From: Ignavibacteriota bacterium
GTDB lineage: Bacteria; Bacteroidota; Ignavibacteria; Palsa-1295
Direction: 5' to 3'
Assembly: GCA_963787835.1 (NCBI GenBank)
Contig: CAWBEI010000002.1
Location: forward strand, 476,369 to 540,368
DNA length: 64,000 bases
Numbering within the stretch: position 1 is the first letter of the stretch; the number at the start of each line of letters is the position of its first letter. The notes beneath the pieces were generated by a model. The model did no database searches. It saw only the letters and a list, made by a program, of their open reading frames with translations, and was not told the origin of the DNA. Of this stretch, positions 1-64,000 are shown piece by piece. The translations under genes and the position numbers were made by a program.

Positions 1-471
1 GGTATTTACACGATCCTTCTGACAAAACCAGGATTCGATACTCTGGCTTTCTCCAATTTTGCATTTCGCGGTGTTGGAACATCCTATTTCCTGAGCACCG
101 GTATTCAGGAGATCCCGATGGATTCCCTAGTTTATGCGGTGATCAACACCACGGAAGATTCGAATGTGAACGAGTATGAAGGTCTGATCAGCATGACTGG
201 AAACGCATCTGGCCCCGATAGCGCTTTCTTGGGCGAAGGGTTGATGGCGGCTTCCGGCGGAATCAATCAATCCGTTAGCGCAACTTTAACGAATGGACAA
301 ATTTCTAATTTGGTTAAGGGCGTCATTGGCTATTCCGAACCACCCTACACCAAAGGTGCAGTCGTAACATTTCGCGGATACATCTACGCAAACAATCCCA
401 TTATAGCATTCACTAATTTCCAACGAGCTGCGTCGCCCTATATCGTTCAGCGCACACTTACGCTGCCTTAG
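1..471 (+). CDS. Hypothetical protein, 5'-truncated at the window edge; the frame is open from position 1
   Basis: Frame 1 has no stop codon from nt 1 to 471. No recognisable motifs. Confidence 0.35.
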   Translation, partial: GIYTILLTKPGFDTLAFSNFAFRGVGTSYFLSTGIQEIPMDSLVYAVINTTEDSNVNEYEGLISMTGNASGPDSAFLGEGLMAASGGINQSVSATLTNGQISNLVKGVIGYSEPPYTKGAVVTFRGYIYANNPIIAFTNFQRAASPYIVQRTLTLP

Positions 472-487
472 CGATGCAAGACACCCC

Positions 488-1066
488 ATGACGAACGAGC
501 GCCAGCGCGAATTCCTGGAGATGTTAGAACCGGCGTACGACCGGCTCTCTCGCTATGCGCTCGCCGTCACTCGAGACGAGATGGATGGCGAGGATCTGGT
601 AGGAGCAACGGTGCTCGCCGCGTATGAACAGTTTGAACGATACACAGACGAAGCGCCCTTCTTGCACTTCCTGGTCAAAATTGCCTCGAGGTTATACAAG
701 CGGCAGCGTTATCGCGAACGCAATCGGGTGCCATACAATGAAGCATTGGCACTCGCAAATCGGGATTCAGGGACTTCCCCTGAAACCGCTGCCGAAATAC
801 GATTAGTCACAGAAGCATTACAATCGCTGCCGGAAAAAATGCGTGAGACGGTCGTATTATTTTATGTATCCGATTTTTCGCTCGAAGAGATCCGTCGCAT
901 TCAATCCGGAACGTTGAGCGGAGTAAAATCCCGCCTCAAGCGCGGTAGAGAACAATTAGCTCAAGTGCTTGGCGAGGAACCTTCGCAGGTGAGATCGCCG
1001 GTCATGAAGAAAAGGTCAGAGGATAATATGGCATTCTTTCTTATTGCCGAGGAACGTTATGTATAA
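488..1066 (+). CDS. RNA polymerase ECF-type sigma-70 factor
   Basis: Sigma-70 regions 2 and 4 are recognisable (…DLVGATVLAAYEQFERY…, …LPEKMRETVVLFYVSDFSLEEI…). The 3' end overlaps the downstream gene. Confidence 0.85.
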   Translation: MTNERQREFLEMLEPAYDRLSRYALAVTRDEMDGEDLVGATVLAAYEQFERYTDEAPFLHFLVKIASRLYKRQRYRERNRVPYNEALALANRDSGTSPETAAEIRLVTEALQSLPEKMRETVVLFYVSDFSLEEIRRIQSGTLSGVKSRLKRGREQLAQVLGEEPSQVRSPVMKKRSEDNMAFFLIAEERYV

Positions 1067-2162
1067 CAAAGACTATCAAGACTATTTCCAGGTGCTCCGC
1101 ACGCGCGAAGCTCGACCCTCCTTCGAGCAGATCGTGCAATTAGTAGCGAGCGCCGAAACTCGGGACCGATCGTTGATGCCATTCTATGCCAGGCTCGTAG
1201 GCCCGTTCGTGCTTGGCAGCATCATGGCGGCAGGTGCATGGGCACTTTTTACGCCACAGGGAGGGTCGAACGCGTCGCGAATCGTTCCTATCCGAGCAGC
1301 GATCTCAGTACGTGTTTCCGCATCATCTCTTCCGTCAGTTCCCGCACCAACAACGGAACTCGTTAGTGGAAGCGACATGAGGTTCGTTAGTACGAATGTC
1401 ATCGAAAGTGGGAAAAATGTCAAAAATGGAACCCAAATAATTCATAAGCAGATTATTGAGCCAATCTCGGTCATTCAATCCGATGCTCCGTCGGAGATAG
1501 TGATTCCGCAAGCGAATGTCGGCGACATAAATGCTCCACTTTCTACATGCAATGTCCGGCAGCAAGCTTCCTCAATTCATCCAATTAGATATGAAGATCA
1601 ACCAGCTCCTATCGCCATTCCATCGTCGGATGAAGAACTCACTGAAGATCTATTTGTAACTCTTGGCGGAGCGATCTCACAGCAACTTGGTACAAATACA
1701 CAATTTCATCAGACCTCTTTCAGCGATGCATTCTTAGGCATTGGCTACGCATTCACGGCAAATTCGTCGGTACGCCTACTTGTCGGCGAGGAGGCGTTCT
1801 CCGAGCCATCCTCATTAACGACGGGCACCATTGTTTTTTACGACACGATCTTGGGCTCCAGCCATGACGTGATCGGCATGGAGAGAAACTCCAACACCCC
1901 TATACTGACCAGAATATGTTGGCTTGGAGGAAGTTACCGATATACCCTCGGCGATGAATCCTCCGTGCTCAGACCCTTTGCGGAAGTAATGGCTGGTGGC
2001 TCGACCGATGGATTCCTAACGCACCAGTCGATTGGTGCTGAATTCATTACTTCGAATTCCATTAACTTCGATCTCCTCTTCGAAACGAGCGAATTGTTAC
2101 CCTTGAATAGCTCGTGGCTGACAAAAGCTGGGATCTCCGCAGCTATGCAATTCCGCTGGTAA
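1044..2162 (+). CDS. Putative anti-sigma factor / membrane protein cognate to the upstream ECF sigma
   Basis: Overlaps the sigma gene by 23 nt. One transmembrane segment (…LVGPFVLGSIMAAGAWALF…) is followed by a long extracytoplasmic domain. Confidence 0.4.
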   Translation: MPRNVMYNKDYQDYFQVLRTREARPSFEQIVQLVASAETRDRSLMPFYARLVGPFVLGSIMAAGAWALFTPQGGSNASRIVPIRAAISVRVSASSLPSVPAPTTELVSGSDMRFVSTNVIESGKNVKNGTQIIHKQIIEPISVIQSDAPSEIVIPQANVGDINAPLSTCNVRQQASSIHPIRYEDQPAPIAIPSSDEELTEDLFVTLGGAISQQLGTNTQFHQTSFSDAFLGIGYAFTANSSVRLLVGEEAFSEPSSLTTGTIVFYDTILGSSHDVIGMERNSNTPILTRICWLGGSYRYTLGDESSVLRPFAEVMAGGSTDGFLTHQSIGAEFITSNSINFDLLFETSELLPLNSSWLTKAGISAAMQFRW

Positions 2163-2218
2163 GTTTGGTTCAGAACGTGAATGGGATTGCAAATCTCTCA
2201 TTCTCGGTTTCCTGACTC

Positions 2219-3440
2219 ATGACTTATCACATCACCAGAGCTGTAATCCAAGATCCAAGAAAAATTTCTCTCCTTCGCGCATTGCTGTTTGGCAGTGTGC
2301 TTATTTCCACTTCACTCTCAGTGGTTTCGTTTGCACAAATTCGAACGTTGTCGTCGCTTCCAAAGCCGGACCACATCCTTGTTGTTATTATGGAGAATCA
2401 TAGCTATGACGAGATCATCGGCTCATCGGCAGCCCCGCATATCAACGCTCTCGCGAGTGGTGCAAACTCCGCAGTGTTTACACAATCGTTCGCCATCGAG
2501 CATCCGAGCCAACCGAACTATCTTGATCTCTACTCCGGCAGCAATCAGGGGGTGACCAGTGACGACCAACCGACAAACTTGCCGTTCACAACACCTAATC
2601 TTGGCGGAGAACTAATCGACGCCGGACTTTCCTTCGCAACCTACTCCGAAGATCTTCCAAGTGTCGGATTTGGTGGCGCAACTTCCGGGAATTATGCCCA
2701 AAAACACAATCCCTCATCCGAATGGATGGGAACCGGAACGAATCAGCTCTCGGATACCACGAACCAACCGTTCACAGCATTTCCCTCGGATTTTACACAA
2801 CTGCCCACCGTGTGCTATGTCATCCCGAACCTGAACGACGACATGCACAACGGCACCGATCCATCTACCATTATCGCTGGTGACATGTGGGTCTATAACA
2901 ATCTAAACACATATATCCAATGGGCGAATACGCACAATAGTCTTTTTATCATCACTTTTGACGAGGATGATAATTCACCGGTAAATCAGATTCCGACCAT
3001 TTTTTCCGGGCAAATGGTAAAAACGGGGCAGTATTCTGAAACGATCAATCATTTTAATGTACTTCGAACCATCGAAGATATCTATGGCCTTCCTCATGCC
3101 GGCAGTGCTGCAACGGCAACTCCGATCTCGGATACCTGGCTCGTTTCATCTGACGTAACAACGCCAGAGAATCATCAACCAACGATCTCCATCTTCCCAA
3201 ATCCAGCCACGAGCGGCACAAAAATTCAGTGCTCAATCGATAACATAGGTTTGGGAGAAGTTTTTATTGTCAACACACTCGGTGTTGAAGTGTCACGACT
3301 GTTTTCCGGGACACTCGTCACAGGAGATTACTCGTTTGTTTGGGATTCGACTGGAATGCCGGGCGGGGATATATGAATGTTGTATCAGAACGATCGGAAC
3401 AATGGCTCATTTTCCGATTGTCTTAGTGGATCGAAACTGA
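2219..3440 (+). CDS. Phosphoesterase-family protein (phospholipase C / acid phosphatase-like) with a T9SS C-terminal sorting domain; a 1-nt frameshift splits the C-terminal domain near nt 3365
   Basis: …HILVVIMENHSYDEI…PNYLDLYSG… matches the phosphoesterase family. The annotated ORF ends at 3376, but the +1 frame continues …GIYECCIRTIGTMAHFPIVLVDRN*, which matches the terminal strand pattern of other T9SS C-terminal domains in this window. Confidence 0.6.
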
Positions 3441-3447
3441 TTCTGGA

Positions 3448-4104
3448 ATGCCCCGATTCATAAAATATAAATATTGCCTCGTCATCCTTGCGCTTGCAGG
3501 GATAACAGGCTGTGGAATGTTCGGTAAGGCAACGAAGCCTGTTCCGATCGCCTCCCCGTATCCGCCGCTTGCCGGTGTGCTTGATGAAGAGTATCTACAC
3601 TCACCATCCGGGGACATTGCCGGTCAATTTCCTAAGGGGTGGCTGCAAGTTGATATTCAAACCATCCCAATGAATAATGTCGAGGAGGTCTATACCGACC
3701 CAGAGCGCCGTTGGGCTCTGGTTCTTGCGGAGATCCCTTCAACGGCAGAATTCCGCCGCAGCGTAGCCCGCGATGGCATGCTGGCGCTTCCGGACCAATC
3801 TTTTGCCTCAAAATATGCCAAAGCGCCCGGAAATCTTGTCCTGACAAGGCCAGCAGAGGTCTATTCCGAAAATGGAAAGCTATTTGCAAGCTATAACTAC
3901 TCTGAAACAGGAACAGACTCGCTGCACCGAATAGAGAACCGGCAAGTGCTATTTACGACCGGCTCTAAGTTTTACGAGCTTGGAATGATAGAAATCGATA
4001 CGACCGCGAACAGCCAGTCAGAGCGTGTTCAGAACTTCCGCCTGTTGGAGTCTGTTACGGCGTCGCTCGAAGGAGTAGCCGAAATTCGAGCAGACACGCT
4101 TTGA
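3448..4104 (+). CDS. Hypothetical lipoprotein
   Basis: Lipoprotein signal peptide with a lipobox Cys (…LALAGITGCGMF…). Confidence 0.5.
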   Translation: MPRFIKYKYCLVILALAGITGCGMFGKATKPVPIASPYPPLAGVLDEEYLHSPSGDIAGQFPKGWLQVDIQTIPMNNVEEVYTDPERRWALVLAEIPSTAEFRRSVARDGMLALPDQSFASKYAKAPGNLVLTRPAEVYSENGKLFASYNYSETGTDSLHRIENRQVLFTTGSKFYELGMIEIDTTANSQSERVQNFRLLESVTASLEGVAEIRADTL

Positions 4105-4160
4105 AAGGATGAGGGCTGAAGGATAAAGGATGAAGGTAGGAAAATCCAAGAAATTTCCCC

Positions 4161-4382
4161 GTTCATACTTCATAATTCATACTTCATACTTGCCATTGGG
4201 GCGTCGCCAAGCGGTAAGGCACCGCCCTTTGGAGGCGGCATTCGGAGGTTCGAATCCTCCCGCCCCAGCTTTTTGGGAAAAGATGAATTATGAAGTATGA
4301 AGTATGAAAGAATATCGGTATTTTTTCTCGCTTCTTAATCACTAAATTTTCCGGCATTTTTTCATACTTCATAATTCATACT
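4161..4382. repeat. Tandem-heptamer (TTCATAC/TTCATAA) inverted-repeat arms at 4161-4190, 4281-4307 and 4355-4382, bracketing tRNA-Gln and ending 10 nt before the der start codon
   Basis: The outer two arms are in the same orientation. The middle arm is the reverse complement and can pair with either. Confidence 0.7.
4196..4267 (+). tRNA. tRNA-Gln (anticodon TTG)
   Basis: Cloverleaf with a U1:A72 acceptor pair, anticodon stem CCGCC/GGCGG, loop CTTTGGA and T-loop TTCGAAT. CCA is not encoded. Confidence 0.8.
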
Positions 4383-4391
4383 TGCTCAAAA

Positions 4392-5702
4392 ATGTTACCT
4401 ACAGTTGCAATAGTCGGTCGGCCGAATGTCGGGAAATCGACGCTGTTCAACCGGCTGGCCGGTGAGCGGCGCGCTATCACCGAAGCGACATCCGGCGTTA
4501 CCCGCGACAGGCATTACACCAAAGCCGAATGGTCCGGGTATGAGTATAATCTGATCGACACCGGCGGAGTTGTATCCGGTTCCAATGACATTTTCGAACG
4601 TGCGATCAAAGAACAAGCTGAGATCGCGATCGAAGAAGCCGATGTGATCCTCTTTGTTGCCGATGTCACCTCCGGACTTCATCCGCTCGATTCCGAAGTA
4701 GCGCAGATGCTGCGGAAATCCGGCAAACCCATTTTTTTGCTTGCTAACAAAGCCGATAACGAAAAACGCGAACCGCTTGCAGCCAGCGAATTTTATCCGC
4801 TCGGCTTGGGCGAACCAATTCCTATCAGCGCCATCAACGGACGCGGCGTAGCGGATTTCCTCGATGAGCTTCTGAAGAAATTCCCGCCCAAAGAAGAAAA
4901 AAGCGATGAGCCGGAGCCATTGAAACTTGCAATCGTCGGCAAGCCGAACGTCGGAAAGTCAAGCTATTTGAATGCCCTGTTAGGACAAGACCGCGCCATT
5001 GTCACCCCCATCGCAGGAACCACGCGCGATACGTTACATACCGATTACAGCTATTACGGACAAAAGATCACGCTCATAGATACCGCCGGACTTCGCCGTA
5101 AGAAATATATCTCCGACTCGATAGAACTTTATTCCACCATCCGCACGATGAAGGCCATCGAGGAGTGCGACGTTGCACTGGTCATGCTCGATGCCACGCA
5201 GGGGATGGAAAATCAGGATGCAAAGATCGTTAATGAAGTGGTTGAGGCGCGAAAGGGTGCAGTGATCGTCATCAACAAATGGGATGCCGTTGAAAAGGAC
5301 ACAATGACCTCAGCGAATTTCGAAAAGCAACTGCGCGAGACGTTCCGAACGCTGGATTACATTCCCATCGTCTTCATCAGCGCACTGACCCATTTGCGGC
5401 ACACGAAACCCATTGATATTGCTCTGAAAGTAAATGCCGGTCGCAAGAAACGCATTGACACCAGCGAGCTGAACGGTGTTCTTCTCGAAGAGATCGGCCG
5501 CACTCCACCGCCCGGCGTGCGCGGACACGACCTGCGCATCAATTATATCACGCAAGTCAATACCGAGCCGCCCGTCTTCGCCTTTTTCTCCAATTTTCCC
5601 GAGGAGATCCCCAGCGCCTACAAACGCTTCCTCGAACGCGCGCTCCGTAACCATTTCGGCTTCGAAGGCGTGACGGTTTCGTTTGTGTTTAGGAAGAAAT
5701 GA
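4392..5702 (+). CDS. der: Ribosome-associated GTPase Der/EngA (tandem GTP-binding domains)
   Basis: Two G domains (GRPNVGKSTLFN…DTGG…NKAD and GKPNVGKSSYLN…DTAG…NKWD) plus a KH-like C-terminus. Confidence 0.95.
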   Translation: MLPTVAIVGRPNVGKSTLFNRLAGERRAITEATSGVTRDRHYTKAEWSGYEYNLIDTGGVVSGSNDIFERAIKEQAEIAIEEADVILFVADVTSGLHPLDSEVAQMLRKSGKPIFLLANKADNEKREPLAASEFYPLGLGEPIPISAINGRGVADFLDELLKKFPPKEEKSDEPEPLKLAIVGKPNVGKSSYLNALLGQDRAIVTPIAGTTRDTLHTDYSYYGQKITLIDTAGLRRKKYISDSIELYSTIRTMKAIEECDVALVMLDATQGMENQDAKIVNEVVEARKGAVIVINKWDAVEKDTMTSANFEKQLRETFRTLDYIPIVFISALTHLRHTKPIDIALKVNAGRKKRIDTSELNGVLLEEIGRTPPPGVRGHDLRINYITQVNTEPPVFAFFSNFPEEIPSAYKRFLERALRNHFGFEGVTVSFVFRKK

Positions 5703-5748
5703 GCGGGGTCTATATTCATTCTTTCGTCAAGCTAAACATTAAGAGGCC

Positions 5749-6576
5749 ATGATTCGAATTGATGGTAAAGATACTTACATAGTATATGCCGACTGGAATA
5801 TTTTTGACGATATTACAAAATCAAGACAGAATGAGCTCGAGAAAGTTGTTGCTTTAGCAAAAGAGAAGAAATCAATTATTTGTCCATATTCCATCATCCA
5901 CCTCCATGAGGCTAGCAACGTCGATCTTACAATTCCCGATGGAGATAAATTAGTTGATATTAACTATAATTCAATCCGTTCTTTCTCAGATTTTTGGCAT
6001 ATCGAGAATGCCGATGCTTCGGATCTCAGAGTGCGAAGAGTCGATCCTTCCGAAATTCTTGACCCACCTTTAGCCCGATCGTTTATCACGAACTTTGAAA
6101 ATGCGATAGCTCCAATTATGGAAGGAATTGCTATAGTCCGTCAAAATGCTAAAGATCATGGATTAGATTCAAAAGTTTTAAATAACACATCGTCAAAAAA
6201 TTTTATATCAAGAGTTGATGATATTCTTGTTTCACAAGAAAATTTAGCAGAATACAGGCATCTTGCACCTGAGGGTTTAACCTTCGATGATCTCTTGGTT
6301 TTAGGCTCAAAAATTGCTGGGACAAATGCCCATCAGGAGCTTGTGCTTGTTTATGTTCTCTCAGACCTGACTGGCTATCACAGTGATCGCGTCGCTGATT
6401 TAAAATCGCTCTGGAGGGACGCCTCCCATGTCGCCTTTGCACGAGGTGCAGATGTTTTAATATCTTCAGATAAGCGTTTGCGACAGAAGGCTACCTTAAC
6501 TTATGAAAAGCTTGGTTGGCCAACCATAGTTCTTGATGCCGTTGATGCTGCAAAATTAATTGAGCAAATCCCTTAA
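5749..6576 (+). CDS. Hypothetical protein in a low-GC island; the C-terminus has a PIN-like signature (…HVAFARGADVLISSDKRL…)
   Basis: The ORF is about 40% GC against ~55% for its flanks, and nothing else recognisable is in it. Confidence 0.5.
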   Translation: MIRIDGKDTYIVYADWNIFDDITKSRQNELEKVVALAKEKKSIICPYSIIHLHEASNVDLTIPDGDKLVDINYNSIRSFSDFWHIENADASDLRVRRVDPSEILDPPLARSFITNFENAIAPIMEGIAIVRQNAKDHGLDSKVLNNTSSKNFISRVDDILVSQENLAEYRHLAPEGLTFDDLLVLGSKIAGTNAHQELVLVYVLSDLTGYHSDRVADLKSLWRDASHVAFARGADVLISSDKRLRQKATLTYEKLGWPTIVLDAVDAAKLIEQIP

Positions 6577-6709
6577 TTTGATAGGCATTAAGAAATCCCC
6601 TCCCCATTCGGCACAACTTGGGCGATCTGTAAGTTTAAGAGCGTCCCGCATGATTGCTCATCCGATGACCGCTCATCCCCCGCGCATGATTGCTCATGCT
6701 TGATTTTTC

Positions 6710-8131
6710 ATGGTTTTTAACAGCCTTGCGTTCGCCATTTTCCTGCCGATCGTCCTAATCGGCTATTACCTGCTGCCCTTCAAAGGCCAGAACAGGTTTC
6801 TGCTGGTGGCCAGCCTCTTTTTTTATGCCTGGTGGGACTGGCGGTTTCTGTTCTTGCTTGGCCTCACCATCGTCGTAGATTACTATTCCTCGCAGGCCAT
6901 CAAGCGGGCTACGGAAAGGAAAATAAAGCTCCGCTGGCTTAGGCTATCGCTTGGAAGCAATCTTCTCGTACTCAGCATATTCAAGTACAGCAATTTTTTC
7001 ATCTCTTCGTTCGCCGCGATGCTTACGCAGATCGGGTTCCATGTGCATCCGGTTACACTCCAACTTGCGCTGCCGATCGGAATAAGTTTCTATACGTTCA
7101 TGTCGATGTCCTACGTGATCGACGTGTATTGGGGCAAGTTCGATCCGGCCGAGAATTTCTGGGATTTCGGGCTCTTCGTTTCTTATTTCCCGCATCTTGT
7201 GGCTGGCCCAATTTTGCGTGCAGGTCAACTTCTGCCGCAGATCATGAAGCCGCGCACTGTTTCGAAAGAGCAGATACGCGATGGATTGGCGCTCATCCTG
7301 CTCGGACTCATTCGCAAAGTGCTTATCGCCGATCTTGTGGCGGGTATGGTCGATGAAGCATTCACCAGCGTTCACGCGATGACAAGCGCCGATCTGCTGT
7401 TCCGCATGTGGCTCTTTACCATCCAAATTTATGGCGATTTTGCAGGATATAGCGACATGGCTCGCGGCATCAGCAAATTATTTGGGATCGAACTCCATAT
7501 CAATTTCGCGACGCCATTTCTATCGCAGAACATCACGGAACTTTGGCGCAGATGGCATATCTCGCTTTCAAGCTGGCTGCGCGATTACGTTTATATCCCG
7601 CTCGGCGGAAGCCGAAAAGGACCTGCCCGAACCTACTTCAATAATTTTATCACCATGATCGTGAGCGGCCTTTGGCATGGCGCGAACTGGACGTTCGTCG
7701 GTTTTGGCGCAGTCAATGGGATCGGACTTGCCATTCATAAAGCGTGGCTTAGGATCACCAAACGAACGGTTCCCAAAGGATTTGGAACTCCCAAATGGAC
7801 GTGGAAATCGCCATTTATGATTCTCATGACGATCAATCTCTATTCTTTCTCCCTGTTGCTGTTTCGCACTCCAAATTTTGCTACATTCGGCGCGTATGTG
7901 TCTCGAATGTTTTCGTTCGTGCCGGGAATTCATAAAGGAGCCACACTTTTTGTTCTGCCACTAATATTACTCTCGTTCACACTCGATATTCTGCAATACA
8001 CAGGATTCGGACAGCGTATGTTCGAGCGCATGAATTTTGCAACGCAAACCGTGGCCTTCGGTATTCTCTTCGCGCTCGTGCTCATTGCCGGTTCGGATAA
8101 TAGCATTCCATTCATTTATTTTCAATTCTAA
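6710..8131 (+). CDS. Membrane-bound O-acyltransferase (MBOAT; AlgI/DltB family)
   Basis: Multi-pass membrane protein with the MBOAT motifs …RWHISLSSWLRDYVYIPLGG… and …SGLWHGANW…. Confidence 0.9.
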   Translation: MVFNSLAFAIFLPIVLIGYYLLPFKGQNRFLLVASLFFYAWWDWRFLFLLGLTIVVDYYSSQAIKRATERKIKLRWLRLSLGSNLLVLSIFKYSNFFISSFAAMLTQIGFHVHPVTLQLALPIGISFYTFMSMSYVIDVYWGKFDPAENFWDFGLFVSYFPHLVAGPILRAGQLLPQIMKPRTVSKEQIRDGLALILLGLIRKVLIADLVAGMVDEAFTSVHAMTSADLLFRMWLFTIQIYGDFAGYSDMARGISKLFGIELHINFATPFLSQNITELWRRWHISLSSWLRDYVYIPLGGSRKGPARTYFNNFITMIVSGLWHGANWTFVGFGAVNGIGLAIHKAWLRITKRTVPKGFGTPKWTWKSPFMILMTINLYSFSLLLFRTPNFATFGAYVSRMFSFVPGIHKGATLFVLPLILLSFTLDILQYTGFGQRMFERMNFATQTVAFGILFALVLIAGSDNSIPFIYFQF

Positions 8132-8134
8132 GGA

Positions 8135-9157
8135 ATGCAGAACCGATTCATCTCACAATACTTTGCGGAATTTCGCTACACATTTGCAGCGGGAATCTGC
8201 ATTGTTGTAATTGCCTACGCGGTGATCGTTGGGCTTGTGCTTGCCGTGCCGCATTTGCCATTGGCGAACAAGCGCACCTTCTATGGCTTACTCCGAGCAC
8301 AGATGGCAATCGATGAAGGCAAAAAGCTTCCGGAAACGAAGCAGGAGATGGTGCTTTTTCTTGGCAGTTCTGTGGTCGAACGCGGAGTTTCCGAACTTTC
8401 GATGGATAGCGTCTTCCGGAACGAACATCTTCCTTATGAAACGATGAACGCTGGCACCGGCGGTTTCTGCGCCGATGCAAACCTTCCTATGTTCCGCGCC
8501 ATGCTCGATGATGGATTAAAGCCAACGTTCGTCATTTACGGCGTTAGCATTCAGGAGTTGAATGGCGCTTCAACCGTCCATGCTTTTTTGGGAACGAAAG
8601 ATACGGCCTCCGTAAAACTAAAACCCAAAACATTCTGGAATATCTTGCGTTATGGCCCAACGGCGCTTGCTCCTCTTATGAGTGGCGACCACTTCCACCA
8701 GTATGTTTTTGCGGCGAATAATGCCTTTCGAGATGTGCCGAACCTGAACCTCTTCAACCGCCTGATGTTCGGCGAGAATAGCCCGCCACGCGACAGCACC
8801 TACGTGTTTAACCCTATCTACCTTCAGGATCTAAAAGAGATCGTGACGATGTGCCAGTCACGCGGGATAAAGGTAGCTCTTTATAATGCCCCGCTCCGCA
8901 AGCGCACAACGAGTGAGGTGGATATTCCGTACGAACATCGCGGCGACAGTTACGAAAAAGTTCTCGGCCTCGCGAAAGAGCAGCATATTCCATTCTGGAA
9001 TTTTGACAGAGTGGGAATTTTCACTTATTCGGAATTCCAGGATAATTACCATCTCACCCCGATGGGCGCGAAGAAGATCTCTGCCATGCTTGCCGATTCC
9101 ATTGCTCACTGGCAAGCAAGTTCTCACACTCAGGATGGCATCGAGACGCTGGAATAA
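8135..9157 (+). CDS. MBOAT-associated periplasmic partner protein (DltD/AlgJ-like), putative
   Basis: Lies 4 nt downstream of the MBOAT gene. It has an N-terminal membrane anchor and an extracytoplasmic domain, the usual arrangement for MBOAT partners. Confidence 0.4.
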   Translation: MQNRFISQYFAEFRYTFAAGICIVVIAYAVIVGLVLAVPHLPLANKRTFYGLLRAQMAIDEGKKLPETKQEMVLFLGSSVVERGVSELSMDSVFRNEHLPYETMNAGTGGFCADANLPMFRAMLDDGLKPTFVIYGVSIQELNGASTVHAFLGTKDTASVKLKPKTFWNILRYGPTALAPLMSGDHFHQYVFAANNAFRDVPNLNLFNRLMFGENSPPRDSTYVFNPIYLQDLKEIVTMCQSRGIKVALYNAPLRKRTTSEVDIPYEHRGDSYEKVLGLAKEQHIPFWNFDRVGIFTYSEFQDNYHLTPMGAKKISAMLADSIAHWQASSHTQDGIETLE

Positions 9158-9817
9158 CTAACTTCGGATCAGAAAAAAAAGCGCCACAACAGCAGCAGCC
9201 CCAAGCACGACCATAATCGGTTCCAGCGTGTTCGACCAAAAACCGCTCTGCGGAGGTCCGTAGTGCACGTAGCGCGATGCGTTATTCTGTAACTGCATCC
9301 AATCGCTCGGGGTGAGATCAATAGTTACTGTGCGAGCAAGCGTGCGTGAGACCGCGATGGAATTCATCGGCTGCAGGAGTTCGCCTTGCATTCTAATATC
9401 CATACGGGCCTTCCCGGAATCCATCCGCTGAACATTCGCAGAAAGTTGGGATACATAAAAAAGCGGTGCAGAGGCAACCATCGCCTTTTGCACCGCCGTA
9501 AATAATGGAGTATAGGTGCTATCGCCAGCCAGTAATGCCTGGCTACCGTTGATTGAAGGCACCATCGGCATGAGCGAAGACGCAAGCACACTATCTACTC
9601 GAGTAAGTTGCGCACACAATCCTGACGGTAAGGCGAAGATCGTCGAGGTGAAGATCAAGAGATTTAACGCCATTGCGAGGAGAATAAAGCGACCCGCATG
9701 ATCGGTCATGCGTGAAGGAATCTTATTAGACGAAGCAATCTCCGTCTCAACATGCAGCGATTGCTTCGAAAGAATCACTCCGCTTCGCTTCGTGACTCTT
9801 TCTCGCAATGACATCAT
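9158..9817 (-). CDS. Hypothetical membrane protein
   Basis: ORF with N- and C-terminal hydrophobic segments. Confidence 0.35.
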   Translation of the reverse strand: MMSLRERVTKRSGVILSKQSLHVETEIASSNKIPSRMTDHAGRFILLAMALNLLIFTSTIFALPSGLCAQLTRVDSVLASSLMPMVPSINGSQALLAGDSTYTPLFTAVQKAMVASAPLFYVSQLSANVQRMDSGKARMDIRMQGELLQPMNSIAVSRTLARTVTIDLTPSDWMQLQNNASRYVHYGPPQSGFWSNTLEPIMVVLGAAAVVALFFLIRS

Positions 9818-9847
9818 ATCAATGTTTTTATTCTAGCGACGTGTACC

Positions 9848-11173
9848 TTATCCGTAGATGCCTCGCAACTTGAGCGTGCGGGCGACCTTATCGATCGCGA
9901 GGATATACGAGGCAAGCCTTAACGAGACCTTGTAATGAACGGACGTTTCATAGACCCGGTCGAACGCGCCATTCATCACCTCTTCAAGCCGATCGTTGAC
10001 GACTTCAAGGGTCCAATGATATCCCATGCGGTTTTGCACCCACTCGAAATAGCTGACTGTTACTCCACCGGCATTTGCAAGAATATCCGGTACTACAAGA
10101 ATGCCTTTGGATTCCAGGATCGGATCGGCACCGGCTGTGGTCGGACCGTTTGCGCCCTCGACGATCAGTTTCGCCTGAATATTATGCGCATTGCGCTTGG
10201 TGATACGGTCCTCACGAGCGGCCGGAACAAGTACATCACAATCGAGCGTCAGGAGCTGTTCATTAGTGATCTTTTCCCCGCCCTTCCAGCCCTCGAGCAA
10301 GAAATCGTGCGATTCCGAATAGCGAATGGCATTTTCAACATCAATACCACCATCGTTATAATAGGCTCCAGAAATATCTGAGATACCGATCACTCTTGCA
10401 CCTTCGCGAGAGAGCAACTGCGCTGAGATCGAGCCGACATTTCCGAATCCTTCAACGGCAACGGTCGTGTCCCGAGGTTTGAGTCCAATTTTATCCATGG
10501 CACGTAACGCCGCGTGCATCACACCGCGCCCGGTGGCCTCTTTCCTTCCCTTACTGCCACCAAGCACGAGCGGTTTGCCCGTGACGACGCCTGGCTCGGT
10601 ACGCTTCATGTGCATGGACCATGTATCTAAGATCCACGCCATAACCTGCTCGTTGGTGTTAACATCCGGCGCTGGAATATCGCGATCCGGGCCGAAGACA
10701 TCGAGCATATTAGCAGTGTATCTCCGCGTGATCTTTTCGAGCTGCTGGATCGTAAGGTGCCGCGGATCGCAACGGACTCCGCCTTTTGCACCACCGAATG
10801 GGATATCGACGACTGCGCATTTCCATGTCATCCAGGCGGCTAAGGCTTTTACTTCGTCAAGATTTACATCCGGCGCGTAACGGATACCACCCTTGCTGGG
10901 ACCTAAAATATCATTATGAATAACGCGGTAGCCGTCAAAGACCTGAATAGAGCCATCATCCATTTGAATGGGAATAGAAACGATGACGGATTTGACTGGG
11001 GTTTTGAGATATTGATAAATGCCTGGTTCGAGGTGAAGGATCTCTGCTGCGCGATCGAATCGCTGCATCATGGACTCTAATGGATTATCTTTATCAAGGA
11101 TCGGAGCCGGCTCTTTATATACCGATGGAGCGGATTCGGCAGTTTGGGGGAGGTCGTTCGTTGTAGTTGCCAT
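9848..11173 (-). CDS. gdhA: NAD(P)-dependent glutamate dehydrogenase
   Basis: Glu/Leu/Phe/Val dehydrogenase motifs (…GGSKGRKEATGRGV…, …GFGNVGS…). Confidence 0.95.
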   Translation of the reverse strand: MATTTNDLPQTAESAPSVYKEPAPILDKDNPLESMMQRFDRAAEILHLEPGIYQYLKTPVKSVIVSIPIQMDDGSIQVFDGYRVIHNDILGPSKGGIRYAPDVNLDEVKALAAWMTWKCAVVDIPFGGAKGGVRCDPRHLTIQQLEKITRRYTANMLDVFGPDRDIPAPDVNTNEQVMAWILDTWSMHMKRTEPGVVTGKPLVLGGSKGRKEATGRGVMHAALRAMDKIGLKPRDTTVAVEGFGNVGSISAQLLSREGARVIGISDISGAYYNDGGIDVENAIRYSESHDFLLEGWKGGEKITNEQLLTLDCDVLVPAAREDRITKRNAHNIQAKLIVEGANGPTTAGADPILESKGILVVPDILANAGGVTVSYFEWVQNRMGYHWTLEVVNDRLEEVMNGAFDRVYETSVHYKVSLRLASYILAIDKVARTLKLRGIYG

Positions 11174-11259
11174 TCTTGTTTTGTTGAGTCAAGTCTGGGC
11201 GCAAGCCCTTTAAATGGGTACGCCGTTAAAATATTTGCCGGGGTATAACAATCCTCTTC

Positions 11260-12129
11260 CTACTTTCTTTCCACGAGATCAAAGAGTATTTCCCCTTCAT
11301 CCGCGGATACAATGTCTGTGCCAAGTACCCGGGCAAGAAGACGCTGAGTAAGTGTGGGGTCATCATCCAGAAAATGGCGAGAGTGCTGACGCGCCTGACG
11401 AACCTGCTCTGGATCGATATCGGCAACGATCAGGTCTTCCTCAAAAAACGCCCCTCTATCGATCGTTTCTCCCGATGGAGCGACTATTTCCGATCCACCC
11501 CAAAAATTTACACCATCCTCGACTCCCACACGATTAACGAATATGACGTAACAACCAAGCAACCTCGCATACGCTGCGTGATGCTCGCGGTTGATGATGT
11601 AATTCTCTGGTACGTTGGGATGATGGAGCTGGTTTTCTCCGGTACCTAAGCGGGTCGGGCTTGCAGCGATGGTTATGATAAGCTGCGCACCATCGAGTGC
11701 CAGAACATACGGAAGAGCGGGATGCCAGAGATCTTCGCAAACCAGCATTCCGATGCGGCCTAGCCGATCTGATGTGAACGCCTCGGCTGCACGGCCAGCG
11801 GTAAAATATCTTCCTTCCTCGAAAATTCCGTACGTTGGAGGATAGACTTTACGATGGGTATATTTGACCGTACCATCCTCGAATAAAAGTGCGGCATTGT
11901 AAACCGCGCCGCGCTCATCTTCCTCGATAGCCCCACAAATAATAGTGATCCTTTTTGAAAGTTTCCGTAATGGTGCGTAGGCCGCTGCTTCCGATCCGGC
12001 CGCACAATCGAAATTAAGATCGCGGACGGTGTAGCCGGTAAGTGAAAGTTCGGGAAAAATGATGGCATCAGCGCCCCGTTCGATCGCACGTTCTGCCCGT
12101 TCCACATGCCGCTCGACGTTGCGATCCAC
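11260..12129 (-). CDS. Carbon-nitrogen hydrolase (nitrilase superfamily) protein
   Basis: Catalytic Cys motif …LVCEDLWHP… and a four-layer CN-hydrolase fold signature. The start appears to be a non-ATG codon (GTG at 12129; the in-frame upstream sequence reads …IALAQISS…). Confidence 0.85.
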   Translation of the reverse strand: MDRNVERHVERAERAIERGADAIIFPELSLTGYTVRDLNFDCAAGSEAAAYAPLRKLSKRITIICGAIEEDERGAVYNAALLFEDGTVKYTHRKVYPPTYGIFEEGRYFTAGRAAEAFTSDRLGRIGMLVCEDLWHPALPYVLALDGAQLIITIAASPTRLGTGENQLHHPNVPENYIINREHHAAYARLLGCYVIFVNRVGVEDGVNFWGGSEIVAPSGETIDRGAFFEEDLIVADIDPEQVRQARQHSRHFLDDDPTLTQRLLARVLGTDIVSADEGEILFDLVERK

Positions 12130-12205
12130 ATCACCAAGAACAGAGGAGATCTGGGCTAATGCAATGCGGGAGGGTTTTCAAAAGCATCTTGTTTGGAAAG
12201 TCATT

Positions 12206-13507
12206 TTAGCGATCGATCACGAACATCCGCTCCGCATGTTGATCTCCAGACTCCAGACGATAATAATATGCACCGTTCGGGAGGGAGTGTCCGTCAAACG
12301 AAACATTGTATCTCCCTGGAGAATAATAGCCATTGGTAACTATTGCTACCATGCGTCCGGTGAGGTCGAAAACGGAGAGCGAAATTGGCCCTGGGTCTGA
12401 AAGTGAAAAACGGATCGACGTCGCCAAGCTAAAGGGATTCGGTGAATTCTGATCCAGAACGATGGCAGACTGCGATCCCGCAGAGCCCTCCTTCACACCA
12501 CCTAATCCGCTGGGGCTATATTTAAAAACACCGTTATCTGTAGCCGCGAACAGGGTTCCACTATTATTGAACGCAAGCGCATTGATAGTATCGGTCGTCA
12601 ATCCAGAAGAAATGTCTTTCCAGGTTTTTCCGGTATCGGGCGAGACGGATATCCCCCCCGTCTTGCCATTGGTAGAATTCGTCCCTATGAAGATTTCTCC
12701 GTTCGAGGCTACCACTAAATTGTAGTACGTGGAATTGGTGGCCCACGGAGGGGTGATCGAAGCCCAATAGTTACCGCTATCCTTAGAAAAATACAGTCCG
12801 CCCGTTCCGCCTGCCACGATTAGCCCACTATTGAGAAAGCCGAATGCAACGCCAGCGCCGAAGGCTGGAGCTCCAGGAATCGAATCCCAAAACTCACCGG
12901 TTCGCCCCAAAGCGCGCGCAAGAGACGTTTGTGTTCCGGCAAAGATCAGCCCGGATTGGCTTGCTGCAACAAAGGAAGGAAAGTTGGTGTAATCCTGAAA
13001 GACCCCCTGCTCGTACCAGCTATCCCCATAATTGTCGGAGGCCCATAACTCGCTGCCCTGCGAGGAAGCGAACATCGATCCCATCAGTCCAATGGAATAT
13101 GATCCTATTACCGGATCAAATGGGTTGCCAGAATCGATCACCATTTGCTGCCACGAATTTCCATCGTCCGGCGATCTGAATTGCCGTGTGCTCCCGCCCA
13201 CAAAAAGTTCACCTTTCGCATCCACGCCATACACGGGACCCAGTTGGGCTTCCGCTATTGCAGGTTTAGGAATTAGTACCCAGGACCCTCCATTATTCGT
13301 CGAACGAAATACGCCTGCAAAACTGCCGAATTTGGTCAAAGCCCCGGCAAAAAGAGTTCCATCCGGGGAGACGGCGAGTGAACCTACCGGCGCGGAAAGA
13401 CCAACCGTATCCGGTACCCAATATTGCGCATTCGCCACACCAGAACTAAGAGCAAGACTGAACGTTAGAATCCAAATGCATTGGATGAATGACAAGAAGC
13501 GAAGCAT
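12206..13507 (-). CDS. Secreted BNR/Ycf48-like repeat protein with a T9SS type-A C-terminal sorting domain
   Basis: Signal peptide, repeated S-x-D-x-G-x-(T/S)-W BNR-like motifs, and a C-terminal …GAYYYRLESGDQHAERMFVIDR sorting domain. Confidence 0.7.
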   Translation of the reverse strand: MLRFLSFIQCIWILTFSLALSSGVANAQYWVPDTVGLSAPVGSLAVSPDGTLFAGALTKFGSFAGVFRSTNNGGSWVLIPKPAIAEAQLGPVYGVDAKGELFVGGSTRQFRSPDDGNSWQQMVIDSGNPFDPVIGSYSIGLMGSMFASSQGSELWASDNYGDSWYEQGVFQDYTNFPSFVAASQSGLIFAGTQTSLARALGRTGEFWDSIPGAPAFGAGVAFGFLNSGLIVAGGTGGLYFSKDSGNYWASITPPWATNSTYYNLVVASNGEIFIGTNSTNGKTGGISVSPDTGKTWKDISSGLTTDTINALAFNNSGTLFAATDNGVFKYSPSGLGGVKEGSAGSQSAIVLDQNSPNPFSLATSIRFSLSDPGPISLSVFDLTGRMVAIVTNGYYSPGRYNVSFDGHSLPNGAYYYRLESGDQHAERMFVIDR

Positions 13508-13682
13508 AACGTAAAAAACCCTTCCTATACTAAAGTGAACATCGTTGAGACCTTTTTGCGACTTCTAAAAAACAACTCAATGGCTGGAAAGTTACAGCCA
13601 ATCATATGGTTTCTATCAGAAAGACCGCGCACCTCACGAGCTTCGCTGGTGTTCACTGTAATCCGCACCACTATTCATTACG

Positions 13683-14513
13683 ATGATCACGACTTTTCGA
13701 GGCAAATCCAGCATCGCAGCACACGCTATTCTCCTTGTCGGGTGCATAACGATGTTCTTCCCGCTGGTGTGGATGGTGCTGCTTTCGGTAAGTAATAACC
13801 CTCCGGGCGATGCTTCGATTGGCGAACTGCTTCGCGGCGTATTTACGCTTTCGAATTATACGGACGCATTGCGATCCGATCAATTTGGGATCTATTTTTT
13901 GAATTCCGTGCTGGTCGCTTCGGTGGTTGCTGTTGGCAGCGCATTGTTCTCGACCACTGTAGCTTATGCCTTCGCCCACCGAGAGTTTAAAATGAAGAAC
14001 TGGCTCTTTGCGAGCGTTCTTGGGGTACTCATGGTCCCTCCACATGTTGTAATGATACCGCTCTTTCGTGAGATCGTGAATTTTGGATGGATCAATACGT
14101 ATTTTGCCCTTACACTTCCGTTCATCGTCACACCGTTCGGGATCTTTTTGATGAGGCAATATATCGAAGGACTTCCAAAAGAATTAGAAGAAGCCGCTCG
14201 AATCGATGGTGCAAGAACAGTTGGTATATTGCGTAGCATCATTTTTCCGCTCTCTACACCTATGCTGGTGGTGCTTTTCATCTACCAATTCCTTACAACG
14301 TGGAATGCATTCTTATTCCCATTTCTCTTCGTCAATAAAGCGACCATGCGTACCCTGCCGGTCGGGCTGGCATTTTATCAGGGCAAACAGTCGATCGATT
14401 GGGGCCATCTGATGGCTGGCGCAGGGATGAGCGCCATCCCCGTGCTGATCTTATTCGCTGTGTTCCAACGTAAGATCATTACCGGATTCACCGCCGGCGC
14501 GCTCAAAGGTTGA
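13683..14513 (+). CDS. ABC transporter permease (binding-protein-dependent, MalG/carbohydrate type); orphan
   Basis: Six-TM permease with the EAARIDGA signature. No ATPase or solute-binding partner is nearby. Confidence 0.8.
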   Translation: MITTFRGKSSIAAHAILLVGCITMFFPLVWMVLLSVSNNPPGDASIGELLRGVFTLSNYTDALRSDQFGIYFLNSVLVASVVAVGSALFSTTVAYAFAHREFKMKNWLFASVLGVLMVPPHVVMIPLFREIVNFGWINTYFALTLPFIVTPFGIFLMRQYIEGLPKELEEAARIDGARTVGILRSIIFPLSTPMLVVLFIYQFLTTWNAFLFPFLFVNKATMRTLPVGLAFYQGKQSIDWGHLMAGAGMSAIPVLILFAVFQRKIITGFTAGALKG

Positions 14514-14527
14514 GCATGTCCATGTTA

Positions 14528-15088
14528 TTAATTCAACTTCAAGTATCGTTTCATTTTATCAAAACGAGTTTCCCCAATACCGTGGACATTCATTAGTTCT
14601 TCGAGCGTTCGAAAATTCCCACGCTCTGTCCGGTATGCAAGGATCAGTTCCGCGGTTGCCGGACCAACCGAAGGCAGCCGAATAAAGTCTTCTTTTGTGC
14701 CCAGATTCAATGAGATCGAATACGGCGTGAGGCCATCGGTCTTCGAATGAGGTTTTGCCTTTGCTCGACGTACAGCCTCGGGCAATAGAGAATCTTCAGG
14801 AAGCGAAAAGAAGAGAGAGTCCCGAGTATTTGCTGCACCTGAGAGTGCAAGAAAAAGGCTGTCTGCTCGACGCCTATCGAGAGTCTCACTCGAATCTCGT
14901 TTTTCTGGAAACCATGTAAAATATGTCTGCTTGCCAAAACGGAATAAGAGCACAGCGATCCCAATACCAAGGAATAACGCCAAAGCCCGAAATTCACGCG
15001 GTGTGTAGAATTGAGAACCAGCCGCTACGATCTGCCGGCGAATTTTGCTCAACCATTGACGGAGTTTTCCTGGGACTATTCTTCTCAT
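14528..15088 (-). CDS. ComEA-like helix-hairpin-helix DNA-binding protein
   Basis: N-terminal TM plus C-terminal tandem HhH (…LPSVGPATAELILAYRTERGNFRTLEELMNVHGIGETRFDKMKRY…). I placed the start at the internal Met (ATG 15086-15088); the upstream extension overlaps the dnaJ 3' end. Confidence 0.65.
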   Translation of the reverse strand: MRRIVPGKLRQWLSKIRRQIVAAGSQFYTPREFRALALFLGIGIAVLLFRFGKQTYFTWFPEKRDSSETLDRRRADSLFLALSGAANTRDSLFFSLPEDSLLPEAVRRAKAKPHSKTDGLTPYSISLNLGTKEDFIRLPSVGPATAELILAYRTERGNFRTLEELMNVHGIGETRFDKMKRYLKLN

Positions 15089-15131
15089 CCCAGCGAAGTT
15101 ACGGAAAAAATAGGAGTAGGACCAGAAACCC

Positions 15132-16334
15132 TTATGCGAAGATACTTCGAATATTCTCGAAGAGCCCGTCTTTGGAGGTCGCTTTCTTATGTCCCTTGCC
15201 CTGCTTGCCTTTTGGTTTATCCACCGGAGGCGCTTCTTTAGACGGTCGAAAATGCTCAAGGGTGGCGAGCCGTTCGAGAAGATCACGCTCCTCTTTCGTC
15301 AAATGATCGGGCGTAGCGATCTGTATTCGGACGAGTTCGTCCCCTTTCCCGGAATGAGATAAATGTTGAATGCCTTTTCCTCGCATTCGAAGCAATGTCC
15401 CTGCCTGCGTACCCGCCTGGATCGTTAACAACGAATGCCCGGCAAGCGTAGGAACTTCGACATCTGCTCCAAGCAATGCCTGCGGCACGGTGATCTCAAG
15501 ATCAAATACGACATCATCCCCATCCCGCAGGAAATGATCGTGTGGAAGCTCTTGGACGACAACGAGCGCGTTCCCTGCCGGTCCGCCGCGCCGGCCCGCA
15601 TGTCCCTGACCTGAAAGCGTGAGATAGTTACCTTCGCTAACGCCAGCGGGAATTTTCACGGAGAGTGTTGTTTCCTCCTGCACTCGGCCATCTCCATGGC
15701 AGACAGTGCATCGCTCACGGATCGTCTGGCCCGTACCTTGACAGGTAGGACAAACCGTCACATTCACAAATTGCCCAAAGCCCATAGAGCGAACCTGGCG
15801 AATTTGGCCTGACCCATGGCACATCTGGCATGTTTCGATCGCTGTTCCGGCTTTGGCGCCCGTGCCGGAGCACGTGGAACACGTTACTAAATGGCGAACT
15901 TTGATCTTCTTTTCAACGCCATCCGCGATCTCTTCCAGCGTGAGCGCTAACGGAATTTGAAGATCATTCCCACGCTCCGGCGCATTGGGATTGCGGCTTT
16001 GGCCGCCTCCAAAGAACTGCTCAAAAATGCTTCCGCCGCCCATGCCACCAAAAATGTCGGCAAAATGGGAAAAAATATCGTTGGTATTCTGATAGTGTCC
16101 AAAATCGGTCGCGCGAACGCCTTCATGCCCGAAGCGGTCGTAGCGGGCACGTTTGTCGGTATCACTCAATACTTCATACGCTTCGGTCGCTTCCTTGAAT
16201 TTTTCTTCCGCCTCTCTATTGTCAGGATTGCGGTCCGGATGAAACTCCATCGCAAGCTTACGATACGACTTTTTGATCTCGTCGATCGTAGCTCCACGCG
16301 ATACGTTTAGTATCTCATAATAATCACGCTTCAT
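15132..16334 (-). CDS. dnaJ: Molecular chaperone DnaJ
   Basis: J domain with HPD (…[14 protein letters not shown]…), a G/F region and four CxxCxGxG zinc motifs. Confidence 0.95.
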
Positions 16335-16358
16335 GTATTAGCCGTACGCTCCCATTAA

Positions 16359-16871
16359 TTATTCTACCGCCTTTGACACGAACACTTTTGCATGGCGCAG
16401 AATAGCATCATGCAGAAAATATCCTTGTTGGATCTCACGAGTGACCATACCAGGCGCAATATCGCTGCGCGGCTCTTCTAAGAGCGCATCGTGCTTCATT
16501 GGATCGAAGGCTTCGCCAACGGTCTGCATGGGGCGCACCCCATATCGTTCGAGCATCTTGAGAAAACTCTTGTAGATGAGTTCGACGCCTTGCGTCATAG
16601 GATCTTTTGCGGATAATGCATCTTTCGATTCCGAGGCGTGCTCAATTGTACGCTCAAGATCATCAATAATTCCGAAAAGATCCATGATGAGCCTTTTGTT
16701 TGCATCGTAGATCAGTTGCTCTCGCTCCTGCTGATGACGGCGGCGCATGTTTTCGAGCTCGGCAGTTCGCCGGAGCAGTTGATCGCGGGTACTGTCGAGC
16801 GTTCGCTCGACCTCGGCGATCTTGTCATCTACAACATCCTCATTGATCAGATTTTCTTCGTTCTTCGCCAT
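16359..16871 (-). CDS. grpE: Nucleotide exchange factor GrpE
   Basis: GrpE coiled-coil and C-terminal beta-domain. Operon position between hrcA and dnaJ. Confidence 0.9.
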   Translation of the reverse strand: MAKNEENLINEDVVDDKIAEVERTLDSTRDQLLRRTAELENMRRRHQQEREQLIYDANKRLIMDLFGIIDDLERTIEHASESKDALSAKDPMTQGVELIYKSFLKMLERYGVRPMQTVGEAFDPMKHDALLEEPRSDIAPGMVTREIQQGYFLHDAILRHAKVFVSKAVE

Positions 16872-16883
16872 ACATTTTAAATA

Positions 16884-18008
16884 TTATTTTATAGCCAATA
16901 GCCCGGACATGGCACGCGCCACATATTCTACGAGCGGTGCAATGCGCCCATAGTCCATTCTCTTCGGCCCGATCAAGCCTATAATACCCCGCTCCCCGCC
17001 GATCTGGTACTTTGTGCTTATAAGGCTATAGCCCGTCATATTCTGTTCTTCCAGTTCACTACCGATGCGGATTGCGATCCCTCCAGTGGAAATAGAAGAA
17101 TCATTTCCTGCCGCCCCTTCGAGTACATGGATCACGACCTCTTGATTATCGATGAGTTCTATAATGCTTTGAAATTCTTCATCGCGAGTCAGATCCCGGC
17201 GCTGAAATTCCGGTTGAACGAAAATATTTTTTGCACCGCTGATCTTTACACGATCCGAACCACTCTCGTCGAACAGCCTTTCCGGTGCATCGATAAAAAG
17301 CCGGAGAATCGATCGATCATGCTCAGAAAGATCGCTCATCCGCTCTCGAAAGGTTGCTTTTACTTCCCGAAAGCTGCGTCCGGCCAGCCGCTCGTTGAGC
17401 AAAAATCGGAGTTCGTCCAGCTTAGATTGAGCAAGCACGTTATCCGTTTCAAGCGTCACCGTTCTTACTCGTCCACTCGATGCCGCAAGGACCACAAGCA
17501 AACGGTTCGAGGAAAGCTGGGCGATCTCTACTCGTTCCAGTATTCCCTCATCCAATGCCGGAAGCAATGCAATCGAAAGTTGCTGCGAGAGCTTTGCAAG
17601 AATATCAGAGGACGCTTCCAAAACATCCTCTGCCGTGACAGCATCCGCAAGCGACCGTGCAACTGCTTTGCGATCTGCTGGTGTCACATGTTCCCGAGCC
17701 ATCAGGTCGTTTACATAAAGCCGGTAACCTTTGTCCGTAGGCATTCGGCCTGCGCTTGTATGAGGATGATCGACATACCCCATATACTCGAGATCCGCCA
17801 TGATATTCCTAGTGGAGGCATCGCTCAAACCTAACGAACTTACACGCGCAAGGTAACGAGAGCCGACCGGATTGGCTGTCAGAACATAATGACGTACGAT
17901 CAACCGTAATATTTCTCGCTGGCGCTCGGTTAATTCCGCACTTTGTGCTGTCACTACAGATTGATGTCGCTGTTTCGTGTCCTCCTTCATATCCTTGGCG
18001 AAGAACAC
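16884..18008 (-). CDS. hrcA: Heat-inducible transcription repressor HrcA
   Basis: N-terminal winged-helix segment …ILRLIVRHYVLTANPVGSRYLA…RNIMADLEYMGYV… and the HrcA C-domain. Confidence 0.9.
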   Translation of the reverse strand: MFFAKDMKEDTKQRHQSVVTAQSAELTERQREILRLIVRHYVLTANPVGSRYLARVSSLGLSDASTRNIMADLEYMGYVDHPHTSAGRMPTDKGYRLYVNDLMAREHVTPADRKAVARSLADAVTAEDVLEASSDILAKLSQQLSIALLPALDEGILERVEIAQLSSNRLLVVLAASSGRVRTVTLETDNVLAQSKLDELRFLLNERLAGRSFREVKATFRERMSDLSEHDRSILRLFIDAPERLFDESGSDRVKISGAKNIFVQPEFQRRDLTRDEEFQSIIELIDNQEVVIHVLEGAAGNDSSISTGGIAIRIGSELEEQNMTGYSLISTKYQIGGERGIIGLIGPKRMDYGRIAPLVEYVARAMSGLLAIK

Positions 18009-18075
18009 GTTGGTTTACGAAGGGAGTTTCGTGAAGCGTATTAATGGTGCTATTCTGTAGCATTCGTTTAAATCG

Positions 18076-18109
18076 GGACTGCCCGCCGTGGATAACCACG
18101 GTGGGCAGT
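18076..18109. terminator. 15-bp-stem GC-rich hairpin followed by a U-rich tract, immediately downstream of giant gene 1; an identical copy sits at 24035-24068
   Basis: GACTGCCCGCCGTGG-ATAA-CCACGGTGGGCAGTC, then GCTTGATTTCGGTTGGGATGTTTTTTGC. Confidence 0.6.
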
Positions 18110-18172
18110 CGCTTGATTTCGGTTGGGATGTTTTTTGCTTCCCGTATGTCCGTCTTACCGAGCTTTCCCGTC

Positions 18173-21100
18173 TTACTGTTTTTCGATGGTGAGCTTGCTC
18201 GAGAGCGTGGCGCTGCGGCCGTCGGCTCCGGTGGCGGTCATCTCATAGAGATAGCTGCCGCTCGGTAGCGAGGTCAGGTCGAGCTTCACGTTCTGGGTGC
18301 CCGCCTCGAACGACTGGTTCGTCACCTCGCTGTTGACCACCTTGCCCGTCACGTCCATCACCCGCAGCGTTACCTGCGAGGCTTCCGGAAGCGTGAACGA
18401 TACCTCCGTCACACCGGCCGAGGGATTCGGATAGCTCTGGCCCAGTGTAAAGCCAAGCTGGCTTGCATCCGGACCCAGTTCCACCGTATTCGAGTACGTC
18501 TCCGCACCCGTCTCATCGACCGCCGCAATGCGGTACGTGTACGACTGCGAAGGATCCAGACCCGTGATCGAGGAGGCATAGTCCGTCTGATCCGCGACCG
18601 CCGTCACCGGATGCAGCACCGTCCAGCTGTTCTGGTTCTGCTGCTCCACATCGTAGCGTACCACGTTCGGCAAGCCTACCACATCCCACGTGATCGTCGC
18701 GGCATTACCGCTGACCCGCTGAATGCTCGCACTCACATTGTCGATCGGTAGGATCGTACCATTGTGACTGCGGAAGAAGGCAAAGGCTGCTGCAAGCGTT
18801 CGTGTCGTACCGCTCGTCAATGCATCCTGTGCCGCCGTGCTCGGAGACGTCTGGTGCGGGTTCGCCCAGTCAAAGGCATAGAACACCGTGTTCACCAGGG
18901 GATCGTAATACGATACACCCGCTCCATTGTTCGGATTGCTGTACGAGTAGTTCGAGTACGTGTACGCATACCCGTTGACCTTCGGACCCACCGCAGGCGT
19001 CGTCAGGGATGGCATGATCACGTTCGGTGTCAGGCTCGAGGTCAGATCCGTCGAGCATTCCTCGCAGTCACTCCCGTTCGGATTGACCGGGATCGAAAGG
19101 CTGTCCGCAAACGTCCAGTACGCCGGCTGCTGGCCCACGATCCGGCCAATATACGAGGAACTCGTCGGGTAGTTCGCCACATACTGTGTGTGCATCGTCG
19201 ATTGCATCCATTGCGTATCCGTCACCGGATTGTTCGACTGCACATACCCATTGTAGTAGGCAATGTGCTGGCCCGCGATCACAAGGCTCTTCTTCGCATA
19301 GCTCTGCCCTGCGCCCAGATACCGCGTGATCTCATCCGTCTCCTGCAGCGTCGGACCGCCCTGACCCGTCGACTGACCGGCAACCGGGGCAACGCCCGGA
19401 TCGCCGCTCGACCACACGATCGTCCACCACGGCGTGTAATCGATGATCGTCGTGTTCGGAAGGCCCTTCGGAGCGTTACGGTCGATCGTGTCGAACGGTA
19501 CCCCTAATCGGTTCAACGCCGCGATCACCGAATCACGGTTCTGACGGCCATCCGAGGCCGCACCATTATAGGAAAGCAATACCGCATTCTGCTTCAACAG
19601 GATCGTAAACGTCTTCGTCTGCGAGTTGTTCGCGTCGTTCTGGTCGTTCGGGACGCTCACCGTTACCCGGAACACCCCCGTGCTGTTCGACGCCGTCAAC
19701 GCCGGACCCTGGAACGCGACGCTCTTCGACTCGCCCACCTGCCACGTCAACGGGGCAGACGTGCCCGTATACACCGTCGTCCATACACCATTGACCGAAC
19801 GCTGCACCGTCGCCGTGACCTTCTGGCTATAGACGCCTACGCTCGATAGGTTCTTCACCACGCCCGTGATCCATAACGGACTCTCCGTCGTCACTAAGGA
19901 CGTGTCGCTCGTCTGCGAGAACCCGCCCGGCTGTGAGATCTCTAAGACCGCAAGATCGTTCGTGAACTGGAACCCGTCCCATTCATCCGCCCCGATGTCC
20001 GGGCTCGGATTGTTCTGCGAACGAACGTCTCCGTCGAAATCATGAGCCTCCGACGACGTACCAAGCCACGCGCCGTTGTTCGAGGCCGGACTTTCGATGT
20101 ACGTCAAGGCCGGTGGCATGTGCAACGAATCCACTCCCATCGCTGGCGTACCGAACAACGGATCGCCCGATAACGAGTGGCTGTCCTGACCCACATACGT
20201 ACGCCAGTCGTTCAAACGGCGGAAGTACAGGCTCTGGAATACCGTCCCATACCGTGCGTCGTACTCCGTCACCGAGTCGAAGACGTTCGTGCCACGCAAA
20301 TCGAATACGTTATAGTCCGAACTGATCGAACTTGCATACGGACGAGGTACCTCTAAGTTGTAGTTCGTGTACGGACCGGTGCCCGTGTTCTGGAAAATGT
20401 TGTTCCAGATGAACGCGTGCTTCGCGTATTTGATCGTGATGTTCGATGTCGCGTTGTTCGTCGAGATCGAGTTGTTGAACACCGAATCCTTGTCCGTCGA
20501 ATACGGAACCGTGCCCGACGTCGAAGAGATCGTCGTCATCAGGATCGGGAACACCTTCCCCGCGCTCGTACGAAGGTCTAAGATCATGTTGTTCGTCAAT
20601 CGGTTCTGCGTTACCGCCGGTAACGTCGATTTCACATTCGTCAGACCCGTGCTCGTGTACTGCCACGACGACTGCTGCAGCGCGATCCCATGCGTGTTGC
20701 CCGCTGCCGATGTCATGATACGGATCCGGTTCGCATCGATCCAGGCACCCGTCACGTTACCCGTGTCACCCGCCCACTGAGGGTTCGAAGGCGGGCCGAT
20801 GTACGTGTTCATGTTCGGCTGTACAATGCCATACACATTCCACGTCGCTCCGCCGCCCTGCGGTACTACGTTCGCGTTCACGTTCGAGATCTCGTTGTGT
20901 GAGATCACGATCCCGGTCTCGCTGTTGAACTGGATGCCCGCGTACGATAATGGGTTCGACGACGTACCTACCGTGTTCCGCGTGATCACGTCATTGTAGT
21001 TGCGCCACGTCGTGTACGCACCCTTCACCGGATCGTACGCATCGTGGTACCCGTGATCGTAGATCCCATACTTCGCATTGCCAAGCTCGCAGTTGTTGAC

Positions 21101-23791
21101 CGTGATATTGCTCGTCGCAACCGTATCGTGGATCCCGGATGAATACACGAAAAAGTTGTGCTCGTTGTAGATACGAACCGCCGAGCACGAGTCGTTCGCG
21201 AACATCCCGTTCCCGTGGATCACCAGATCCTTCAGCGTGATGTTGCTTGCACCGTATTCGATACCGAAGACCGCACCCGCCTTCGTCTCGTTGCTGACGA
21301 TCGTCAAGCCGCGCTTCAAGGGCTCTGCCGTCACCTTGTCCGGGGACGGAACCGTCGACGGGTTATAGCCCTCGAAGTTCATATAACCAGGGAAGTGGTC
21401 GCCCATGTAAAAACAGAATGGCTGTGAGCCGCTGAACGTGATCGTCGGATTTTGGCCCGGATATGGGATCCATGTTACCGTCGAACTCGCCGAAAGGCCG
21501 TTGATCTGGCCAAGGTCCACCGCGCCATACGGAGAGGCCACATCGGTGTTCCCGTTCTCCGTGTAGGACGCATCCGTCAGGATCATCCGTACGTTCGCTC
21601 CGATACCGCGGAACCGCATCGTGTCCACCGCCTGATGGATCGTCTGGAACTGGCGCCCTACGCCCACATAGTAATCGCCCTTCAAACGGTCGATGATCGA
21701 AAACTGCGTGCACGACGTGTCGTTCGTCTGGTTCTCGTCGCTGCCCGCGCTGCTGCTGAAGTCTGCGATCGCGCACAGCGTGTAGCATCCCGGCGGGATC
21801 GTCGCGATCGTGTGGTATGCACCCGCGTTCGCTGTCGTTGGAAACTTGAACAGCACCTGACCCTGGTCGATGTTCAAGGCATCTTCTACCGTATCCGACT
21901 GGAATGCCAGCAACCCATCCGAACAACGGCGGATCTGGCAACGGATCTTGAAGCTGAACAGGTCCGATACACCCACCGACTGGAACAGCGCCGATGGCTG
22001 CCACGTCGTCAAATACGGCTTCTCTTCACCCGGCTGAGGGTTGAACACTCCCACCGAGGCCGCATCGTAAAGTGGAAGGATCGGCGTCGGAGATTTCGTC
22101 GTGTCGTCCGCACGCAGCTGATCGTTACCCATGATCGCAATACCGAAGACCGTATCCACGCCCAGCGTCACCGGAGTCCACGTCGGGCTTGAAGGGAACG
22201 CCGTATCGTAATACGCGCCTCTACCCGGACCCTGACCGCTCGAGGAATAATCCGTCACCCCATCCGAGTTGCCACCCATTGGGCCGGAAGGCCAGTATGG
22301 GATCACGACCGTGTCACGGAAGACCACTTTGCCCGTCGCGTCGTGTACCGTTGCCGTCACCGGTACATTGTATTGCGTGTCCGTTCCAAGGTTACGGAAA
22401 CGGATCGAGATCGGCGTCGCAATATCCACCTGAGTACGGGAACCCGCCGGAGGATTGATCACCGAGACCCCCTTGATATCGTTCGGTGGAGCGCACGTCC
22501 ACTCATCCGTCGATTGGTTGTCCGATGGATCCTGATCTGCCGTCGGCTGCAGATTGAACACCGTCATCGTGTCCTCGTAAATACCGTAGCCCGTGCTCTG
22601 CGCTTCGCCGAACTGCGCCGGTTCGCCAGGTGCGAACGCCGGGAACGTGATCGTCGTCTGGCTGAACCCTGCCGGGATCTGCGAGCTGTTCAGCGTGATC
22701 GTCTGATTATACACCTGGCCTACGCCATACTCCGAGATCGTGAAGTTCACCTGGCACGACGTCGAGACCTGGGAACCCGAATTAGCAAGGATCGCCGTTG
22801 GGGTGAAATACGTATTGATCGCCTGTGGAGTTTCGCTGGCAGGATTGGTGATCGTACCGGCCGTCAGATTATATGGCCAAGCAATCGCGATGCGGTAACT
22901 GACCTGCGGGAGCAACGGCTCCGTCGCGTTGTCTTCCGCATATCCGTAATAATCGACGATCGGCTGATTCGATGGGTTGCCGCCGTTGCCGTTCCAGCCA
23001 ATGGTCAGGAAGTCGCCGCCGCCCGATCCCTTAATGCCGGTCAGGCCGCTGTAAGCTTCAATAAGCCAGCCGCCATAGGAGTAATAGTAACCCCAGCTCG
23101 AATTAAATGTACCACTCTGTGGACCATAATTGAATTGGAAACTCGATATACCGCTTTCATAGACAACAGCCTGAAAATCTCCATTGAGGCCGGCCGAAGA
23201 GCCGTATTCATATGCATAAAGGCCGAGGGTCTGCACGACGAGCTCGCGGTTCGGGGCAGAGCCTAAAACGGCATAAGAGCAATTCGGAGCCGGACCATAC
23301 GTGAGGAAGCCCTCGAACGGTGCTAGCTTATAGTTTGGATAATAGGACTCATAAGGAGCATAGTCATATTCACTCTCCAAAAAATCATACTCATAATCCT
23401 CGTACACATAGCCATACTCACTCAGATAAAAAAAATCGGCATCATAATCGTACGCATAGTTGGCGGTCCAAGTGGGGCTAAAGATGACAGAACCGTATGA
23501 ATTAACTTCAAAATTGCCGGTGGTGGCGATCTGTTGGTTTTCAAACCGGAACGCGAACGGCACCGTATAACTCGGAGACATCTGATAATAATATCCCAGA
23601 CCCGAGACCGCCGTTCCGCTGATCGCACTCCAGTTCGGGCCTGAACCCAAACCCTGAGCATCAGGCGTCGTGATCATGTGCACAAGATAGCTTCTCATAG
23701 AGTACGTTTGCGCACGCACGACCCCGGTGGAAATCAAGCCGAACGCAACGAGCATGATTAGGAAAGCGTAGAGTTTTTTCATAGACTTCAA
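18173..23791 (-). CDS. Giant (1,872 aa) secreted T9SS cargo protein: Tyr/Gly/Ser-rich N-terminal region, right-handed parallel beta-helix (pectate-lyase-like), FN3 domain, and T9SS type-A C-terminal sorting domain
   Basis: Signal peptide. Beta-helix-like repeats (…NITLKDLVIHGNG…, …NNCELGNAKYGIYDHG…). An FN3-like block (…RIAAVDETGAETYS…). The C-terminus …LRVMDVTGKVV…GSYLYEMTATGADGRSATLSSKLTIEKQ is the sorting domain. Confidence 0.85.
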   Translation of the reverse strand: MKSMKKLYAFLIMLVAFGLISTGVVRAQTYSMRSYLVHMITTPDAQGLGSGPNWSAISGTAVSGLGYYYQMSPSYTVPFAFRFENQQIATTGNFEVNSYGSVIFSPTWTANYAYDYDADFFYLSEYGYVYEDYEYDFLESEYDYAPYESYYPNYKLAPFEGFLTYGPAPNCSYAVLGSAPNRELVVQTLGLYAYEYGSSAGLNGDFQAVVYESGISSFQFNYGPQSGTFNSSWGYYYSYGGWLIEAYSGLTGIKGSGGGDFLTIGWNGNGGNPSNQPIVDYYGYAEDNATEPLLPQVSYRIAIAWPYNLTAGTITNPASETPQAINTYFTPTAILANSGSQVSTSCQVNFTISEYGVGQVYNQTITLNSSQIPAGFSQTTITFPAFAPGEPAQFGEAQSTGYGIYEDTMTVFNLQPTADQDPSDNQSTDEWTCAPPNDIKGVSVINPPAGSRTQVDIATPISIRFRNLGTDTQYNVPVTATVHDATGKVVFRDTVVIPYWPSGPMGGNSDGVTDYSSSGQGPGRGAYYDTAFPSSPTWTPVTLGVDTVFGIAIMGNDQLRADDTTKSPTPILPLYDAASVGVFNPQPGEEKPYLTTWQPSALFQSVGVSDLFSFKIRCQIRRCSDGLLAFQSDTVEDALNIDQGQVLFKFPTTANAGAYHTIATIPPGCYTLCAIADFSSSAGSDENQTNDTSCTQFSIIDRLKGDYYVGVGRQFQTIHQAVDTMRFRGIGANVRMILTDASYTENGNTDVASPYGAVDLGQINGLSASSTVTWIPYPGQNPTITFSGSQPFCFYMGDHFPGYMNFEGYNPSTVPSPDKVTAEPLKRGLTIVSNETKAGAVFGIEYGASNITLKDLVIHGNGMFANDSCSAVRIYNEHNFFVYSSGIHDTVATSNITVNNCELGNAKYGIYDHGYHDAYDPVKGAYTTWRNYNDVITRNTVGTSSNPLSYAGIQFNSETGIVISHNEISNVNANVVPQGGGATWNVYGIVQPNMNTYIGPPSNPQWAGDTGNVTGAWIDANRIRIMTSAAGNTHGIALQQSSWQYTSTGLTNVKSTLPAVTQNRLTNNMILDLRTSAGKVFPILMTTISSTSGTVPYSTDKDSVFNNSISTNNATSNITIKYAKHAFIWNNIFQNTGTGPYTNYNLEVPRPYASSISSDYNVFDLRGTNVFDSVTEYDARYGTVFQSLYFRRLNDWRTYVGQDSHSLSGDPLFGTPAMGVDSLHMPPALTYIESPASNNGAWLGTSSEAHDFDGDVRSQNNPSPDIGADEWDGFQFTNDLAVLEISQPGGFSQTSDTSLVTTESPLWITGVVKNLSSVGVYSQKVTATVQRSVNGVWTTVYTGTSAPLTWQVGESKSVAFQGPALTASNSTGVFRVTVSVPNDQNDANNSQTKTFTILLKQNAVLLSYNGAASDGRQNRDSVIAALNRLGVPFDTIDRNAPKGLPNTTIIDYTPWWTIVWSSGDPGVAPVAGQSTGQGGPTLQETDEITRYLGAGQSYAKKSLVIAGQHIAYYNGYVQSNNPVTDTQWMQSTMHTQYVANYPTSSSYIGRIVGQQPAYWTFADSLSIPVNPNGSDCEECSTDLTSSLTPNVIMPSLTTPAVGPKVNGYAYTYSNYSYSNPNNGAGVSYYDPLVNTVFYAFDWANPHQTSPSTAAQDALTSGTTRTLAAAFAFFRSHNGTILPIDNVSASIQRVSGNAATITWDVVGLPNVVRYDVEQQNQNSWTVLHPVTAVADQTDYASSITGLDPSQSYTYRIAAVDETGAETYSNTVELGPDASQLGFTLGQSYPNPSAGVTEVSFTLPEASQVTLRVMDVTGKVVNSEVTNQSFEAGTQNVKLDLTSLPSGSYLYEMTATGADGRSATLSSKLTIEKQ

Positions 23792-24034
23792 TGAATGGAA
23801 AAATAAGTGACTACAAATCGTTTTGCCCCAAAGGACGACCAGTTAAATAAAATAATACCTCAAGAATCGACCGGTTTTCCCCCAAGTATTTAACTCGACA
23901 CGCCAGAACCACCGAAAGTTACATCCCGTTCTCAATTTTTTTGAAAATTTCTTAGAGAATCCTAAAACTAAGGCTTTGTCATATCTCCTTTGGCAACCCA
24001 CAATTTTATATTGTATTTACTGCGTTTAAATTGG

Positions 24035-24068
24035 GACTGCCCGCCGTGGATAACCACGGTGGGCAGTC
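24035..24068. terminator. Second copy of the hairpin terminator, downstream of giant gene 2
   Basis: Same sequence as 18076-18109; part of the duplicated unit. Confidence 0.6.
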
Positions 24069-24130
24069 GCTTGATTTCGGTTGGGATGTTTTTTGCTTCC
24101 CGTATGTCCGTCTTACCGAGCTTTCCCGTC

Positions 24131-27100
24131 TTACTGTTTTTCGATGGTGAGCTTGCTCGAGAGCGTGGCGCTGCGGCCGTCGGCTCCGGTGGCGGTCATC
24201 TCATAGAGATAGCTGCCGCTCGGTAGCGAGGTCAGGTCGAGCTTCACGTTCTGGGTGCCCGCCTCGAACGACTGGTTCGTCACCTCGCTGTTGACCACCT
24301 TGCCCGTCACGTCCATCACCCGCAGCGTTACCTGCGAGGCTTCCGGAAGCGTGAACGATACCTCCGTCACACCGGCCGAGGGATTCGGATAGCTCTGGCC
24401 CAGTGTAAAGCCAAGCTGGCTTGCATCCGGACCCAGTTCCACCGTATTCGAGTACGTCTCCGCACCCGTCTCATCGACCGCCGCAATGCGGTACGTGTAC
24501 GACTGCGAAGGATCCAGACCCGTGATCGAGGAGGCATAGTCCGTCTGATCCGCGACCGCCGTCACCGGATGCAGCACCGTCCAGCTGTTCTGGTTCTGCT
24601 GCTCCACATCGTAGCGTACCACGTTCGGCAAGCCTACCACATCCCACGTGATCGTCGCGGCATTACCGCTGACCCGCTGAATGCTCGCACTCACATTGTC
24701 GATCGGTAGGATCGTACCATTGTGACTGCGGAAGAAGGCAAAGGCTGCTGCAAGCGTTCGTGTCGTACCGCTCGTCAATGCATCCTGTGCCGCCGTGCTC
24801 GGAGACGTCTGGTGCGGGTTCGCCCAGTCAAAGGCATAGAACACCGTGTTCACCAGGGGATCGTAATACGATACACCCGCTCCATTGTTCGGATTGCTGT
24901 ACGAGTAGTTCGAGTACGTGTACGCATACCCGTTGACCTTCGGACCCACCGCAGGCGTCGTCAGGGATGGCATGATCACGTTCGGTGTCAGGCTCGAGGT
25001 CAGATCCGTCGAGCATTCCTCGCAGTCACTCCCGTTCGGATTGACCGGGATCGAAAGGCTGTCCGCAAACGTCCAGTACGCCGGCTGCTGGCCCACGATC
25101 CGGCCAATATACGAGGAACTCGTCGGGTAGTTCGCCACATACTGTGTGTGCATCGTCGATTGCATCCATTGCGTATCCGTCACCGGATTGTTCGACTGCA
25201 CATACCCATTGTAGTAGGCAATGTGCTGGCCCGCGATCACAAGGCTCTTCTTCGCATAGCTCTGCCCTGCGCCCAGATACCGCGTGATCTCATCCGTCTC
25301 CTGCAGCGTCGGACCGCCCTGACCCGTCGACTGACCGGCAACCGGGGCAACGCCCGGATCGCCGCTCGACCACACGATCGTCCACCACGGCGTGTAATCG
25401 ATGATCGTCGTGTTCGGAAGGCCCTTCGGAGCGTTACGGTCGATCGTGTCGAACGGTACCCCTAATCGGTTCAACGCCGCGATCACCGAATCACGGTTCT
25501 GACGGCCATCCGAGGCCGCACCATTATAGGAAAGCAATACCGCATTCTGCTTCAACAGGATCGTAAACGTCTTCGTCTGCGAGTTGTTCGCGTCGTTCTG
25601 GTCGTTCGGGACGCTCACCGTTACCCGGAACACCCCCGTGCTGTTCGACGCCGTCAACGCCGGACCCTGGAACGCGACGCTCTTCGACTCGCCCACCTGC
25701 CACGTCAACGGGGCAGACGTGCCCGTATACACCGTCGTCCATACACCATTGACCGAACGCTGCACCGTCGCCGTGACCTTCTGGCTATAGACGCCTACGC
25801 TCGATAGGTTCTTCACCACGCCCGTGATCCATAACGGACTCTCCGTCGTCACTAAGGACGTGTCGCTCGTCTGCGAGAACCCGCCCGGCTGTGAGATCTC
25901 TAAGACCGCAAGATCGTTCGTGAACTGGAACCCGTCCCATTCATCCGCCCCGATGTCCGGGCTCGGATTGTTCTGCGAACGAACGTCTCCGTCGAAATCA
26001 TGAGCCTCCGACGACGTACCAAGCCACGCGCCGTTGTTCGAGGCCGGACTTTCGATGTACGTCAAGGCCGGTGGCATGTGCAACGAATCCACTCCCATCG
26101 CTGGCGTACCGAACAACGGATCGCCCGATAACGAGTGGCTGTCCTGACCCACATACGTACGCCAGTCGTTCAAACGGCGGAAGTACAGGCTCTGGAATAC
26201 CGTCCCATACCGTGCGTCGTACTCCGTCACCGAGTCGAAGACGTTCGTGCCACGCAAATCGAATACGTTATAGTCCGAACTGATCGAACTTGCATACGGA
26301 CGAGGTACCTCTAAGTTGTAGTTCGTGTACGGACCGGTGCCCGTGTTCTGGAAAATGTTGTTCCAGATGAACGCGTGCTTCGCGTATTTGATCGTGATGT
26401 TCGATGTCGCGTTGTTCGTCGAGATCGAGTTGTTGAACACCGAATCCTTGTCCGTCGAATACGGAACCGTGCCCGACGTCGAAGAGATCGTCGTCATCAG
26501 GATCGGGAACACCTTCCCCGCGCTCGTACGAAGGTCTAAGATCATGTTGTTCGTCAATCGGTTCTGCGTTACCGCCGGTAACGTCGATTTCACATTCGTC
26601 AGACCCGTGCTCGTGTACTGCCACGACGACTGCTGCAGCGCGATCCCATGCGTGTTGCCCGCTGCCGATGTCATGATACGGATCCGGTTCGCATCGATCC
26701 AGGCACCCGTCACGTTACCCGTGTCACCCGCCCACTGAGGGTTCGAAGGCGGGCCGATGTACGTGTTCATGTTCGGCTGTACAATGCCATACACATTCCA
26801 CGTCGCTCCGCCGCCCTGCGGTACTACGTTCGCGTTCACGTTCGAGATCTCGTTGTGTGAGATCACGATCCCGGTCTCGCTGTTGAACTGGATGCCCGCG
26901 TACGATAATGGGTTCGACGACGTACCTACCGTGTTCCGCGTGATCACGTCATTGTAGTTGCGCCACGTCGTGTACGCACCCTTCACCGGATCGTACGCAT
27001 CGTGGTACCCGTGATCGTAGATCCCATACTTCGCATTGCCAAGCTCGCAATTATTAACCACGAGATTGTTCATCGCTACGGTATCGCGAATACCCGAGCC

Positions 27101-29791
27101 ATAGACATAGAAGTTGTGCTCGTTGTAGATACGGACCGCCGAGCACGAGTCGTTCGCGAACATCCCGTTCCCGTGGATCACCAGATCCTTCAGCGTGATG
27201 TTGCTCGCACCGTATTCGATACCGAAGACCGCACCCGCCTTCGTCTCGTTGCTGACGATCGTCAAGCCGCGCTTCAAGGGCTCGGCCGTCACCTTGTCCG
27301 GGGACGGAACCGTCGACGGGTTATAGCCCTCGAAGTTCATATAACCAGGGAAGTGGTCGCCCATGTAAAAACAGAATGGCTGTGAGCCGCTGAACGTGAT
27401 CGTCGGATTTTGGCCCGGATATGGGATCCACGTCACCGTCGAACTCGCCGAAAGGCCGTTGATCTGGCCAAGGTCCACCGCGCCATACGGAGAGGCCACA
27501 TCGGTGTTCCCGTTCTCCGTGTAGGACGCATCCGTCAGGATCATCCGTACGTTCGCTCCGATACCGCGGAACCGCATCGTGTCCACCGCCTGATGGATCG
27601 TCTGGAACTGGCGCCCTACGCCCACATAGTAATCGCCCTTCAAACGGTCAATGATCGAAAACTGCGTGCACGACGTGTCGTTCGTCTGGTTCTCGTCGCT
27701 GCCCGCGCTGCTGCTGAAGTCTGCGATCGCGCACAGCGTGTAGCATCCCGGCGGGATCGTCGCGATCGTGTGGTATGCACCCGCGTTCGCTGTCGTTGGA
27801 AACTTGAACAGCACCTGACCCTGGTCGATGTTCAAGGCATCTTCTACCGTATCCGACTGGAATGCCAGCAACCCATCCGAACAACGGCGGATCTGGCAAC
27901 GGATCTTGAAGCTGAACAGGTCCGATACACCCACCGACTGGAACAGCGCCGATGGCTGCCACGTCGTCAAATACGGCTTCTCTTCACCCGGCTGAGGGTT
28001 GAACACTCCCACCGAGGCCGCATCGTAAAGTGGAAGGATCGGCGTCGGAGATTTCGTCGTGTCGTCCGCACGCAGCTGATCGTTACCCATGATCGCAATA
28101 CCGAAGACCGTATCCACGCCCAGCGTCACCGGAGTCCACGTCGGGCTTGAAGGGAACGCCGTATCGTAATACGCGCCTCTGCCCGGACCCTGACCGCTCG
28201 AGGAATAATCCGTCACCCCATCCGAGTTGCCACCCATTGGGCCGGAAGGCCAGTAAGGGATCACGACCGTGTCACGGAAGACCACTTTGCCCGTCGCGTC
28301 GTGTACCGTTGCCGTCACCGGTACATTGTATTGCGTGTCCGTTCCAAGGTTACGGAAACGGATCGAGATCGGCGTAGCAATATCCACCTGGGTTCGGGAA
28401 CCCGCCGGAGGATTGATCACCGAGACCCCCTTGATGTCGTTCGGTGGAGCGCACGTCCACTCATCCGTCGATTGGTTGTCTGCGGGATCCTGATCTGCCG
28501 TCGGCTGTAGATTGAACACCGTCATCGTGTCCTCGTAGATCCCATAGCCCGTGCTTTGGGCTTCGCCGAACTGCGCCGCCTGACCTGGCGCAAACTGCGG
28601 GAACGTGATCGTCGAATTGCTGAACGCCGCCGGGATCTGCGAGCTGTTCAGGGTGATCGTCTGATTATATACCTGGCCTACGCCATACTCCGAGATCGTG
28701 AAGTTCACCTGGCACGACGTTGAGACCTGCGAACCCGAATTTGTAAGGATCGCCGTTGGGGTGAAGTTCGTATTGATCGCCTGTGGAGTTTCGCTGGCAG
28801 GATTGGTGATCGTACCAGCCGTCAGATCGTACGGCCAAGCGATGAACACACGATAGCTCGATTGCGGGAGCAGAGGCTCCGTCGCGTTGTCTTCCGCTGC
28901 ATAGCCATAGGCAAAACTGGTGTAGCCACTATTAGAATAATTATTGCAGTATTGAACCAACGGTTGATTCGAAGGGCTGCCGCCGTTGCCGTTCCAGCCG
29001 ATCGTCAGGTAATTACCGCCTGTGGATTTGACGGCAGTGTAGCCCGAGTATGATTCGATCAGCCAGCCGCCATAGGAGTAATAATACCCCCAGCTTGAGT
29101 TCCACGTCCCGGTCATCGGACCATAATTGAACTGGAAGTTCGAGATCCCTGACTCATAGACAACCGTCTGCCAGCTTCCAAAACATTGTGATAAGCCATA
29201 ATAATAAGAGGGTACAGCATCGGCCTCTACGACAAGCTCACGATTCGGAGCCGAGCCGAGAACCGTATAGAGCACGTTATAGCCAGAGCTGGGGCCATCT
29301 GTCAAAAACCCTTCGAAGGGGGCCAGCCTGTAATTGCCGTAATAGGAGTACCCGTAGTTGTAATCCTCTTCGTTCTCATAGAGGCAGTATGGAATGTAGT
29401 CATACACGTACCCATATTCACTTAGAAAAAACCAATCGTACCCACCGTAATCGTAGTTGGCAGTGCTGGGCCAGGTGGGGCTGAACACGACCGTGCCATA
29501 GTTGTTAAACCGGAACGTGTTTGTCGTCGCGATCTGCGTGTTTAAGAACCGGAATGCAAACGGCACCTGATAGGCCGCCGACATTTGTTCGCCATCGTAC
29601 TGCGATGACAATCCGCCGCTGGTGCCTGTGACGGAATGCCAGTTCGAGCCGGAACCTAATCCCTGCGGATCAGGCGTATCGACCTTCCGGACGAAGTAGC
29701 TGGTCATCGTGTACGTTTGCGCCTGCGCAACCTCGGAGGAAATGATTCCGAGCGCGAAAAGCGCGAGAAGAAAAGCGTAGAGTTTTTTCAT
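24131..29791 (-). CDS. Giant (1,886 aa) secreted T9SS cargo protein, tandem paralog of 18173..23791. Identical over the C-terminal ~1,560 aa except one ~25-aa patch; the N-terminal ~300 aa are diverged
   Basis: The reverse-frame ORFs in the six-frame track are sequence-identical between the copies (for example 18764..19507 and 24722..25465). Same domain order as gene 1. Confidence 0.85.
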   Translation of the reverse strand: MKKLYAFLLALFALGIISSEVAQAQTYTMTSYFVRKVDTPDPQGLGSGSNWHSVTGTSGGLSSQYDGEQMSAAYQVPFAFRFLNTQIATTNTFRFNNYGTVVFSPTWPSTANYDYGGYDWFFLSEYGYVYDYIPYCLYENEEDYNYGYSYYGNYRLAPFEGFLTDGPSSGYNVLYTVLGSAPNRELVVEADAVPSYYYGLSQCFGSWQTVVYESGISNFQFNYGPMTGTWNSSWGYYYSYGGWLIESYSGYTAVKSTGGNYLTIGWNGNGGSPSNQPLVQYCNNYSNSGYTSFAYGYAAEDNATEPLLPQSSYRVFIAWPYDLTAGTITNPASETPQAINTNFTPTAILTNSGSQVSTSCQVNFTISEYGVGQVYNQTITLNSSQIPAAFSNSTITFPQFAPGQAAQFGEAQSTGYGIYEDTMTVFNLQPTADQDPADNQSTDEWTCAPPNDIKGVSVINPPAGSRTQVDIATPISIRFRNLGTDTQYNVPVTATVHDATGKVVFRDTVVIPYWPSGPMGGNSDGVTDYSSSGQGPGRGAYYDTAFPSSPTWTPVTLGVDTVFGIAIMGNDQLRADDTTKSPTPILPLYDAASVGVFNPQPGEEKPYLTTWQPSALFQSVGVSDLFSFKIRCQIRRCSDGLLAFQSDTVEDALNIDQGQVLFKFPTTANAGAYHTIATIPPGCYTLCAIADFSSSAGSDENQTNDTSCTQFSIIDRLKGDYYVGVGRQFQTIHQAVDTMRFRGIGANVRMILTDASYTENGNTDVASPYGAVDLGQINGLSASSTVTWIPYPGQNPTITFSGSQPFCFYMGDHFPGYMNFEGYNPSTVPSPDKVTAEPLKRGLTIVSNETKAGAVFGIEYGASNITLKDLVIHGNGMFANDSCSAVRIYNEHNFYVYGSGIRDTVAMNNLVVNNCELGNAKYGIYDHGYHDAYDPVKGAYTTWRNYNDVITRNTVGTSSNPLSYAGIQFNSETGIVISHNEISNVNANVVPQGGGATWNVYGIVQPNMNTYIGPPSNPQWAGDTGNVTGAWIDANRIRIMTSAAGNTHGIALQQSSWQYTSTGLTNVKSTLPAVTQNRLTNNMILDLRTSAGKVFPILMTTISSTSGTVPYSTDKDSVFNNSISTNNATSNITIKYAKHAFIWNNIFQNTGTGPYTNYNLEVPRPYASSISSDYNVFDLRGTNVFDSVTEYDARYGTVFQSLYFRRLNDWRTYVGQDSHSLSGDPLFGTPAMGVDSLHMPPALTYIESPASNNGAWLGTSSEAHDFDGDVRSQNNPSPDIGADEWDGFQFTNDLAVLEISQPGGFSQTSDTSLVTTESPLWITGVVKNLSSVGVYSQKVTATVQRSVNGVWTTVYTGTSAPLTWQVGESKSVAFQGPALTASNSTGVFRVTVSVPNDQNDANNSQTKTFTILLKQNAVLLSYNGAASDGRQNRDSVIAALNRLGVPFDTIDRNAPKGLPNTTIIDYTPWWTIVWSSGDPGVAPVAGQSTGQGGPTLQETDEITRYLGAGQSYAKKSLVIAGQHIAYYNGYVQSNNPVTDTQWMQSTMHTQYVANYPTSSSYIGRIVGQQPAYWTFADSLSIPVNPNGSDCEECSTDLTSSLTPNVIMPSLTTPAVGPKVNGYAYTYSNYSYSNPNNGAGVSYYDPLVNTVFYAFDWANPHQTSPSTAAQDALTSGTTRTLAAAFAFFRSHNGTILPIDNVSASIQRVSGNAATITWDVVGLPNVVRYDVEQQNQNSWTVLHPVTAVADQTDYASSITGLDPSQSYTYRIAAVDETGAETYSNTVELGPDASQLGFTLGQSYPNPSAGVTEVSFTLPEASQVTLRVMDVTGKVVNSEVTNQSFEAGTQNVKLDLTSLPSGSYLYEMTATGADGRSATLSSKLTIEKQ

Positions 29792-29998
29792 AGACTTCTA
29801 ATGAATGGAAAATAAGTGACTACAATTCTGTTGCCCGAAGGATGGCCGGTTATTCAAAACAATACCAAAAGAACCGGAGGGTTTCCCCCAGGTATTTACT
29901 CGACACGCCAAAACCACCGAAAGTTACATCCAGTTCACGATTTTTTATGTATTCTTAAGGAGTGCCTGGGATAAGCAGGGAAATTCTTTCTAAAGATC

Positions 29999-32900
29999 CT
30001 ACCGGTCAATAATAAAAGGAGTGGCAACCCGCCATCCAAGCGAGCTCACCTCAAGCATATACCGGCCAGAACTCAAAGCGTCCATCGGTATATTAATGGT
30101 ATAAGTGCCACGGGTAAAGCTCTGAGCCAGAATGTTTGTGATCAATTTCCCCGTCATATCATAGAGTCCGGCTTCAACGAACCCGTCGTTGCCAAGTTGA
30201 AGACCGAAACTGGCGGACTCCGAAGCCGGATCTGGCGTGACTGGTCCTATCGCGTAGTTGCCACCAGGCACGAATTGCCCATTCAATCCAGTGCAATCCG
30301 TCACCACAACGCTTCCACGGGTTACCTCAATATTTACTGAAGTATCGGTCGTAAGTTTGAGCCCGATCGCAGAGGATGCTCGCGGGCCGAGCAGCGTCAG
30401 CCACGAAATGGCTTCTATAAAACCTGGGTTGCTGAAATCGATCGTTTCAGAAAAAGCAACGGAATCCTGCAAAACGGAATGCGCAGGGCTTGTAAACCCA
30501 CTGATAAAAGCAACAACGGATGGATCGTAGGTAACAGCGACACTTGCCGGATATTGGCCTTTCAGCGATGATGAATCAAGACGGATCGTTGTGACAACAG
30601 TATCGCCTGCACGCGCCGCCGCATTAGAAATAGTGAAATGTGCCCAGAGACTTCCCTCTTTGAACCCTGTTCCACGAAGTGCCAATTTGAATGGCTGACC
30701 GATATTCGGATAGAGCGTCGCTGTATCGATCTCTGTGCCGGAGTCCGATGGACAAAAACGAAACTTCACTTCTGCCGATCCGAAAGATGGAACCAGAATC
30801 GGCATTGAAGAAGCAGGTTGAAACGCTGAACTCTTCCAGGCAATGGAGTCGATCGATACAGAGGGCCCACACGGGTTCCCGATGAGCGAGGAATCTTCGC
30901 CGCAATCCGGCACGAGAACGGAATCGAAGTCAATACTTTCTGCGGCCAGACCGCTATCAATTCCTTTTCCGGATAGAATAATATCAATAGTAGAATCGCA
31001 GCCGGCATCACCCAAGATAAGTTGGACAGTGTCCAACATTTCGACGGTATCCGACGGCTCCGATGGGGTAAACGAAAATCGTAATGAGGAAATCTGGCCA
31101 GGAAGCATCCGGCTCACAGTATCCAGGATGGCGAACCGTCCTCCTGAATTGAGATTAGAAATCGAAACGGCAAGCGTGTCAAGCCCGAGATTGACCAAGC
31201 TATCGCCGGCCATCACACTATCGCTGATGCAGACAAAATGAAATGGAACGACCGAATCGAAATGAACCTGTGCGCCCACCACTCGATACGAAAGGATCGT
31301 AGAAAGAATAGTATCGGAAAGCTGATAGAGGATCGTATCGGTAAATCGCCCAGTGGAATCGGGAACCCATGAAATTTGCACAGGATAACGCTCGTTCGGC
31401 TGGAGTATCACATCGATGCTATCGTGTTGGGGAGGCTCTTTACGTTGCAATGTTTGGAGCGTGATGGTGTCATTCCCTAAGTTTGAGATAGTATCGGTAA
31501 AGGTGATGGTGTGTCCTAAGCAATTCGGCCCAAGATCATGTGCTCCAAGCGACGATGCAAGACGACTCACTCCTACACCTGCTAATTCGATCGAATCCTG
31601 ACGGTCATCGAGCGCTTGCGTTTGTCGAACATCGCCCGAATCCGTTGGGCAAAATGTAAGGATCAGCATTCTTTTCTGCGAAGGTGCAATTGCGGTATCA
31701 GGCGGATCGAGCCTCATAGAAAAAGGTGGAGTGTTCCACGAACTACGATCAAGGTAAAGCGTATCCGCTCCGGCGGAAAGAAGAGACACGGTGTCACTCT
31801 TGCACTGCCCGATCGGTACATTCCCAAAGTTGACATTCGATGGGGAGATCACGAGGGAATCCTGCCTTACAAGTCCTGTTCCAAAGAGGGTCATAACTTT
31901 GGTTGAATCGGTTGGATCGTTAGAAAGGAATGTGATAGCGGCCACATCAGAAGCTGCAGAATCCGGGCAGAATTCTACCTGAAGTGTATCCGACTGGGAT
32001 GGAGGGATCCGAAGCGCGGTATCGGGAACCAGTGAAAACCCGGAAGGGCCGGAGATGGAACCTTTGCCAATCGAGAGCGGTGCTTCCCCTTCATTCCGGA
32101 TGACCAGCGCAAGTGTTTTGCAGCGGCCAACGCGCACGGTTCCAAAATCCAGTGTATCCTGAACAACAAGGAATGGCGATGCCGAATGGGAAATGATCGC
32201 CATGCTGACATCAGACACCAGCCAGCCCGGTTCATAGGTGAAGTGCATTGGATCGGATGATGGCTGGTTTACTTCAACAAACGCGACCACATAGAGCAAG
32301 GAGTCATGTAAAAGTGGTAACCATTTTGCCCAATTCCCGGCCGGAGCTCGAACGGTGTCAACCCACTCCCAATCCGTGTGTTGCGTTCTATAGAATATCC
32401 TAATGGTATCGAGCGTATTTGTGAGATCCTGAGCGGTTCCCGTTACAAGCACAGAACCGTTCGAATTCACAATGGTCGGCGTGGGCACGACAGCGATGCC
32501 CTCAGTCCAGACCGGCGATAGTTGTTGAGCCGGAGTCATGTTCGAAGCACCATCTATACGTACGCGCCCAAGCCCACCAAGCCCACCAGCAAACCCAGAT
32601 GAATCTATGCCCGGTTGACCTGCATTTCCACCATCGACATTAATACTTGTAGAAGAACCACGAATGCCTTTTGGACTTGCCAGATAGATCGCACCACCTG
32701 ATCCGCCGCCGCCGCCCGCAGCAATTTCTATGCCCGAAGTGCCTGAATCTCCTCGCGCGCTGAACGTTGAAGAAATTGCGACTATCGAATCGAAAGAAAC
32801 CAGTTCGATCGCACCACCACCACCACCGCCCGAACCACCTAACGTACCATCGCCAAGATCGACCGAATTTCCCGCACCGCCGCCGGAACCTCCCGCAAGC

Positions 32901-34018
32901 GGCACGAGAAATCTTCCACCATTTACTTGACCGCCATTCGCCCCGTTCCCAAATTGCTGATCAAAACCACCAATGCCCGCAGTACCAAATCCCCCACCTC
33001 CGCCGCCGTATTCAATGAACGGATTAACATCCTCTCCTCCGCCGGAACCGCCACCAAAACCGCCAGATGACGATGGCGATGAACCCAAACTTGCCACACC
33101 GCTCATTCCATAGGGCGCACCGGTACCACCACCACCACCCTGATCATCCGGATTACTTTGCCCTCCCACGACACCGGTCGCAGCGCCTCCTCCGGATGCG
33201 CCAAGCGTATCGAACCCCTCAGAAGCGGAACCGGAATTCCCAAGTGAATCGCTCGGGCAACTTCCTCCGCCAGTGAAACCTATTCCGCCGGCACCGCCCC
33301 AACCATGTCCACCCCCACCGCCACCGGGGCCCCCGTTGATACCTTCGGCATCGACGGAGACCGTCGAATTCGAAAGGCGAACCGGTCCTTTGGAAAGAAG
33401 CACAACCGGAAGGAGTCTTGGGTTGCTCGGGAACGTATCAGGGTTAATTGTTGAAAAAAAGATATGTGCGTTCGTAACGATGAGCGAATCAACCAATAAG
33501 GTATTGCTTCCCGAGAGCTGGCCAAATCCATCACCGATGGTGGTATCCTGTGTGATGGGGCCTAAGTGTTGCAGCGAATCAATATAAAAATTTACCGTGT
33601 CGGACTGCCCCAATAGCGGGCTAAATACAAAAAATGGCACTGACCCAAACGAGGCGCCGGGTACAATAAAGAGGGGGATCTGAAGCACCCTCCCATTCCA
33701 GGTAACGATGGTTGGTCCGACGATCACACGATCGGTGTCCGCAGCATTTAATAGAACAAAGCGTACCGAGGAATCGAGTGCATCATATCCAAACGGACGG
33801 AAGTCGCTCCCGCGCGCAAGAAGTTCCACAACTACATTCATTCCCGGCGCGGCACGGTCCGGACGAATCGTTACTATATGACCAACCTGAGCCTGTGCGG
33901 GAAACGCGAAAGACAGCGCGAGAATCAATAACAACAAATAACCACTAACGAATGATGGATGAAGGAATTTTTCCCCCCATTCACCATTCGCCATTCGTAA
34001 TTCGTAATTCCTTTTCAT
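29999..34018 (-). CDS. Giant (about 1,339 aa) secreted T9SS cargo protein with a Gly-rich beta-helix-like region and multiple ASH / choice-of-anchor-D-like repeats. The exact start is uncertain
   Basis: Signal peptide (…LLLLILALSFAFPAQAQ). Long GGxGG glycine-rich tract. Repeated …DFG(T/N)V.(V/I)G…L.I.N.G… modules. The type-A sorting domain …GRYMLEVSSLGWRVATPFIIDR. The first ~13 codons fall inside a heptamer-repeat element. Confidence 0.8.
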   Translation of the reverse strand: MKRNYELRMANGEWGEKFLHPSFVSGYLLLLILALSFAFPAQAQVGHIVTIRPDRAAPGMNVVVELLARGSDFRPFGYDALDSSVRFVLLNAADTDRVIVGPTIVTWNGRVLQIPLFIVPGASFGSVPFFVFSPLLGQSDTVNFYIDSLQHLGPITQDTTIGDGFGQLSGSNTLLVDSLIVTNAHIFFSTINPDTFPSNPRLLPVVLLSKGPVRLSNSTVSVDAEGINGGPGGGGGGHGWGGAGGIGFTGGGSCPSDSLGNSGSASEGFDTLGASGGGAATGVVGGQSNPDDQGGGGGTGAPYGMSGVASLGSSPSSSGGFGGGSGGGEDVNPFIEYGGGGGGFGTAGIGGFDQQFGNGANGGQVNGGRFLVPLAGGSGGGAGNSVDLGDGTLGGSGGGGGGAIELVSFDSIVAISSTFSARGDSGTSGIEIAAGGGGGSGGAIYLASPKGIRGSSTSINVDGGNAGQPGIDSSGFAGGLGGLGRVRIDGASNMTPAQQLSPVWTEGIAVVPTPTIVNSNGSVLVTGTAQDLTNTLDTIRIFYRTQHTDWEWVDTVRAPAGNWAKWLPLLHDSLLYVVAFVEVNQPSSDPMHFTYEPGWLVSDVSMAIISHSASPFLVVQDTLDFGTVRVGRCKTLALVIRNEGEAPLSIGKGSISGPSGFSLVPDTALRIPPSQSDTLQVEFCPDSAASDVAAITFLSNDPTDSTKVMTLFGTGLVRQDSLVISPSNVNFGNVPIGQCKSDTVSLLSAGADTLYLDRSSWNTPPFSMRLDPPDTAIAPSQKRMLILTFCPTDSGDVRQTQALDDRQDSIELAGVGVSRLASSLGAHDLGPNCLGHTITFTDTISNLGNDTITLQTLQRKEPPQHDSIDVILQPNERYPVQISWVPDSTGRFTDTILYQLSDTILSTILSYRVVGAQVHFDSVVPFHFVCISDSVMAGDSLVNLGLDTLAVSISNLNSGGRFAILDTVSRMLPGQISSLRFSFTPSEPSDTVEMLDTVQLILGDAGCDSTIDIILSGKGIDSGLAAESIDFDSVLVPDCGEDSSLIGNPCGPSVSIDSIAWKSSAFQPASSMPILVPSFGSAEVKFRFCPSDSGTEIDTATLYPNIGQPFKLALRGTGFKEGSLWAHFTISNAAARAGDTVVTTIRLDSSSLKGQYPASVAVTYDPSVVAFISGFTSPAHSVLQDSVAFSETIDFSNPGFIEAISWLTLLGPRASSAIGLKLTTDTSVNIEVTRGSVVVTDCTGLNGQFVPGGNYAIGPVTPDPASESASFGLQLGNDGFVEAGLYDMTGKLITNILAQSFTRGTYTINIPMDALSSGRYMLEVSSLGWRVATPFIIDR

Positions 34019-35499
34019 TGGCCTCGCTCGATGGTTATGTTAACGGTTCGAGAGAAGAAACGTCCCTCAGGAAGGTTGTTGTCGTACGGAAGATCTCGAG
34101 AACCACGCCCCTGACTATGAATCTCGATGGCTGTGGGTTCGACCCCTTCCGTACGAAGCATACCTTCGAGGCGAGATCGCACATTATCCGCCCGCGTCTC
34201 ACTTAGTTCGTCGTTATGTGCGGGATCTCCCATTTCATCCGTGTATCCTTGAATGAGGACACGCTTTACAGGCACTTTGGGTGTCATATCCGCTGCACTT
34301 CGAATCGAACGCTCGTTTCCAATGCCAAGCTGGGATTCGTCGAAGCCAAATAGAATAAGGCTAAAACGTTCGATTCGTTCCGGCCGGTCGCTCGCAACGC
34401 GGATGATACTCAGCGGGATGCTTGAATGCGCATGAGCATGATCGCCAAGCGAGTCTGACACATCATAATCAATGTCGAGTGAATCTCGAAGCTTGTTCAA
34501 CGTCTCTTCCGTCGGTGCCCATTCTTTTTCCTCGGCACGGTTCATGGAATCATTTCCAAAACTTTGAAGCACGATGCCCTGTGCACTGATCGTGGCGCTG
34601 GAACGGTCAATTGGTGATTGGGTCGTTACGGTGGGAAGCAGCTTGATTCGGTCCGGAGTAGCCAGATGCTCGATGTTCGTCACTGTAACGGGCGCCGTGA
34701 TACGAAACGCCGTCGAATCGCTTCCATCCACGCGGAATTCTACCCGGCGATCCTCTTCCCGCCCATGTTCTGTTCCCGAAGGACTCGGCTTCGCTGGTAA
34801 TAGCATCGCTTCAACTTTCAACCGCGAGGGATCTATCTTCCAAATTTTGACAAGATAATTCTTTACCGTCTCCGCCCGTTTTCTTGCGAGCGCGAGTAAT
34901 GCCGCATCGGAGCGATCTGCAATGCTATCGCGGTCGTCGGTATTATCCGTACTGCCGATGAGCGTGATACGAGTCTTCGGGAATTTTCGCATCCGGTCAC
35001 CAAGAATATTCAATGTTTCCCGGTAAAGATCCATCAGCTTAACGTCATGCCGTTCCGAGGAACCCTGAAATTCCCGCGCTGCCTCTTCCGGCGTGGCATA
35101 CGTTACATATCGCGAGGGGAAATTTACAGACCCGGCATCGAAGAAAATATAATTAAGGATCGGGTCGGCGTTACGGGTACGGATCTCCTCGACCGTCATT
35201 TGCACCACCGGCGAGGTATCGCCACTCGATGAGATAGCAATTGCCCGAATCGAAGCACGTAGCTTTGGAACTTCCTCTGCTTGCGCTTTAGACAGTAGTG
35301 GCACGACGACCGGAACTTCACTTTTTACAAAAACGGGTACCCGCTCCATCCTTGGCGTGAGATCGAACAGTAATGCGAACGTTGCATTTAATTCTATCTC
35401 TCGCCAATAACTTGCATCCCGCCCAATCGGAACAGCGATGTTCCGCCACCGGCTTGACCACCGAATGGCATTGTTACTCCAAAGCCCGGCTCGGCCCAC
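34015..35499 (-). CDS. OmpA-family protein with two OmpA/MotB-like peptidoglycan-binding domains. Start uncertain (a likely internal Met is at ~35349)
   Basis: …RITLIGSTDNTDDRDSIADRSDAALLALARKRAETVKNYL… and …RVLIQGYTDEMGDPAHNDELSETRADNVRSRL…. The stop overlaps the giant-gene start (ATGA). Confidence 0.7.
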   Translation of the reverse strand: MGRAGLWSNNAIRWSSRWRNIAVPIGRDASYWREIELNATFALLFDLTPRMERVPVFVKSEVPVVVPLLSKAQAEEVPKLRASIRAIAISSSGDTSPVVQMTVEEIRTRNADPILNYIFFDAGSVNFPSRYVTYATPEEAAREFQGSSERHDVKLMDLYRETLNILGDRMRKFPKTRITLIGSTDNTDDRDSIADRSDAALLALARKRAETVKNYLVKIWKIDPSRLKVEAMLLPAKPSPSGTEHGREEDRRVEFRVDGSDSTAFRITAPVTVTNIEHLATPDRIKLLPTVTTQSPIDRSSATISAQGIVLQSFGNDSMNRAEEKEWAPTEETLNKLRDSLDIDYDVSDSLGDHAHAHSSIPLSIIRVASDRPERIERFSLILFGFDESQLGIGNERSIRSAADMTPKVPVKRVLIQGYTDEMGDPAHNDELSETRADNVRSRLEGMLRTEGVEPTAIEIHSQGRGSRDLPYDNNLPEGRFFSRTVNITIERGQ

Positions 35500-36203
35500 A
35501 GCTTCTTCGAAAGCGGCGCATCATAGTTCATGCCAAGTGAGAGTGCGGGAACCAGTGCAAATTTTTTCGGAAAATTTCCGGAACCGGTGGTCGTATCCCG
35601 TGTTCCGTCGTTGAGTTCATTCCCAGGCTCAACCACATGGAGTGATGTCTGATACGATTGCAAGAAAAGCATCCCTACATTTGCTCCGGCAATGGCATGC
35701 CACCGTTTTGCGAACTCATAATAAAAACCGCCACCAATTCCAGCTTCACCGATCGTTGCAAGCAGTTCATGGCGGATGCTGAACGGCGTAAGCGTGTGAT
35801 TGACCGCGTCATAGCTCAGATCGCTTTCGGTCCAGTTGAATTCCGGATGGTGATACTGCAGGAACAAACTCGGCTGAAAACTCCAAGGATCATTATCACC
35901 CCAGAGTGGCATATCGGCAAGGAATCGAAATCCATAATCATTGCCGGTTCCCATCGAGTATTCATCACAACCGATCAAAGCTATTGGCGCAGGGATCGTC
36001 GCTTCATAATAATCCCCCCAACCATAATTGATCTGGATTCCTGCTCGGAGCGGCTTATGCTCGATCAGGAAAGAACTTTCGATCAGCGTATCCTTCATCA
36101 CAAGGGAATCTCGCCGGGCACTGCTTGGAGCTTGCGCCCGCACGCCGGCAGAGGCAAGGAGAAATATGCTCACATATAGATACAGGAGATTTCTTCGCCT
36201 CAT
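35394..36203 (-). CDS. Outer-membrane beta-barrel protein (porin-like; possibly PorP/SprF-like)
   Basis: Signal peptide (MRRRNLLYLYVSIFLLASAGVRAQA), alternating amphipathic beta strands, aromatic-rich. Lies upstream of the OmpA and cargo genes. Confidence 0.45.
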   Translation of the reverse strand: MRRRNLLYLYVSIFLLASAGVRAQAPSSARRDSLVMKDTLIESSFLIEHKPLRAGIQINYGWGDYYEATIPAPIALIGCDEYSMGTGNDYGFRFLADMPLWGDNDPWSFQPSLFLQYHHPEFNWTESDLSYDAVNHTLTPFSIRHELLATIGEAGIGGGFYYEFAKRWHAIAGANVGMLFLQSYQTSLHVVEPGNELNDGTRDTTTGSGNFPKKFALVPALSLGMNYDAPLSKKLWAEPGFGVTMPFGGQAGGGTSLFRLGGMQVIGER

Positions 36204-36384
36204 TCGCACTAATAGAAATTTCAGCCATGCAGGTAGCACTTCCCTTTAACGGGTCAGAACCATGATAATTTCCCGTGCCAGAAAATTAGGAAGCTCGCTC
36301 CGACCTAAGGAAAGTATTTCCTGCGATCCAAGCGAGCTTCGGGATGAGATGTACTACAACTATTTTTCTTGACCCAGTGAACGG

Positions 36385-37059
36385 TTAGTGCCCTGGACTG
36401 ATTTTCGGCGGCTCAAGACTTACTGGCCCTCCACCGGCTGCACCACTAACTGGTTCTGAATCTCTGGTTTGAACCGCATTCTGTTGGTGGTTCATTGCAT
36501 GGGCCGATCGAGAGTGAACTACAGGTTTATTCTCCGCCGACTTCATTTCATTGCTGATCGGAGCAGAAGAAACATTCGGAGCCACATTCGTCGATGGCAA
36601 TTCTTTCACAGACGGAGAAACCGGCTGGGCCATACGAGTAACTTGCTGAACCTGAGGTACGACGGGATTAACGACCGCGCGTACTCCATATCCCACAAGC
36701 GCCGCAACCGAGAGGCTGGCCACAGTAACGAGCGTACTCAGCTTCGTGGCAAATAGCGCCTTGATAACGCTGCCCGAAGATGCCGCCTGAACCGTACCCG
36801 CTTTGGTCGCGCTTAGTCCCGAACCGCTTAGACCGGCGCCGAGGCCGAGCGTCGCAAAGACTGCGCCGCGAAGGTTACGCGGAGGGTTCAGAACTGCTTC
36901 ATCGTGATGAAGAACTTTTTTCAGCACGAGTTCCGAGCGAAAGGACTTTCTGAGCGCCTCGCTGGAGGCGAGCGCGATCAGGAATTCCTGCTCATGTTCG
37001 GCAGAGAACTCGTTATCGATGTATGAACTGATTCGATCGTCGTGTGTCATAAAATTCAT
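36385..37059 (-). CDS. Putative anti-sigma factor (single-TM)
   Basis: Immediately downstream of an ECF sigma gene. N-terminal cytoplasmic domain (…YIDNEFSAEHEQEFLIALASSEALRKSF…), a Gly/Ala-rich TM, and a C-terminal extracytoplasmic tail. Confidence 0.55.
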   Translation of the reverse strand: MNFMTHDDRISSYIDNEFSAEHEQEFLIALASSEALRKSFRSELVLKKVLHHDEAVLNPPRNLRGAVFATLGLGAGLSGSGLSATKAGTVQAASSGSVIKALFATKLSTLVTVASLSVAALVGYGVRAVVNPVVPQVQQVTRMAQPVSPSVKELPSTNVAPNVSSAPISNEMKSAENKPVVHSRSAHAMNHQQNAVQTRDSEPVSGAAGGGPVSLEPPKISPGH

Positions 37060-37127
37060 TCGATTCCATTAATCCTGAAAATCAAGCCTGAACATCCGCT
37101 TGAATCGGCGTACTCCAGGTTCTGGCT

Positions 37128-37775
37128 CTACTCCGTTTTCCGGAGTTCCAGCCAGGCTGCGATCATTTTTCTCAAACGCTCGCGTGCGCGCCACGCCCTT
37201 GTTTTTGCGGTCACAGCAGGAGCTCCGATGATCTCGGATAGCTCATCGTACGAATACCCGAAGTACTCATGCAAAATGAACGCCTCTCGCTGTGCTGCCG
37301 GAAGCCTAAGTAACGCTCGTTCGAGCATATCGCGCAGGTCCGAATCTTCCAGCCCATCGCCGCGCACCGCAAGTTCCGTCTCGGGCGTATCGTCGATCGA
37401 GATGTTCGGCAGCAGCTTTCGGTCGCGGATGGCGTTCAGCGAAAGATTTCGTGCCACCGTAAATAGCAGTCCCGAAAATTTCAGGACAGTCTTTCGCTCG
37501 CCGCGGAGTCGGTACATCCGTGTCCAGACATCCTGAAAGACATCCTCCGCATCGCTCCTCGATCCGACGAAACGCACTACATATAAGTAGAGCGGACGTT
37601 CGAATGCATCGTAGAGCGCCCGGAAAGCCTCGTCGTTCCCATCCAGAAAGCTGTTAAAGGCTTCTGTGTCGGCATCGGTGGAGGGGGGCACTGTGCCAGG
37701 ATCAAATTCCGAGACGCCAGTCGATAACTCGGCTGGAAAAACATCATAAATGCTCTCGTTTCGATCTAATGGCAT
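37128..37775 (-). CDS. RNA polymerase ECF-type sigma-70 factor
   Basis: Region 2 (…FRALYDAFERPLYLYVVRFVGSRSDAEDVFQDVWTRMY…) and region 4 (…LRLPAAQREAFILHEYFGYSYDELSEI…). Confidence 0.85.
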   Translation of the reverse strand: MPLDRNESIYDVFPAELSTGVSEFDPGTVPPSTDADTEAFNSFLDGNDEAFRALYDAFERPLYLYVVRFVGSRSDAEDVFQDVWTRMYRLRGERKTVLKFSGLLFTVARNLSLNAIRDRKLLPNISIDDTPETELAVRGDGLEDSDLRDMLERALLRLPAAQREAFILHEYFGYSYDELSEIIGAPAVTAKTRAWRARERLRKMIAAWLELRKTE

Positions 37776-38459
37776 AGCTTAGGAACCCCAGAAATCCGAC
37801 TTTTGCGCCCGGCGCATCCGTTTTGCACCATACATCGCCGCCCGATCAACTGGTAATTCTATCCCCCTCCCATGAGCGACACGGCGATAGACCCAAAAGT
37901 TACAAGCAGTATCAAAAAAACGCATTTTGTCTCCAAGAAATGCTTGGCAGTGTGTTTGTTCTTTTGGAGTTCATGAACTGTCGCGTTATAGACTCGGAAA
38001 CGCCATCTGTTCTTTCGGCAAAGTGCCATCATATTTTTTTTACATATTCATTTAATGAACTTTTTTCTCGCTCGAATCAACTATTCATGAATTCAAGCGT
38101 CATTACGTTCGAAATTCCCATCCTTCTTTAATCTTTAAGATCCATCCTTTCTTAATCCTGAAAATCCTGTAAATCGTGGTCTAATTTACACTTTCCGAAA
38201 CAGGTGCCCATAATCCCACTCTCAAACATACAACATCCCAAACCCAAAAGCAAGGAAAATCTGAATATAATTGAATTTTTTCAGCGCCGTTAGGCGCGGC
38301 CCGTTTGTAGAAAATGATCGTTTTATGAAATCGATCGAGCTCCGTAAGAGCGGGCACAGGTCGCTCCTACGGAGCTTGAAATGCCTAAATGGGATAATTT
38401 CTACAAACTGGCCACGCCTACGGCGTTGTCATTGTCTGAACCTGGAATTCTGAGATAAT

Positions 38460-38519
38460 GTGTACACCGGGTTTCAACCCGGTGCGGGATTCTTCACCGG
38501 GTTGAAACCCGGTGTACAC
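38460..38519. terminator. Perfect 25-bp inverted repeat; each arm is itself palindromic. It lies downstream of the 822-aa gene
   Basis: GTGTACACCGGGTTTCAACCCGGTG-cgggattcttc-CACCGGGTTGAAACCCGGTGTACAC. Confidence 0.6.
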
Positions 38520-38529
38520 TTGAAACAGG

Positions 38530-40998
38530 TTACCGCATCAACACCACCGGCTGCGTCTCCACCTGCCCATTTATCCGAACGAGGCATTCATACATCCCCT
38601 GTGTAGCGCAGGCATTCTTGCCTGCGTCCCATGAGAAGTTATGCTCTCCAGCACCCAACTCACCCGAAAACAGCCGCGCAACCTCCACGCCAAGCATATT
38701 CACAATAGAGACCTCCGCATATCCGGCGGATTGCGAAGCGAAGCTGATTTGTGTGGATTGCGAGAATGGATTGGGCGCTGCCGTTACTATTGAAGAGAAC
38801 TCCGATTGTGGCTCAACTCCTGCTACCCCGTTAGCCGTACCGATAAGTGTAATGTTTATTCTCTTTGCTTCCGATACTATTCCAATGTTAGCAGTATAAA
38901 CTCCCGGTTGCGTTGGCGTGAATAGAACTTCGAACGTGAAGTGCTCGCCAGGATTTAGGATTACCTCACTTGATAGATCGCTGGTGATGAAAGCATTTTG
39001 CGATTGTGTAATCGGAAATGACTCGATAGTGACTGCCGCTTTTCCATCATTCGTTATAGTTACAAATTGCAAGGAATCTTTACCCACCGGGATGGTACCA
39101 AAGTTGATCGTGTCGGCACTTGCGCCTAAAATGTAAGGCGATGTAGTCATTTCGGAAAGTGGACGCCGCCAGATTGTGGGAGATGATGAACTGTAAGAGT
39201 TAATGGAATAAGCGCTGGCGTAGAGCATGCTCTCAAAGATCGTTAGGGCCCTAACGGAAGTATCTATCATTCCGGAGTCTTGTTCAACCCAATTATCTCC
39301 ATTATCATAAGAAACAAAAAATCCATTCTGGGAACCGGCAAAAAACATCGAGTCAAACGACATTATAGCTGAAATATCTTCCAAAGAATCACCTATAAGC
39401 ACCCAAACCTGGTTATGGATACTTGATCGATACATACCGGCAAAATCAGAAATCGCAAAAATAAAAGTATCGATTGAAGTCACAAATTTTAAGTCACCTT
39501 GTGGTGTACTATGTGAAACCCACGTCTGTCCTTCATCGCTCGAAATGAAAATTCCCCATATGACACCATAAGGAGGACTGGAACTCTCTACCATAATATC
39601 ATTTCCCGCCGCGCTGAGAGCTAATACTTGTAATTCAGATGACAACCCATTATTTGCCTCGTTCCATGTTGCTCCACTATCTGACGAGACAAATACACCA
39701 TTACTCTTGGTACCAGCAAAGAGTTTGGAATTTTTTGAAATAAGAGATACAACATAATCTGCCGGCAATCCACTGTCTCGAGGTATCCATGTATTTCCAT
39801 TGTCAGTGGTAAGAAATACTCCGTTCGACCCTGCGTAAAAATTAGGCCCAAGAGAAGCAATAGAAGAAATCGTGTTCAAAGTAGAATTTGCCAGTGCATG
39901 AACTCCATCCAGATAAAATGACCATGTATAACCGGAATCCTTCGATCGGAGAATAGCGCCGCCTACATTAGCGTAAAGAGTGTTGCCGCAAGGCATAAGC
40001 GAAGAAGCAGGTACGGATTCTCCCGTATTAGCAAGAACCCAACTTTTGCCAGTATCATACGAAATGAATACACCATAACTACCAGTACCAGCAAAAAGAG
40101 TTTCGCCATTGGAAGTAAGAGAAAGAATCCAATCCTGCGGTAGCGTGAGCGGACTTTGCCAACTCGATCCATCATCTGTGGAATAAAACAGACCTTGAGG
40201 CGTACCCGCAAGAATGGTATTACCCAAAATAGTCAGATTAATAATCTCTGTCCAACCAGGATTATTTGTTAGTGTTTCCCACGTAACTCCCAAATCGGAA
40301 GAGATTAAGATAGTACTGAGAGAGGTTCCAGCCAATAGATTTCTCCCGTCTGCTGAAAGACAAGCAATCTCAGATGCAGCCGATCCCGAATCGACATAGC
40401 TCCAATTATTTCCAAGATCCGAGGAGCGAAACAATTTTCCTGTATTCGTTCCCACAAAAAGGGACGAATCTATTACAGCAAAACCGGAAACCACATCACT
40501 GTATGGATTAATGTTTATACTATCGCTTACAATTTCCCATGTAAGTCCTTGATCCGTGGAACGTTCAATGTCGGTTGTCGGCGGGACAGTGGTATTAGTT
40601 CCCACAAAAATGGCACCATCACTGCCTATATATGAACTTATATACGGGCTTTCAGCTTGCATTTTTCCTCTCTTTATCCATTCGGAACTACTGTCAGACC
40701 AGAGGTATATGGCAGAATCGGTAGAGAGCAAGATTATGCCACCGCCGCCTATCAGTGCAGTATTGCCGCCGAGACTGATGCCTTTATTTGAAGGTATCCA
40801 GTTTAAACCATGATCAGTTGTTCGGGAGAGTCCGTACCCTGCAGCGAATACGAAAGTTTCTTGTTCGTTTGAAGCTGAAGTTTGTATCTCTCCTCCATAA
40901 AGCCCATTCATCGGCTGCCACTGCGCGCGCAGCACACACGTCGGCATCACCGCAAGTGCGGCGAAAAGAGCGAGAGTAAGAAGACGTTTCGGGAACAT
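38530..40998 (-). CDS. Secreted BNR-repeat (sialidase/Ycf48-like beta-propeller) protein with a T9SS type-A C-terminal sorting domain
   Basis: Signal peptide, at least ten S-x-D-x-G-x-(T/S/N)-W motifs (STDQGLTWE, SSDLGVTWE, SYDTGKSWV…), and the C-terminus …GMYECLVRINGQVETQPVVLMR. Confidence 0.75.
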   Translation of the reverse strand: MFPKRLLTLALFAALAVMPTCVLRAQWQPMNGLYGGEIQTSASNEQETFVFAAGYGLSRTTDHGLNWIPSNKGISLGGNTALIGGGGIILLSTDSAIYLWSDSSSEWIKRGKMQAESPYISSYIGSDGAIFVGTNTTVPPTTDIERSTDQGLTWEIVSDSININPYSDVVSGFAVIDSSLFVGTNTGKLFRSSDLGNNWSYVDSGSAASEIACLSADGRNLLAGTSLSTILISSDLGVTWETLTNNPGWTEIINLTILGNTILAGTPQGLFYSTDDGSSWQSPLTLPQDWILSLTSNGETLFAGTGSYGVFISYDTGKSWVLANTGESVPASSLMPCGNTLYANVGGAILRSKDSGYTWSFYLDGVHALANSTLNTISSIASLGPNFYAGSNGVFLTTDNGNTWIPRDSGLPADYVVSLISKNSKLFAGTKSNGVFVSSDSGATWNEANNGLSSELQVLALSAAGNDIMVESSSPPYGVIWGIFISSDEGQTWVSHSTPQGDLKFVTSIDTFIFAISDFAGMYRSSIHNQVWVLIGDSLEDISAIMSFDSMFFAGSQNGFFVSYDNGDNWVEQDSGMIDTSVRALTIFESMLYASAYSINSYSSSSPTIWRRPLSEMTTSPYILGASADTINFGTIPVGKDSLQFVTITNDGKAAVTIESFPITQSQNAFITSDLSSEVILNPGEHFTFEVLFTPTQPGVYTANIGIVSEAKRINITLIGTANGVAGVEPQSEFSSIVTAAPNPFSQSTQISFASQSAGYAEVSIVNMLGVEVARLFSGELGAGEHNFSWDAGKNACATQGMYECLVRINGQVETQPVVLMR

Positions 40999-41049
40999 GG
41001 TTTGCTACATTGCAAAGCCGCACGGGAAGTTAAAAGTGCCCGATAATCA

Positions 41050-41442
41050 CTATTCGAGGATGGTAATTTTGATCGGAGAATCAATGCCGCGAAAGTGACG
41101 ATCGATCGTGATAAACTCCAGTCCGAAAAGCTCCGCTACAGCAAGTTGGTATGCATCGTCGAATCCTAAGCGATGCCGCTGGTGGATCGCAATTAAAAGA
41201 GAATATTCGGTCGAGGGCAATGCGAGCAAATAGTTCCGTACGAGCACATCGTTCAGGAACGCCTGAAAGAGCATTGCCTTTTGCTGGCCGAGCAGTGTGA
41301 CTCCGATAGAGTGTAATGCAAAATCGGTAAGCGCGGACACTCCACGATATTGGCGTAACAGATCTTCGCATACGCTCCAACGCTTCTGCTCCAGCAGAAC
41401 TTCGAGAAAAATGTTGGTGTCTATCAGGATTCGAGCCGCCAC
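41050..41442 (-). CDS. vapC: PIN-domain toxin (VapC-like)
   Basis: …ILIDTNIFLE… N-terminal Asp and a C-terminal …GLEFITIDRHF… acidic motif. Confidence 0.8.
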   Translation of the reverse strand: MAARILIDTNIFLEVLLEQKRWSVCEDLLRQYRGVSALTDFALHSIGVTLLGQQKAMLFQAFLNDVLVRNYLLALPSTEYSLLIAIHQRHRLGFDDAYQLAVAELFGLEFITIDRHFRGIDSPIKITILE

Positions 41443-41666
41443 TCGGATGCCTTATGCTGAAGTTCGACGGACGTGTAGTGATCGCGGAGTTCCTTGAGTC
41501 CTCCGGCCCAGTCGAACGAGTAATCGTCATTCGTCTTTTGCAGCCGTCGTGCTGCGCGGAGCTTTTCTGCAAAGTGCTCCAATTGTGAGCGAGCCTCCGA
41601 AGGCAGCTCTTCAAATATTTCGACTAATTCACGCGTGCTCATCTTCATTAAAGCAAACACTTCCAT
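41424..41666 (-). CDS. Putative antitoxin (VapB-like) of the PIN toxin
   Basis: 80-aa ORF overlapping the toxin start by 19 nt. Classic upstream-antitoxin arrangement. Confidence 0.5.
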   Translation of the reverse strand: MEVFALMKMSTRELVEIFEELPSEARSQLEHFAEKLRAARRLQKTNDDYSFDWAGGLKELRDHYTSVELQHKASEWRLES

Positions 41667-41820
41667 GCACTAAGGGTTCCTTCTATACATTCGTCTGCAT
41701 CTCTGCGCATGATGCATAAGTTCATTCAGAAATTATGGAGATGGTAAATAGTCATTCCCGCTTTCGCGGGAATGACACGAATCCATCTGCGTAATCCGCT
41801 TTAATCCGCGTAATCCAGGT

Positions 41821-42369
41821 TTACAATCCGAAATTCAGCGTGGCGATCCCACCCCATCCGGTGATCGGCGCAACGCCGTTGGATTCGCCGATGTAATTGA
41901 CTCCGATGCCGAGCGAGAGCATTTCGGGAACGATCTCGAATTGATACTGCGCCTGCGCATCGTACGCAAGGGAGTTATACGACGAGATGTTCGTGGAGAT
42001 CGAAGTCGGTATGCTTGGCGGCTGCGACGTAGTGGCTCCAAAGCCCACTGCACCCGAAACCATGATATGGAATAAGGTAAAATCCCCACCGCCGAGAATT
42101 CCATTCTCGCGAACAAAGGCATTGCTCTTGCCCCAATCGACATGCCGGTATTCAAGGAAGAACGTCATGAATGAGCCTCGCACGGCGAAGAAATCGTTCG
42201 TGCCAAATCCTACGGAACCGACACCCGAAAGGCTGGAGGTTTGCCCGCCTCCGATGGCAGTAGCGCTGATCACAGCACCCGGCACCTGCGCGTACGCCTC
42301 ATCGATAAACGAGCTTGTTATGCTTAATGTGAGGAAAAAGAAGAGAGTTAGAACTAATAGCTTTTTCAT
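41821..42369 (-). CDS. Small outer-membrane beta-barrel protein (OmpW/OmpA-barrel-like)
   Basis: Signal peptide plus alternating beta-strand pattern, ending …ATLNFGL. Confidence 0.45.
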   Translation of the reverse strand: MKKLLVLTLFFFLTLSITSSFIDEAYAQVPGAVISATAIGGGQTSSLSGVGSVGFGTNDFFAVRGSFMTFFLEYRHVDWGKSNAFVRENGILGGGDFTLFHIMVSGAVGFGATTSQPPSIPTSISTNISSYNSLAYDAQAQYQFEIVPEMLSLGIGVNYIGESNGVAPITGWGGIATLNFGL

Positions 42370-42423
42370 AATGATCGGTTTTTGGTATATCTTGTCATAC
42401 GCGACAAGTGCTGTGCCGATTCA

Positions 42424-42948
42424 TCATTGCTGAAATGGCTTCGTGACAAATTGTTCAGACTTCCCCCGTGGTATAGAAAGCGTTTTCCATTCGGAACCCT
42501 TCAAATGCTTACCAATATACACAATCTGTCCTACATGGTAGCCATAATGGCTGATCTGCCGTAGGATCGCCTCCATCACCGTGTGGGATTCACTACGAAT
42601 GAAAATTTCTTTATCGAGATCGCTGTCGGTCAGCGGGCGGATCGCAGAGAAAACGAGATCCCAGCCAGCACCCCAACGCTTCTGCAATTCATCGAGCGAT
42701 AAGCGTTGCTCGATAAATTCCCCATCGCGGTTGCGATCTGGCTTTTCACCATCGCTCGTGAGGAAATCGGTAAAACGAGAGATCATGTTGCCATACAGAT
42801 GCTGCACGATGATGGCGATAGAATTCGATTCCGCGTCGGGCGACCAATGGATCTGTTCGTCGTTCAATTGCTCCAATGTTTTCGTTCCAAGCGAATGAAG
42901 CTGCTCGAACCGGTCGAGCGAAAGAGTAAGGAAAGTTTTGTCGTTCAT
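42424..42948 (-). CDS. DinB/YfiT-like (DUF1572-type) four-helix-bundle metal-dependent protein
   Basis: …IHWSPDAESNSIAIIVQHLYGNM… and …HYGYHVGQIVYIGKHL… histidine motifs. Confidence 0.5.
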   Translation of the reverse strand: MNDKTFLTLSLDRFEQLHSLGTKTLEQLNDEQIHWSPDAESNSIAIIVQHLYGNMISRFTDFLTSDGEKPDRNRDGEFIEQRLSLDELQKRWGAGWDLVFSAIRPLTDSDLDKEIFIRSESHTVMEAILRQISHYGYHVGQIVYIGKHLKGSEWKTLSIPRGKSEQFVTKPFQQ

Positions 42949-42983
42949 AATTATTTGTTATTCTTAATCTGATTGGCAGCGGC

Positions 42984-43595
42984 TCACGAGCGAAAGAACA
43001 GGCCCAGTCCGAAGACTCCTTCCATGAACGTGACCGAATTTCGTCCGTATGCCTGAATGCGGTTCATCCCAACGTACTCCCGGAATTCCACATAGAATAA
43101 TTGGTCCGACCATCCGGCGCCAGCCGTCACTACCGGCGAGGAAAAAGTCGCCGCACCATAGTATTGTTTTAACGCGATGTTACTTGCGGAATCGGTAGTT
43201 CCCAAAGCATATCCGGCCCCGGCGCTGGCGAATACGTTATTCAAGAAATAGTATCGCAGCACCAGACTATTGATCTCGACGCTGCTCGAATAGCTTAAGT
43301 TCTCATAGCTATACGGATCGGCCAGGATCGAATGCTCATACCGATAGACGCACTCGAACCGCCCAAGAAAGCTCATGCCGCCTGTGAGTTCCCAATGCGG
43401 AATAATGAGCGGGATCTGTCGCGAGGGCGAAACAATGCCGACCCCAAGCGCAAGATACACATGTGGATGGAAGCCGGACGCGGTATCCGGAAAAGGACGC
43501 GATCCGTCGTCCGCATTAAAATTGAATTGTGCAAAGCTTGACCGTGCTGAGAGCGCGATCAATAAGCAGGATCCGATAATAACCCTTTTCATCAT
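42984..43595 (-). CDS. Hypothetical secreted / outer-membrane protein
   Basis: Signal peptide MKRVIIGSCLLIALSARSSFAQ and a beta-rich C-terminus. Confidence 0.4.
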   Translation of the reverse strand: MMKRVIIGSCLLIALSARSSFAQFNFNADDGSRPFPDTASGFHPHVYLALGVGIVSPSRQIPLIIPHWELTGGMSFLGRFECVYRYEHSILADPYSYENLSYSSSVEINSLVLRYYFLNNVFASAGAGYALGTTDSASNIALKQYYGAATFSSPVVTAGAGWSDQLFYVEFREYVGMNRIQAYGRNSVTFMEGVFGLGLFFRS

Positions 43596-44191
43596 TGTCC
43601 TGCAAAACTTCCCACATCCCAATCCTTCTTTGCCAATTCACTGCGGAAATGCTGAACGTACATCAGATAATTCGTCGAGCCATCGAGGACCATCTTGCGC
43701 TCATACTCATTGAGCGGACGCAAAATCTTCGCGGGAATACCCGCGACAAGCATTCCCGGCGGCACGACGGTCCCGCCGAGCACAACAGCCCCGGCTGCTA
43801 CCAACGATTCTTCACCGATCACCGCGCGGTCGAGCACGACGGCGTTCATGCCGATGAGCGCCCGATCTTTAACAGTGCAGCCATGCAGCACCGCGCCATG
43901 ACCAACGGTCACTGCTTCACCGACCCATGTAGGATTCGAGAAATTGGTAACATGGATCGTCGCGTTATCCTGAATATTGGTATCCTTCCCAATGCGAATG
44001 CGCTCGACATCCCCGCGAATAACCACATTGAACCACACGCTCACGTTCTCGGCGAGTTCCACATCGCCAATGACTCGTGAACCAGCCGCAAGAAAAACAC
44101 TTTCGTGGACTTTGGGAATTTTACCGTCGAACGCATAGAGCTTGCCGGTCTCAACGGATGATTCAATGGGGAGTAGTTCTATTTCGCGCAT
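43592..44191 (-). CDS. Gamma-class carbonic anhydrase-like / hexapeptide-repeat (LbH) protein
   Basis: Left-handed beta-helix hexapeptide repeats with His ligands (…VWFNVVIRGD…IGKDTNIQDNATIH…). Confidence 0.8.
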   Translation of the reverse strand: MREIELLPIESSVETGKLYAFDGKIPKVHESVFLAAGSRVIGDVELAENVSVWFNVVIRGDVERIRIGKDTNIQDNATIHVTNFSNPTWVGEAVTVGHGAVLHGCTVKDRALIGMNAVVLDRAVIGEESLVAAGAVVLGGTVVPPGMLVAGIPAKILRPLNEYERKMVLDGSTNYLMYVQHFRSELAKKDWDVGSFAGQ

Positions 44192-44224
44192 GATATTATG
44201 AACAACAGGCCGTGCAGTGGGCGT

Positions 44225-45163
44225 TCAGCTTCTCGATCGGGCTTTTGGCGCGTGTTTGACGCTCCCAGCAGCATCGTTTGATGGGCCCCTGCGCGTGCGA
44301 GGGATTCTTACAAGCCCATGCCGCTCCTTATAAAGCCATCCCACTTCCGCACCAATGAGAAATGCAAGACTGGCATAGTATAACCACAGTGCAATACCGG
44401 CGAGAAACGCGTAGGTCCCATAGAGCGTCCGAATGGAACTGATATGTGTCATGTAATACACGAACAATAAGCGCATGGCTTCCGTAAGGATGACGGACGT
44501 TGCAGCAGAAACATAGATCACCTTTCTCGGTAGCCGTTCATGCGGTAGCATCCAAAATAACACTCCATACAGCACGATCGAAACAGCGAGCGTCAGGAAG
44601 CGTGGCACCGTCGTATTTACGATCGCGGCGAGCCATTGCGGCAGCACTTCCGATCCAAGCCGCTGCATCAAATTTACTACGGGCGAAAGAAAGGTTGAAG
44701 TGAGCAAGAGCACAAGAACGAGGATGATCAGAACAAAATCCAGCAGCTTTTGAAAGACCATGTTCTTCTTCGCGTTCTGGTGAAAGACAATATTGACCGA
44801 CGTGCGCAGCGTCGAGAACAGGATGCTCGCCAGCCAAAAAAGCGTTATCCCGCCGACAATTCCGGCAATGGTACTATTGTGGCCCATTTTCGAAAGCTCA
44901 CCCACTAACCACGCCCGAACGTCATGCGCGCTGATCGGGATGGGAAACGATGCCGCCACATAGCTGACCACATACCCTACCGCTCGGCCTCTTGAAAGAG
45001 CTGCTGAGAAAAAATAAAAGATCACAAGAGAAAGTGGCAGCACGCAATACAGCACGTTGAATGCAATACCCGCCGCCAACAGGAAATAGTGATCCTCGTC
45101 AGCATGTTTATAGATGCCTACGATGTAATACCTGATCGATTTTGCGATGCGGGTTAGATTCAT
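44225..45163 (-). CDS. YihY/BrkB family inner-membrane protein
   Basis: …HYFLLAAGIAFNVLYCVLPL… plus a six-TM topology. Start set at the internal Met (MNLTRIAKS). Confidence 0.65.
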   Translation of the reverse strand: MNLTRIAKSIRYYIVGIYKHADEDHYFLLAAGIAFNVLYCVLPLSLVIFYFFSAALSRGRAVGYVVSYVAASFPIPISAHDVRAWLVGELSKMGHNSTIAGIVGGITLFWLASILFSTLRTSVNIVFHQNAKKNMVFQKLLDFVLIILVLVLLLTSTFLSPVVNLMQRLGSEVLPQWLAAIVNTTVPRFLTLAVSIVLYGVLFWMLPHERLPRKVIYVSAATSVILTEAMRLLFVYYMTHISSIRTLYGTYAFLAGIALWLYYASLAFLIGAEVGWLYKERHGLVRIPRTRRGPSNDAAGSVKHAPKARSRS

Positions 45164-45298
45164 TTGCTTCAAAAATACGACACCGCCACGCTTATCATCC
45201 TGAGCGGAGCAAATCAGGGTCACATTAACTCATTTCATATTATCAAATCTTTTCCTTACGGATTGCTGTTTTCTCATACTTCGTTATTTTACGCTACT

Positions 45299-48200
45299 AT
45301 GAACCATCGTCTCCTACTCTTCGTCGCTACATTTCTTCTCTCTATTCCAGCTCTTCGCGCATCTGCGCAACAGCCGGACACGATCGTCGTGCAAACTCTC
45401 ACCTTTGATTCGATCGGCCGCGCCGGATACTATCAATTCCCGGATACGGGTTCGTTCGAGAAAGTGATCATGCAATACACGATGCGCTGCCATAATGCGC
45501 TCATTTCCAACGATAACAGCCCCAATCAAGGCTGCGGCCAATGGGATTACAACTGCGAATCCTACATCTGGGACTCGACTCGAACCGATTCGCTACTCAA
45601 TTATGCCCCTTCCGCGATCATTTCCAATTACCCGGAGTATGCCAAATTCTCATACACTACGATAGGGACTTCATCCATCACACGAAGAGACGAGAAGCTC
45701 GTAAGCTATCCAGCCGGAACAACGTTTATCTCGGTTACCGGCGATACCACACAAACAATTCCGGTATGGCATCAGGAATGGACTAAACCGTATCAGCGAA
45801 CGCTCTACGTTTTGCCTGCAAGTAAGAACGTGTGGAGAGGCGTGAAAAATGCTTCGCTCATCCAGGGGCTCATCTATAAATCAGGAATAGGTTCGATGTA
45901 CGATTTCCGGATCAGGATGCACACCGTTAAGCCAGGCACCTACAATACATTATCTATTTTCGCAGACACCAGTTTTGTAGAGGTCTTTCATGCTTCGACC
46001 CTTTACACATCAAAACCTGATACGCTCTTTTTTTACAATCCGTTCAAGTGGGATACTACTTCGGACGTCGTGATGGAACTAAGCTATGCGGGCACTGGAA
46101 GCCAAAATGCCGACACGTCCTCCGAATCGGCGCTCAGTTTTGCAGGCTCCGAATTTGTGCCGGTTCCCGCTACCGCGCTCAACCAGATCTACGATCACGT
46201 CTCCATCGCTTTTTGGGCCTACGGCGACACCAGCTACCTCCCCGGTACTAATTGCGTCTTTGCGGAAGGCCTGGACAATTTGAAAAACAGACAGATCAAC
46301 ATTCATCTTCCCTGGAGCGATGGAAACGTATATTGGGATTGCGGCGGTGATTCGCTTGGGAACTACGACCGCATCCAGCAAGCACTTCCGAAACGGTATG
46401 CCGCAGGCAGATGGAACCATTGGGTCTTCACCAAAGACGCCATCGCGGGCAAAATGTCGATCTATTTGAATGGAGCACTGTGGTTAAGCGATACCGGAAT
46501 GCACCGACCCATTCATGCAACAGAAATGCTGCTCGGCGGCGCAGCAAGTTCCGGAATAGGGTACTATGGCGATGTACGCCAATTTGCGATGTTCGATGCG
46601 GTGCTTGATTCGAGCCAGGTCACGCAGATCATGATGCAGGATAGTGCGATACCCGCACTTCAGCCCGTCACGTATTTCAAGTTAAATGAGGGTTCTGGCG
46701 GAACTATCGCAAATGCTGCATACCTGATGCCGAACTCGAGCGTCATCGGAGTTCCAGTCTGGCACTTCGTAAACGCGAAGGATCTCCCGAATAATTTTGG
46801 TGCTTCGAGCTTCCAACCATCGTTCGTATTCCCTAATGTTACCGTCCTGCAACTTTCCGATTCTGCAAAACCACAGATCGCGGACCATTATACCTACGAT
46901 ACCATTCCCGATCATGCACATATCGTATCGAACTATGCCATCGGCCACAACTATGCATTCAATGCGAACGACAGCGTGTATGCAACCGATACGATCTATG
47001 GAGATTATCTCGCTACAAAATCCTACACGTATGACGAGAGCGGAAATAAAGTGGATTCGGTAAATGTCGCCGCGCAGGACACGGTACGCCCCGACACCCT
47101 CTTTTATTTCACGCGTGGACCGCAAAAATTCGAATTGATGTCATTCGTCACTCCGTATGGACTTGGCCTGGATCTTGGCAAGACCGGCAAAATGTGGGAA
47201 TTCGATGTGACCGATTACCTTCCTATCATGAAAGGATGGCATCGCCTAACAATGGAGCGCGGCTCCGGCCAGGAAGAGTTCGACCTTAAGTTCCTATTCA
47301 TTAAGGGAACCCCCGCACGAAACGTGATCGATCTGGATCAAATCTGGCCGATGACAGAGGAGAATTATCAAACCATCCAGTCCAACTTGCGCTATCAGCC
47401 GCTTTCTGTCTATCTTGAGCCAAGCGCAAAGGCATACAAATTGCGTTCTTATATCACCGGCCACGGTCAGCAAGGGGAATTTATTCCGCAGACGCATTAT
47501 ATTTCAGTCGATAACACGAAGTACGAACGGCTTGTCTATAAAATATGCTCGCTCGATCCGCTCTATCCACAAGGAGGAACATGGACGTACGACCGTTCTG
47601 GATGGTGTCCCGGCATGGCGACCGATCTCGCTGAATATGAGATCACGGGAACCGTTACACCCGGAGATTCTGTGACGATCGACTATGGAGTAGAGCCAGG
47701 GCCTACCGGCGATTCACGCTATGACCCCGGTACGCAACTTGTCAGTTACGGCCCACCCAATTTTACACTCGACGCTGCCATTGTGAACATTCAGCGGCCA
47801 TCGCCACTCATTGCGTATGGGCGTATCAATCCTGCCTGCGACCGTCCCATTGTGTTCATCAAAAATAATGGCTCCCAAACGCTGACCTCACTTCAATTCG
47901 ATTATTATGTCGATAACGGGCCGCACGAAACTTTCCAATGGACGGGCAGTCTTCCGTTTTTGGATACAGCATCCGTTACACTTCCTGTGGACTCCCTGAA
48001 TTTTTGGACTTCCGCAGATTCGGGCGGTTTCCACGTCGATATTTCCAAACCCAACGGCGGCACCGATCAATACGATCAGGACGATCATTACTCTACTTCG
48101 TACAAACAACCTCCGGCGTATAACGGCATCGTGGTCGTAAATTTATATACCAACAACGACCCACAGGATAATTATTATGAAGTCCTCGATCATGATGGCG

Positions 48201-48733
48201 ACACCGTATTCTCGAATGGTAACTTCGATGCAACAACCTCCTATTACGATTCACTGATCCTTCCGGTCGGTTGCTATACTCTCGTCTTCCATGATGACGG
48301 CGAGGATGGACTTTCCTATTGGGCCAACCCGGATCAAGGAAACGGATACCTTAGGCTTCGGCAAACCTCAAAGACAGGAAAAATTCTTAATACATTCAAT
48401 CCCGATTTTGGTATGGGCGTCCAGTATGATTTTTCAATTGTTAGCTCGCCACTTGCCGTTGGAACAACCCAACCCCAGTTCCGGCATGTTGGGCTTTACC
48501 CAAATCCTACGGCTGGCGAACTCAATATCGATCTCGAAGGAATGCCGGATGGGATGATCACGCTGGAGGTGATCGACGCGACCGGGCGAACACTCCGACG
48601 AGAGCAGCGATTCACCGATCCTTTAGGAGCGCTGCACTCCGGCATGGATCTAACTGGAATCCCCGCAGGAAACTACTTCTTGCGAGTTACCACCACCGAC
48701 GGCCAAACAACTCAGAATTTCGTAGTGGAATAG
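45299..48733 (+). CDS. Large secreted T9SS cargo protein with a concanavalin/LamG-like lectin region
   Basis: Signal peptide MNHRLLLFVATFLLSIPALRASAQ. …WNHWVFTKDAIAGKMSIYLNGALWLSD… is LamG-like. The C-terminus is a type-A sorting domain …GNYFLRVTTTDGQTTQNFVVE. Start set at ATG 45299. Confidence 0.75.
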   Translation: MNHRLLLFVATFLLSIPALRASAQQPDTIVVQTLTFDSIGRAGYYQFPDTGSFEKVIMQYTMRCHNALISNDNSPNQGCGQWDYNCESYIWDSTRTDSLLNYAPSAIISNYPEYAKFSYTTIGTSSITRRDEKLVSYPAGTTFISVTGDTTQTIPVWHQEWTKPYQRTLYVLPASKNVWRGVKNASLIQGLIYKSGIGSMYDFRIRMHTVKPGTYNTLSIFADTSFVEVFHASTLYTSKPDTLFFYNPFKWDTTSDVVMELSYAGTGSQNADTSSESALSFAGSEFVPVPATALNQIYDHVSIAFWAYGDTSYLPGTNCVFAEGLDNLKNRQINIHLPWSDGNVYWDCGGDSLGNYDRIQQALPKRYAAGRWNHWVFTKDAIAGKMSIYLNGALWLSDTGMHRPIHATEMLLGGAASSGIGYYGDVRQFAMFDAVLDSSQVTQIMMQDSAIPALQPVTYFKLNEGSGGTIANAAYLMPNSSVIGVPVWHFVNAKDLPNNFGASSFQPSFVFPNVTVLQLSDSAKPQIADHYTYDTIPDHAHIVSNYAIGHNYAFNANDSVYATDTIYGDYLATKSYTYDESGNKVDSVNVAAQDTVRPDTLFYFTRGPQKFELMSFVTPYGLGLDLGKTGKMWEFDVTDYLPIMKGWHRLTMERGSGQEEFDLKFLFIKGTPARNVIDLDQIWPMTEENYQTIQSNLRYQPLSVYLEPSAKAYKLRSYITGHGQQGEFIPQTHYISVDNTKYERLVYKICSLDPLYPQGGTWTYDRSGWCPGMATDLAEYEITGTVTPGDSVTIDYGVEPGPTGDSRYDPGTQLVSYGPPNFTLDAAIVNIQRPSPLIAYGRINPACDRPIVFIKNNGSQTLTSLQFDYYVDNGPHETFQWTGSLPFLDTASVTLPVDSLNFWTSADSGGFHVDISKPNGGTDQYDQDDHYSTSYKQPPAYNGIVVVNLYTNNDPQDNYYEVLDHDGDTVFSNGNFDATTSYYDSLILPVGCYTLVFHDDGEDGLSYWANPDQGNGYLRLRQTSKTGKILNTFNPDFGMGVQYDFSIVSSPLAVGTTQPQFRHVGLYPNPTAGELNIDLEGMPDGMITLEVIDATGRTLRREQRFTDPLGALHSGMDLTGIPAGNYFLRVTTTDGQTTQNFVVE

Positions 48734-48764
48734 AAAACTCTATAAAAAGGATGTTTTCGTATTC

Positions 48765-48910
48765 TGTCATTGCGAGAAGGAATCACGGAGCGATAGCGGA
48801 GTAATTCCGACGAAGCAATCTCTTCACTTCGAGACTGAGATTGCTTCGTCTCCTTCGGCCAGCATCGTCGGCGATGCGCCTCCGGTCGCCGAATGCTCCT
48901 CGCAATGACA
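48765..48910. mobile_element. MITE-like element (146 bp) with 12-bp perfect terminal inverted repeats (TGTCATTGCGAG…CTCGCAATGACA) and an internal 14-bp-stem hairpin
   Basis: Terminal repeats at 48765-48776 and 48899-48910. Internal GACGAAGCAATCTC…GAGATTGCTTCGTC. No coding capacity. Confidence 0.5.
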
Positions 48911-49056
48911 TTATGCTAAAGGAACCGAAGGGCACGGCTTTTTGTCTATTCGCGCTCTGGGAATGCTGTCCGGTAGGATTTTCTTGATCCTTCCGGCTTT
49001 TTTTTGGAAAATAAGCAGATTTCAGCGAATATCTAAGTGACACGGGCGGGCAACGC

Positions 49057-49129
49057 GCGGGAGTAACTCAGTTGGTAGAGTCACAGCCTTCCAAGCTGTT
49101 GGTCGCGGGTTCGAGTCCCGTCTCCCGCT
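49057..49129 (+). tRNA. tRNA-Gly (anticodon TCC)
   Basis: Acceptor GCGGGAG/CTCCCGC, anticodon loop CTTCCAA, T-loop TTCGAGT. Confidence 0.8.
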
Positions 49130-49139
49130 CTTTATTGGC

Positions 49140-49212
49140 AAAGATGAAATATTAAAGATGAAAGATGAATTTCATCCTCGGTTTCATCTTTCATCTTTAA
49201 TATTTCATCTTT
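49140..49212. repeat. Perfect 30-bp AT-rich inverted repeat built from tandem AAGATGA heptamers, immediately 3' of tRNA-Gly
   Basis: AAAGATGAAATATTAAAGATGAAAGATGAA…TTTCATCTTTCATCTTTAATATTTCATCTTT. Confidence 0.7.
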
Positions 49213-49219
49213 AGTACAG

Positions 49220-49474
49220 GTGACGCCACCAAAACTATGCGGCGATTGCGGGACGCAGATGGATGTCAATCCAGAGCTGTTCGCACTGCCAAGTTTGGAT
49301 CCGATTCCGAATCCGAATGGTGGCATCACGCTGAATTTTAATTTTTCACGTGCGCTGCCCATAACGGCGTACGTCTGCCCGAACTGCGGGCGGTTCAAGT
49401 TCATGTCGGCGATCTTATTGAATAATATCGAAGGGATGCCGGCCCCTCAACCACGAGCTTCGGAAGAAGCATAA
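49220..49474 (+). CDS. Small hypothetical zinc-ribbon protein (two CxxC pairs)
   Basis: CGDCG…CPNCG pairs. Weak, since the sequence is short and has no other support. Confidence 0.25.
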   Translation: MTPPKLCGDCGTQMDVNPELFALPSLDPIPNPNGGITLNFNFSRALPITAYVCPNCGRFKFMSAILLNNIEGMPAPQPRASEEA

Positions 49475-49539
49475 CTGCTGTTCAAGAAGTTTTTTGCTGC
49501 AAAGCGTAACAGCTTCTTGAAGAAGCGAAGGATCCTATC

Positions 49540-49689
49540 ATGAGAGACATTATCACACTCGAGTGTACCGTCTGCAAAATGCGGAATTACTCGACCACAA
49601 AGAACAAACGCAAGCAATCGGGCCGCGTAGAATACACGAAATTCTGCCCGAAGGATAACAAGCGGACCCTGCACAAGGAGACGAAGTAA
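49540..49689 (+). CDS. rpmG: 50S ribosomal protein L33
   Basis: 49-aa [52 protein letters not shown]. It is absent from the track (under 60 aa) but has the typical L33 C4 zinc ribbon. Confidence 0.85.
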
Positions 49690-49760
49690 CTCGTAGGCGT
49701 AACCTTTAGGTTACGGTGTGATCGCTTCGCCACCGTGACCTAAAGGTCACGGCTACCCAT

Positions 49761-49834
<74 letters not shown>

Positions 49835-49842
49835 CGAGCTAA

Positions 49843-49925
49843 AAAATTATGAATTATGAAAGAGGAATTATGAAAATAATTCGCCAAACCAATCTCATAA
49901 TTCGTAATTCATAATTCATAATTTC
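49843..49925. promoter_or_regulatory. Inverted arrays of ATTATGA / TCATAAT heptamers between tRNA-Trp and the secE start codon
   Basis: ATTATGA-ATTATGA-…-ATTATGA … TCATAAT-TCGTAAT-TCATAAT-TCATAAT. Ends 8 nt before the secE ATG. Confidence 0.6.
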
Positions 49926-49932
49926 CCCTACG

Positions 49933-50166
49933 ATGGCTGAAACAACAGTAATACAACCGGGCGAAAAGCAAGGGCTTGGAAAAAAGTCCTTCTCGTTCTT
50001 TACAGACGTTGCGCGCGAAATGCGCAAGGTAAGCTGGCCCAAGCGCGCAGAACTTCAGGATGCGACCGTTATCACGCTGGTACTCTGTGTGGTGCTCGCA
50101 CTTTTTACGTTCGGGGTCGATAAGATCTTTGAAACGATCATTCGCGGAATTTTCAGGTTATTCTAA
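49933..50166 (+). CDS. secE: Preprotein translocase subunit SecE
   Basis: Small protein with a single C-terminal TM (…ATVITLVLCVVLALFTF…), upstream of nusG. Confidence 0.9.
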   Translation: MAETTVIQPGEKQGLGKKSFSFFTDVAREMRKVSWPKRAELQDATVITLVLCVVLALFTFGVDKIFETIIRGIFRLF

Positions 50167-50720
50167 TGACAGCAGAACCACAAGCGATCGCTTTAAAATG
50201 GTATGCACTCCGAACCTTCACTGGCTCGGAGGCGAAAGTCAAGGCCTATATTGAGGACGAGATGAAGCGTCGCGACCTCACCGAGCGCGTGCCAGAAGTT
50301 GTGATCCCGAATGAGAAGGTCTATGAAGTTCGCGACGGAAAAAAGAAGGTAAAAACCAAGAGCTTCCTTCCCGGCTATATTCTCATCGAAGCTGCGCTCG
50401 ATAAAAAACTGATCGATCTTATTCTCTCCATTCCCGGCGTCGTCAGCTTCGTCGGCCCGACGAAAACACAGCCCACCGCGCTCCAGCCCGACGAAATGCG
50501 CCGCATTCTCGGCAAGGTAGAAGAAAAACGCGGACTGGAGTCACCGGAAGTACGTTACCACATGGGCCAGCCCGTGAAGGTAATCGATGGACCGTTCTCC
50601 GGCTTCGGCGCTCAGATCAAAGAGATCAACGAAGACAAGCAGAAGCTGAAAGTTGAAGTCTCCATCTTCGGACGCAAAACACCCGTCGAGCTGGACTACA
50701 CGCAAGTCGAACCGGAGTAA
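50166..50720 (+). CDS. nusG: Transcription termination/antitermination factor NusG
   Basis: NGN domain (…WYALRTFTGSEAKVKAYIE…) and a KOW motif (…KVIDGPFSGFGAQIKEI…). Confidence 0.95.
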   Translation: MTAEPQAIALKWYALRTFTGSEAKVKAYIEDEMKRRDLTERVPEVVIPNEKVYEVRDGKKKVKTKSFLPGYILIEAALDKKLIDLILSIPGVVSFVGPTKTQPTALQPDEMRRILGKVEEKRGLESPEVRYHMGQPVKVIDGPFSGFGAQIKEINEDKQKLKVEVSIFGRKTPVELDYTQVEPE

Positions 50721-50725
50721 ATCAG

Positions 50726-52060
50726 GTGCGACGCGCGCTTTTTGTCCTCCTGATCGCGCTCGTTCCATGCACTATATTTGCGCAAGGCTACCGCGGCCGC
50801 GATTTCTGGATCTGCTTTCCGCAAAATGCGGTCATCGAACAGAATCACACGCTTCATCTCTCCATCTATATTACTGCTGAGTCGCGCGCGATCGGCTCGA
50901 TCACAAATTTATTAGACAGCACCACTCAAAATTTCTCGGTTGAATCTGGCGCATCCATTGAACGGGACATCGATACCGAGATCGAGATCGGTTCATCGGA
51001 ACGATCGCAGCGTAATTCCGTCCACATTGTAAGCGATCAGGACATTTCGGTCTATGTCGTCGATCACCGCCCCGCATCTACCGACAGCTACATGGCGATA
51101 CCAACAGAATATTTAGGAAAGGAATATGTGGTCGCTGGATATACCACCCTACGCTATGGTGGTATCAGATTTGGATTTACTTCCCAAGCCACGTTCGTTG
51201 CGACCGAGGATAACACCTGGATCGCGGTTCATCTTGCAGGAACTACTACCGGAGGACTCCCTAAAGGACGAACCCTTATGTTCGGATTGAATCGTGGCGA
51301 GACGTATCAAATTCAAGGCGGATACGAGAGTGGGGATCTCACGGGTTCCACCATTTCCTCGACGAAGCCCATTGCGTTCTTCACCGGTCACAGATGTGCA
51401 CAGGTGCCAAGCGAAGTCGAGTTCTGCGATATGTTGCTGGAATCGGAACCACCCGCAAATGACTGGGGAAAAGCATTTGTGCTTACAAAATTCGAGGGTA
51501 AAGACTATTCGGTGGCGCGAGTAATCGCAAATGCCGATTCCACTCAGGTCTCGATAAACGGAGCCAATGCCAAAACGATCAACCGTGGCGAATTCTATGA
51601 AGTGGACACGTTGTATCACGATGCGATCATTACCACGAGCAGACCAGCACTCGTTGCGCAATATTGCACAAGCTCGGACGCCGATACGATCAAAATTGGA
51701 GATCCGTTCATGCTCATCGCAATCCCAAGCGATCGGTTCACCAAAGAAACGACAACCACATCCGTCGTCGATACTCGATTCGAGCATTTTCTGAATATCG
51801 TTGTGCCTGATTCCGGCGTTACTTCTCTCAAGATCGACGGAATGATGGCAGCACTTGGATCATTACCACCGGGAGTTTCCCTTTCTTCGAAACGAATACT
51901 TGCCGCTGCCAGAGCGACCGTGTTTGCATTTCGCGTCCCATCCGGCCGGCATATGGTAGAGTGCAATGCTCCAGTAGCTGTTTATTCTTACGGCTTTGGA
52001 GTAGCCGATCAAAATTACGACTCCTACGGCCACTCCTGCGGAATGCGGCTGGACAAATAA
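50726..52060 (+). CDS. Secreted hypothetical protein with an IgGFc-binding-protein-N-terminal-like (beta-helical) signature; no T9SS sorting domain
   Basis: Signal peptide, then …GYRGRDFWICFPQNAV…, resembling the G-x-E/D-F-W-x-x-F-x-x-N start of that domain family. Inserted between nusG and fusA. Confidence 0.45.
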   Translation: MRRALFVLLIALVPCTIFAQGYRGRDFWICFPQNAVIEQNHTLHLSIYITAESRAIGSITNLLDSTTQNFSVESGASIERDIDTEIEIGSSERSQRNSVHIVSDQDISVYVVDHRPASTDSYMAIPTEYLGKEYVVAGYTTLRYGGIRFGFTSQATFVATEDNTWIAVHLAGTTTGGLPKGRTLMFGLNRGETYQIQGGYESGDLTGSTISSTKPIAFFTGHRCAQVPSEVEFCDMLLESEPPANDWGKAFVLTKFEGKDYSVARVIANADSTQVSINGANAKTINRGEFYEVDTLYHDAIITTSRPALVAQYCTSSDADTIKIGDPFMLIAIPSDRFTKETTTTSVVDTRFEHFLNIVVPDSGVTSLKIDGMMAALGSLPPGVSLSSKRILAAARATVFAFRVPSGRHMVECNAPVAVYSYGFGVADQNYDSYGHSCGMRLDK

Positions 52061-52156
52061 TTATCGTAAACTTGCCATTAGGTGCGATAATAGCCATATA
52101 ATGCCCTTTTTTGAACTAACGGAAGCCCCTTCGGGTTACAGGCGCGCCTTCCAGAA

Positions 52157-52236
52157 AATGATGAATGATGAATTATGAATGATGAAGTGGGAAGGAAGTT
52201 AAAGAAATCAACATAATTCATCATTCATAATTCATA
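52157..52236. promoter_or_regulatory. Inverted arrays of ATGATGA/ATTATGA and TCATCAT/TCATAAT heptamers ending 1 nt before the fusA start codon
   Basis: ATGATGA-ATGATGA-ATTATGA-ATGATGA … ATAATTC-ATCATTC-ATAATTC-ATAATTG. Confidence 0.6.
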
Positions 52237-52237
52237 A

Positions 52238-54343
52238 TTGTCAGCAATGTCACGCAAACAACCTTTAGAGCGCACGCGAAATATCGGGATCATGGCGCAT
52301 ATCGACGCCGGTAAGACCACGACCACCGAGCGCATCCTCTTTTATACCGGCCGGGTTCACCGCATGGGCGAAGTCCACGAGGGCGGCGCAACTATGGACT
52401 GGATGGAACAGGAGAAAGAGCGTGGCATCACGATCACGTCTGCCGCCACAACCTGCACCTGGCGCGATACCGCGATCAACATCATTGACACCCCAGGCCA
52501 CGTTGATTTTACCGTAGAAGTCGAGCGTTCGCTGCGCGTACTCGATGGTGCGGTTGCGCTGTTTTGCGCGGTTGGCGGAGTAGAGCCGCAATCGGAGACG
52601 GTGTGGCGTCAGGCCAACAAGTATGGTGTGCCCCGTATTGCGTTCGTCAACAAGATGGATCGCGTCGGCGCAGACTTTTTTAACGTCATCACGATGATCA
52701 AGGAGCGGCTCGGAGCAAATCCGGTTCCGATCAATCTCCCGATCGGTGAAGGCGAAATGTTCGCCGGCGTCATCGACCTGGTCGAGAACAAGGCGCGCAT
52801 GTATAATGAAAGCTCCCTTGGCACAACGTGGGATGAAATTGAAATTCCCGAAAAGCTGAAAGAACACGCCAAAGAATGGCGTACACGCCTCTTTGAATCT
52901 GTTGCAGAAATTGATGACACGCTGCTTCTGAAATATCTCGAAGGCGAAGAGATCACGCGTGAAGAAGTGATGCGCGTGCTTCGTTTGGCTGTTATCGATT
53001 CGAAGATCATTCCCGTACTTTGCGGGTCGGCGTTCAAGAACAAGGGCGTGCAGGATCTGCTGGATGCCGTCGTGGATTACCTCCCAAGCCCCGTCGATGT
53101 CGGCGCGATCGAAGGGCATCATCTGAATTTGACCGATCACATCAAGCGCGAGCCGGACGATAAAGAAAAATTCGCCTCGATCGCGTTCAAGATCATGACC
53201 GACCCGTTCGTCGGGAAGCTCACGTTCTTCCGCGTGTATTCCGGTACCTTGAAATCAGGTTCCTATGTATTGAATTCCGTGAGCGGACGCAAGGAGCGCA
53301 TCGGGCGCATCCTGCGCATGCACGCGAACCATCGTGAGGATATTGAAGAAGCTTACACAGGCGATATTTGCGCCGCTGTCGGACTCAAGCAAACACGCAC
53401 CGGCGATACGCTCTGCGATGAGGATGATCCCATCGTGTTGGAACGAATGATCTTCCCGGAACCCGTTATTTCGCTCGCCGTCGAGCCAAAAACCAAAGCA
53501 GATTCCGAAAAAATGTCGGAAGCATTACAAAAGCTTGCCGATGAAGATCCTACGTTCAAAGTGAAAACGGATGAAGAGACCGGGCAGACCATTCTTTCCG
53601 GTATGGGCGAGCTGCATCTGGAAATTCTGGTCGATCGCATGAAGCGCGAATTCCGCGTGGAGGCCAACGTCGGTAAGCCGCAGGTCGCGTACAAAGAAAC
53701 GATCCGCAAGAAAGTTACACAGGAAGGCCGCTTCATTCGCCAGTCTGGCGGACGCGGTCAGTTTGGTCACGTCTGGATCGATGTCGAGCCGAACGAGCCA
53801 GGAAAGGGTTACGAGTTCGAGAATGCCATCGTCGGAGGAACGATCCCGAAGGAATATATTTCCCCGGTCAGCGCGGGCATTGTCGAAGCGATGAAGAATG
53901 GCGTGCTCGCCGGGTATCCCGTCGAGGACATCAAGGTTCGTTTGTTCGATGGCTCGTTCCACGAAGTCGATTCGAGCGAAATGGCGTTTAAGATCGCAGG
54001 CTCCATGGCCTTTAAGGAAGCCGCGCGTAAAGCGAATCCCGTTATTCTGGAACCCGTGATGGATGTCGAAGTCGTGACGCCGGAAGATTACATGGGCGAC
54101 GTGATCGGCGATCTCACCAAACGCCGTGGCAAGATCGAAAGCATGACTGCGCGCTCGGATGCACAGGTCGTAAAAGCCTCTGTGCCGCTCTCGGAAATGT
54201 TCGGGTATGCGACGGTGATGCGCTCGATGTCGCAGGGCCGCGCGATCTACTCCATGCAGTTCTCGCGGTACGAAGAAGCGCCGCGCGCCGTGCAGGAACA
54301 GATCATCGAAGCCCAAAAGGGCAAGAGCGGGTCGGGATCGTAA
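52238..54343 (+). CDS. fusA: Translation elongation factor G
   Basis: G1-G5 motifs (…[19 protein letters not shown]…, …DTPGHVDF…, …NKMD…) and full EF-G domains II-V. Confidence 0.95.
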
Positions 54344-54722
54344 TCACGAATTTCAATCCCGAAAGGACGGCATATTTGCAGCCCCGGACGTGAGTCCGGG
54401 GTTTTGCGTTTTGTATAAACGCGTAGGTCGGTGCTTCCATCGTGGGCGATGGAGCCAGCCCGACAATCCCCGAGAACGAAAGAAAAAGTGCCGTAGGGAC
54501 GTGCTGCGCACGTCCTTTGTGCCGGAGCGCTAATTCCAGATTTTGGATGATCTCAAATTCGTTTGACATTCACCGGGGCGGACGTGCGCAGCACGTCCCT
54601 ACGGATCCAGCTCCGATATGAGCGGCATATTGGTAGCCCCGTGCGTAAGCGCGGGGTGCGCGGGATCTTTTTAAGAGCCAGAGTCCCGGAGCGACGACAC
54701 AAAAAAGTGCCGGAGGCACGAA

Positions 54723-54926
54723 GTACCCGCAGCCCAGGGTGGAGCGAAGCGGAACCCTGGGTAACGAATAAAATTAGAGTTTATTAGCCCTGAAAGGGCG
54801 ATGTTTGCCGCCGGGATTTTACAACGCCCTTTCAGGGCTTGGGAACATAAAACGCAACGCTAACCCAGGGTTCCGCTCGCAAGCTCGCTTCACCCTGGGC
54901 TGCGAGTACTCCGTCGCTCCGCGACT
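54723..54926. mobile_element. MITE derivative of the IS200/IS605-like element (left-end hairpin, inner palindrome, right-end hairpin; no tnpA)
   Basis: Left GTACCCGCAG-CCCAGGG…CCCTGGG (54723-54766). Inner AGCCCTGAAAGGGCG…CGCCCTTTCAGGGCT (54786-54839). Right …CACCCTGGG-CTGCGAGTAC-TCCGTCGCTCCGCGACT (54862-54926). It ends 7 nt from the stop of the 298-aa gene. Confidence 0.55.
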
Positions 54927-54932
54927 AATTGC

Positions 54933-55829
54933 TCATTCAATTATTGGAACTATCTGAATTTTGTTGGACAGTTCGGTACGACCGAAACTTTTCAGGAAGG
55001 ATTGCAGGGCGTTGAAGCCGGATTGGTCAGGTACGACGATTTCCAAAACATCCTCATCGTTGAACGTTAAGTTGAATTCGGGCTTTAACCATTTATCGTC
55101 AGAACCAGCGTCAATAGTTTCGTCGCCCTTAAAACCATGAGGAGACAGTGCGCGCCATTCCCTCTCATCATAATTGCGAATGCGCTCTCCGGTTGGGAGA
55201 TTTTCTTCGTAGCAGCGCATATAGGAGTCGCGATCCTCAAGTTCATTGTGGAGCCTGCGTATAGCCCACATTAGAGCACTGAAGGTTTGCCGCATTGCTT
55301 CATCTTCTGGCAGGTTGCCATCTGCAATCGCAACTAATTCCCGCATGTATTTTTCGAGTTTGCCGTGTTCGGTTCGAAGAGCCGTTGGGTCCATTGGCGT
55401 TCCATCTCCATATTGCTCAGAGAGTTCACGGAGTCTTGATGCCTGCAACATTTGCAAATAACTTCTGTCCGAACTATATGGCTCCGGCAACACGTCCGGC
55501 AAATGATTTAAGTTCTTGAATGCTAAGTACGAGCCTCCGACACCTACGGAGTCAGTATGCACATAACGGACGGGCGAAATCCGATTTTTTATTCCCCATT
55601 CCTTTGTCAAACCAATGGCCACCGGACGCGCTTTGCGAAGGTGTGGAGCGTCAGATGAAGGCAGGTCGCAAAAACAAACAACATAATTGGTCTGCGTGTA
55701 AGGAAACTTGGGGTATGGAACCGTTTCGACCTGTTTAGAATAGCGGAACCCGCCACAGGCCAGAATCGATTTGCATGCCTCTAATGATGTATAATGGAAA
55801 AGCGTGTCAGTACTGATCTTATTGGGCAT
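54933..55829 (-). CDS. Hypothetical protein with an AbiGi/DUF2971-like N-terminal motif; candidate abortive-infection / defense component
   Basis: N-terminal …TLFHYTSLEACKSILACGGF… matches the FHYT…IL signature of those families. The rest is unassigned. Confidence 0.4.
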   Translation of the reverse strand: MPNKISTDTLFHYTSLEACKSILACGGFRYSKQVETVPYPKFPYTQTNYVVCFCDLPSSDAPHLRKARPVAIGLTKEWGIKNRISPVRYVHTDSVGVGGSYLAFKNLNHLPDVLPEPYSSDRSYLQMLQASRLRELSEQYGDGTPMDPTALRTEHGKLEKYMRELVAIADGNLPEDEAMRQTFSALMWAIRRLHNELEDRDSYMRCYEENLPTGERIRNYDEREWRALSPHGFKGDETIDAGSDDKWLKPEFNLTFNDEDVLEIVVPDQSGFNALQSFLKSFGRTELSNKIQIVPIIE

Positions 55830-55854
55830 ATCCCCTCCAAAATTTTACATTATT

Positions 55855-56391
55855 TTACGCCTTCAAAAACCCCAGCTCATACACCATTGGCTGTAACTTT
55901 TCCGTCAATGCTTTGTAGGCCGATTCGAAGGGTTTGAAGCTGACGGGCGGGAAATCGCCGCTTTCGTTACGAGCTTGCAACGCCTTGCGGATTTGATACC
56001 ACCCCACATCCGCGCGGTTTAGTTTTAGTTCTTCGCGGACGGTGTGAACGTCAGTATCGGCAAAATATGCTTTCCACAATGCTTTTCCGGCTTCGAGCAC
56101 TGCGCTGGCTTCTTTCGAGAATTTCTTACCGCGCATATATTGCACCATAAAATCGCTCTCGAACCTGTCGGGCGCGCCGACCTCTTTTTCAGTGAAGGGA
56201 ATGAAATGGTTCACGATGCTCCACTTCTTTCCGTTCCATTCTAAATCGTTGGCGCTGGCGGTGAGGTTGCTGCCTAAGAATTTAGTCCCGAAGGGATGGT
56301 GTACTCGCAGCCCAGGGTGTAGCGTAGCGGAACCCTGGGTTCGAGGTAGGTATAAATTTCTAAGCCCCGAAGGGGCGATGTACCTAATCAT
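55855..56391 (-). CDS. Hypothetical protein. Its 5' end is overlapped by the IS200-like left end, so the true start is uncertain
   Basis: ORF encoding …GKKWSIVNHFIPFTEKEVGAPDRFESDFMVQYMRGKKF… with no recognisable family. The first ~30 codons coincide with 56301-56377 of the element. Confidence 0.3.
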   Translation of the reverse strand: MIRYIAPSGLRNLYLPRTQGSATLHPGLRVHHPFGTKFLGSNLTASANDLEWNGKKWSIVNHFIPFTEKEVGAPDRFESDFMVQYMRGKKFSKEASAVLEAGKALWKAYFADTDVHTVREELKLNRADVGWYQIRKALQARNESGDFPPVSFKPFESAYKALTEKLQPMVYELGFLKA

Positions 56392-56803
56392 CGTCCTTCA
56401 AAAAATATTTTGGATCGTATTCAATCCCTGCCGCTTTCAACATATCCTCAAACTCTTCTTGGAACGTCTTATGACGATGATGTTCCTCTTGATTTTCGAT
56501 GTATTGCGCGACATTCTTGAGATGACTTGCGCTTACGCTGAATACACCATAACCGCCTTGCCAGCTAAAATCTTTTCCTAATTTTGATTTCAACCAAGCC
56601 GATGATTTCGATTTTATCTCACGAACGACGGTTGCGACCGACGATTCACGACCGAGATCGATCAGGAGGTGCACATGATCAGGCATTCCGCCTTCCATAA
56701 TCAATCGCGCCTTGCATTCGTGCAAGATCGGAGGTTAACCCAACATTCCGTCCGCCGCGGCGGACTCCATGTTGGGCTGCGAGTACTCCGTCGCTCCGCG
56801 ACT
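56301..56803 (-). mobile_element. tnpA: IS200/IS605-like insertion element: left-end hairpin, N-terminally truncated Y1 (HuH) transposase TnpA (56384..56725), right-end hairpin
   Basis: The 113-aa ORF carries the HuH motif (…PDHVHLLI…), the catalytic Tyr block (…GGYGVFSVS…) and the family C-terminal motif …YIENQEE. It starts at TTG directly after an in-frame TAA at the right-end boundary, so it lacks the N-terminal ~40 aa. Left end: GTACTCGCAG-CCCAGGG…CCCTGGG. Right end: CCCAACAT…ATGTTGGG-CTGCGAGTAC. Confidence 0.7.
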
Positions 56804-56830
56804 ATTGAATCTCAGTGGCGAAGCCACGAT

Positions 56831-57009
56831 GTACTCGCAGCCCAGGGCGCGCGAAGCAAGCCCTGGGTCATGAATTTTAACAAAATCAAGCCCTGTAAGG
56901 GCGGTGTACTTCGCCCTTTCAGGGCTTGATAAAAATAAGAATGGTTCCGTTAACCCAACATTCCGCTTCGCTCCATGTTGGGCTGCGAGTACTCCGTCGC
57001 TCCGCGACT
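56831..57009. mobile_element. Second MITE derivative (left end, inner palindrome AGCCCTGTAAGGGCG/CGCCCTTTCAGGGCT, right end); its last bases supply the stop codon of the HNH ORF
   Basis: Same terminal and subterminal hairpins as the element at 54723-54926. Confidence 0.55.
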
Positions 57010-57322
57010 AAGATTCGCCAACAAGTGCATCCATGATTGGAATATTTCTCCGGCGGGAATTATCGTGCAAGCAACATGTCACGAGATTATCGTATGAATT
57101 ATCCCCGCCTTTTGTGACAGGCTGAATGTGATCGAGCGTCGCGCTGAATCGTGTTAGCTGCTTACCGCATTTGTAACACTTGTAGCCGTCCCGTTCGAAA
57201 ATCTTGAGACGATTTTCAGCGACATTGTAAAAGAGTGCCGAATTCCACGACCGAGTGACGAAACAAATACCAATAGAATGCGGCCTCGTATGGTAACAAT
57301 CGGGGCTGAAGAAAATCCACAA
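57008..57322 (-). CDS. HNH endonuclease
   Basis: …GYKCYKCGKQLT…LDHIQPVTKGGDNSYDNLVTCCLHDNSRRRN… gives the full HNH / zinc-finger motif. The start is probably downstream of the annotated Met. Confidence 0.7.
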   Translation of the reverse strand: MWIFFSPDCYHTRPHSIGICFVTRSWNSALFYNVAENRLKIFERDGYKCYKCGKQLTRFSATLDHIQPVTKGGDNSYDNLVTCCLHDNSRRRNIPIMDALVGES

Positions 57323-57449
57323 TCTGACAGACGATACCTGGATGTTCGAGAGCGTCGAAGTTTCTCTCGAACGAATCCGGAGCGGCAGCCTTTGAATCCG
57401 TTTCGATCTCGTTAAGCAGTTCTCGAATTTTTTCGATTTGTTCTTTCAT
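57216..57449 (-). CDS. Small hypothetical ORF; overlaps the HNH ORF in another frame
   Basis: 77 aa. Its stop overlaps the HNH ORF by 107 nt, so the pair may be one frameshifted gene. Confidence 0.25.
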   Translation of the reverse strand: MKEQIEKIRELLNEIETDSKAAAPDSFERNFDALEHPGIVCQIVDFLQPRLLPYEAAFYWYLFRHSVVEFGTLLQCR

Positions 57450-57700
57450 ATTTTTACAAAATTACGAATAAACTCATCTTCCTGCGTTTCGATCTTGAAG
57501 GAAACGAGGTGCGTACCGATATACTGCGAGACGGTGTCCAGCGCTTCCTGCGTAACGTCGCTCGCCCGCTTGCCCCACTTGATCGTCTTTTTTTCGAGGA
57601 ACGGAATAACGTCCGCGCTCTTCATTATAGCCGCTTTCTGCGTATCGACCACCGCAAGAAATGGCGGAACATACTCGCCCTTGTTCAATGCCTGCTGCAC
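57446..57700 (-). CDS. Small hypothetical ORF (GTG start) in 4-nt overlap with the next ORF
   Basis: 84 aa, with ATGA-type coupling to 57216..57449. Confidence 0.25.
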   Translation of the reverse strand: MQQALNKGEYVPPFLAVVDTQKAAIMKSADVIPFLEKKTIKWGKRASDVTQEALDTVSQYIGTHLVSFKIETQEDEFIRNFVKI

Positions 57701-57897
57701 ATAATGCAGACCGCCGCGGCGGACGTGAACATCGCATAACTGGAAAGCTTGGAGTTATCCTTCGCCTCGAACCAAATTTCTTTGGTTTGAATATCGATCA
57801 GGTTTTTCGAATACCCCTTCAACCCCAGCGCCTTGATGTAAATATCCTTCACATCCTCCTCGCTTTTGCACTGTTTCAGTTTTTCAAAGAGGGTCAT
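57685..57897 (-). CDS. Small hypothetical ORF; first of four consecutive overlapping minus-strand ORFs
   Basis: 70 aa. Its 3' end overlaps the next ORF at a CCGCCGCGGCGG palindrome. Confidence 0.25.
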   Translation of the reverse strand: MTLFEKLKQCKSEEDVKDIYIKALGLKGYSKNLIDIQTKEIWFEAKDNSKLSSYAMFTSAAAVCIMCSRH

Positions 57898-58047
57898 GCG
57901 TGTGAAGGGTTATGGATTGGGTTATGAATTCGGGATTGATGCTTTGCGGGCGCGGGAAAGAACATAGTGGGCACCTATTTCGTGTTCCATCCATCCCACG
58001 ATTTGTGCCGTCCCTCCGGGACTTTTAACTCTAAAAAAATCGCTAAC

Positions 58048-58067
58048 CCCGGACTCACGTCCGGGGC
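58048..58067. repeat. GC-rich hairpin CCCCGGACTCACGTCCGGGG. It is the exact reverse complement of 54383-54402, and together the two bracket the island
   Basis: Flanking bases also match (…catatt[t/c]g[c/t]agccccggacgtgagtccggggtt…), giving ~35-bp imperfect inverted repeats. Confidence 0.6.
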
Positions 58068-58561
58068 TACGAATATGTCGTGCCTATCGGCACTAAGAAA
58101 ATAATTTGGAATTTTGAGGCGTCTCGGAAAAGTGTCGTATATTAGGTGGTGAGATGATGGGCACCTATATCAATTACGAATTAAGAATTACGAATTAAGA
58201 GTAGGGGCTCGGGGTTCATTGACAATCGTCGGCGGTGGCTTTCGTTATGAACGAGTCCTTTGAGAAAATGGATTTTACTATTCTTTCAGAACAAATGGCG
58301 AAAGCAGCTCGGAAACGAGGGGTCTTCGGGAACTCACAAGAAAAAGAAATGGCACCTATTTCCAATAGAACATTAGTAAGGGTGGTAAACATTTTTACCT
58401 ACGTACCGGGAAACGGGAAGGAGCAAAATTCGTTGTGAAGGTACTCTGGCACGTTTAGCCGGAACATCCTCCATAATCACGACACGTTGCCTTTGATCGA
58501 ACCACCCTCCACTCCCACTGGAAATCCGGTCCCGCCGGATCTGCCACCCGATCCACATATC

Positions 58562-59746
58562 ATGGATTACGTGGTGCTTGCGACCAGCCGTAAGTGGACT
58601 ATGCTTGCGATCACGCTCCTGTGCGGGTTTGGAGCGCTGGCACTTACCTATATGTTGCCACAGGTGTTCATGGCGCAGGCGACGTTGCTGCCGCCGGATC
58701 GGCTATCCTCCTATAACCTTCTATCGAAGTTCAAGTCGGGTTTCGCCTTGGAAATGTTGAAGGAGGTGGAAAATCCCTCCGTCGATCTGCTCCAGAATAT
58801 TCTGGAATCCCGTTCGCTCGATGAGCGGCTCGCTCAGGATAGTGCGATCCATCGCTATTTTAGCGCGCAGGGTCTGCATGGGAAAGAGTTGGTCCTTGCC
58901 GTCCAAAAATCGATCAAGGTTTTACCAGGATTTTCGAAAGTGGATGTTCAGGGAACCGTGGGTACAGGTTGGTTCCCAACCGGAGCGCAAAAGGAGAATG
59001 CCAGGGTAATGTCATCGTATTTCACGAATCTGGCGATCGACTGTATGGATAGTACGCTCCGAGCGGCTATTCGTTCTTTGGCTCACTCGACGATGCTGTT
59101 TGCCGATTCCGATTATGCGCTTAAGAGCCGGGAATTGGATTCTCTTGACCGCGTTCAGGAAGCGTTTGAGCAAGCCAACGGAGTCGTGAAATTGGAGGCA
59201 CAAACCATAGCTTCCATCGAGCATTTGGGCGAACTGAAAGCTGCTCGCGATGAGGCAGAGATCAAACTCCACCTCCTCGAATTGGACTTGTCCGATGATG
59301 ACACTAAAAAGGAAGAGGCCGTTGCAAAGCTGAATGAAGCTGAGTTCGTCGCCAACACGTATGAAACGGAACGGCAGATCGGCCCCGCATTCGACTCGCT
59401 TCCGGAAGTAAGCCGGCGTTATGCAGAATTACTTCGTTCCAGGAAAGAATTGGAACCGATTGTTTCCTTCCTCCGAATAGAAACCGAGCAACAGCGGATC
59501 TTCGAGGTTCGAGAAAAATCCTTTATCACAGTTTTAGATCCTGCGGAACCTCCGGAAACCCGGATTAGCCCGATACGATCCCAGATGGGAATTCTGGGAT
59601 TGATTGTCGGCGCCGCTCTTTCGATCCTGTATATGGCCTTCTATGGGCTGCGTCTTTCCTGGAAGAAGGAGCGAAAATCGCGCAATGAGACCAGACCGGA
59701 AGTATTAGAAGCCGCAAAGAGCATCTTTGCCCATAATAACCTATGA
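58562..59746 (+). CDS. Polysaccharide chain-length determinant (Wzz/PCP-family) protein
   Basis: N- and C-terminal TMs (…WTMLAITLLCGFGALALTY…, …ILGLIVGAALSILYMAFY…) flank a long coiled-coil periplasmic domain. Start set at the internal Met (MDYVV). Confidence 0.65.
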   Translation: MDYVVLATSRKWTMLAITLLCGFGALALTYMLPQVFMAQATLLPPDRLSSYNLLSKFKSGFALEMLKEVENPSVDLLQNILESRSLDERLAQDSAIHRYFSAQGLHGKELVLAVQKSIKVLPGFSKVDVQGTVGTGWFPTGAQKENARVMSSYFTNLAIDCMDSTLRAAIRSLAHSTMLFADSDYALKSRELDSLDRVQEAFEQANGVVKLEAQTIASIEHLGELKAARDEAEIKLHLLELDLSDDDTKKEEAVAKLNEAEFVANTYETERQIGPAFDSLPEVSRRYAELLRSRKELEPIVSFLRIETEQQRIFEVREKSFITVLDPAEPPETRISPIRSQMGILGLIVGAALSILYMAFYGLRLSWKKERKSRNETRPEVLEAAKSIFAHNNL

Positions 59747-61140
59747 GCAACATACGGATCCCCGAGCATGCTCTCGATCGCAGAAGGGTGTTCTTCTCGA
59801 TACGGATGGTAAAGTATTTCCTTTGCTGGCTGCTCCTCTGGCAGGATGGGATGGTTCCCGGTTCATTACTTCAACTCCGGACCTTCATCCCCATACCGCA
59901 CGACATCACGATGATGGAGGTGTTAGCCGCAATGCTGTTCATCGTAGTACTTATCGAGCGTTCGATCACACTGGATTTCACGATACGGCGATCCTATTTC
60001 AGCGGTCCACTCCTGTTGATGGCGCTGGCGTTTTTTATCTCATGGTGCCGTGGGAGTTATATGAAACAGCAGATCGCGTTCATCCTGGAATTCCACGATG
60101 CCTTTGAACTTCCATTCACATTCCTTCTTATTAGTTCCGCATTTCGCGATGAACAAGACCGGGAAATGCTATGGAAGCTGCTGTTCTATGCCATTATTGC
60201 AAAGGCATTCGATGGAACATACATCTACTTCTTTTCCGCCCGGCCTGAAAAATATTGGGGCGTGGTGCAGTCCTGGCGGGATGGCTACCTTCTCGGAATC
60301 GGATCGATCGGGTTCCTCTTGTTGCTCCAATACCACGGAACATATCTTCGACGTCTGAAATGGCTCATGATCGCAACCTTTCCTGTACTGGCGCTCACCT
60401 TTGTCATGAGCTTCCGGAGAACATTTTTTGTCGGGGCCTTCATTTGCATGGTGGCAATGTTTTTTACTCTTCCGAGTGAAAAACGAAAGCTGCATCTGTT
60501 GTTAGTAGTTTGTGTGTTGGGAGGATTTCTCCTCACCGTCTTTCTGACCAACCCTCTGGAAGTTGCCACGCGTCTGACCGGTATCGTTGCACCCCAGAAT
60601 GAAGGTTCTGCCTTCATCCGTCTGATGGAACTTCCAAACGTCGTGCAAAATATCCTGAGAAATCCCATTTTCGGTGTACCGGTAGGTATCCCCTGGACGA
60701 CCTACTACCGCATGCCTGTCTCCGCAGTTTATACGACGCTTGGCACGCATAATACGTATCTGTACTGGTCTCTTCGAGCCGGTATCGCCGGCTCCATTGC
60801 CTTTATCTGGCTGATCTGTAAGATATGGAAAACTGCCCTCATCAACTATCGGCTTCGAAAAACAGAGGAGGACTTCCTGTTCAGCCAGTGGGGTATTCAG
60901 ATGATGATCATGTATCAAGTAGCTTGCTTTTTTGGACTCATGTATGGTGATGCAATGTCTGGTGTTATGTCAGTGCTGATGACGGTCTTTCATCTCCAAA
61001 CCAAACACCTTACTGGACGTTCGAGTCTGCGAGAGGTGGCATTCCTGAAAACGATGCGAGCTGGAGAACTCGTTTATAAAGAACCTTTCCTCCGCAAGCT
61101 GTATGGTCTTTATAGGAAACGTCCTCTCGCTATTCAATGA
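59743..61140 (+). CDS. O-antigen polymerase/ligase-like (Wzy_C family) polytopic membrane protein
   Basis: About 10 TMs. The start overlaps the wzz stop (ATGA). Confidence 0.6.
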   Translation: MSNIRIPEHALDRRRVFFSIRMVKYFLCWLLLWQDGMVPGSLLQLRTFIPIPHDITMMEVLAAMLFIVVLIERSITLDFTIRRSYFSGPLLLMALAFFISWCRGSYMKQQIAFILEFHDAFELPFTFLLISSAFRDEQDREMLWKLLFYAIIAKAFDGTYIYFFSARPEKYWGVVQSWRDGYLLGIGSIGFLLLLQYHGTYLRRLKWLMIATFPVLALTFVMSFRRTFFVGAFICMVAMFFTLPSEKRKLHLLLVVCVLGGFLLTVFLTNPLEVATRLTGIVAPQNEGSAFIRLMELPNVVQNILRNPIFGVPVGIPWTTYYRMPVSAVYTTLGTHNTYLYWSLRAGIAGSIAFIWLICKIWKTALINYRLRKTEEDFLFSQWGIQMMIMYQVACFFGLMYGDAMSGVMSVLMTVFHLQTKHLTGRSSLREVAFLKTMRAGELVYKEPFLRKLYGLYRKRPLAIQ

Positions 61141-61150
61141 GCTTAGTTCC

Positions 61151-63616
61151 TTACACTAATCTTCTACGCCAATAGATTGCGCACAGGAGAACTATAACTG
61201 CAGTAGCCACTGAGCACCCTGCACCAATAATGGCACTGTATGGCTTGAATATAAAAGAAATATGATGTTGCCCAGGACTTAGAAAAACCGCACGCATCGC
61301 GAAATTTGCTCGATAGATCGGCTGTTCGCGGCCATCCACATAACACTTCCAGCCAGGATAATAGGTATCCGACAGCACGAGATAAGCAGGTCTTGAAGGA
61401 TTCGCAGTAATATCAACCTCGTTATCCTCTTCTTTTATAATGTGTGTCGTGTCTGGAATGGCTCCAATTGCCGAAGAATTATAAACGTTAGGTGTAGGAC
61501 CGGAACTCGCTGTAAAGAGTACCTCATTATGATCGTTGCTTTCATCAAAAATAGCAGTGAGCACAGCCGAGTCGTTGGGCAGAACCTTTGAGCGATAATA
61601 CAATGTGGCCCGGTTACGCACGCACGTATCCGAATAGATCATCACCGCTCCCGAATCAGCGACAGGCAAGGTTCCCGGCGGAACAACACCAGGCACGAAC
61701 ATCAGGTATTTCACTCCCATGAGTCCCAGGGCGTGTGTATGCGGCGATGAACCGGAAATGGTATCGAGGTATGGATAAAATGACCGTAGAACTTCGCTTT
61801 CATACCCGGTTACTTCGGAGATGCCATACAGCGAAGGAATGTTATCAAGAAAAAGGTACTGACGCCCCGGATACCCGCGTCGGACAATAAAGGCGCGCTC
61901 ATCGCCAAGATGGGATTTCAAGTATGTAATGGAGCTGTGTGTCGGTTGTAACGGGAAGCGATGTGGATCGAGCATTGGGAGATAGCTGAACCACCAAAAA
62001 ATACTATGAAGAAACGAACATGCAAACAGCGCCATAATAAAATAACGCTGATAGGAATGTGACCATCGCTTCCAACGCAGGAACAACAAACATACTGCAA
62101 AGACTACCCCAAACGGAACGAGCATCATCGGCGAAAGAACAGAATAGTGCTGAAACGTGTCAGCGACGCGATCGTGAACCCAGCCAGCATTTCCATCTGC
62201 GAACGGTGTTCCTGCAGCATGCGAGAAAAGGAACGATTCCATTGCGGAATGGAGCGTGGGAATCAAGGCCAAAAGCAAATTTAAAAGTATCAACAGCGTA
62301 AACCCAGCGAGTCCAGCGCGAACGGCCCACCTAGCCCATTTTCGTCCCCGTTCGCGGAGTTCAGCGTTGGTAAGAAACGCTTCGAGCCGTTCGGCAGCAA
62401 GAACCGCAAGCCCCAGCGTTCCGACAATAAAAAAACGATGATACAGCCACGCAAAGAGCGGTGTAAAGATCGGTAGCAGAAATCCCGCGGCTACAAGCCA
62501 GACGTAGGGACGAACATCCTTTTCCGAAGAACGCATACTGAATATGGCCCATACCCCAAGTAACATTTCGGCAAACCCAAGATATCCACTGAAATCCATC
62601 GGATATAGCCCCACCAAGGATGTCACGCTCATGCTTCGGACGATCCCCATCGTTTCAGGCACAAAAAAAGTGAGAAGCAAGAGAAATGAAAGCAAACGAT
62701 TGATCAACGAGTACGAGTGCGCGTGTGCCGGAGAGTAAAGGGTTCCATGCTTCGTTACTTCTAAAAACAGTTCCATCGCGGGCACCCACATAATAGCAGC
62801 AAGTGCTAGCGCCACGCCCAAAGGGATTCCAATACTTCTAAATACTTTTCGCATCCACAATCGCAGCCGCATGGTCCACAATGCTTCCGAAGACGCTATA
62901 CCCCGTGCAGACCATCCAGCATTCACTATTACAATGGTGATCGTCGCGAACCCGACAGACTGAATGGTTGAGCCGAGCAACGCGAGGCCAAGAAAAAACC
63001 CTGCGGCCAACAAATAGCTGGGCGATCCCTTACGATGATATAGGAATGACATCGCAAGTGAGAACGGTATCCAGCAAAAAGTAGCAAGTGCCCATAAATT
63101 GAGCAGATCGGTAAGAAACATCCCATTGAATATCCACGCCGATGCGAACATGGTGGCAATAATGCGTCGCCTGCCATGCACTCGGAGCAGCACATACATT
63201 CCTACTCCGGCAGTAAATAGCTCCAGGATTATGATCATGTTGAATGCGAACGGTAGGTCGAATGGAATAAGAAGGAGATTAAAGACATCGTATGTTTGCC
63301 GCGATGTGGCATACTGCGGGTATCCATTCAAGATAAGAGGGTTCCAATAATAGAATTCCCCGTTGCGGAACGCGTGTTGCGCAGCGACCTTCCACGGGTA
63401 GCTCTGCATCAATCCATCGGTAAAATTATGATTGTATGCTTGCGGAGGGCCGAATTCGCTCGAAAACGGAAGCGTCATCGTATCGAATTGATCGGTAGGC
63501 AGCAATAAGCGCCCCTCGAAGAGAACCGGCCAAAAAACGATCACGATGAGGATCCCAAGGAACGAGAGGCAAATCGCGTCTTTCCAACAGCGCTCGAACA
63601 GGCGAATTCTCATCAA
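61151..63616 (-). CDS. YfhO-family membrane protein (putative glycosyltransferase)
   Basis: 821 aa, polytopic. …FYYWNPLILNGYPQYA… and a large C-terminal extracytoplasmic domain are typical of YfhO. Confidence 0.65.
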   Translation of the reverse strand: MMRIRLFERCWKDAICLSFLGILIVIVFWPVLFEGRLLLPTDQFDTMTLPFSSEFGPPQAYNHNFTDGLMQSYPWKVAAQHAFRNGEFYYWNPLILNGYPQYATSRQTYDVFNLLLIPFDLPFAFNMIIILELFTAGVGMYVLLRVHGRRRIIATMFASAWIFNGMFLTDLLNLWALATFCWIPFSLAMSFLYHRKGSPSYLLAAGFFLGLALLGSTIQSVGFATITIVIVNAGWSARGIASSEALWTMRLRLWMRKVFRSIGIPLGVALALAAIMWVPAMELFLEVTKHGTLYSPAHAHSYSLINRLLSFLLLLTFFVPETMGIVRSMSVTSLVGLYPMDFSGYLGFAEMLLGVWAIFSMRSSEKDVRPYVWLVAAGFLLPIFTPLFAWLYHRFFIVGTLGLAVLAAERLEAFLTNAELRERGRKWARWAVRAGLAGFTLLILLNLLLALIPTLHSAMESFLFSHAAGTPFADGNAGWVHDRVADTFQHYSVLSPMMLVPFGVVFAVCLLFLRWKRWSHSYQRYFIMALFACSFLHSIFWWFSYLPMLDPHRFPLQPTHSSITYLKSHLGDERAFIVRRGYPGRQYLFLDNIPSLYGISEVTGYESEVLRSFYPYLDTISGSSPHTHALGLMGVKYLMFVPGVVPPGTLPVADSGAVMIYSDTCVRNRATLYYRSKVLPNDSAVLTAIFDESNDHNEVLFTASSGPTPNVYNSSAIGAIPDTTHIIKEEDNEVDITANPSRPAYLVLSDTYYPGWKCYVDGREQPIYRANFAMRAVFLSPGQHHISFIFKPYSAIIGAGCSVATAVIVLLCAIYWRRRLV

Positions 63617-63625
63617 AATATAAGG

Positions 63626-63982
63626 TTACAACAGAACGAGGGTCGTCATCAAGTGTTCAAGTTCCTCAGCTGGATTCGTGCAGATTCCAGAGTGCACTTC
63701 CGAAGTTTGGATCATCGTGCTTTTCGGCGAAACAAGCCAGTGCCAGCGCTCATGTTGGGGAAGTTCCCCAATCGGCCCTGCGCCAATTCCACCCTCACAA
63801 ATTTTTGGAACAAGCGATAAATGCCGCTCGATCTCTGAAATATCAACTTCCGGAAAAAGAGACCTCAGGCGATCCAAATCAAGATGAGCACGCGCATCCA
63901 GATAGCGAAGCGTTCGCGCAAACACGATCACGCCCGCGTTGATAAATTCCGCGCGCTCGACACGCGGAACAATGCGAATCAC
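63626..63982 (-). CDS. Hypothetical protein; the 5' end may lie beyond the window
   Basis: ORF only. Confidence 0.3.
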   Translation of the reverse strand: MIRIVPRVERAEFINAGVIVFARTLRYLDARAHLDLDRLRSLFPEVDISEIERHLSLVPKICEGGIGAGPIGELPQHERWHWLVSPKSTMIQTSEVHSGICTNPAEELEHLMTTLVLL

Positions 63983-64000
63983 CGCATAATCAAATGAGAT

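What the first reader, a model, noticed from the sequence alone, without database searches (positions are those of the whole stretch)
54933..56391. Two-gene cassette with an AbiGi/DUF2971-like N-terminal motif: candidate abortive-infection or defense module of unknown type
The 298-aa protein begins …TLFHYTSLEACKSILACGGF…, the hallmark motif of AbiGi-type and DUF2971 proteins. The upstream 178-aa partner has no recognisable family, and its 5' end has been invaded by the IS200-like left end. The gene sizes (178 + 298 aa) do not fit the classical AbiGi/AbiGii pair. It could be an undescribed variant or a remnant.
Basis: inference. Interest (0 to 1): 0.5.

Follow-up and report, generated by a model that had tools for sequence, protein, structure and literature searches.

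The report
Lone AbiGi gene beside restriction-gene remnant
The 298-aa gene is a real, intact member of the AbiGi phage-defence family with a DarT-like ADP-ribosyltransferase fold, but its supposed 178-aa partner is the leftover tail of a broken MmeI-like restriction-modification gene, so this is a single cargo gene in a variable defence slot and not a new two-gene system.

Summary
Both ORFs are at the stated coordinates. The 298-aa protein passes Pfam AbiGi (49 bits against a cutoff of 22.4). Its model (pLDDT 84) is closest to DarT and Tpt1, and it keeps the family's invariant YDEREWR motif.

The 178-aa ORF is a chimera. About 37 codons are read through a REP repeat next to a truncated RAYT. 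The other 140 codons are residues 671-810 of an ~800-aa MmeI-like adenine methyltransferase family that is unannotated and 68-83% identical across phyla. The 5' end of that gene lies frameshifted at 57467-57903. Its middle has been replaced by an HNH ORF, REPs and the RAYT.

The pairing is not found elsewhere. None of about 90 other loci that carry the tail has an AbiGi gene. The closest AbiGi relative is solo, and no AbiGii was seen next to roughly 50 relatives.

The site just after the tail's stop codon is a variable slot. In other genomes it holds unrelated genes such as HEPN_AbiU2, PLD, OLD-like and RhuM.

My best reading is a stand-alone, NAD-dependent abortive-infection effector carried as cargo; the chemistry is inferred.

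One thing is unexplained: both remnants of the broken gene show strong purifying selection (dN/dS 0.04-0.11).

The parts
54933..55829 (-). Intact 298-aa AbiGi-family gene (ART fold, DarT/Tpt1-like); the cargo gene in the slot
55830..55854 (-). 25-nt spacer with a GGAGGGG ribosome-binding site; similarity to sister loci stops exactly at the tail's stop codon
   Evidence: Sequence; alignment of five loci.
55855..56280 (-). Last 140 codons plus stop (residues 671-810) of an ~800-aa MmeI-like methyltransferase/nuclease gene (the 'tail')
   Evidence: tblastn to the full-length L051 gene, 72% identity over q671-810. More than 1000 homologs, longer ones extending upstream. dN/dS 0.07-0.11 among four loci with the same junction.
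56281..56391 (-). First ~37 codons of the 178-aa ORF, read through a REP hairpin repeat and the 3' flank of the RAYT; the ATG overlaps the RAYT stop
   Evidence: Repeat families D1/D3 and inverted repeats I1/I3; junction alignment against intact genes.
56384..56725 (-). 5'-truncated REP-associated tyrosine transposase (RAYT/IS200-like), 113 aa here against 151 aa in sister loci
   Evidence: Pfam Y1_Tnp 1.3e-17, profile positions 39-121 only. NCBIfam IS200 and REP_Tyr_transpos, both below cutoff. Comparison with L094/L095.
56739..57011 (.). REP copies upstream of the RAYT fragment (56762-56805, 56814-56847, 56953-57011)
   Evidence: the repeat finder D1, D2, I8, I13; REP core scan; sub-threshold Rfam Acido-Lenti-1 hits.
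57008..57449 (-). HNH endonuclease ORF split by a frameshift (57449-57216 and 57322-57008), occupying the place of the deleted middle of the MmeI-like gene
   Evidence: Pfam HNH 8.2e-09; ORF list; translations.
57467..57903 (-). 5' fragment (residues 10-152) of the same MmeI-like gene, with one frameshift near 57710-57724; contains the D..ExK nuclease-like motif
   Evidence: tblastn q10-69 in frame -2 and q72-152 in frame -1; 84-aa piece matches residues ~65-145 of 803-846-aa proteins; dN/dS 0.04 against L093.
54700..54928 (.). REP doublet starting 5 nt after the AbiGi stop; the conserved right-hand boundary of the cargo slot
   Evidence: Inverted repeat I5; the same ~235-nt block follows the cargo genes in L093, L095 and L096.

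Best explanation
The interval holds one functional gene and one gene remnant, not a two-gene system. The 298-aa gene is a stand-alone member of the AbiGi family. It was captured as cargo in a variable slot bounded by the stop codon of a conserved MmeI-like restriction-modification-type gene and by a REP doublet. In this genome that MmeI-like gene has been destroyed. Its methyltransferase and target-recognition middle was replaced by an HNH ORF, REPs and a RAYT, which left a frameshifted 5' piece and a 140-codon 3' tail. The tail is read as a '178-aa protein' only because an ATG in the RAYT stop region opens a frame through a REP.

Proposed mechanism (inferred, not shown): AbiGi is an ADP-ribosyltransferase-fold enzyme of the nucleic-acid-directed DarT/Tpt1 type. 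It has a His on the first strand and an E222-x-E224 motif. It stays inactive until phage infection and then uses NAD+ to modify DNA or RNA, blocking phage nucleic-acid synthesis in an abortive-infection manner, without an AbiGii partner.
For: Shown by tools:
- AbiGi family membership.
- A confident model whose best PDB matches are four DarT structures, Tpt1 and other ARTs.
- An invariant YDEREWR motif and 88% conserved H12.
- Purifying selection on the gene.
- The 178-aa ORF equals REP codons plus residues 671-810 of an ~800-aa gene.
- The 5' fragment of the same gene at 57467-57903.
- None of about 90 other tail-bearing loci has an AbiGi homolog.
- 34 loci have a tightly linked downstream gene and all 34 are mutually unrelated. 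These include HEPN_AbiU2 twice, PLDc_2, PDDEXK_3, DUF559, IrrE+HTH and RhuM and an OLD-like ATPase.
- Similarity between sister loci ends at the tail's stop codon and resumes at the REP doublet.
- In L019, L051, L074 and L079 the cargo is followed by a 27-83-nt direct repeat of the gene's own 3' end; L015 has such a repeat just ahead of its first downstream ORF.
- The closest AbiGi homolog is solo. Pfam scans of 95 flanking ORFs from about 50 AbiGi loci listed no AbiGii.

From the literature: AbiGi is counted as an ART family near DarT and DUF2971 (PMC12522546). Lactococcal AbiG affects phage transcription or replication and is triggered by a major tail protein (PMC13064643).
Against: - ADP-ribosylation is inferred from fold and motifs only. 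A profile of the family finds no DarT by sequence in the PDB.
- Foldseek support is weak (best E 0.13).
- A 2026 review reported no significant fold hits for lactococcal AbiGi (PMC13064643).
- The near-invariant Y67 is Ala in this protein and Ser/Thr in its two closest relatives.
- Classical AbiG needs two genes. Pfam labels AbiGi an antitoxin, and neither AbiG protein was toxic in E. coli (PMC3985639).
- The tail ORF is under purifying selection and sits in operon-like spacing with AbiGi, so a role for it cannot be excluded.
- The model of the parent protein is of low confidence (pLDDT 57.7).
Confidence: 0.72

Rival explanations
1. One reading: the 178-aa and 298-aa proteins form a new two-component Abi or toxin-antitoxin module, an AbiGi/AbiGii variant with unusual sizes.
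For: Same strand, 25-nt spacing, RBS before the second gene. The tail part of the 178-aa ORF shows dN/dS 0.07-0.11, so it may still be translated and useful.
Against: The pair is unique to this genome among about 90 other tail loci. The same tail precedes unrelated genes. The nearest AbiGi relative lacks it. The ORF's first 37 codons are REP sequence. It has no AbiGii or other family hit.
Confidence: 0.07
2. R-M-linked latent effector, as in PrrC-EcoprrI. AbiGi-type proteins are normally held in check by, or cooperate with, an adjacent type IIG/IIL enzyme and fire when a phage disables restriction. Here the guard gene has decayed and the AbiGi gene is orphaned.
For: AbiGi relatives sit beside DNA methyltransferase genes in several unrelated loci. 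In L157 a 1235-aa Eco57I/MmeI-type gene ends 28 nt upstream. In L112 a 1013-aa type IIG gene starts 38 nt downstream. In L109 an Eco57I/N6_Mtase gene is 207 nt downstream. In L120 an N6_N4_Mtase gene ends 5 nt upstream. The PrrC precedent is in PMC1484252.
Against: Most AbiGi loci have no methyltransferase neighbour. The slot after the MmeI-like gene accepts any kind of gene, which fits co-localisation in defence islands better than a specific partnership. The AbiGi gene is still under selection after loss of the R-M gene.
Confidence: 0.12
3. The two ends of the broken MmeI-like gene (N-terminal nuclease-like piece and C-terminal tail) are retained as working mini-proteins, or as portable homology arms for swapping defence cassettes. 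AbiGi is one such cassette.
For: dN/dS is 0.04 for the N-fragment (window against L093, dS 0.31) and 0.07-0.11 for tails. The RAYT-REP-tail junction is shared by window, L093, L094, L095 and L201, with RAYT dS 0.32-0.46 among the first four. In relatives the middle is replaced by NotI-type R-M (L096), EcoRII-type R-M (L199), MUG113 (L093) or HNH (window, L201) while the ends are kept.
Against: The window N-fragment is frameshifted and the L201 tail has a 3' frameshift, so decay does occur. Junctions differ between L096, L199 and the RAYT group, so some disruptions are independent and recent, which would by itself give low dN/dS. No function is known for either piece.
Confidence: 0.2
4. The AbiGi-like gene is itself a non-functional or non-defence leftover, for example an orphan antitoxin as in the Pfam label.
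For: Pfam describes AbiGi as a putative antitoxin. There is no partner toxin nearby. The Y67A substitution is present. The gene is surrounded by decaying DNA.
Against: The ORF is full length, with all 11 invariant residues and the same length as relatives at 45-68% identity. pN/pS is about 0.24 with saturated synonymous sites. The fold is that of an enzyme, not a typical antitoxin. The Y67 change is shared by the three closest homologs as a conserved HLR(K/R)xRP variant.
Confidence: 0.08

Closest known systems
Lactococcal AbiG (AbiGi + AbiGii, plasmid pCI750); Pfam PF10899 AbiGi
   Same: The 298-aa protein passes the Pfam AbiGi model and the PADLOC AbiGi model. It sits in a mobile, defence-rich context.
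   Different: No AbiGii partner. It is 298 aa against 249 aa and far below the NCBIfam equivalog cutoff (14 against 300 bits). It has a ~100-residue helical insert (residues ~99-201). The host is an uncultured Gram-negative-type bacterium.
DarT (ssDNA thymidine ADP-ribosyltransferase of DarTG) and Tpt1/KptA RNA 2'-phosphotransferase
   Different: 10-14% identity. No HMM or profile match. No macrodomain (DarG-like) antitoxin next to it. Catalytic residues are assigned by inference only.
DUF2971 (PF11185)
   Same: A similar N-terminal 'hYHYT'-type first strand, and described as related to AbiGi and DarT (PMC12522546).
   Different: No DUF2971 hit at E<=1, so it is a superfamily relative and not a member.
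MmeI / type IIL-IIG restriction-modification enzymes (for the parent of the 178-aa ORF)
   Different: No Pfam MmeI_Mtase, Eco57I or N6_Mtase hit; all database members are 'hypothetical'. Unusually uniform, 68-83% identity across phyla. In the window only residues 10-152 and 671-810 survive.
PrrC-EcoprrI and other Abi genes linked to R-M loci
   Same: An abortive-infection-type gene placed directly beside an R-M-type gene (PMC1484252); the same adjacency recurs for AbiGi relatives.
   Different: No evidence of functional coupling. The R-M gene here is dead, and the slot holds unrelated genes in other genomes.
RAYT/REP systems (IS200-like domesticated transposases with REP doublets)
   Same: A Y1_Tnp gene flanked by inverted REPs and a conserved ~175-nt-spaced REP doublet.
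   Different: The RAYT is 5'-truncated here. The REPs form the boundaries of a gene remnant plus a cargo gene.

Membership tests
AbiGi family (Pfam PF10899) | Significant match to the family HMM above the curated cutoff | tested here: met
   49.1 bits against 22.4, E 8.9e-13, residues 48-262; PADLOC AbiGi 3.8e-11; all 120 listed homologs carry PF10899.
AbiGi family (Pfam PF10899) | ART-like fold with conserved first-strand His and a C-terminal ExE-type acidic motif | tested here: met
Lactococcal AbiGI equivalog (NCBIfam NF042957) | Score at or above the equivalog cutoff | tested here: not met
   14 bits against a cutoff of 300.
Two-gene AbiG system (AbiGi + AbiGii) | Adjacent AbiGii-family gene in the same operon | tested here: not met
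   The upstream ORF has no Pfam, PADLOC or NCBIfam hit and is an MmeI-like tail. Downstream is a REP doublet and then EF-G on the other strand. No AbiGii was listed among 95 flanking ORFs of about 50 relatives.
Two-gene AbiG system (AbiGi + AbiGii) | Confers abortive phage resistance | not testable with these tools
   Needs expression and phage challenge.
DUF2971 (PF11185) | Match to the family HMM | tested here: not met
   Not among hits at E<=1.
DarT/DarTG | DarT HMM match and an adjacent macrodomain antitoxin | tested here: not met
   Fold similarity only. No sequence or profile match. No macrodomain gene in the neighbourhood.
DarT/DarTG | NAD+-dependent ADP-ribosylation of ssDNA | not testable with these tools
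   Biochemical assay needed.
MmeI-like type IIL/IIG R-M enzymes (parent of the 178-aa ORF) | Gamma-class N6-adenine methyltransferase motifs (x-YTP, FxGxG-like, NPPY) in one polypeptide with an N-terminal PD-(D/E)xK-type motif | tested here: met
   Invariant G281, T285, P286, D313, C315, G317, N320, N398-P-P-Y401 and D46...E55-A-K57 in 27 full-length sequences.
MmeI-like type IIL/IIG R-M enzymes (parent of the 178-aa ORF) | Match to Pfam MmeI_Mtase, Eco57I or N6_Mtase models | tested here: not met
   Only MTS at E 0.091; PADLOC MTase_II at 0.0034; precomputed Pfam '-' for all 120.
MmeI-like type IIL/IIG R-M enzymes (parent of the 178-aa ORF) | Fold similarity to MmeI across methyltransferase plus target-recognition region | tested here: inconclusive
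RAYT/REP | Y1 transposase domain flanked by inverted REP hairpins | tested here: met
   Y1_Tnp 64.5 bits; REPs on both sides in inverted orientation. The gene lacks its first ~40 codons.

The most novel reading that the evidence does not exclude
The conserved ends of a promiscuous, so far unannotated ~800-aa MmeI-like gene act as a portable landing pad for defence cargo. Genes such as this AbiGi, AbiU2 HEPN proteins, OLD-like nucleases or whole R-M systems are inserted just after its stop codon, sometimes leaving a repeat of its 3' end, or replace its middle. Meanwhile the N-terminal and C-terminal fragments stay under purifying selection, either as exapted mini-proteins or as homology arms for cassette exchange between distant bacteria.
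Probability: 0.3. Interest if true: 0.65.

Novelty: new member of a known kind. Interest (0 to 1): 0.4.

Why it matters
For the finding itself, it corrects an attractive but wrong reading. There is no new two-gene Abi system here, only a solo AbiGi-family gene. The result adds support to the idea that AbiGi proteins are DarT-like ADP-ribosyltransferase-fold effectors that work without AbiGii in most lineages. This conflicts with the 'antitoxin' label in Pfam and gives a testable mechanism for a family whose mode of action is still unknown.

The by-product may matter more. A very abundant family (more than 5000 clusters at 90% identity), highly conserved and completely unannotated, of MmeI-like genes marks a recurrent insertion site for defence genes. 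That site could be mined for new anti-phage genes, since several occupants have no known family.

Tried and rejected
- DUF2971 membership: no HMM hit.
- AbiGii or any family for the 178-aa ORF: none in Pfam, PADLOC, NCBIfam or PHROGs.
- Sequence links from the AbiGi profile or the full-length MmeI-like profile to PDB chains: nothing meaningful.
- An rRNA or spurious-ORF explanation for the extreme conservation of the tail: rejected, because substitutions are protein-like and full-length ORFs are intact in 55 of 80 genomes.
- The idea that the frequent 143-aa 'proteins' are a natural separate gene: in the one case checked (L097) the split is a single in-frame TAA.
- Sigma-70 promoter and terminator scan: uninformative.
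- A remnant of the tail's 3' end downstream of AbiGi in the window: none found.
- Organism identity: cluster look-ups returned no names.
- The full-length model of the parent protein was poor at the N-terminus, so the nuclease-domain assignment rests on the motif alone.

Full report
**Observation.** They are 25 nt apart, and a GGAGGGG ribosome-binding site precedes the second start. The 298-aa protein matches Pfam PF10899 (AbiGi) at 49.1 bits against a gathering score of 22.4 (E 8.9e-13), and the PADLOC AbiGi model at 3.8e-11. The HMM match covers residues 48-262 and not the N-terminal TLFHYTS motif. That motif is nevertheless conserved in relatives, with L10 in 57/60 and H12 in 53/60. DUF2971 is not hit. 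The score against the NCBIfam equivalog of lactococcal AbiGI is 14 bits against a cutoff of 300. So this is a family member, not an ortholog.

**What the AbiGi protein looks like.**
- Homologs of similar length (295-320 aa) exist at 68, 57 and 45% identity, and then at about 30%.
- In a 60-sequence alignment, F53, D55, W78, P86, Y89, Y220, E222, E224, W225, R226 and F256 are invariant. This gives a YDEREWR signature.
- An AlphaFold2 model built on that alignment is confident (pLDDT 83.7, pTM 0.78). It has a beta core and a less confident helical insert at about residues 99-201.
- Foldseek also ranks DarT first, but weakly. A sequence profile finds no DarT.
- The fold result agrees with a published survey that lists AbiGi as an ART family close to DarT and DUF2971 (PMC12522546). 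It goes beyond a 2026 review that found no fold match for lactococcal AbiGi (PMC13064643).
- Against its 68% homolog the gene shows pN 0.19 and pS 0.80, with synonymous sites saturated. It is therefore maintained by selection.
- The near-invariant Y67 is Ala here. The two closest relatives carry Ser or Thr, within a shared HLR(K/R)xRP variant. This looks like a clade feature and not a lesion.

**What the 178-aa ORF is.** Its first ~37 codons run through a REP-type hairpin repeat (56284-56340), and its ATG overlaps the stop codon of a RAYT/IS200-like gene fragment at 56384-56725. The remaining 140 codons have more than 1000 database relatives at 65-90% identity, and the longer ones extend upstream. 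In cultured and uncultured genomes the same sequence is the C-terminal end of an ~800-aa protein, for example L051:4456-6888 in Limnohabitans sp. 2KL-1. The window matches residues 671-810 of that protein at 56280-55861. It also matches residues 10-69 and 72-152 at 57903-57467, in two different frames. The 84-aa ORF at 57446-57700 independently finds residues ~65-145 of 803-846-aa proteins. The gene is therefore broken. Its middle, about 520 codons, has been replaced by a frameshifted HNH ORF (57008-57449), REP copies and the 5'-truncated RAYT.

**The parent family.**
- It is intact in 55 of the 80 genome loci retrieved. Identity is 68-83% across Bacteroidota, Saccharibacteria and other candidate phyla, Beta- and Gammaproteobacteria, Leptospiraceae and Ignavibacteria.
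- More than 5000 clusters exist. All are 'hypothetical' and none has a Pfam domain. NCBIfam and PDB sequence searches are also empty.
- Invariant motifs are D46...E55-A-K57, G-A-Y-Y-T-P, D-M-C-C-G-V-G-N and N-P-P-Y. These are the marks of a gamma-class N6-adenine DNA methyltransferase behind a PD-(D/E)xK-like N-terminus.
- I therefore call it MmeI-like. Membership in the Pfam-defined families is not met.

**Is the pair a system?** No.
- A tblastn search with the AbiGi protein against all loci held at that point found it only in copies of this same locus and in the 68% homolog. About 90 of those loci carry the tail, and none has an AbiGi gene.
- That 68% homolog (L001) sits between an acetyl-CoA carboxylase-type gene and an unrelated ORF, with no tail nearby.
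- In sister loci with the identical RAYT-REP-tail junction, the downstream gene is a different protein each time: 183, 224 and 181 aa with no known family. L201 has no same-strand cargo at all. In L199 the gene after the tail is an OLD-like ATPase-nuclease.
- Across all loci, 34 have a same-strand ORF starting within 150 bp of the stop codon, and all 34 are mutually unrelated.
- Of the 14 scanned against Pfam, eight have family hits: HEPN_AbiU2 twice, PLD nuclease, PD-(D/E)XK, DUF559, IrrE+HTH and RhuM. Six have none, and one further unscanned ORF resembles a RAYT by eye.
- Similarity between sister loci stops at the tail's TAA. It resumes at a ~235-nt REP doublet that in the window begins 5 nt after the AbiGi stop.
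- In the intact loci L019, L051, L074 and L079 the cargo is followed by a 27-83-nt direct repeat of the gene's own 3' end, which is an insertion signature. L015 has such a repeat just ahead of its first downstream ORF.
- AbiGi is thus one cargo among many in a variable slot.

**Context of AbiGi relatives.** About 50 metagenomic and viral loci were examined. Their neighbours are diverse defence and mobile genes: type IIG Eco57I/MmeI-type enzymes directly adjacent in L157 and L112, another methyltransferase in L109 and L120, AAA_15/21 ATPases, a UvrD-like helicase, Schlafen AlbA_2, a DpnII-type REase, integrases and transposases. No AbiGii was listed among them. Solo AbiGi genes in defence islands appear to be the rule for this branch. 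Adjacency to R-M genes recurs, which recalls PrrC-EcoprrI (PMC1484252) but does not prove coupling.

**Mechanism.**
- Shown: family, fold, conserved motifs, selection, cargo position and absence of a partner.
- Inferred: the protein binds NAD+ and ADP-ribosylates a nucleic acid (DarT-like) or an RNA end (Tpt1-like) after sensing infection, possibly through the helical insert. This would stop phage DNA or RNA synthesis.
- The inference fits the transcription and replication phenotypes reported for AbiG and its activation by a phage tail protein (PMC13064643). It also fits the lack of toxicity of AbiGi in uninfected E. coli (PMC3985639).
- I put about 0.45 on the ADP-ribosylation chemistry and about 0.85 on the structural reinterpretation of the locus.

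**Unexplained.** Both remnants of the broken gene look selected.
- Tails of the window, L093, L094 and L095 give dN/dS 0.07-0.11 at dS 0.47-1.0.
- The N-fragments of the window and L093 give 0.04 at dS 0.31.
- The linked RAYT has dS 0.32-0.46, and these loci share the same junction.
- On the other side, the window N-fragment is frameshifted and the L201 tail has a 3' frameshift.
- L096 and L199 have different junctions, with NotI-type and EcoRII-type R-M systems in the middle.
- Two readings remain open. The disruptions may be recent and repeated, or the ends may be kept as functional pieces or homology arms. This leaves a small chance that the tail ORF matters to whatever lies downstream of it.

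**Verdict.** The AbiGi gene is a new member of a known family. It is of moderate interest, mainly for the DarT-like fold and its solo state. The 'partner' is a remnant. The more novel lead is the unannotated MmeI-like family and its cargo slot.

Noticed in passing
window 55855-56280 and 57467-57903; L013-L092: An ~800-aa MmeI-like family (NPPY methyltransferase motifs, N-terminal D..ExK). It has more than 5000 clusters at 90% identity, no Pfam or NCBIfam domain, and is annotated 'hypothetical' everywhere. It is 68-83% identical across Bacteroidota, candidate phyla, Proteobacteria, Leptospiraceae and Ignavibacteria, which is unusually uniform for such a spread.
   Followed up: partly
L019, L051, L074, L079, L015 (downstream of the ~800-aa gene): In L019, L051, L074 and L079 the cargo genes after the stop codon are followed by a 27-83-nt direct repeat (87-92% identity) of the gene's own 3' end. 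This suggests insertion into, or duplication of, that end. In L015 the repeat lies just ahead of the first downstream ORF.
   Followed up: partly
window 58047-58094(+), 54355-54401(-), 56814-56867(-), 54706-54761(-), 56954-57009(+): The REP-like hairpin repeats of this region match Rfam RF01687 'Acido-Lenti-1 RNA'. One is above the gathering score (39 against 37 bits) and four are just below. Three of the below-threshold hits coincide with the REPs associated with the RAYT. The 'sRNA' motif may therefore be a REP element.
   Followed up: partly
window 55855-56280 and 57467-57903 against L093-L095: Both remnants of the broken gene show strong purifying selection (dN/dS 0.04-0.11 at dS 0.3-1.0), although the window N-fragment has a frameshift and the L201 tail a 3' frameshift.
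   Followed up: partly
L096:3279-6447; L199:1-3546; L093:6152-8537; L201:3142-5525: In related genomes the middle of the same gene is replaced by different inserts, while both ends are kept. The inserts are a NotI-type R-M pair, an EcoRII-type R-M pair, a MUG113 gene plus RAYT, or an HNH gene plus RAYT.
   Followed up: partly
window 57008-57449(-): An HNH endonuclease ORF split by a frameshift, unrelated in sequence to the intact HNH gene at the same position in L201.
   Followed up: no
L097:5960-6003 (and 14 other contigs): The frequent '143-aa' database proteins start at an internal Met of the tail. In the case checked, the 699+143-aa split is caused by a single in-frame TAA, so many of these entries may be pseudogene products.
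   Followed up: partly
window 54355-54700 and 58002-58090: There are further hairpin repeat families between AbiGi and the EF-G gene and upstream of the N-fragment. Examples are AGCCCCGGACGTGAGTCCGGGGTT and the perfect 25-nt palindrome arms at 54491-54515 and 54580-54604. The latter type also follows the tail stop in L095 and L096.
   Followed up: no
window 18173-23791(-) and 24131-29791(-): Two adjacent giant ORFs of 1872 and 1886 aa, with matching sets of internal antisense ORFs. They look like tandem paralogs.
   Followed up: no
L093:8567-9118, L094:8541-9215, L095:8658-9203, L096:6560-7363: Slot occupants in sister loci (183, 224, 181 and 267 aa). The first three had no Pfam or PADLOC hit and the 267-aa one was not scanned. 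They are candidates for unknown defence genes.
   Followed up: partly

What the first reader, a model, noticed from the sequence alone, without database searches (positions are those of the whole stretch)
56301..57009. IS200/IS605-like element with an N-truncated HuH transposase plus tnpA-less MITE copies that sit at gene 3' ends
The 113-aa ORF has the HuH motif, the catalytic-Tyr block and the …YIENQ C-terminal signature of Y1 transposases. It starts at TTG right after a TAA inside the right-end hairpin, so the N-terminal ~40 aa typical of TnpA are missing. It is flanked by a left end (GTACTCGCAG-CCCAGGG…CCCTGGG) and a right end (CCCAACAT…ATGTTGGG-CTGCGAGTAC). The same ends, joined by a short palindromic linker (AGCCCTGWAAGGGCG…CGCCCTTTCAGGGCT) with no tnpA, occur at 54723-54926 and 56831-57009. 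Those copies sit within 0-7 nt of the stop codons of the AbiGi-like and HNH genes. This is the REP/RAYT-like picture of an autonomous element and its non-autonomous derivatives targeting hairpins at gene ends. The truncated transposase raises the question of whether the element is still mobilisable in trans.
Basis: partly seen in the sequence, partly recalled or inferred. Interest (0 to 1): 0.6.

Follow-up and report, generated by a model that had tools for sequence, protein, structure and literature searches.

The report
Defective Y1 transposon plus miniature copies
A small mobile-DNA element whose transposase gene has lost its first 38 codons sits beside two gene-less miniature copies of itself, and its hairpin-forming ends are the 'Acido-Lenti-1' motif that RNA databases list as a small RNA of unknown function.

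Summary
ORF 56384-56725(-) is the C-terminal 113 aa of a 151-aa HUH/Y1 transposase. A ~147-150-bp deletion removed its start codon and 38 codons.

The remnant is bracketed by two inverted ~58-67-nt units, each made of a long hairpin, a conserved linker and a 5-bp hairpin. Two tnpA-less doublets of the same units lie at 54706-54926 and 56814-57009.

The units match Rfam RF01687 (Acido-Lenti-1). In every close relative examined (13 loci), and in many distant ones from Acidobacteriota, Verrucomicrobiota and Planctomycetota, the same kind of unit flanks the transposase gene in inverted orientation. In Acidobacteriota these units score above Rfam's own threshold.

Copies in unrelated contexts share a sharply bounded 651-692-bp module. 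Metagenomes hold at least 22 distinct tnpA-less doublets, mostly with no tnpA in the contig stretch held.

The protein fits TnpA-Y1 subclass 1.2, which the literature describes as lacking REPs.

Best reading: a decayed copy of a REPtron/TIRtron-like insertion sequence together with its MITE/REPIN-like derivatives. The kind is known. What appears new is the pairing of this transposase subclass with these ends, and the re-reading of an orphan "sRNA" family as DNA ends of a transposon. Mobility and mechanism are inferred, not shown.

The parts
56384..56725 (-). 5'-truncated tnpA: residues 39-151 of a 151-aa HUH/Y1 transposase (TnpA-Y1 subclass 1.2-like). Beta1 and most of helix A are missing.
   Evidence: Pfam Y1_Tnp E=1.3e-17, profile positions 39-121/121. 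Alignment A1. Alignment to IS608 TnpA.
56733..56734 (.). Deletion junction. Relative to L001 and L005, about 147-150 bp are missing: the spacer, the small hairpin next to the start codon, the ATG and 38 codons. There is TTA microhomology at the junction.
   Evidence: blastn of the window against L001, L005 and L006. Sequences.
56737..56803 (+). End unit on the 5' side of tnpA: long hairpin CCCAACAT..ATGTTGGG, linker CTGCGAGTAC, 5-bp hairpin GTCGC-TCC-GCGAC, terminal ACT.
   Evidence: Model R1 61.5 bits, R2 59.3 bits.
56284..56341 (-). End unit on the 3' side of tnpA (CCCAGGGT..ACCCTGGG type). It lies inside the 5' part of ORF 55855-56391.
   Evidence: R1 68.1 bits. RF01687 21.4 bits.
56363..56377 (.). 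Small hairpin AGCCCCGAAGGGGCG just after the tnpA stop codon. Its counterpart next to the start codon was lost in the deletion.
   Evidence: Sequence. Same feature in L001, L005 and L006.
56814..57009 (.). tnpA-less doublet B (196 bp): unit 56814-56869(-), central hairpin 56885-56930, unit 56952-57009(+). The HNH stop codon TAG overlaps its last 2 nt.
   Evidence: DNA fold z=-7.9. RF01687 33.1 and 25.2 bits.
54706..54926 (.). tnpA-less doublet A (221 bp): unit 54706-54763(-), central hairpin 54786-54839, unit 54862-54926(+). It ends 6 nt from the AbiGi stop codon.
   Evidence: DNA fold z=-11.9. Also present at L005 11580-11801, 81% identical.
58045..58094 (+). Short-loop unit of the same family. 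Its reverse complement reads GTAG directly at the hairpin foot.
   Evidence: RF01687 39.0 bits, above the gathering score of 37. R1 54 bits.
54355..54403 (-). Short-loop unit, 12 nt downstream of the EF-G stop codon.
   Evidence: RF01687 36.1 bits. R1 57.7 bits.
54609..54658 (-). Short-loop unit, more degenerate.
   Evidence: RF01687 20.7 bits. R1 46.8 bits.
55855..56391 (-). 178-aa ORF whose ATG overlaps the tnpA stop. Codons 1-43 are encoded by the small hairpin and the end unit. Codons 44-178 are the 3' remnant of a ~790-aa NPPY-motif protein gene that is intact in L095.
   Evidence: dN/dS 0.06-0.12 for codons 44-end; 0.3-0.8 for codons 1-43..
57446..57897 (-). 5' remnant of the same large gene. 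In the window it is split into two frames.
57008..57322 (-). HNH nuclease gene next to doublet B. It is a neighbour, not part of the element, and this slot holds different genes in related genomes.
   Evidence: Pfam HNH E=8.2e-9. L001 has HNH_repeat+HNH and L005 has MUG113/T5orf172 at the same place.
54933..55829 (-). AbiGi-family gene next to doublet A. It is a neighbour in a variable slot.
   Evidence: Pfam AbiGi E=8.9e-13. Replaced by other genes in L001, L005, L006 and L095.

Best explanation
The region holds a decayed copy of a small insertion-sequence-like element. The intact form is 651-692 bp. It encodes a 151-aa HUH/Y1 single-strand-DNA transposase of the IS200-related subclass 1.2 and is bounded by two inverted, structured end units. 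Each unit is a long hairpin, a conserved ~10-nt linker and a 5-bp hairpin ending in ACT, which is the Rfam Acido-Lenti-1 motif. Next to it lie two ~200-bp derivatives made of the two ends without the gene (MITE/REPIN-like), and three single units.

Shown here: the anatomy; the deletion that removed the first 38 codons; conservation of the unit-tnpA-unit arrangement across phyla; covariation in both hairpins; the sharp module boundaries; and gene-less doublets in contigs without tnpA.

Inferred by analogy with IS608 TnpA and E. coli TnpA-REP: a transposase dimer binds the folded hairpins when the DNA is single-stranded, for example on the lagging-strand template. It cleaves near the unit end through the catalytic Tyr (Y113 in YIENQ) and the HUH-bound metal, then rejoins the strands. 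This would move full elements and, in trans, the doublets.

The window copy lacks beta1 and helix A and is almost certainly inactive. It and the doublets could move only with an intact paralogue. A related MAG carries four paralogues, three of them with open reading frames.

One step is unresolved. The two ends are inverted, so a given strand does not present both in the same orientation, which the IS608 same-strand excision scheme requires.
For: Protein:
- Y1_Tnp match and truncation.
- The nearest solved structures are IS608 and ISDra2 TnpA.
- NCBIfam transpos_IS200 scores 72.3, above its cut-off of 55.

Deletion:
- About 147-150 bp are missing relative to L001 and L005.
- dN/dS of the remnant against intact relatives is 0.02-0.13, consistent with (not proof of) a recent truncation.

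Units flanking tnpA:
- Covariance models find a unit on the minus strand upstream and one on the plus strand downstream in 13 of 13 close loci (12 on both sides).
- 29 of 68 distant loci have at least one correctly oriented flanking unit (12 on both sides).
- Density is 2.0-2.3 units per kb within 250 nt of tnpA, against 0-0.03 per kb beyond 4 kb.
- Orientation is 35:4 upstream and 36:9 downstream.
- Without any model, 59 of 78 loci have a significant inverted repeat around tnpA.
- Rfam's own model scores 39-63 bits (cut-off 37) on units flanking tnpA in Acidobacteriota loci.

Structure:
- 98.4% of cells pair, with 125 double-sided changes and only 5 G-U cells.

Signs of mobility:
- Similarity between copies in unrelated contexts ends at the outer ends of the units.
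- One MAG has four paralogues in different contexts.
- Of 38 non-duplicate metagenome loci, 22 carry tnpA-less doublets of 196-290 bp and 4 carry tnpA.
- Short-read contigs carrying the AbiGi gene break inside the unit.
- 4 of 16 full-length copies carry a nonsense codon, the kind of decay expected of a selfish element.
Against: - No empty site versus filled site pair, no target-site duplication and no target motif were found. Only a purine at the first flanking base stands out. Transposition itself is therefore not demonstrated.
- Paralogues in one MAG are 75-95% identical, not near-identical as in an active IS.
- In this 64-kb window all units lie within 3.7 kb of tnpA, so genome-wide dispersal in this organism is unproven.
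- Inverted ends do not fit the IS608 same-strand excision scheme.
- Relatives are almost absent from plasmids, in 2 of 72,556 records.
- The module sits at the same place, inside the remnants of the same disrupted gene, in four related loci. That also fits long residence rather than recent movement.
Confidence: 0.7

Rival explanations
1. A domesticated RAYT-like system. On this reading the Y1 gene is a vertically inherited host gene that no longer copies itself. The units are REP/REPIN-type repeats that it maintains, with host-level roles such as mRNA 3'-end stabilisation or protein binding. The window copy would be a lineage-specific loss of the gene.
For: - Strong purifying selection on tnpA (dN/dS 0.02-0.13).
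- Low copy number with divergent paralogues.
- Near absence from plasmids.
- Same location in four related loci.
- Doublets lie close to stop codons.
- The literature describes an IS200 'Group 3' with RAYT-like traits and abundant flanking 16-mers (PMC5581495).
Against: - 5 of 17 copies are inactivated (4 nonsense codons plus this deletion).
- The unit-tnpA-unit module is sharply bounded and sits in unrelated contexts, including four sites in one MAG.
- In this lineage it lies inside a disrupted gene.
- The RAYT sequence signatures are absent: Y---NP is missing and NF047646 scores 30.7 against a cut-off of 80.
Confidence: 0.2
2. The units are genuine structured RNAs, as Rfam files Acido-Lenti-1. 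They could be small RNAs or UTR elements that control transposase expression or stabilise neighbouring transcripts. On this reading their link to tnpA is regulatory rather than as DNA substrates.
For: - Rfam and Weinberg 2010 rated the motif a probable RNA on the basis of covariation.
- Units lie in the would-be 5' and 3' UTRs of tnpA, 40-80 nt from the ORF.
- Many lie just after stop codons.
Against: - Units occur equally on both strands as inverted pairs.
- Pairing is almost purely Watson-Crick: 5 G-U cells against 125 double changes. This is expected of a sequence that must fold on either DNA strand.
- Many Rfam seed sequences have an A-C mismatch in the annotated orientation that would be G-T on the other strand.
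- Doublets occur far from any tnpA.
- No T-run follows the hairpins.
Confidence: 0.07
3. The palindromes are ordinary terminators or chance inverted repeats, and the ORF is an unrelated gene fragment.
For: They are GC-rich hairpins located after genes.
Against: - Repeat counts far exceed shuffles.
- The family is found in over 100 loci from several phyla, always around the same gene family.
- Fold z-scores are -8 to -12.
Confidence: 0.01

Closest known systems
REPtron / REPIN-RAYT systems (E. coli TnpA-REP, Pseudomonas RAYTs; PMC2817692, PMC3116915, PMC3479197)
   Same: A Y1 HUH transposase gene flanked by inverted copies of a hairpin repeat. The same repeats occur elsewhere as inverted doublets without the gene. 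A conserved short sequence lies at the hairpin foot (GTAG or GCAG here). Repeats cluster next to the gene.
   Different: The protein is IS200-like (YIENQ..HH) rather than Y---NP, and it is not recognised by the RAYT model. The repeat has a second 5-bp hairpin and a 10-nt linker. There are several paralogues per genome, a quarter of them broken. The whole module recurs in different contexts. No high genome-wide copy number was seen.
TIRtrons / TIRYTs (Di Nocera et al. 2013, PMC3733652)
   Same: Tyrosine-transposase genes flanked by long terminal inverted repeats. Some of these repeats belong to moderately abundant families arranged as dimers or clusters.
   Different: Most described TIRYTs are longer RAYT-like proteins, mostly subclass 2.1 according to PMC6006769. 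Many of their repeats share a GGGGWSAS motif, which is not found here.
IS200/IS605 family (IS608, ISDra2, IS200)
   Same: This is the closest protein family by sequence, and its members have solved structures. It uses HUH plus a Tyr on a C-terminal helix and recognises hairpins near the element ends.
   Different: IS200/IS605 ends are not inverted repeats. Both of their hairpins are read on one strand, their copies are usually near-identical, and they insert next to a specific tetra- or pentanucleotide. None of this is seen here.
TnpA-Y1 subclass 1.2 (Quentin et al. 2018, PMC6006769)
   Same: Motifs DH[IV]H, WQ and Y---Q--HH, a length near 148 aa, a conserved C-terminal tail, and low copy number with divergent paralogues.
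   Different: The subclass was reported as having no REPs and no IS-type end structures, and as mostly confined to Cyanobacteria and Bacteroidetes. Here members from Ignavibacteriota, Acidobacteriota, Verrucomicrobiota, Planctomycetota and other phyla carry structured inverted ends.
Rfam RF01687 Acido-Lenti-1 RNA motif (Weinberg et al. 2010, PMC2864571)
   Same: The same two-hairpin architecture and linker consensus. One window copy and many acidobacterial copies score above the family threshold.
   Different: It is filed as a small RNA of unknown function, with no link to a transposase. The six long-loop units around tnpA in the window score below threshold (14-33 bits) because of an 11-20-nt larger loop and a changed linker.

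Membership tests
IS200/IS605 family (transposase) | Y1_Tnp domain with an HUH motif and a catalytic Tyr | tested here: met
   PF01797 E=1.3e-17. HVH and YIENQ are conserved. For the full-length relative, NF033573 scores 72.3 against a cut-off of 55.
IS200/IS605 family (element) | No terminal inverted repeats; left and right subterminal hairpins are read on the same strand | tested here: not met
   The ends are inverted copies of one unit in 13 of 13 close loci, and 59 of 78 loci overall have flanking inverted repeats.
IS200/IS605 family (element) | Multiple near-identical copies per genome | tested here: not met
   Four paralogues in MAG MFD04780.bin.1.195 are 95, 92, 77 and 75% identical to one reference. 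Only 20 kb around each was seen.
REP/RAYT (REPtron) | The transposase gene is flanked by its repeat in inverted orientation, and the same repeat occurs elsewhere as inverted doublets | tested here: met
REP/RAYT (REPtron) | RAYT protein signature (Y---NP; NCBIfam REP_Tyr_transpos) | tested here: not met
   The motif is YIENQEEHH. NF047646 scores 30.7 against a cut-off of 80. E. coli TnpA-REP is not among the PDB hits.
REP/RAYT (REPtron) | 5' GT[AG]G at the foot of the hairpin | tested here: inconclusive
   Short-loop units read GTAG or GCAG at the foot. Long-loop units read GCAG. The Rfam seeds read NYAG.
REP/RAYT (REPtron) | Repeats dispersed at high copy number through the genome | tested here: inconclusive
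   No unit is found in the ~60 kb of the window outside 54355-58094. However, 34 of 38 non-duplicate metagenome loci carry units with no tnpA in the stretch held. The whole genome was not available.
TnpA-Y1 subclass 1.2 (PMC6006769) | DH[IV]H, WQ, Y---Q--HH, about 148 aa, conserved C-terminal tail | tested here: met
   Alignment A1 shows DHVH, WQ, YI.NQEEHH, 151-153 aa and a conserved tail. The subclass table was read.
TnpA-Y1 subclass 1.2 (PMC6006769) | No REPs or IS-type end structures (as described) | tested here: not met
   Structured inverted ends are present. This contradicts the published description rather than the protein-level membership.
Rfam RF01687 Acido-Lenti-1 | Covariance-model score at or above the gathering score (37 bits) | tested here: inconclusive
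   58047-58094 scores 39.0 (met). 54355-54401 scores 36.1. The six units around tnpA and in the doublets score 14-33.1 (not met). Units flanking tnpA in Acidobacteriota score 39-63 (met).
Rfam RF01687 Acido-Lenti-1 | Two hairpins supported by covariation | tested here: met
   98.4% of cells pair, 7 of 10 pairs show double-sided changes, and no shuffle out of 500 reaches the observed score. The alignment was fitted to the model, so it leans towards the structure.
Rfam RF01687 Acido-Lenti-1 | Functions as an RNA | not testable with these tools
   No expression data were available. Indirect signs (both strands used, almost no G-U pairs) point to DNA.
MITE | The ends match those of an autonomous element, and no transposase gene lies inside | tested here: met
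   The doublets keep both units and the two small hairpins that flank the ORF in full elements.
MITE | Target-site duplication | tested here: not met
   No consistent direct repeat was found at 25 doublets and 15 full elements.
TIRtron/TIRYT (PMC3733652) | A tyrosine-transposase gene flanked by long terminal inverted repeats | tested here: met
   Inverted repeats span roughly 0-20 to 90-130 nt from the ORF on both sides.
TIRtron/TIRYT (PMC3733652) | RAYT-like TIRYT protein groups; GGGGWSAS motif in many of the repeats | tested here: not met
   The protein is IS200-like. I did not see the motif in the units read.

The most novel reading that the evidence does not exclude
The units may be more than ends of a selfish element. 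They could be the break-and-join points of a Y1-transposase-driven gene-exchange system in defence islands, loosely comparable to integron cassettes with attC sites.

In five related loci the slot between a conserved gene end and doublet A holds five different contents:
- AbiGi
- a PDC-M19B candidate defence gene
- a Gp49/RelE-like plus HTH gene pair (my reading of the sequences, not profile-tested)
- two unknown genes

The slot on the other side of tnpA holds two different HNH nucleases, a MUG113/T5orf172-domain protein or an unknown gene.

Between the window and L005, similarity resumes exactly at the outer end of the unit. Three of the neighbouring genes use a TAG stop codon supplied by the unit end.
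Probability: 0.1. Interest if true: 0.75.

Novelty: new variant of a known kind. Interest (0 to 1): 0.45.

Why it matters
- It gives a concrete, testable identity to an Rfam family that has been an orphan "small RNA" since 2010. Acido-Lenti-1 looks like the DNA end or REP of a Y1-transposase element, so automatic genome annotation of these sites as sRNA genes is probably misleading.
- It pairs TnpA-Y1 subclass 1.2 with a cognate structured repeat in at least five phyla. That subclass was described as having neither REPs nor IS-type ends. The pairing fills a gap between IS200 insertion sequences and domesticated RAYT/REPIN systems, and offers a compact protein-DNA pair (151 aa, ~58 nt) for biochemistry on how HUH enzymes handle inverted ends.
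- For this window specifically, the finding is a decayed copy. It is of local interest only, as a marker of a decaying, variable island that carries defence-type genes.

Tried and rejected
- Looking up the source contig through the exact AbiGi protein returned only two ~1-kb short-read contigs. The >1-Mb contig on record came back without DNA. P0007 was not on record.
- I searched for a target-site duplication or an insertion motif at 25 doublets and 15 full elements. There is no consistent duplication. Only the first flanking base is biased (purine in 96%).
- I searched for an empty site. Metagenome loci compared with the window and the other loci gave shared filled sites (L103, L114, L116) but no empty site. 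L095, with the intact large gene, differs from the disrupted loci by a 1.4-kb replacement, not a clean insertion.
- I first took the 178-aa ORF downstream of tnpA for a passenger gene of the element. I rejected this because it is the 3' remnant of a ~790-aa gene. It is nevertheless under purifying selection and starts at an ATG overlapping the tnpA stop, which I cannot explain.
- Pfam and PDB searches gave nothing for that large protein. There is only a weak adenine-methyltransferase hit (24.6 bits against a cut-off of 353.5) plus an NPPY motif.
- PADLOC gave no hit for most variable neighbours.
- I could not check whether IS200 'Group 3' of Bertels et al. is the same clade as subclass 1.2.
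Full report
**1. What is in the window**

The minus-strand ORF 56384-56725 (113 aa, TTG start) matches Pfam Y1_Tnp with E=1.3e-17, but only over profile positions 39-121 of 121. A database search gave 462 relatives. Full-length ones are 151-153 aa and the best is 95% identical. In a 36-sequence alignment the window protein lacks exactly the first 38 residues. It keeps DHVH (HUH), WQ and the Tyr motif YIENQEEHH.

In the alignment to IS608 TnpA (2a6m, E=1.4e-9), the missing part covers the first beta strand (YHIVWCPKYR in IS608) and the following helix. The remnant is therefore very unlikely to fold into an active enzyme. That last step is my inference from the known IS608 structure.

**2. How the truncation arose**

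Three related loci were fetched. L001 is a 148-kb metagenome contig. L005 and L006 are two contigs of the Ignavibacteriota MAG MFD04780.bin.1.195. All three carry a full-length gene in the same neighbourhood.

- Window 55855-56733 aligns to L005 10985-10107 at 90% identity.
- Window 56736-56806 aligns to L005 9956-9895.
- The window therefore lacks about 147-150 bp: a spacer, a small hairpin, the ATG and 38 codons. The junction shows TTA microhomology.
- dN/dS of the remnant against the intact relatives is 0.02-0.13. This is consistent with a recent deletion, though it cannot date it.
- The L005 copy itself has an in-frame TAG. So do 3 other copies among 16 full-length ones.

**3. The ends**

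GTACTCGCAGCCC occurs six times as three inverted pairs, and 0 of 100 shuffles reach that count.

It consists of:
- a long hairpin (CCCAGGGT..ACCCTGGG, or CCCAACAT..ATGTTGGG);
- the linker CTGCGAGTAC;
- about 3 nt;
- a 5-bp hairpin (GTSSC-NNN-GSSAC);
- a terminal ACT.

A scan against Rfam showed that these units are instances or near-instances of RF01687, the Acido-Lenti-1 RNA motif. One short-loop copy (58047-58094) scores 39.0 bits, above the family threshold of 37. Another scores 36.1. The six long-loop units score 14-33.

**4. The units belong to the transposase gene**

A covariance model was built from 14 units (R1) and rebuilt from 96 hits (R2). I searched 1.2 Mb around 81 tnpA relatives taken from one genome per species.

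- All 13 close loci (72-95% protein identity) have correctly oriented flanking units: a minus-strand unit 40-130 nt upstream and a plus-strand unit 48-62 nt downstream, 12 of them on both sides.
- 29 of 68 distant loci (36-48% identity) have at least one such unit, and 12 have both. Their record titles name Acidobacteriota, Verrucomicrobiota, Planctomycetota, Chloroflexota, Hydrogenedentota and others.
- Unit density is 2.0-2.3 per kb within 250 nt of the gene, against 0-0.03 per kb beyond 4 kb.
- Orientation is 35:4 upstream and 36:9 downstream.

Without any model, 59 of 78 loci have a significant inverted repeat between the 220 nt on either side of the gene.

Rfam's own model, at its own threshold, hits the units flanking tnpA in Acidobacteriota loci L022, L023, L030, L053 and L066, with 39-63 bits.

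Both hairpins are supported by covariation: 98.4% of cells pair and there are 125 double-sided changes. There are only 5 G-U cells. I would expect this of a sequence that has to fold on either DNA strand, and less so of an RNA. The alignment was fitted to the model, so the pairing percentage leans towards the structure.

**5. A discrete module and gene-less derivatives**

Pairwise comparison of 16 copies in unrelated contexts shows that similarity ends at the outer ends of the two units. These lie about -101 to -130 and +556 to +579 relative to the ATG. The module is 651-692 bp.

The two window doublets are 54706-54926 and 56814-57009. They contain both units and the two small hairpins that sit next to the start and stop codons of full elements. 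They therefore look like internal-deletion derivatives.

An exact-pattern scan of metagenome contigs returned 43 loci, 38 of them non-duplicate. Of these, 22 carry a tnpA-less doublet of 196-290 bp and only 4 carry a tnpA. Five are tnpA-free for at least 3 kb on both sides.

Two short-read contigs that carry the window's AbiGi gene break inside the unit, as repeats do in assemblies.

**6. Position relative to genes**

I examined doublet flanks that have an ORF of at least 100 aa within 300 nt. Of these, 23 face a gene's 3' end and 12 face a 5' end. Thirteen of the 23 lie within 20 nt of the stop codon and 4 overlap it.

However, I found no target-site duplication, no target motif beyond a purine at the first flanking base, and no empty site. 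Targeting of gene ends is not shown.

**7. Context**

The 178-aa ORF after tnpA (55855-56391) and the split ORFs at 57446-57897 are the 3' and 5' remnants of one ~790-aa gene. That gene is intact in metagenome locus L095. It has an NPPY motif and a weak hit to an adenine-methyltransferase family, far below cut-off.

In the window, L001 and L005, its middle 1.4 kb is replaced by a nuclease gene plus the tnpA module. L006 carries the module and the 3' remnant with a different upstream gene.

The neighbouring genes differ between these loci:
- on one side: HNH, HNH_repeat-HNH, MUG113/T5orf172, or a 272-aa unknown;
- on the other side: AbiGi, PDC-M19B, two unknowns, or what looks like a Gp49/RelE-like and HTH pair (my reading, not profile-tested).

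The flanks of the ~3.7-kb island differ between the window and L005. Within the 64-kb window, all units lie between 54355 and 58094.

**8. Comparison with what is known**

Protein. By sequence it is IS200-like. NCBIfam transpos_IS200 scores 72.3 against a cut-off of 55, while REP_Tyr_transpos scores 30.7 against 80. The nearest structures are IS608 and ISDra2 TnpA. Its motifs, length and tail fit TnpA-Y1 subclass 1.2 of Quentin et al. 2018. That paper describes the subclass as low-copy, with divergent paralogues, 'REP: no', and mostly in Cyanobacteria and Bacteroidetes.

Architecture. It matches REPtrons and REPINs (inverted hairpin repeats around a Y1 gene, plus gene-less inverted doublets) and the TIRtrons of Di Nocera et al. 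2013. It does not match IS200/IS605.

Earlier hints. Bertels et al. 2017 noted an IS200 'Group 3' with RAYT-like traits and abundant flanking 16-mers. It may be the same clade, but I could not verify this.

Acido-Lenti-1. Weinberg et al. 2010 say only that it occurs in Acidobacteria and Lentisphaerae and sometimes lies near group II introns. The five papers in the held library that mention it do not link it to a transposase, judging from their titles and abstracts apart from the Weinberg paper.

**9. Verdict**

The kind of thing is known: a Y1 transposase with hairpin repeats and miniature derivatives.

Two points appear new. One is the pairing of subclass 1.2 with a two-hairpin inverted end in several phyla. 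The other is the identification of that end with an orphan Rfam 'sRNA'.

Transposition, the cleavage site and the way inverted ends are processed remain inferred. The main rival is a domesticated RAYT-like system. It is favoured by the low copy number, the purifying selection and the rarity on plasmids (2 of 72,556 records). It is disfavoured by the broken copies and by the discrete module recurring in unrelated contexts.

Noticed in passing
window 38280-38430; L001 12978-13121: A ~150-bp palindromic element: a small hairpin GCGCC-GTTA-GGCGC, then GGCCCGTTTGTAG, a central hairpin, and the mirror image. It is 75% similar to a stretch inside the unit-rich region next to tnpA in L001. It looks like a second REPIN-like family, and models R1 and R2 do not detect it.
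   Followed up: partly
window 38462-38520: A near-perfect palindrome, GTGTACACCGGGTTTCAACCCGGTG ... CACCGGGTTGAAACCCGGTGTACAC, just downstream of the element above. It could be a terminator or a further repeat family.
   Followed up: no
window 54491-54604: A perfect 25-nt inverted repeat (CCGTAGGGACGTGCTGCGCACGTCC and its complement) with arms 64 nt apart, lying between two short-loop units. A look-alike sequence occurs at L001 ~13340-13480.
   Followed up: no
window 57446-57897 and 55855-56262; L095 2478-4829: These two stretches are the 5' and 3' remnants of one ~790-aa NPPY-motif gene that is intact in L095. The 3' remnant is still under purifying selection (dN/dS 0.06-0.12). It is read from an ATG overlapping the tnpA stop, through the end unit. 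Why a gene fragment should stay constrained is unexplained.
   Followed up: partly
window 57008-57010; L001 9899-9901; L005 9897-9899: Three different nuclease genes (two unrelated HNH genes and one MUG113/T5orf172 gene) sit at the same position next to the element in three genomes. Each ends in a TAG whose last two bases are the first two bases of the end unit (TAG|TCGCGG).
   Followed up: partly
window 54933-55829 and the same slot in L001, L005, L006 and L095: The slot between the end of the large-gene remnant and doublet A holds a different gene in each locus: AbiGi, PDC-M19B, a 183-aa unknown, a 224-aa unknown, or what looks like a Gp49/RelE-like plus HTH pair (not profile-tested). Between the window and L005, similarity stops at the stop codon on one side and resumes exactly at the outer end of the unit on the other.
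   Followed up: partly
L005, L010, L012, L125 (tnpA): Four of 16 otherwise well-conserved full-length tnpA copies carry one in-frame stop codon, each at a different position. This is either frequent recent inactivation or, for long-read MAGs, sequencing error.
   Followed up: partly
L023 9410-9657 and 10490-10936; L022 9258-9959: In two Acidobacteriota MAGs the units next to tnpA form head-to-tail arrays. L023 has at least 11 copies with a ~67-nt period. L022 has 4 identical copies with a 218-nt period. This differs from the inverted doublets of the Ignavibacteriota lineage.
   Followed up: no
window 58136-58360; L005 8174-8400; L006 13247-13471: A ~225-bp segment just outside the outermost unit recurs at 76-82% identity in two other loci. 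In L006 it lies on the other side of the array. Its nature is unknown.
   Followed up: no
window 57216-57449 and 57008-57322: The HNH gene appears split into two overlapping frames of 77 aa and 104 aa, and the large-gene 5' remnant is split as well. There are thus three damaged genes within about 1.5 kb. This is either real decay or indel errors in the assembly.
   Followed up: no
Rfam/Weinberg seed alignment of Acido-Lenti-1: Many Lentisphaera seed sequences (CCUAGC...GCCAGG) have an A-C mismatch at the fourth pair in the annotated orientation. It would be a G-T pair on the complementary strand. The annotated strand may therefore be the wrong one, or the strand may not matter.
   Followed up: no
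window 18173-23791 and 24131-29791: Two adjacent minus-strand ORFs of 1872 and 1886 aa have matching patterns of internal shadow ORFs. This suggests a tandem duplication of a giant gene.
   Followed up: no

What the first reader, a model, noticed from the sequence alone, without database searches (positions are those of the whole stretch)
57008..57897. Four consecutive overlapping minus-strand ORFs ending in an HNH nuclease: frameshift-decayed nuclease gene or small-ORF operon
ORFs of 70, 84, 77 and 104 aa overlap by 16, 4 and 107 nt. The first junction falls exactly on a CCGCCGCGGCGG palindrome that also occurs inside the IS200-like right end at 56748-56762. The last ORF carries a complete HNH motif. 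Its stop codon is supplied by the terminal bases of a MITE. Two readings are possible. One is a ~330-aa HNH-domain enzyme (for example a restriction or homing nuclease) broken by three frameshifts and a repeat insertion. The other is a genuinely coupled set of small genes (the 4-nt ATGA overlap in the middle favours coupling there).
Basis: seen in the sequence. Interest (0 to 1): 0.5.

Follow-up and report, generated by a model that had tools for sequence, protein, structure and literature searches.

The report
Wreck of two nuclease genes
The four small overlapping ORFs are not one broken HNH enzyme or a small-gene operon; they are the remains of two unrelated genes, the front end of a restriction-modification-type gene and a deleted HNH nuclease gene, at a spot where related bacteria keep swapping in different nuclease and restriction genes.

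Summary
In detail: the four minus-strand ORFs, their overlaps, the palindrome, the HNH motif and the repeat-supplied stop codon are all there.

Neither interpretation holds.
- ORF1+ORF2 are codons 1-141 of a widespread, unannotated ~795-aa protein. It resembles single-chain (Type IIG) restriction-modification enzymes. This part is its PD-(D/E)XK nuclease domain.
- The frame breaks where a 14-nt palindrome replaces 6 nt (+8).
- ORF3+ORF4 are the two ends of a separate 237-aa HNH nuclease gene. It has lost 291 nt internally, out of frame.
- The last ~140 codons of the ~795-aa gene survive 1.2 kb downstream (56280-55855).
- The missing middle is replaced by the HNH remnant, REP-like repeats and a truncated IS200/RAYT gene.

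Seven related contigs (at least two from Ignavibacteriota MAGs) show the same split gene with six different inserts: NotI-, Eco29kI- and XhoI-type R-M systems, two kinds of HNH gene and a T5orf172 gene.

The retained end fragments show low dN/dS (0.03-0.18 for the N-fragment), which I cannot explain.

The finding itself is ordinary gene decay. The slot around it is a moderately interesting variant of allelic R-M substitution.

The parts
57467..57897 (-). N-fragment: codons 1-58 and 61-141 of a ~795-aa Type IIG-like restriction-modification-type gene. This is its PD-(D/E)XK nuclease domain and corresponds to ORF1 plus most of ORF2.
57710..57723 (.). 14-nt palindromic insert (minus strand TCCGCCGCGGCGGT) replacing the 6 nt CAACTG (Gln59-Leu60). 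The net change of +8 nt causes the ORF1/ORF2 frame change.
   Evidence: Alignment with L003, L004 and L001. The same 14/15-mer replaces 5 nt in the loop of a REP unit at 56751-56764. It replaces 6 nt in frame (+9) in the C-fragment of L003 and L093.
57446..57466 (-). Short tail of ORF2 (R-NFVKI-stop). It is the end of a relic sequence that precedes the nuclease cassette in relatives. It follows a 219-nt deletion relative to L001. Its TGA overlaps the HNH start codon as ATGA.
   Evidence: blastn breakpoints: window 57898-57470 matches L001 7352-7772, and window 57456-57247 matches L001 7992-8203. The tail and the ATGA overlap are homologous to L093's INFVAI-stop/ATG.
57247..57449 (-). 5' part of a solitary HNH nuclease gene, codons 1-67 of 237. 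This is most of ORF3.
   Evidence: tblastn of P0009 residues 1-72 matches 57449-57234 at 79% identity. blastn matches L001 7992-8203.
57231..57246 (-). 16-nt filler at the scar of a 291-nt internal deletion in the HNH gene. The net loss is 275 nt, which is out of frame. Part of the filler repeats a sequence about 12 nt upstream.
   Evidence: Window 57247 matches L001 8203 and window 57230 matches L001 8495. All 120 best family members are 232-274 aa long and cover 96-100% of the 237-aa query.
57008..57230 (-). 3' part of the same HNH gene, codons 165-237, containing the complete HNH domain plus the TAG stop. This is the homologous part of ORF4. ORF4's first ~31 codons are out-of-frame read-through of the 5' part.
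   Evidence: tblastn of P0009 residues 165-237 matches 57232-57014 at 90% identity. Pfam HNH E 8e-9.
56949..57010 (-). Its first three bases, TAG, are the HNH stop codon.
   Evidence: The repeat head occurs at 54897-54927, 56774-56804 and 56980-57010 with 0 mismatches. The same repeat abuts the stop codon of the HNH gene in L001 and of the T5orf172 gene in L076. It gives a weak Rfam Acido-Lenti-1 match of 25 bits, below the cut-off of 37.
56734..56804 (-). Second copy of the REP-like repeat (REP-A). It carries the palindrome in its loop.
   Evidence: families D1, D4, I9.
56384..56733 (-). IS200/RAYT-type Y1 transposase gene lacking its first ~38 codons.
   Evidence: Pfam Y1_Tnp E 1.3e-17, covering model positions 39-121 of 121. 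An intact 151-aa version sits at the same position in L093.
55855..56280 (-). C-fragment: the last ~140 codons (654-793) of the same ~795-aa gene. It is now read as the end of a 178-aa ORF whose start lies in REP-derived sequence.
   Evidence: tblastn of this ORF hits the 3' end of the full-length gene in about 60 loci. The L041 full-length protein, residues 654-793, matches 56280-55861 at 83% identity.

Best explanation
The interval is non-functional wreckage of two adjacent, unrelated genes.

Gene 1 (ORF1+ORF2):
- It is the 5' end (codons 1-141) of a ~795-aa single-polypeptide gene of restriction-modification type.
- The parent architecture is an N-terminal PD-(D/E)XK nuclease domain, then N6-adenine-methylase-like motifs, then a variable region, then a conserved C-terminal ~140 aa.
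- In an ancestor, the middle of that gene was replaced by foreign DNA. The two ends were left as flanks.
- In this window the N-terminal flank was then hit by a 14-nt GC palindrome that replaces two invariant residues and shifts the frame.
- A 219-nt deletion also trimmed it to codon 141.

Gene 2 (ORF3+ORF4):
- It is the occupant of the slot, a solitary 237-aa HNH nuclease gene.
- A 291-nt internal, out-of-frame deletion removed residues 68-164. This separated its start from its HNH domain.

Shown: the homologies, the breakpoints, the split architecture, and the alternative cassettes in relatives.

Inferred:
- The order of events.
- That neither remnant makes a working protein.
- That cassettes are exchanged by recombination in the conserved flanks.
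For: Homology of ORF1+2:
- The concatenated ORFs hit two separate protein sets. The N-terminal set reaches E 1e-82; the HNH set is 237-238 aa.
- Full-length parents are 792-863 aa. Residues 1-502 are conserved, about 503-650 are variable, and the last ~140 aa are conserved.

Fold of the N-fragment:
- D35, E44 and K46 are invariant.

Breakpoints against intact relatives:
- +8 nt at the palindrome.
- 219-nt and 291-nt deletions.

HNH family: the 120 best members are 232-274 aa and cover 96-100% of the intact query, so the window copy is the aberrant one.

No residues 142-653 of the parent are detectable anywhere in the window.

The same split gene occurs with other inserts:
- L076: T5orf172 gene.
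- L093: HNH_repeat-HNH gene plus an intact RAYT.
- L003: methylase plus NotI-type enzyme.
- L092 and L137: Eco29kI-type enzyme plus C5 methylase.
- L138: methylase plus XhoI-type enzyme.
- L001: intact version of this HNH gene.
Against: - The N-fragment is 100% identical in protein to L003 despite 17 synonymous differences. The frameshift is therefore very recent, or it is a 1-nt assembly error at a GC palindrome. The other two insertion sites of this palindrome are net +9, not +8.
- Low dN/dS on the fragments suggests the flanks are not simple junk in relatives.
- I could not examine reads or expression.
- ORF4 could in principle be translated on its own from TTG.
Confidence: 0.88

Rival explanations
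1. One ~330-aa HNH-domain enzyme (restriction or homing nuclease) broken by three frameshifts and a repeat insertion.
For: All four ORFs are on one strand, abut each other, and end in an HNH domain.
Against: - No protein among 1,101 hits spans both halves.
- The N-terminal half belongs to a ~795-aa family that continues into a methylase-like region, not into an HNH domain.
- In L001 the two genes are separate ORFs of 213 and 237 aa, with a stop codon and 6 nt between them.
- Junctions 2 and 3 involve deletions of 219 and 291 nt, not frameshifts.
Confidence: 0.02
2. A genuine operon of four translationally coupled small genes.
For: The ATGA overlap at ORF2/ORF3 is conserved in L093. In relatives the fragment gene and the nuclease gene are separated by only 1-6 nt.
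Against: - No ORF has homologs of its own length.
- Each pair of ORFs maps colinearly onto one longer protein.
- ORF2 and ORF4 begin at GTG and TTG codons that are internal or out-of-frame relative to the homologs.
Confidence: 0.03
3. The ORF1/ORF2 frameshift is an assembly or base-calling error. The real sequence would carry the 15-nt in-frame form of the palindrome (…T-SAAAD-L…). The window would then encode a single ~149-aa N-fragment protein that may still be expressed. The HNH gene remains a deletion pseudogene.
For: - The other two sites where this palindrome replaces native sequence are net +9. At the C-fragment site it reads in frame as SAAAD or PAAAG. Here the change is +8, one base short.
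- There are zero nonsynonymous versus 17 synonymous differences from L003.
Against: - Even in frame, the insert replaces invariant Gln59-Leu60 in the middle of a helix.
- The fragment also ends at codon 141, inside the last helix of the domain (133-150).
- No reads are available. Scans of public metagenomes found no second copy of this allele.
Confidence: 0.2
4. ORF4 alone is a functional minimal HNH nuclease, translated from its own TTG start. It would have been trimmed from the larger gene.
For: The HNH domain in ORF4 is complete and free of stops. It is 90% identical to the intact homolog over 73 aa.
Against: - Its first ~31 codons are out-of-frame translation of the 5' gene part.
- All 120 close homologs retain the ~165-aa N-terminal region.
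- The absence of secondary lesions is equally explained by a recent deletion.
Confidence: 0.05

Closest known systems
Type IIG single-chain restriction-modification enzymes (BpuSI, PDB 3s1s; DrdV, PDB 7lo5; MmeI family)
   Same: The parent of ORF1+2 shares these features:
- An N-terminal PD-(D/E)XK nuclease domain. BpuSI and DrdV are the best structural matches.
- A methylase-like segment with motif I (D-M-C-C-G-V-G-N) and motif IV (N-P-P-Y).
- A variable, presumably target-recognition region.
- It is a solitary gene with no conserved neighbours in 27 loci.
   Different: - No Pfam or NCBIfam model matches it. There are only weak PADLOC MTase_II hits.
- At ~795 aa it is shorter than BpuSI (870 aa) or DrdV (~1015 aa).
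- It has an extra conserved C-terminal ~140 aa after the variable region.
- Its activity and specificity are untested.
- The window retains only the two ends.
Substitution-type allelic R-M systems and Type IIG target-recognition-domain swapping (Furuta, Abe and Kobayashi 2010, PMC2853133)
   Same: Different R-M systems occupy the same locus between conserved flanks in related genomes. Within Type IIG genes, conserved ends flank a diverged internal segment.
   Different: - The conserved flanks here are the two ends of the Type IIG-like coding sequence itself.
- What is swapped in is not another recognition domain. It is a whole Type II R-M system or a solitary HNH or T5orf172 nuclease gene.
- The flanking fragments show low dN/dS.
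Solitary HNH endonuclease genes (Pfam PF01844; annotated as McrA-like by JGI)
   Same: ORF3+4 derive from a 237-aa protein with a C-terminal HNH domain. Relatives are solitary genes in varied contexts.
   Different: - The window copy lacks residues 68-164 and is out of frame.
- The family's N-terminal ~165 aa has no assigned domain.
- Whether the intact protein is a restriction, homing or other nuclease is unknown.
REP elements with RAYT (IS200-like Y1 transposase); Rfam Acido-Lenti-1 motif (RF01687)
   Same: Short GC-rich hairpin repeats sit just after stop codons, next to a Y1 transposase gene. One unit at 58047-58094 passes the Rfam cut-off, 39 bits against 37.
   Different: - The unit that supplies the HNH stop scores only 25 bits.
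- The RAYT gene here is 5'-truncated.
- No link between RAYT activity and cassette exchange is demonstrated.

Membership tests
HNH endonuclease (PF01844) | HNH domain matching the Pfam HNH model above its curated cut-off | tested here: met
   ORF4 residues 49-91 match PF01844 at E 8.2e-9, 35.9 bits against a cut-off of 21.4. HNH_5 and HNH_4 also pass. By eye the sequence reads CYKCG…LDHIQP…DNSYDNL…CCLHDN.
237-aa solitary HNH protein family (P0009, P0087 and relatives) | One continuous ORF of about 232-274 aa with an N-terminal ~165-aa region followed by the HNH domain | tested here: not met
   The window has residues 1-67 and 165-237 in different frames. 291 nt are replaced by 16 nt. The 120 best homologs cover 96-100% of the query.
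Type IIG restriction-modification enzyme | N-terminal PD-(D/E)XK nuclease domain | tested here: met
Type IIG restriction-modification enzyme | N6-adenine (gamma-class) methyltransferase domain in the same polypeptide | tested here: inconclusive
   - Parent family: motif I-like DMCCGVGN and NPPY are seen in the sequences.
- Pfam and NCBIfam give nothing significant. PADLOC MTase_II reaches only E 1.7e-4.
- The model of this region has low confidence.
- In the window this region is absent.
Type IIG restriction-modification enzyme | Variable target-recognition region, and cleavage plus methylation activity | not testable with these tools
   A variable segment at about residues 503-650 exists in the parent family. 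Enzymatic activities cannot be tested here.
IS200/IS605-type Y1 transposase / RAYT | Complete Y1_Tnp domain | tested here: not met
   The match covers model positions 39-121 only. The HUH-like HVH triplet (HVHLL) is retained. About 38 N-terminal codons present in L093's 151-aa copy are missing.
Operon of translationally coupled small genes | Each small ORF has independent homologs of its own size | tested here: not met
   ORF pairs map onto single longer homologs. Only the ATGA overlap is conserved, in L093.
Rfam Acido-Lenti-1 (RF01687) hairpin repeat | Covariance-model score at or above the gathering cut-off of 37 bits | tested here: inconclusive
   58047-58094 scores 39 bits and passes. 56814-56867 scores 33.1, 56954-57009 (the unit giving the stop codon) 25.2, and 56284-56339 21.4. 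These three are below the cut-off.

The most novel reading that the evidence does not exclude
The split Type IIG-like gene may be a dedicated exchange slot rather than dead DNA. Two points lead to this:
- Its nuclease-domain fragment and C-terminal fragment are kept under purifying selection.
- ORF-sized selfish nuclease genes (HNH, HNH_repeat-HNH, T5orf172) and whole Type II R-M systems are swapped in and out between these fragments, from the start codon to a REP element.

The swapping could work by homing-like double-strand-break repair or by flank recombination.

A 14/15-nt GC palindrome (TCCGCCGCGGCGGA/C, with the CCGCGG site of SacII/Eco29kI at its centre) spreads into these flanks and into REP loops by an unknown short-patch mechanism.
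Probability: 0.25. Interest if true: 0.65.

Novelty: new variant of a known kind. Interest (0 to 1): 0.38.

Why it matters
For annotation: these four ORFs should be marked as two pseudogene remnants, not as hypothetical proteins or an HNH enzyme.

Beyond the window, three things came out of the work:
1. A very widespread protein family that resembles Type IIG restriction enzymes has no Pfam or NCBIfam model. It occurs in at least 561 species-representative genomes, mostly Bacteroidota.
2. In one set of related contigs (two of them named as Ignavibacteriota MAGs) the middle of that gene has been replaced by at least six different nuclease or R-M cassettes. The gene's own ends persist with low dN/dS. 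This would be a compact natural system for studying how defence genes displace each other.
3. A tiny GC palindrome appears to have been copied into coding sequence at several sites.

None of these is demonstrated functionally.

Tried and rejected
- **Family scans of the four ORFs and their conceptual fusions.** Pfam, PHROGs, NCBIfam and PADLOC recognised only the HNH domain.
- **Sequence search of the PDB with the parent protein.** No hit.
- **Model of the 508-aa conserved part.** Too poor beyond residue 150 to use, mean pLDDT 61.
- **Conserved partner genes of the full-length parent.** None in 27 loci.
- **Origin of the methylase-like relic in L001, L076 and L093.** It does not derive from the L003 or L138 cassette methylases.
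- **Two metagenome scans for the palindrome-bearing allele.** The first found nothing. The second returned 43 unrelated GC-rich chance matches.
- **The palindrome copy in L001 at 3700.** It is native coding sequence (LRRGGR in a dehydrogenase), not an insertion. The enrichment claim therefore rests on three sites only.
- **An integron attC reading of the REP unit.** I noticed GCCCAAC…GTTGGGT by eye. I dropped the idea because the L001 version of the repeat lacks these cores, the inverted repeat is too short, and no integrase gene was seen nearby.
- **Literature search for the palindrome.** Only primer sequences.
- **L092 versus L137.** They are 100% identical except for the first ~450 nt of the N-fragment. 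This looks like a recombination tract. However, L092's copy lies at a contig end, so an assembly chimera cannot be excluded.

Full report
**Observation**

The four minus-strand ORFs exist at the stated coordinates: 57897-57685, 57700-57446, 57449-57216 and 57322-57008. They overlap by 16, 4 and 107 nt.

- The palindrome CCGCCGCGGCGG occurs exactly at 57711-57722 and 56752-56763.
- ORF4 has a significant HNH domain, PF01844 at E 8e-9.
- Its TAG stop is the first three bases of a 31-nt repeat head found three times in the window against none expected.

The description is confirmed. One detail differs: the palindrome lies 11 nt upstream of ORF2's first start codon rather than in the 16-nt overlap. 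The frame change does happen inside it.

**What ORF1 and ORF2 are**

I searched with a conceptual concatenation of all four ORFs. It returned two disjoint sets of proteins.

The larger set, E down to 1e-82, matches only ORF1+ORF2. In 80 loci fetched from species-representative genomes (561 matches in total, mostly Bacteroidota), the gene is normally 792-863 aa. Its layout is:

| Region | Residues | Conservation |
|---|---|---|
| N-terminal part | 1-502 | highly conserved |
| Middle segment | about 503-650 | variable |
| C-terminal part | last ~140 aa | conserved |

No Pfam or NCBIfam model recognises the family. PADLOC gives only weak MTase_II hits. The sequences do carry a motif-I-like DMCCGVGN and an NPPY motif.

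- many other PD-(D/E)XK nucleases.

Asp35, Glu44 and Lys46 are invariant in 117 homologs. The gene has no conserved neighbours in 27 loci.

I therefore read the parent as a single-chain enzyme of Type IIG restriction-modification kind. ORF1+ORF2 are its nuclease domain, codons 1-141. Membership in Type IIG is not proven, because the methylase domain is supported only by motifs and activity is untested.

**Junction 1 (ORF1/ORF2)**

Intact relatives read …YAMFT-QL-LHYVQQ…. In the window the 6 nt CAACTG are replaced by the 14 nt TCCGCCGCGGCGGT, a net +8, which shifts the frame.

The same 14/15-mer also:
- replaces 5 nt in the loop of the REP unit at 56751-56764, by comparison with its sister unit at 56949-57010;
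- replaces 6 nt in frame (+9, reading SAAAD or PAAAG) in the C-terminal fragment of this same gene in L003 and L093.

Similarity between the REP unit and the gene extends beyond the palindrome, 26 of 32 nt (pair I8). This hints at a short templated patch, but I have no mechanism.

The other two sites are net +9 and this one is +8. A later 1-nt loss, or a 1-nt assembly error, is therefore plausible. I could not test this. Public metagenome scans did not contain the allele.

**What ORF3 and ORF4 are**

They match the two ends of one 237-aa HNH protein:
- P0009 residues 1-72 at 57449-57234, 79% identical;
- P0009 residues 165-237 at 57232-57014, 90% identical.

At the DNA level the window lacks L001 positions 8204-8494 (291 nt) and has 16 nt in their place. 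The net loss is 275 nt, which is out of frame.

All 120 best relatives are 232-274 aa and cover 96-100% of the intact protein. The window copy is therefore a deletion pseudogene, not a short variant. ORF4's first ~31 codons are out-of-frame translation of the 5' part.

Relatives are solitary genes in unrelated contexts. The role of the intact protein (restriction, homing or other) is unknown.

**Junction 2 (ORF2/ORF3)**

This is the boundary between the two genes. In L001 the fragment gene (213 aa) and the HNH gene (237 aa) are separate, with 6 nt between them.

Relative to L001 the window lacks 219 nt: codons 142-197 of the fragment plus most of a short methylase-like relic.

The remaining tail NFVKI-stop and its ATGA overlap with the HNH start are homologous to INFVAI-stop/ATG in L093. 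The overlap is therefore inherited and was not created by decay. This is the one element of the operon reading that survives: in intact relatives the fragment gene and the nuclease gene look co-transcribed.

**The wider locus**

The 178-aa ORF at 56391-55855 ends with the last ~140 residues of the same ~795-aa parent. No trace of residues 142-653 exists in the window.

The gene is therefore split. Its middle is replaced by:
- the HNH remnant;
- REP-like repeats, some matching Rfam Acido-Lenti-1;
- an IS200/RAYT gene lacking its first ~38 codons.

Related contigs show the same split with different contents. L003/L007 and L076 are named Ignavibacteriota MAGs in their records. They are also the best-matching genomes, at 88-90% nt identity.

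| Locus | Parent N-part | Parent C-part | Insert |
|---|---|---|---|
| window | 1-58, 61-141 | 654-793 | deleted HNH, REPs, truncated RAYT |
| L076 | 1-171 | 654-793 | T5orf172/MUG113 gene, REP, truncated RAYT |
| L093 | 4-171 | 654-793 | HNH_repeat-HNH gene, intact RAYT |
| L003 | 1-209 | 631-793 | methylase + NotI-type enzyme |
| L092, L137 | 1-195 | 640-792 | Eco29kI-type enzyme + C5 methylase |
| L138 | 1-196 | 739-794 | methylase + XhoI-type enzyme |
| L001 | 1-208 | none found | intact version of this HNH gene |

In the solitary-nuclease versions, homology between loci stops at the cassette's ATG and resumes at the TAG of the REP unit. Split copies form two basal clades apart from the full-length Bacteroidota copies.

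**Unexpected: selection on the fragments**

By simple Nei-Gojobori counts:

| Comparison | Synonymous | Nonsynonymous | dN/dS |
|---|---|---|---|
| N-fragment, window vs L003 | 17 | 0 | 0 |
| N-fragment, window vs L076 | 22 | 2 | 0.02 |
| N-fragment, all other pairs among L003, L076, L092, L093, L001, L137 and L138 | | | 0.03-0.18 |
| N-fragment, L076 vs L093 | 43 | 11 | 0.05 |
| C-fragment | | | 0.07-0.10 |
| Truncated RAYT, window vs L076 | 17 | 1 | 0.012 |

L076 and L093 share the same breakpoint and relic, so their truncated state is probably inherited. The relic tails after the breakpoint have drifted into different frames.

This suggests the fragments are still constrained in relatives. 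It cuts against a simple junk picture of the flanks, and I cannot explain it. These are pairwise estimates on few sequences. Recent independent truncations or gene conversion are alternative explanations.

**Comparison with what is known**

Substitution of one R-M system by another between conserved flanks is documented. So is swapping of the recognition region inside Type IIG genes (Furuta et al. 2010, PMC2853133).

The twist here is that the conserved flanks are the two ends of the Type IIG-like coding sequence itself. The inserts are whole R-M systems or solitary nucleases. I rate that as a new variant of a known kind.

**Verdict**

The finding as written is ordinary decay of two genes. Confidence in the two-remnant anatomy is high. 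The slot model and the palindrome are leads, not results.

Noticed in passing
L008-L086 (for example L041 6001-8385); window 57467-57897 and 55855-56280: A ~795-aa protein family occurs in at least 561 species-representative genomes, mostly Bacteroidota. It has 75-88% amino-acid identity over residues 1-502 and no Pfam or NCBIfam model. Its features are Type IIG-like: a PD-(D/E)XK N-domain, DMCCGVGN and NPPY motifs, a variable middle and a conserved C-terminal ~140 aa. It is solitary, with no conserved neighbours. Metagenome contigs often break right at the variable region.
   Followed up: partly
window 57710-57723 and 56751-56764; L003 10885-10899; L093 8127-8141: The GC palindrome TCCGCCGCGGCGGA(C) replaces 5-6 native nucleotides at three different sites: the N-fragment, the C-fragment and a REP loop. 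At the REP-loop and C-fragment sites the net change is +9; at the C-fragment site it reads in frame as SAAAD or PAAAG. Its centre is CCGCGG, which from my own knowledge is the Eco29kI/SacII site. An Eco29kI-type cassette occupies this slot in L092 and L137. The mechanism is unknown.
   Followed up: partly
window 57467-57897, 56384-56733, 55855-56280, compared with L003, L076, L092, L093, L001, L137, L138: The retained gene fragments, including a 5'-truncated RAYT, show dN/dS of 0.01-0.18 between genomes that all carry truncated versions. The relic tails next to them have frameshifted. This suggests the fragments are still under selection, or that some process mimics selection.
   Followed up: partly
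L010 6175-6177: The closest full-length relative of the parent gene has a single TAA nonsense at codon 59. This is the same codon that the palindrome destroys in the window. It may be coincidence or a preferred way of silencing the nuclease domain.
   Followed up: no
L092 1-450 versus L137 5947-6400: Two contigs are 100% identical over about 6 kb, covering the Eco29kI cassette and downstream genes. They are only 71-85% identical over the first ~400 nt, which cover most of the N-fragment. This is either a recombination tract in the flank or an assembly chimera, since L092's copy is at a contig end.
   Followed up: partly
window 54933-55829 (-) and 54897-54927: An AbiGi-like gene (Pfam E 9e-13, PADLOC AbiGi) lies directly downstream of the C-fragment. 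It is followed 6 nt after its stop by the same REP head. Related loci carry different genes at this position, so the variable region extends beyond the slot.
   Followed up: no
window 58047-58094, 56814-56867, 56954-57009, 56284-56339: The REP-like hairpin repeats of this genome match the Rfam motif Acido-Lenti-1 (RF01687). One is above the gathering score and three are below. The association with a RAYT gene suggests this orphan RNA motif may be a REP-type DNA repeat here.
   Followed up: no
window 18173-23791 and 24131-29791 (-): Two adjacent very long ORFs (1872 and 1886 aa) have matching internal ORF patterns on the opposite strand. They look like a tandem duplication of a giant gene. I did not examine them.
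   Followed up: no
L001 7920-7994; L076 6514-6579; L093 about 6560-6630: A relic of about 20-25 codons (…ELHRVLKPAGSLYLHCDPTASHY…) resembles a SAM-methyltransferase segment. It sits between the N-fragment and the solitary nuclease cassettes in three loci. This implies an earlier, now lost, methylase occupant. It does not derive from the L003 or L138 cassette methylases.
   Followed up: partly
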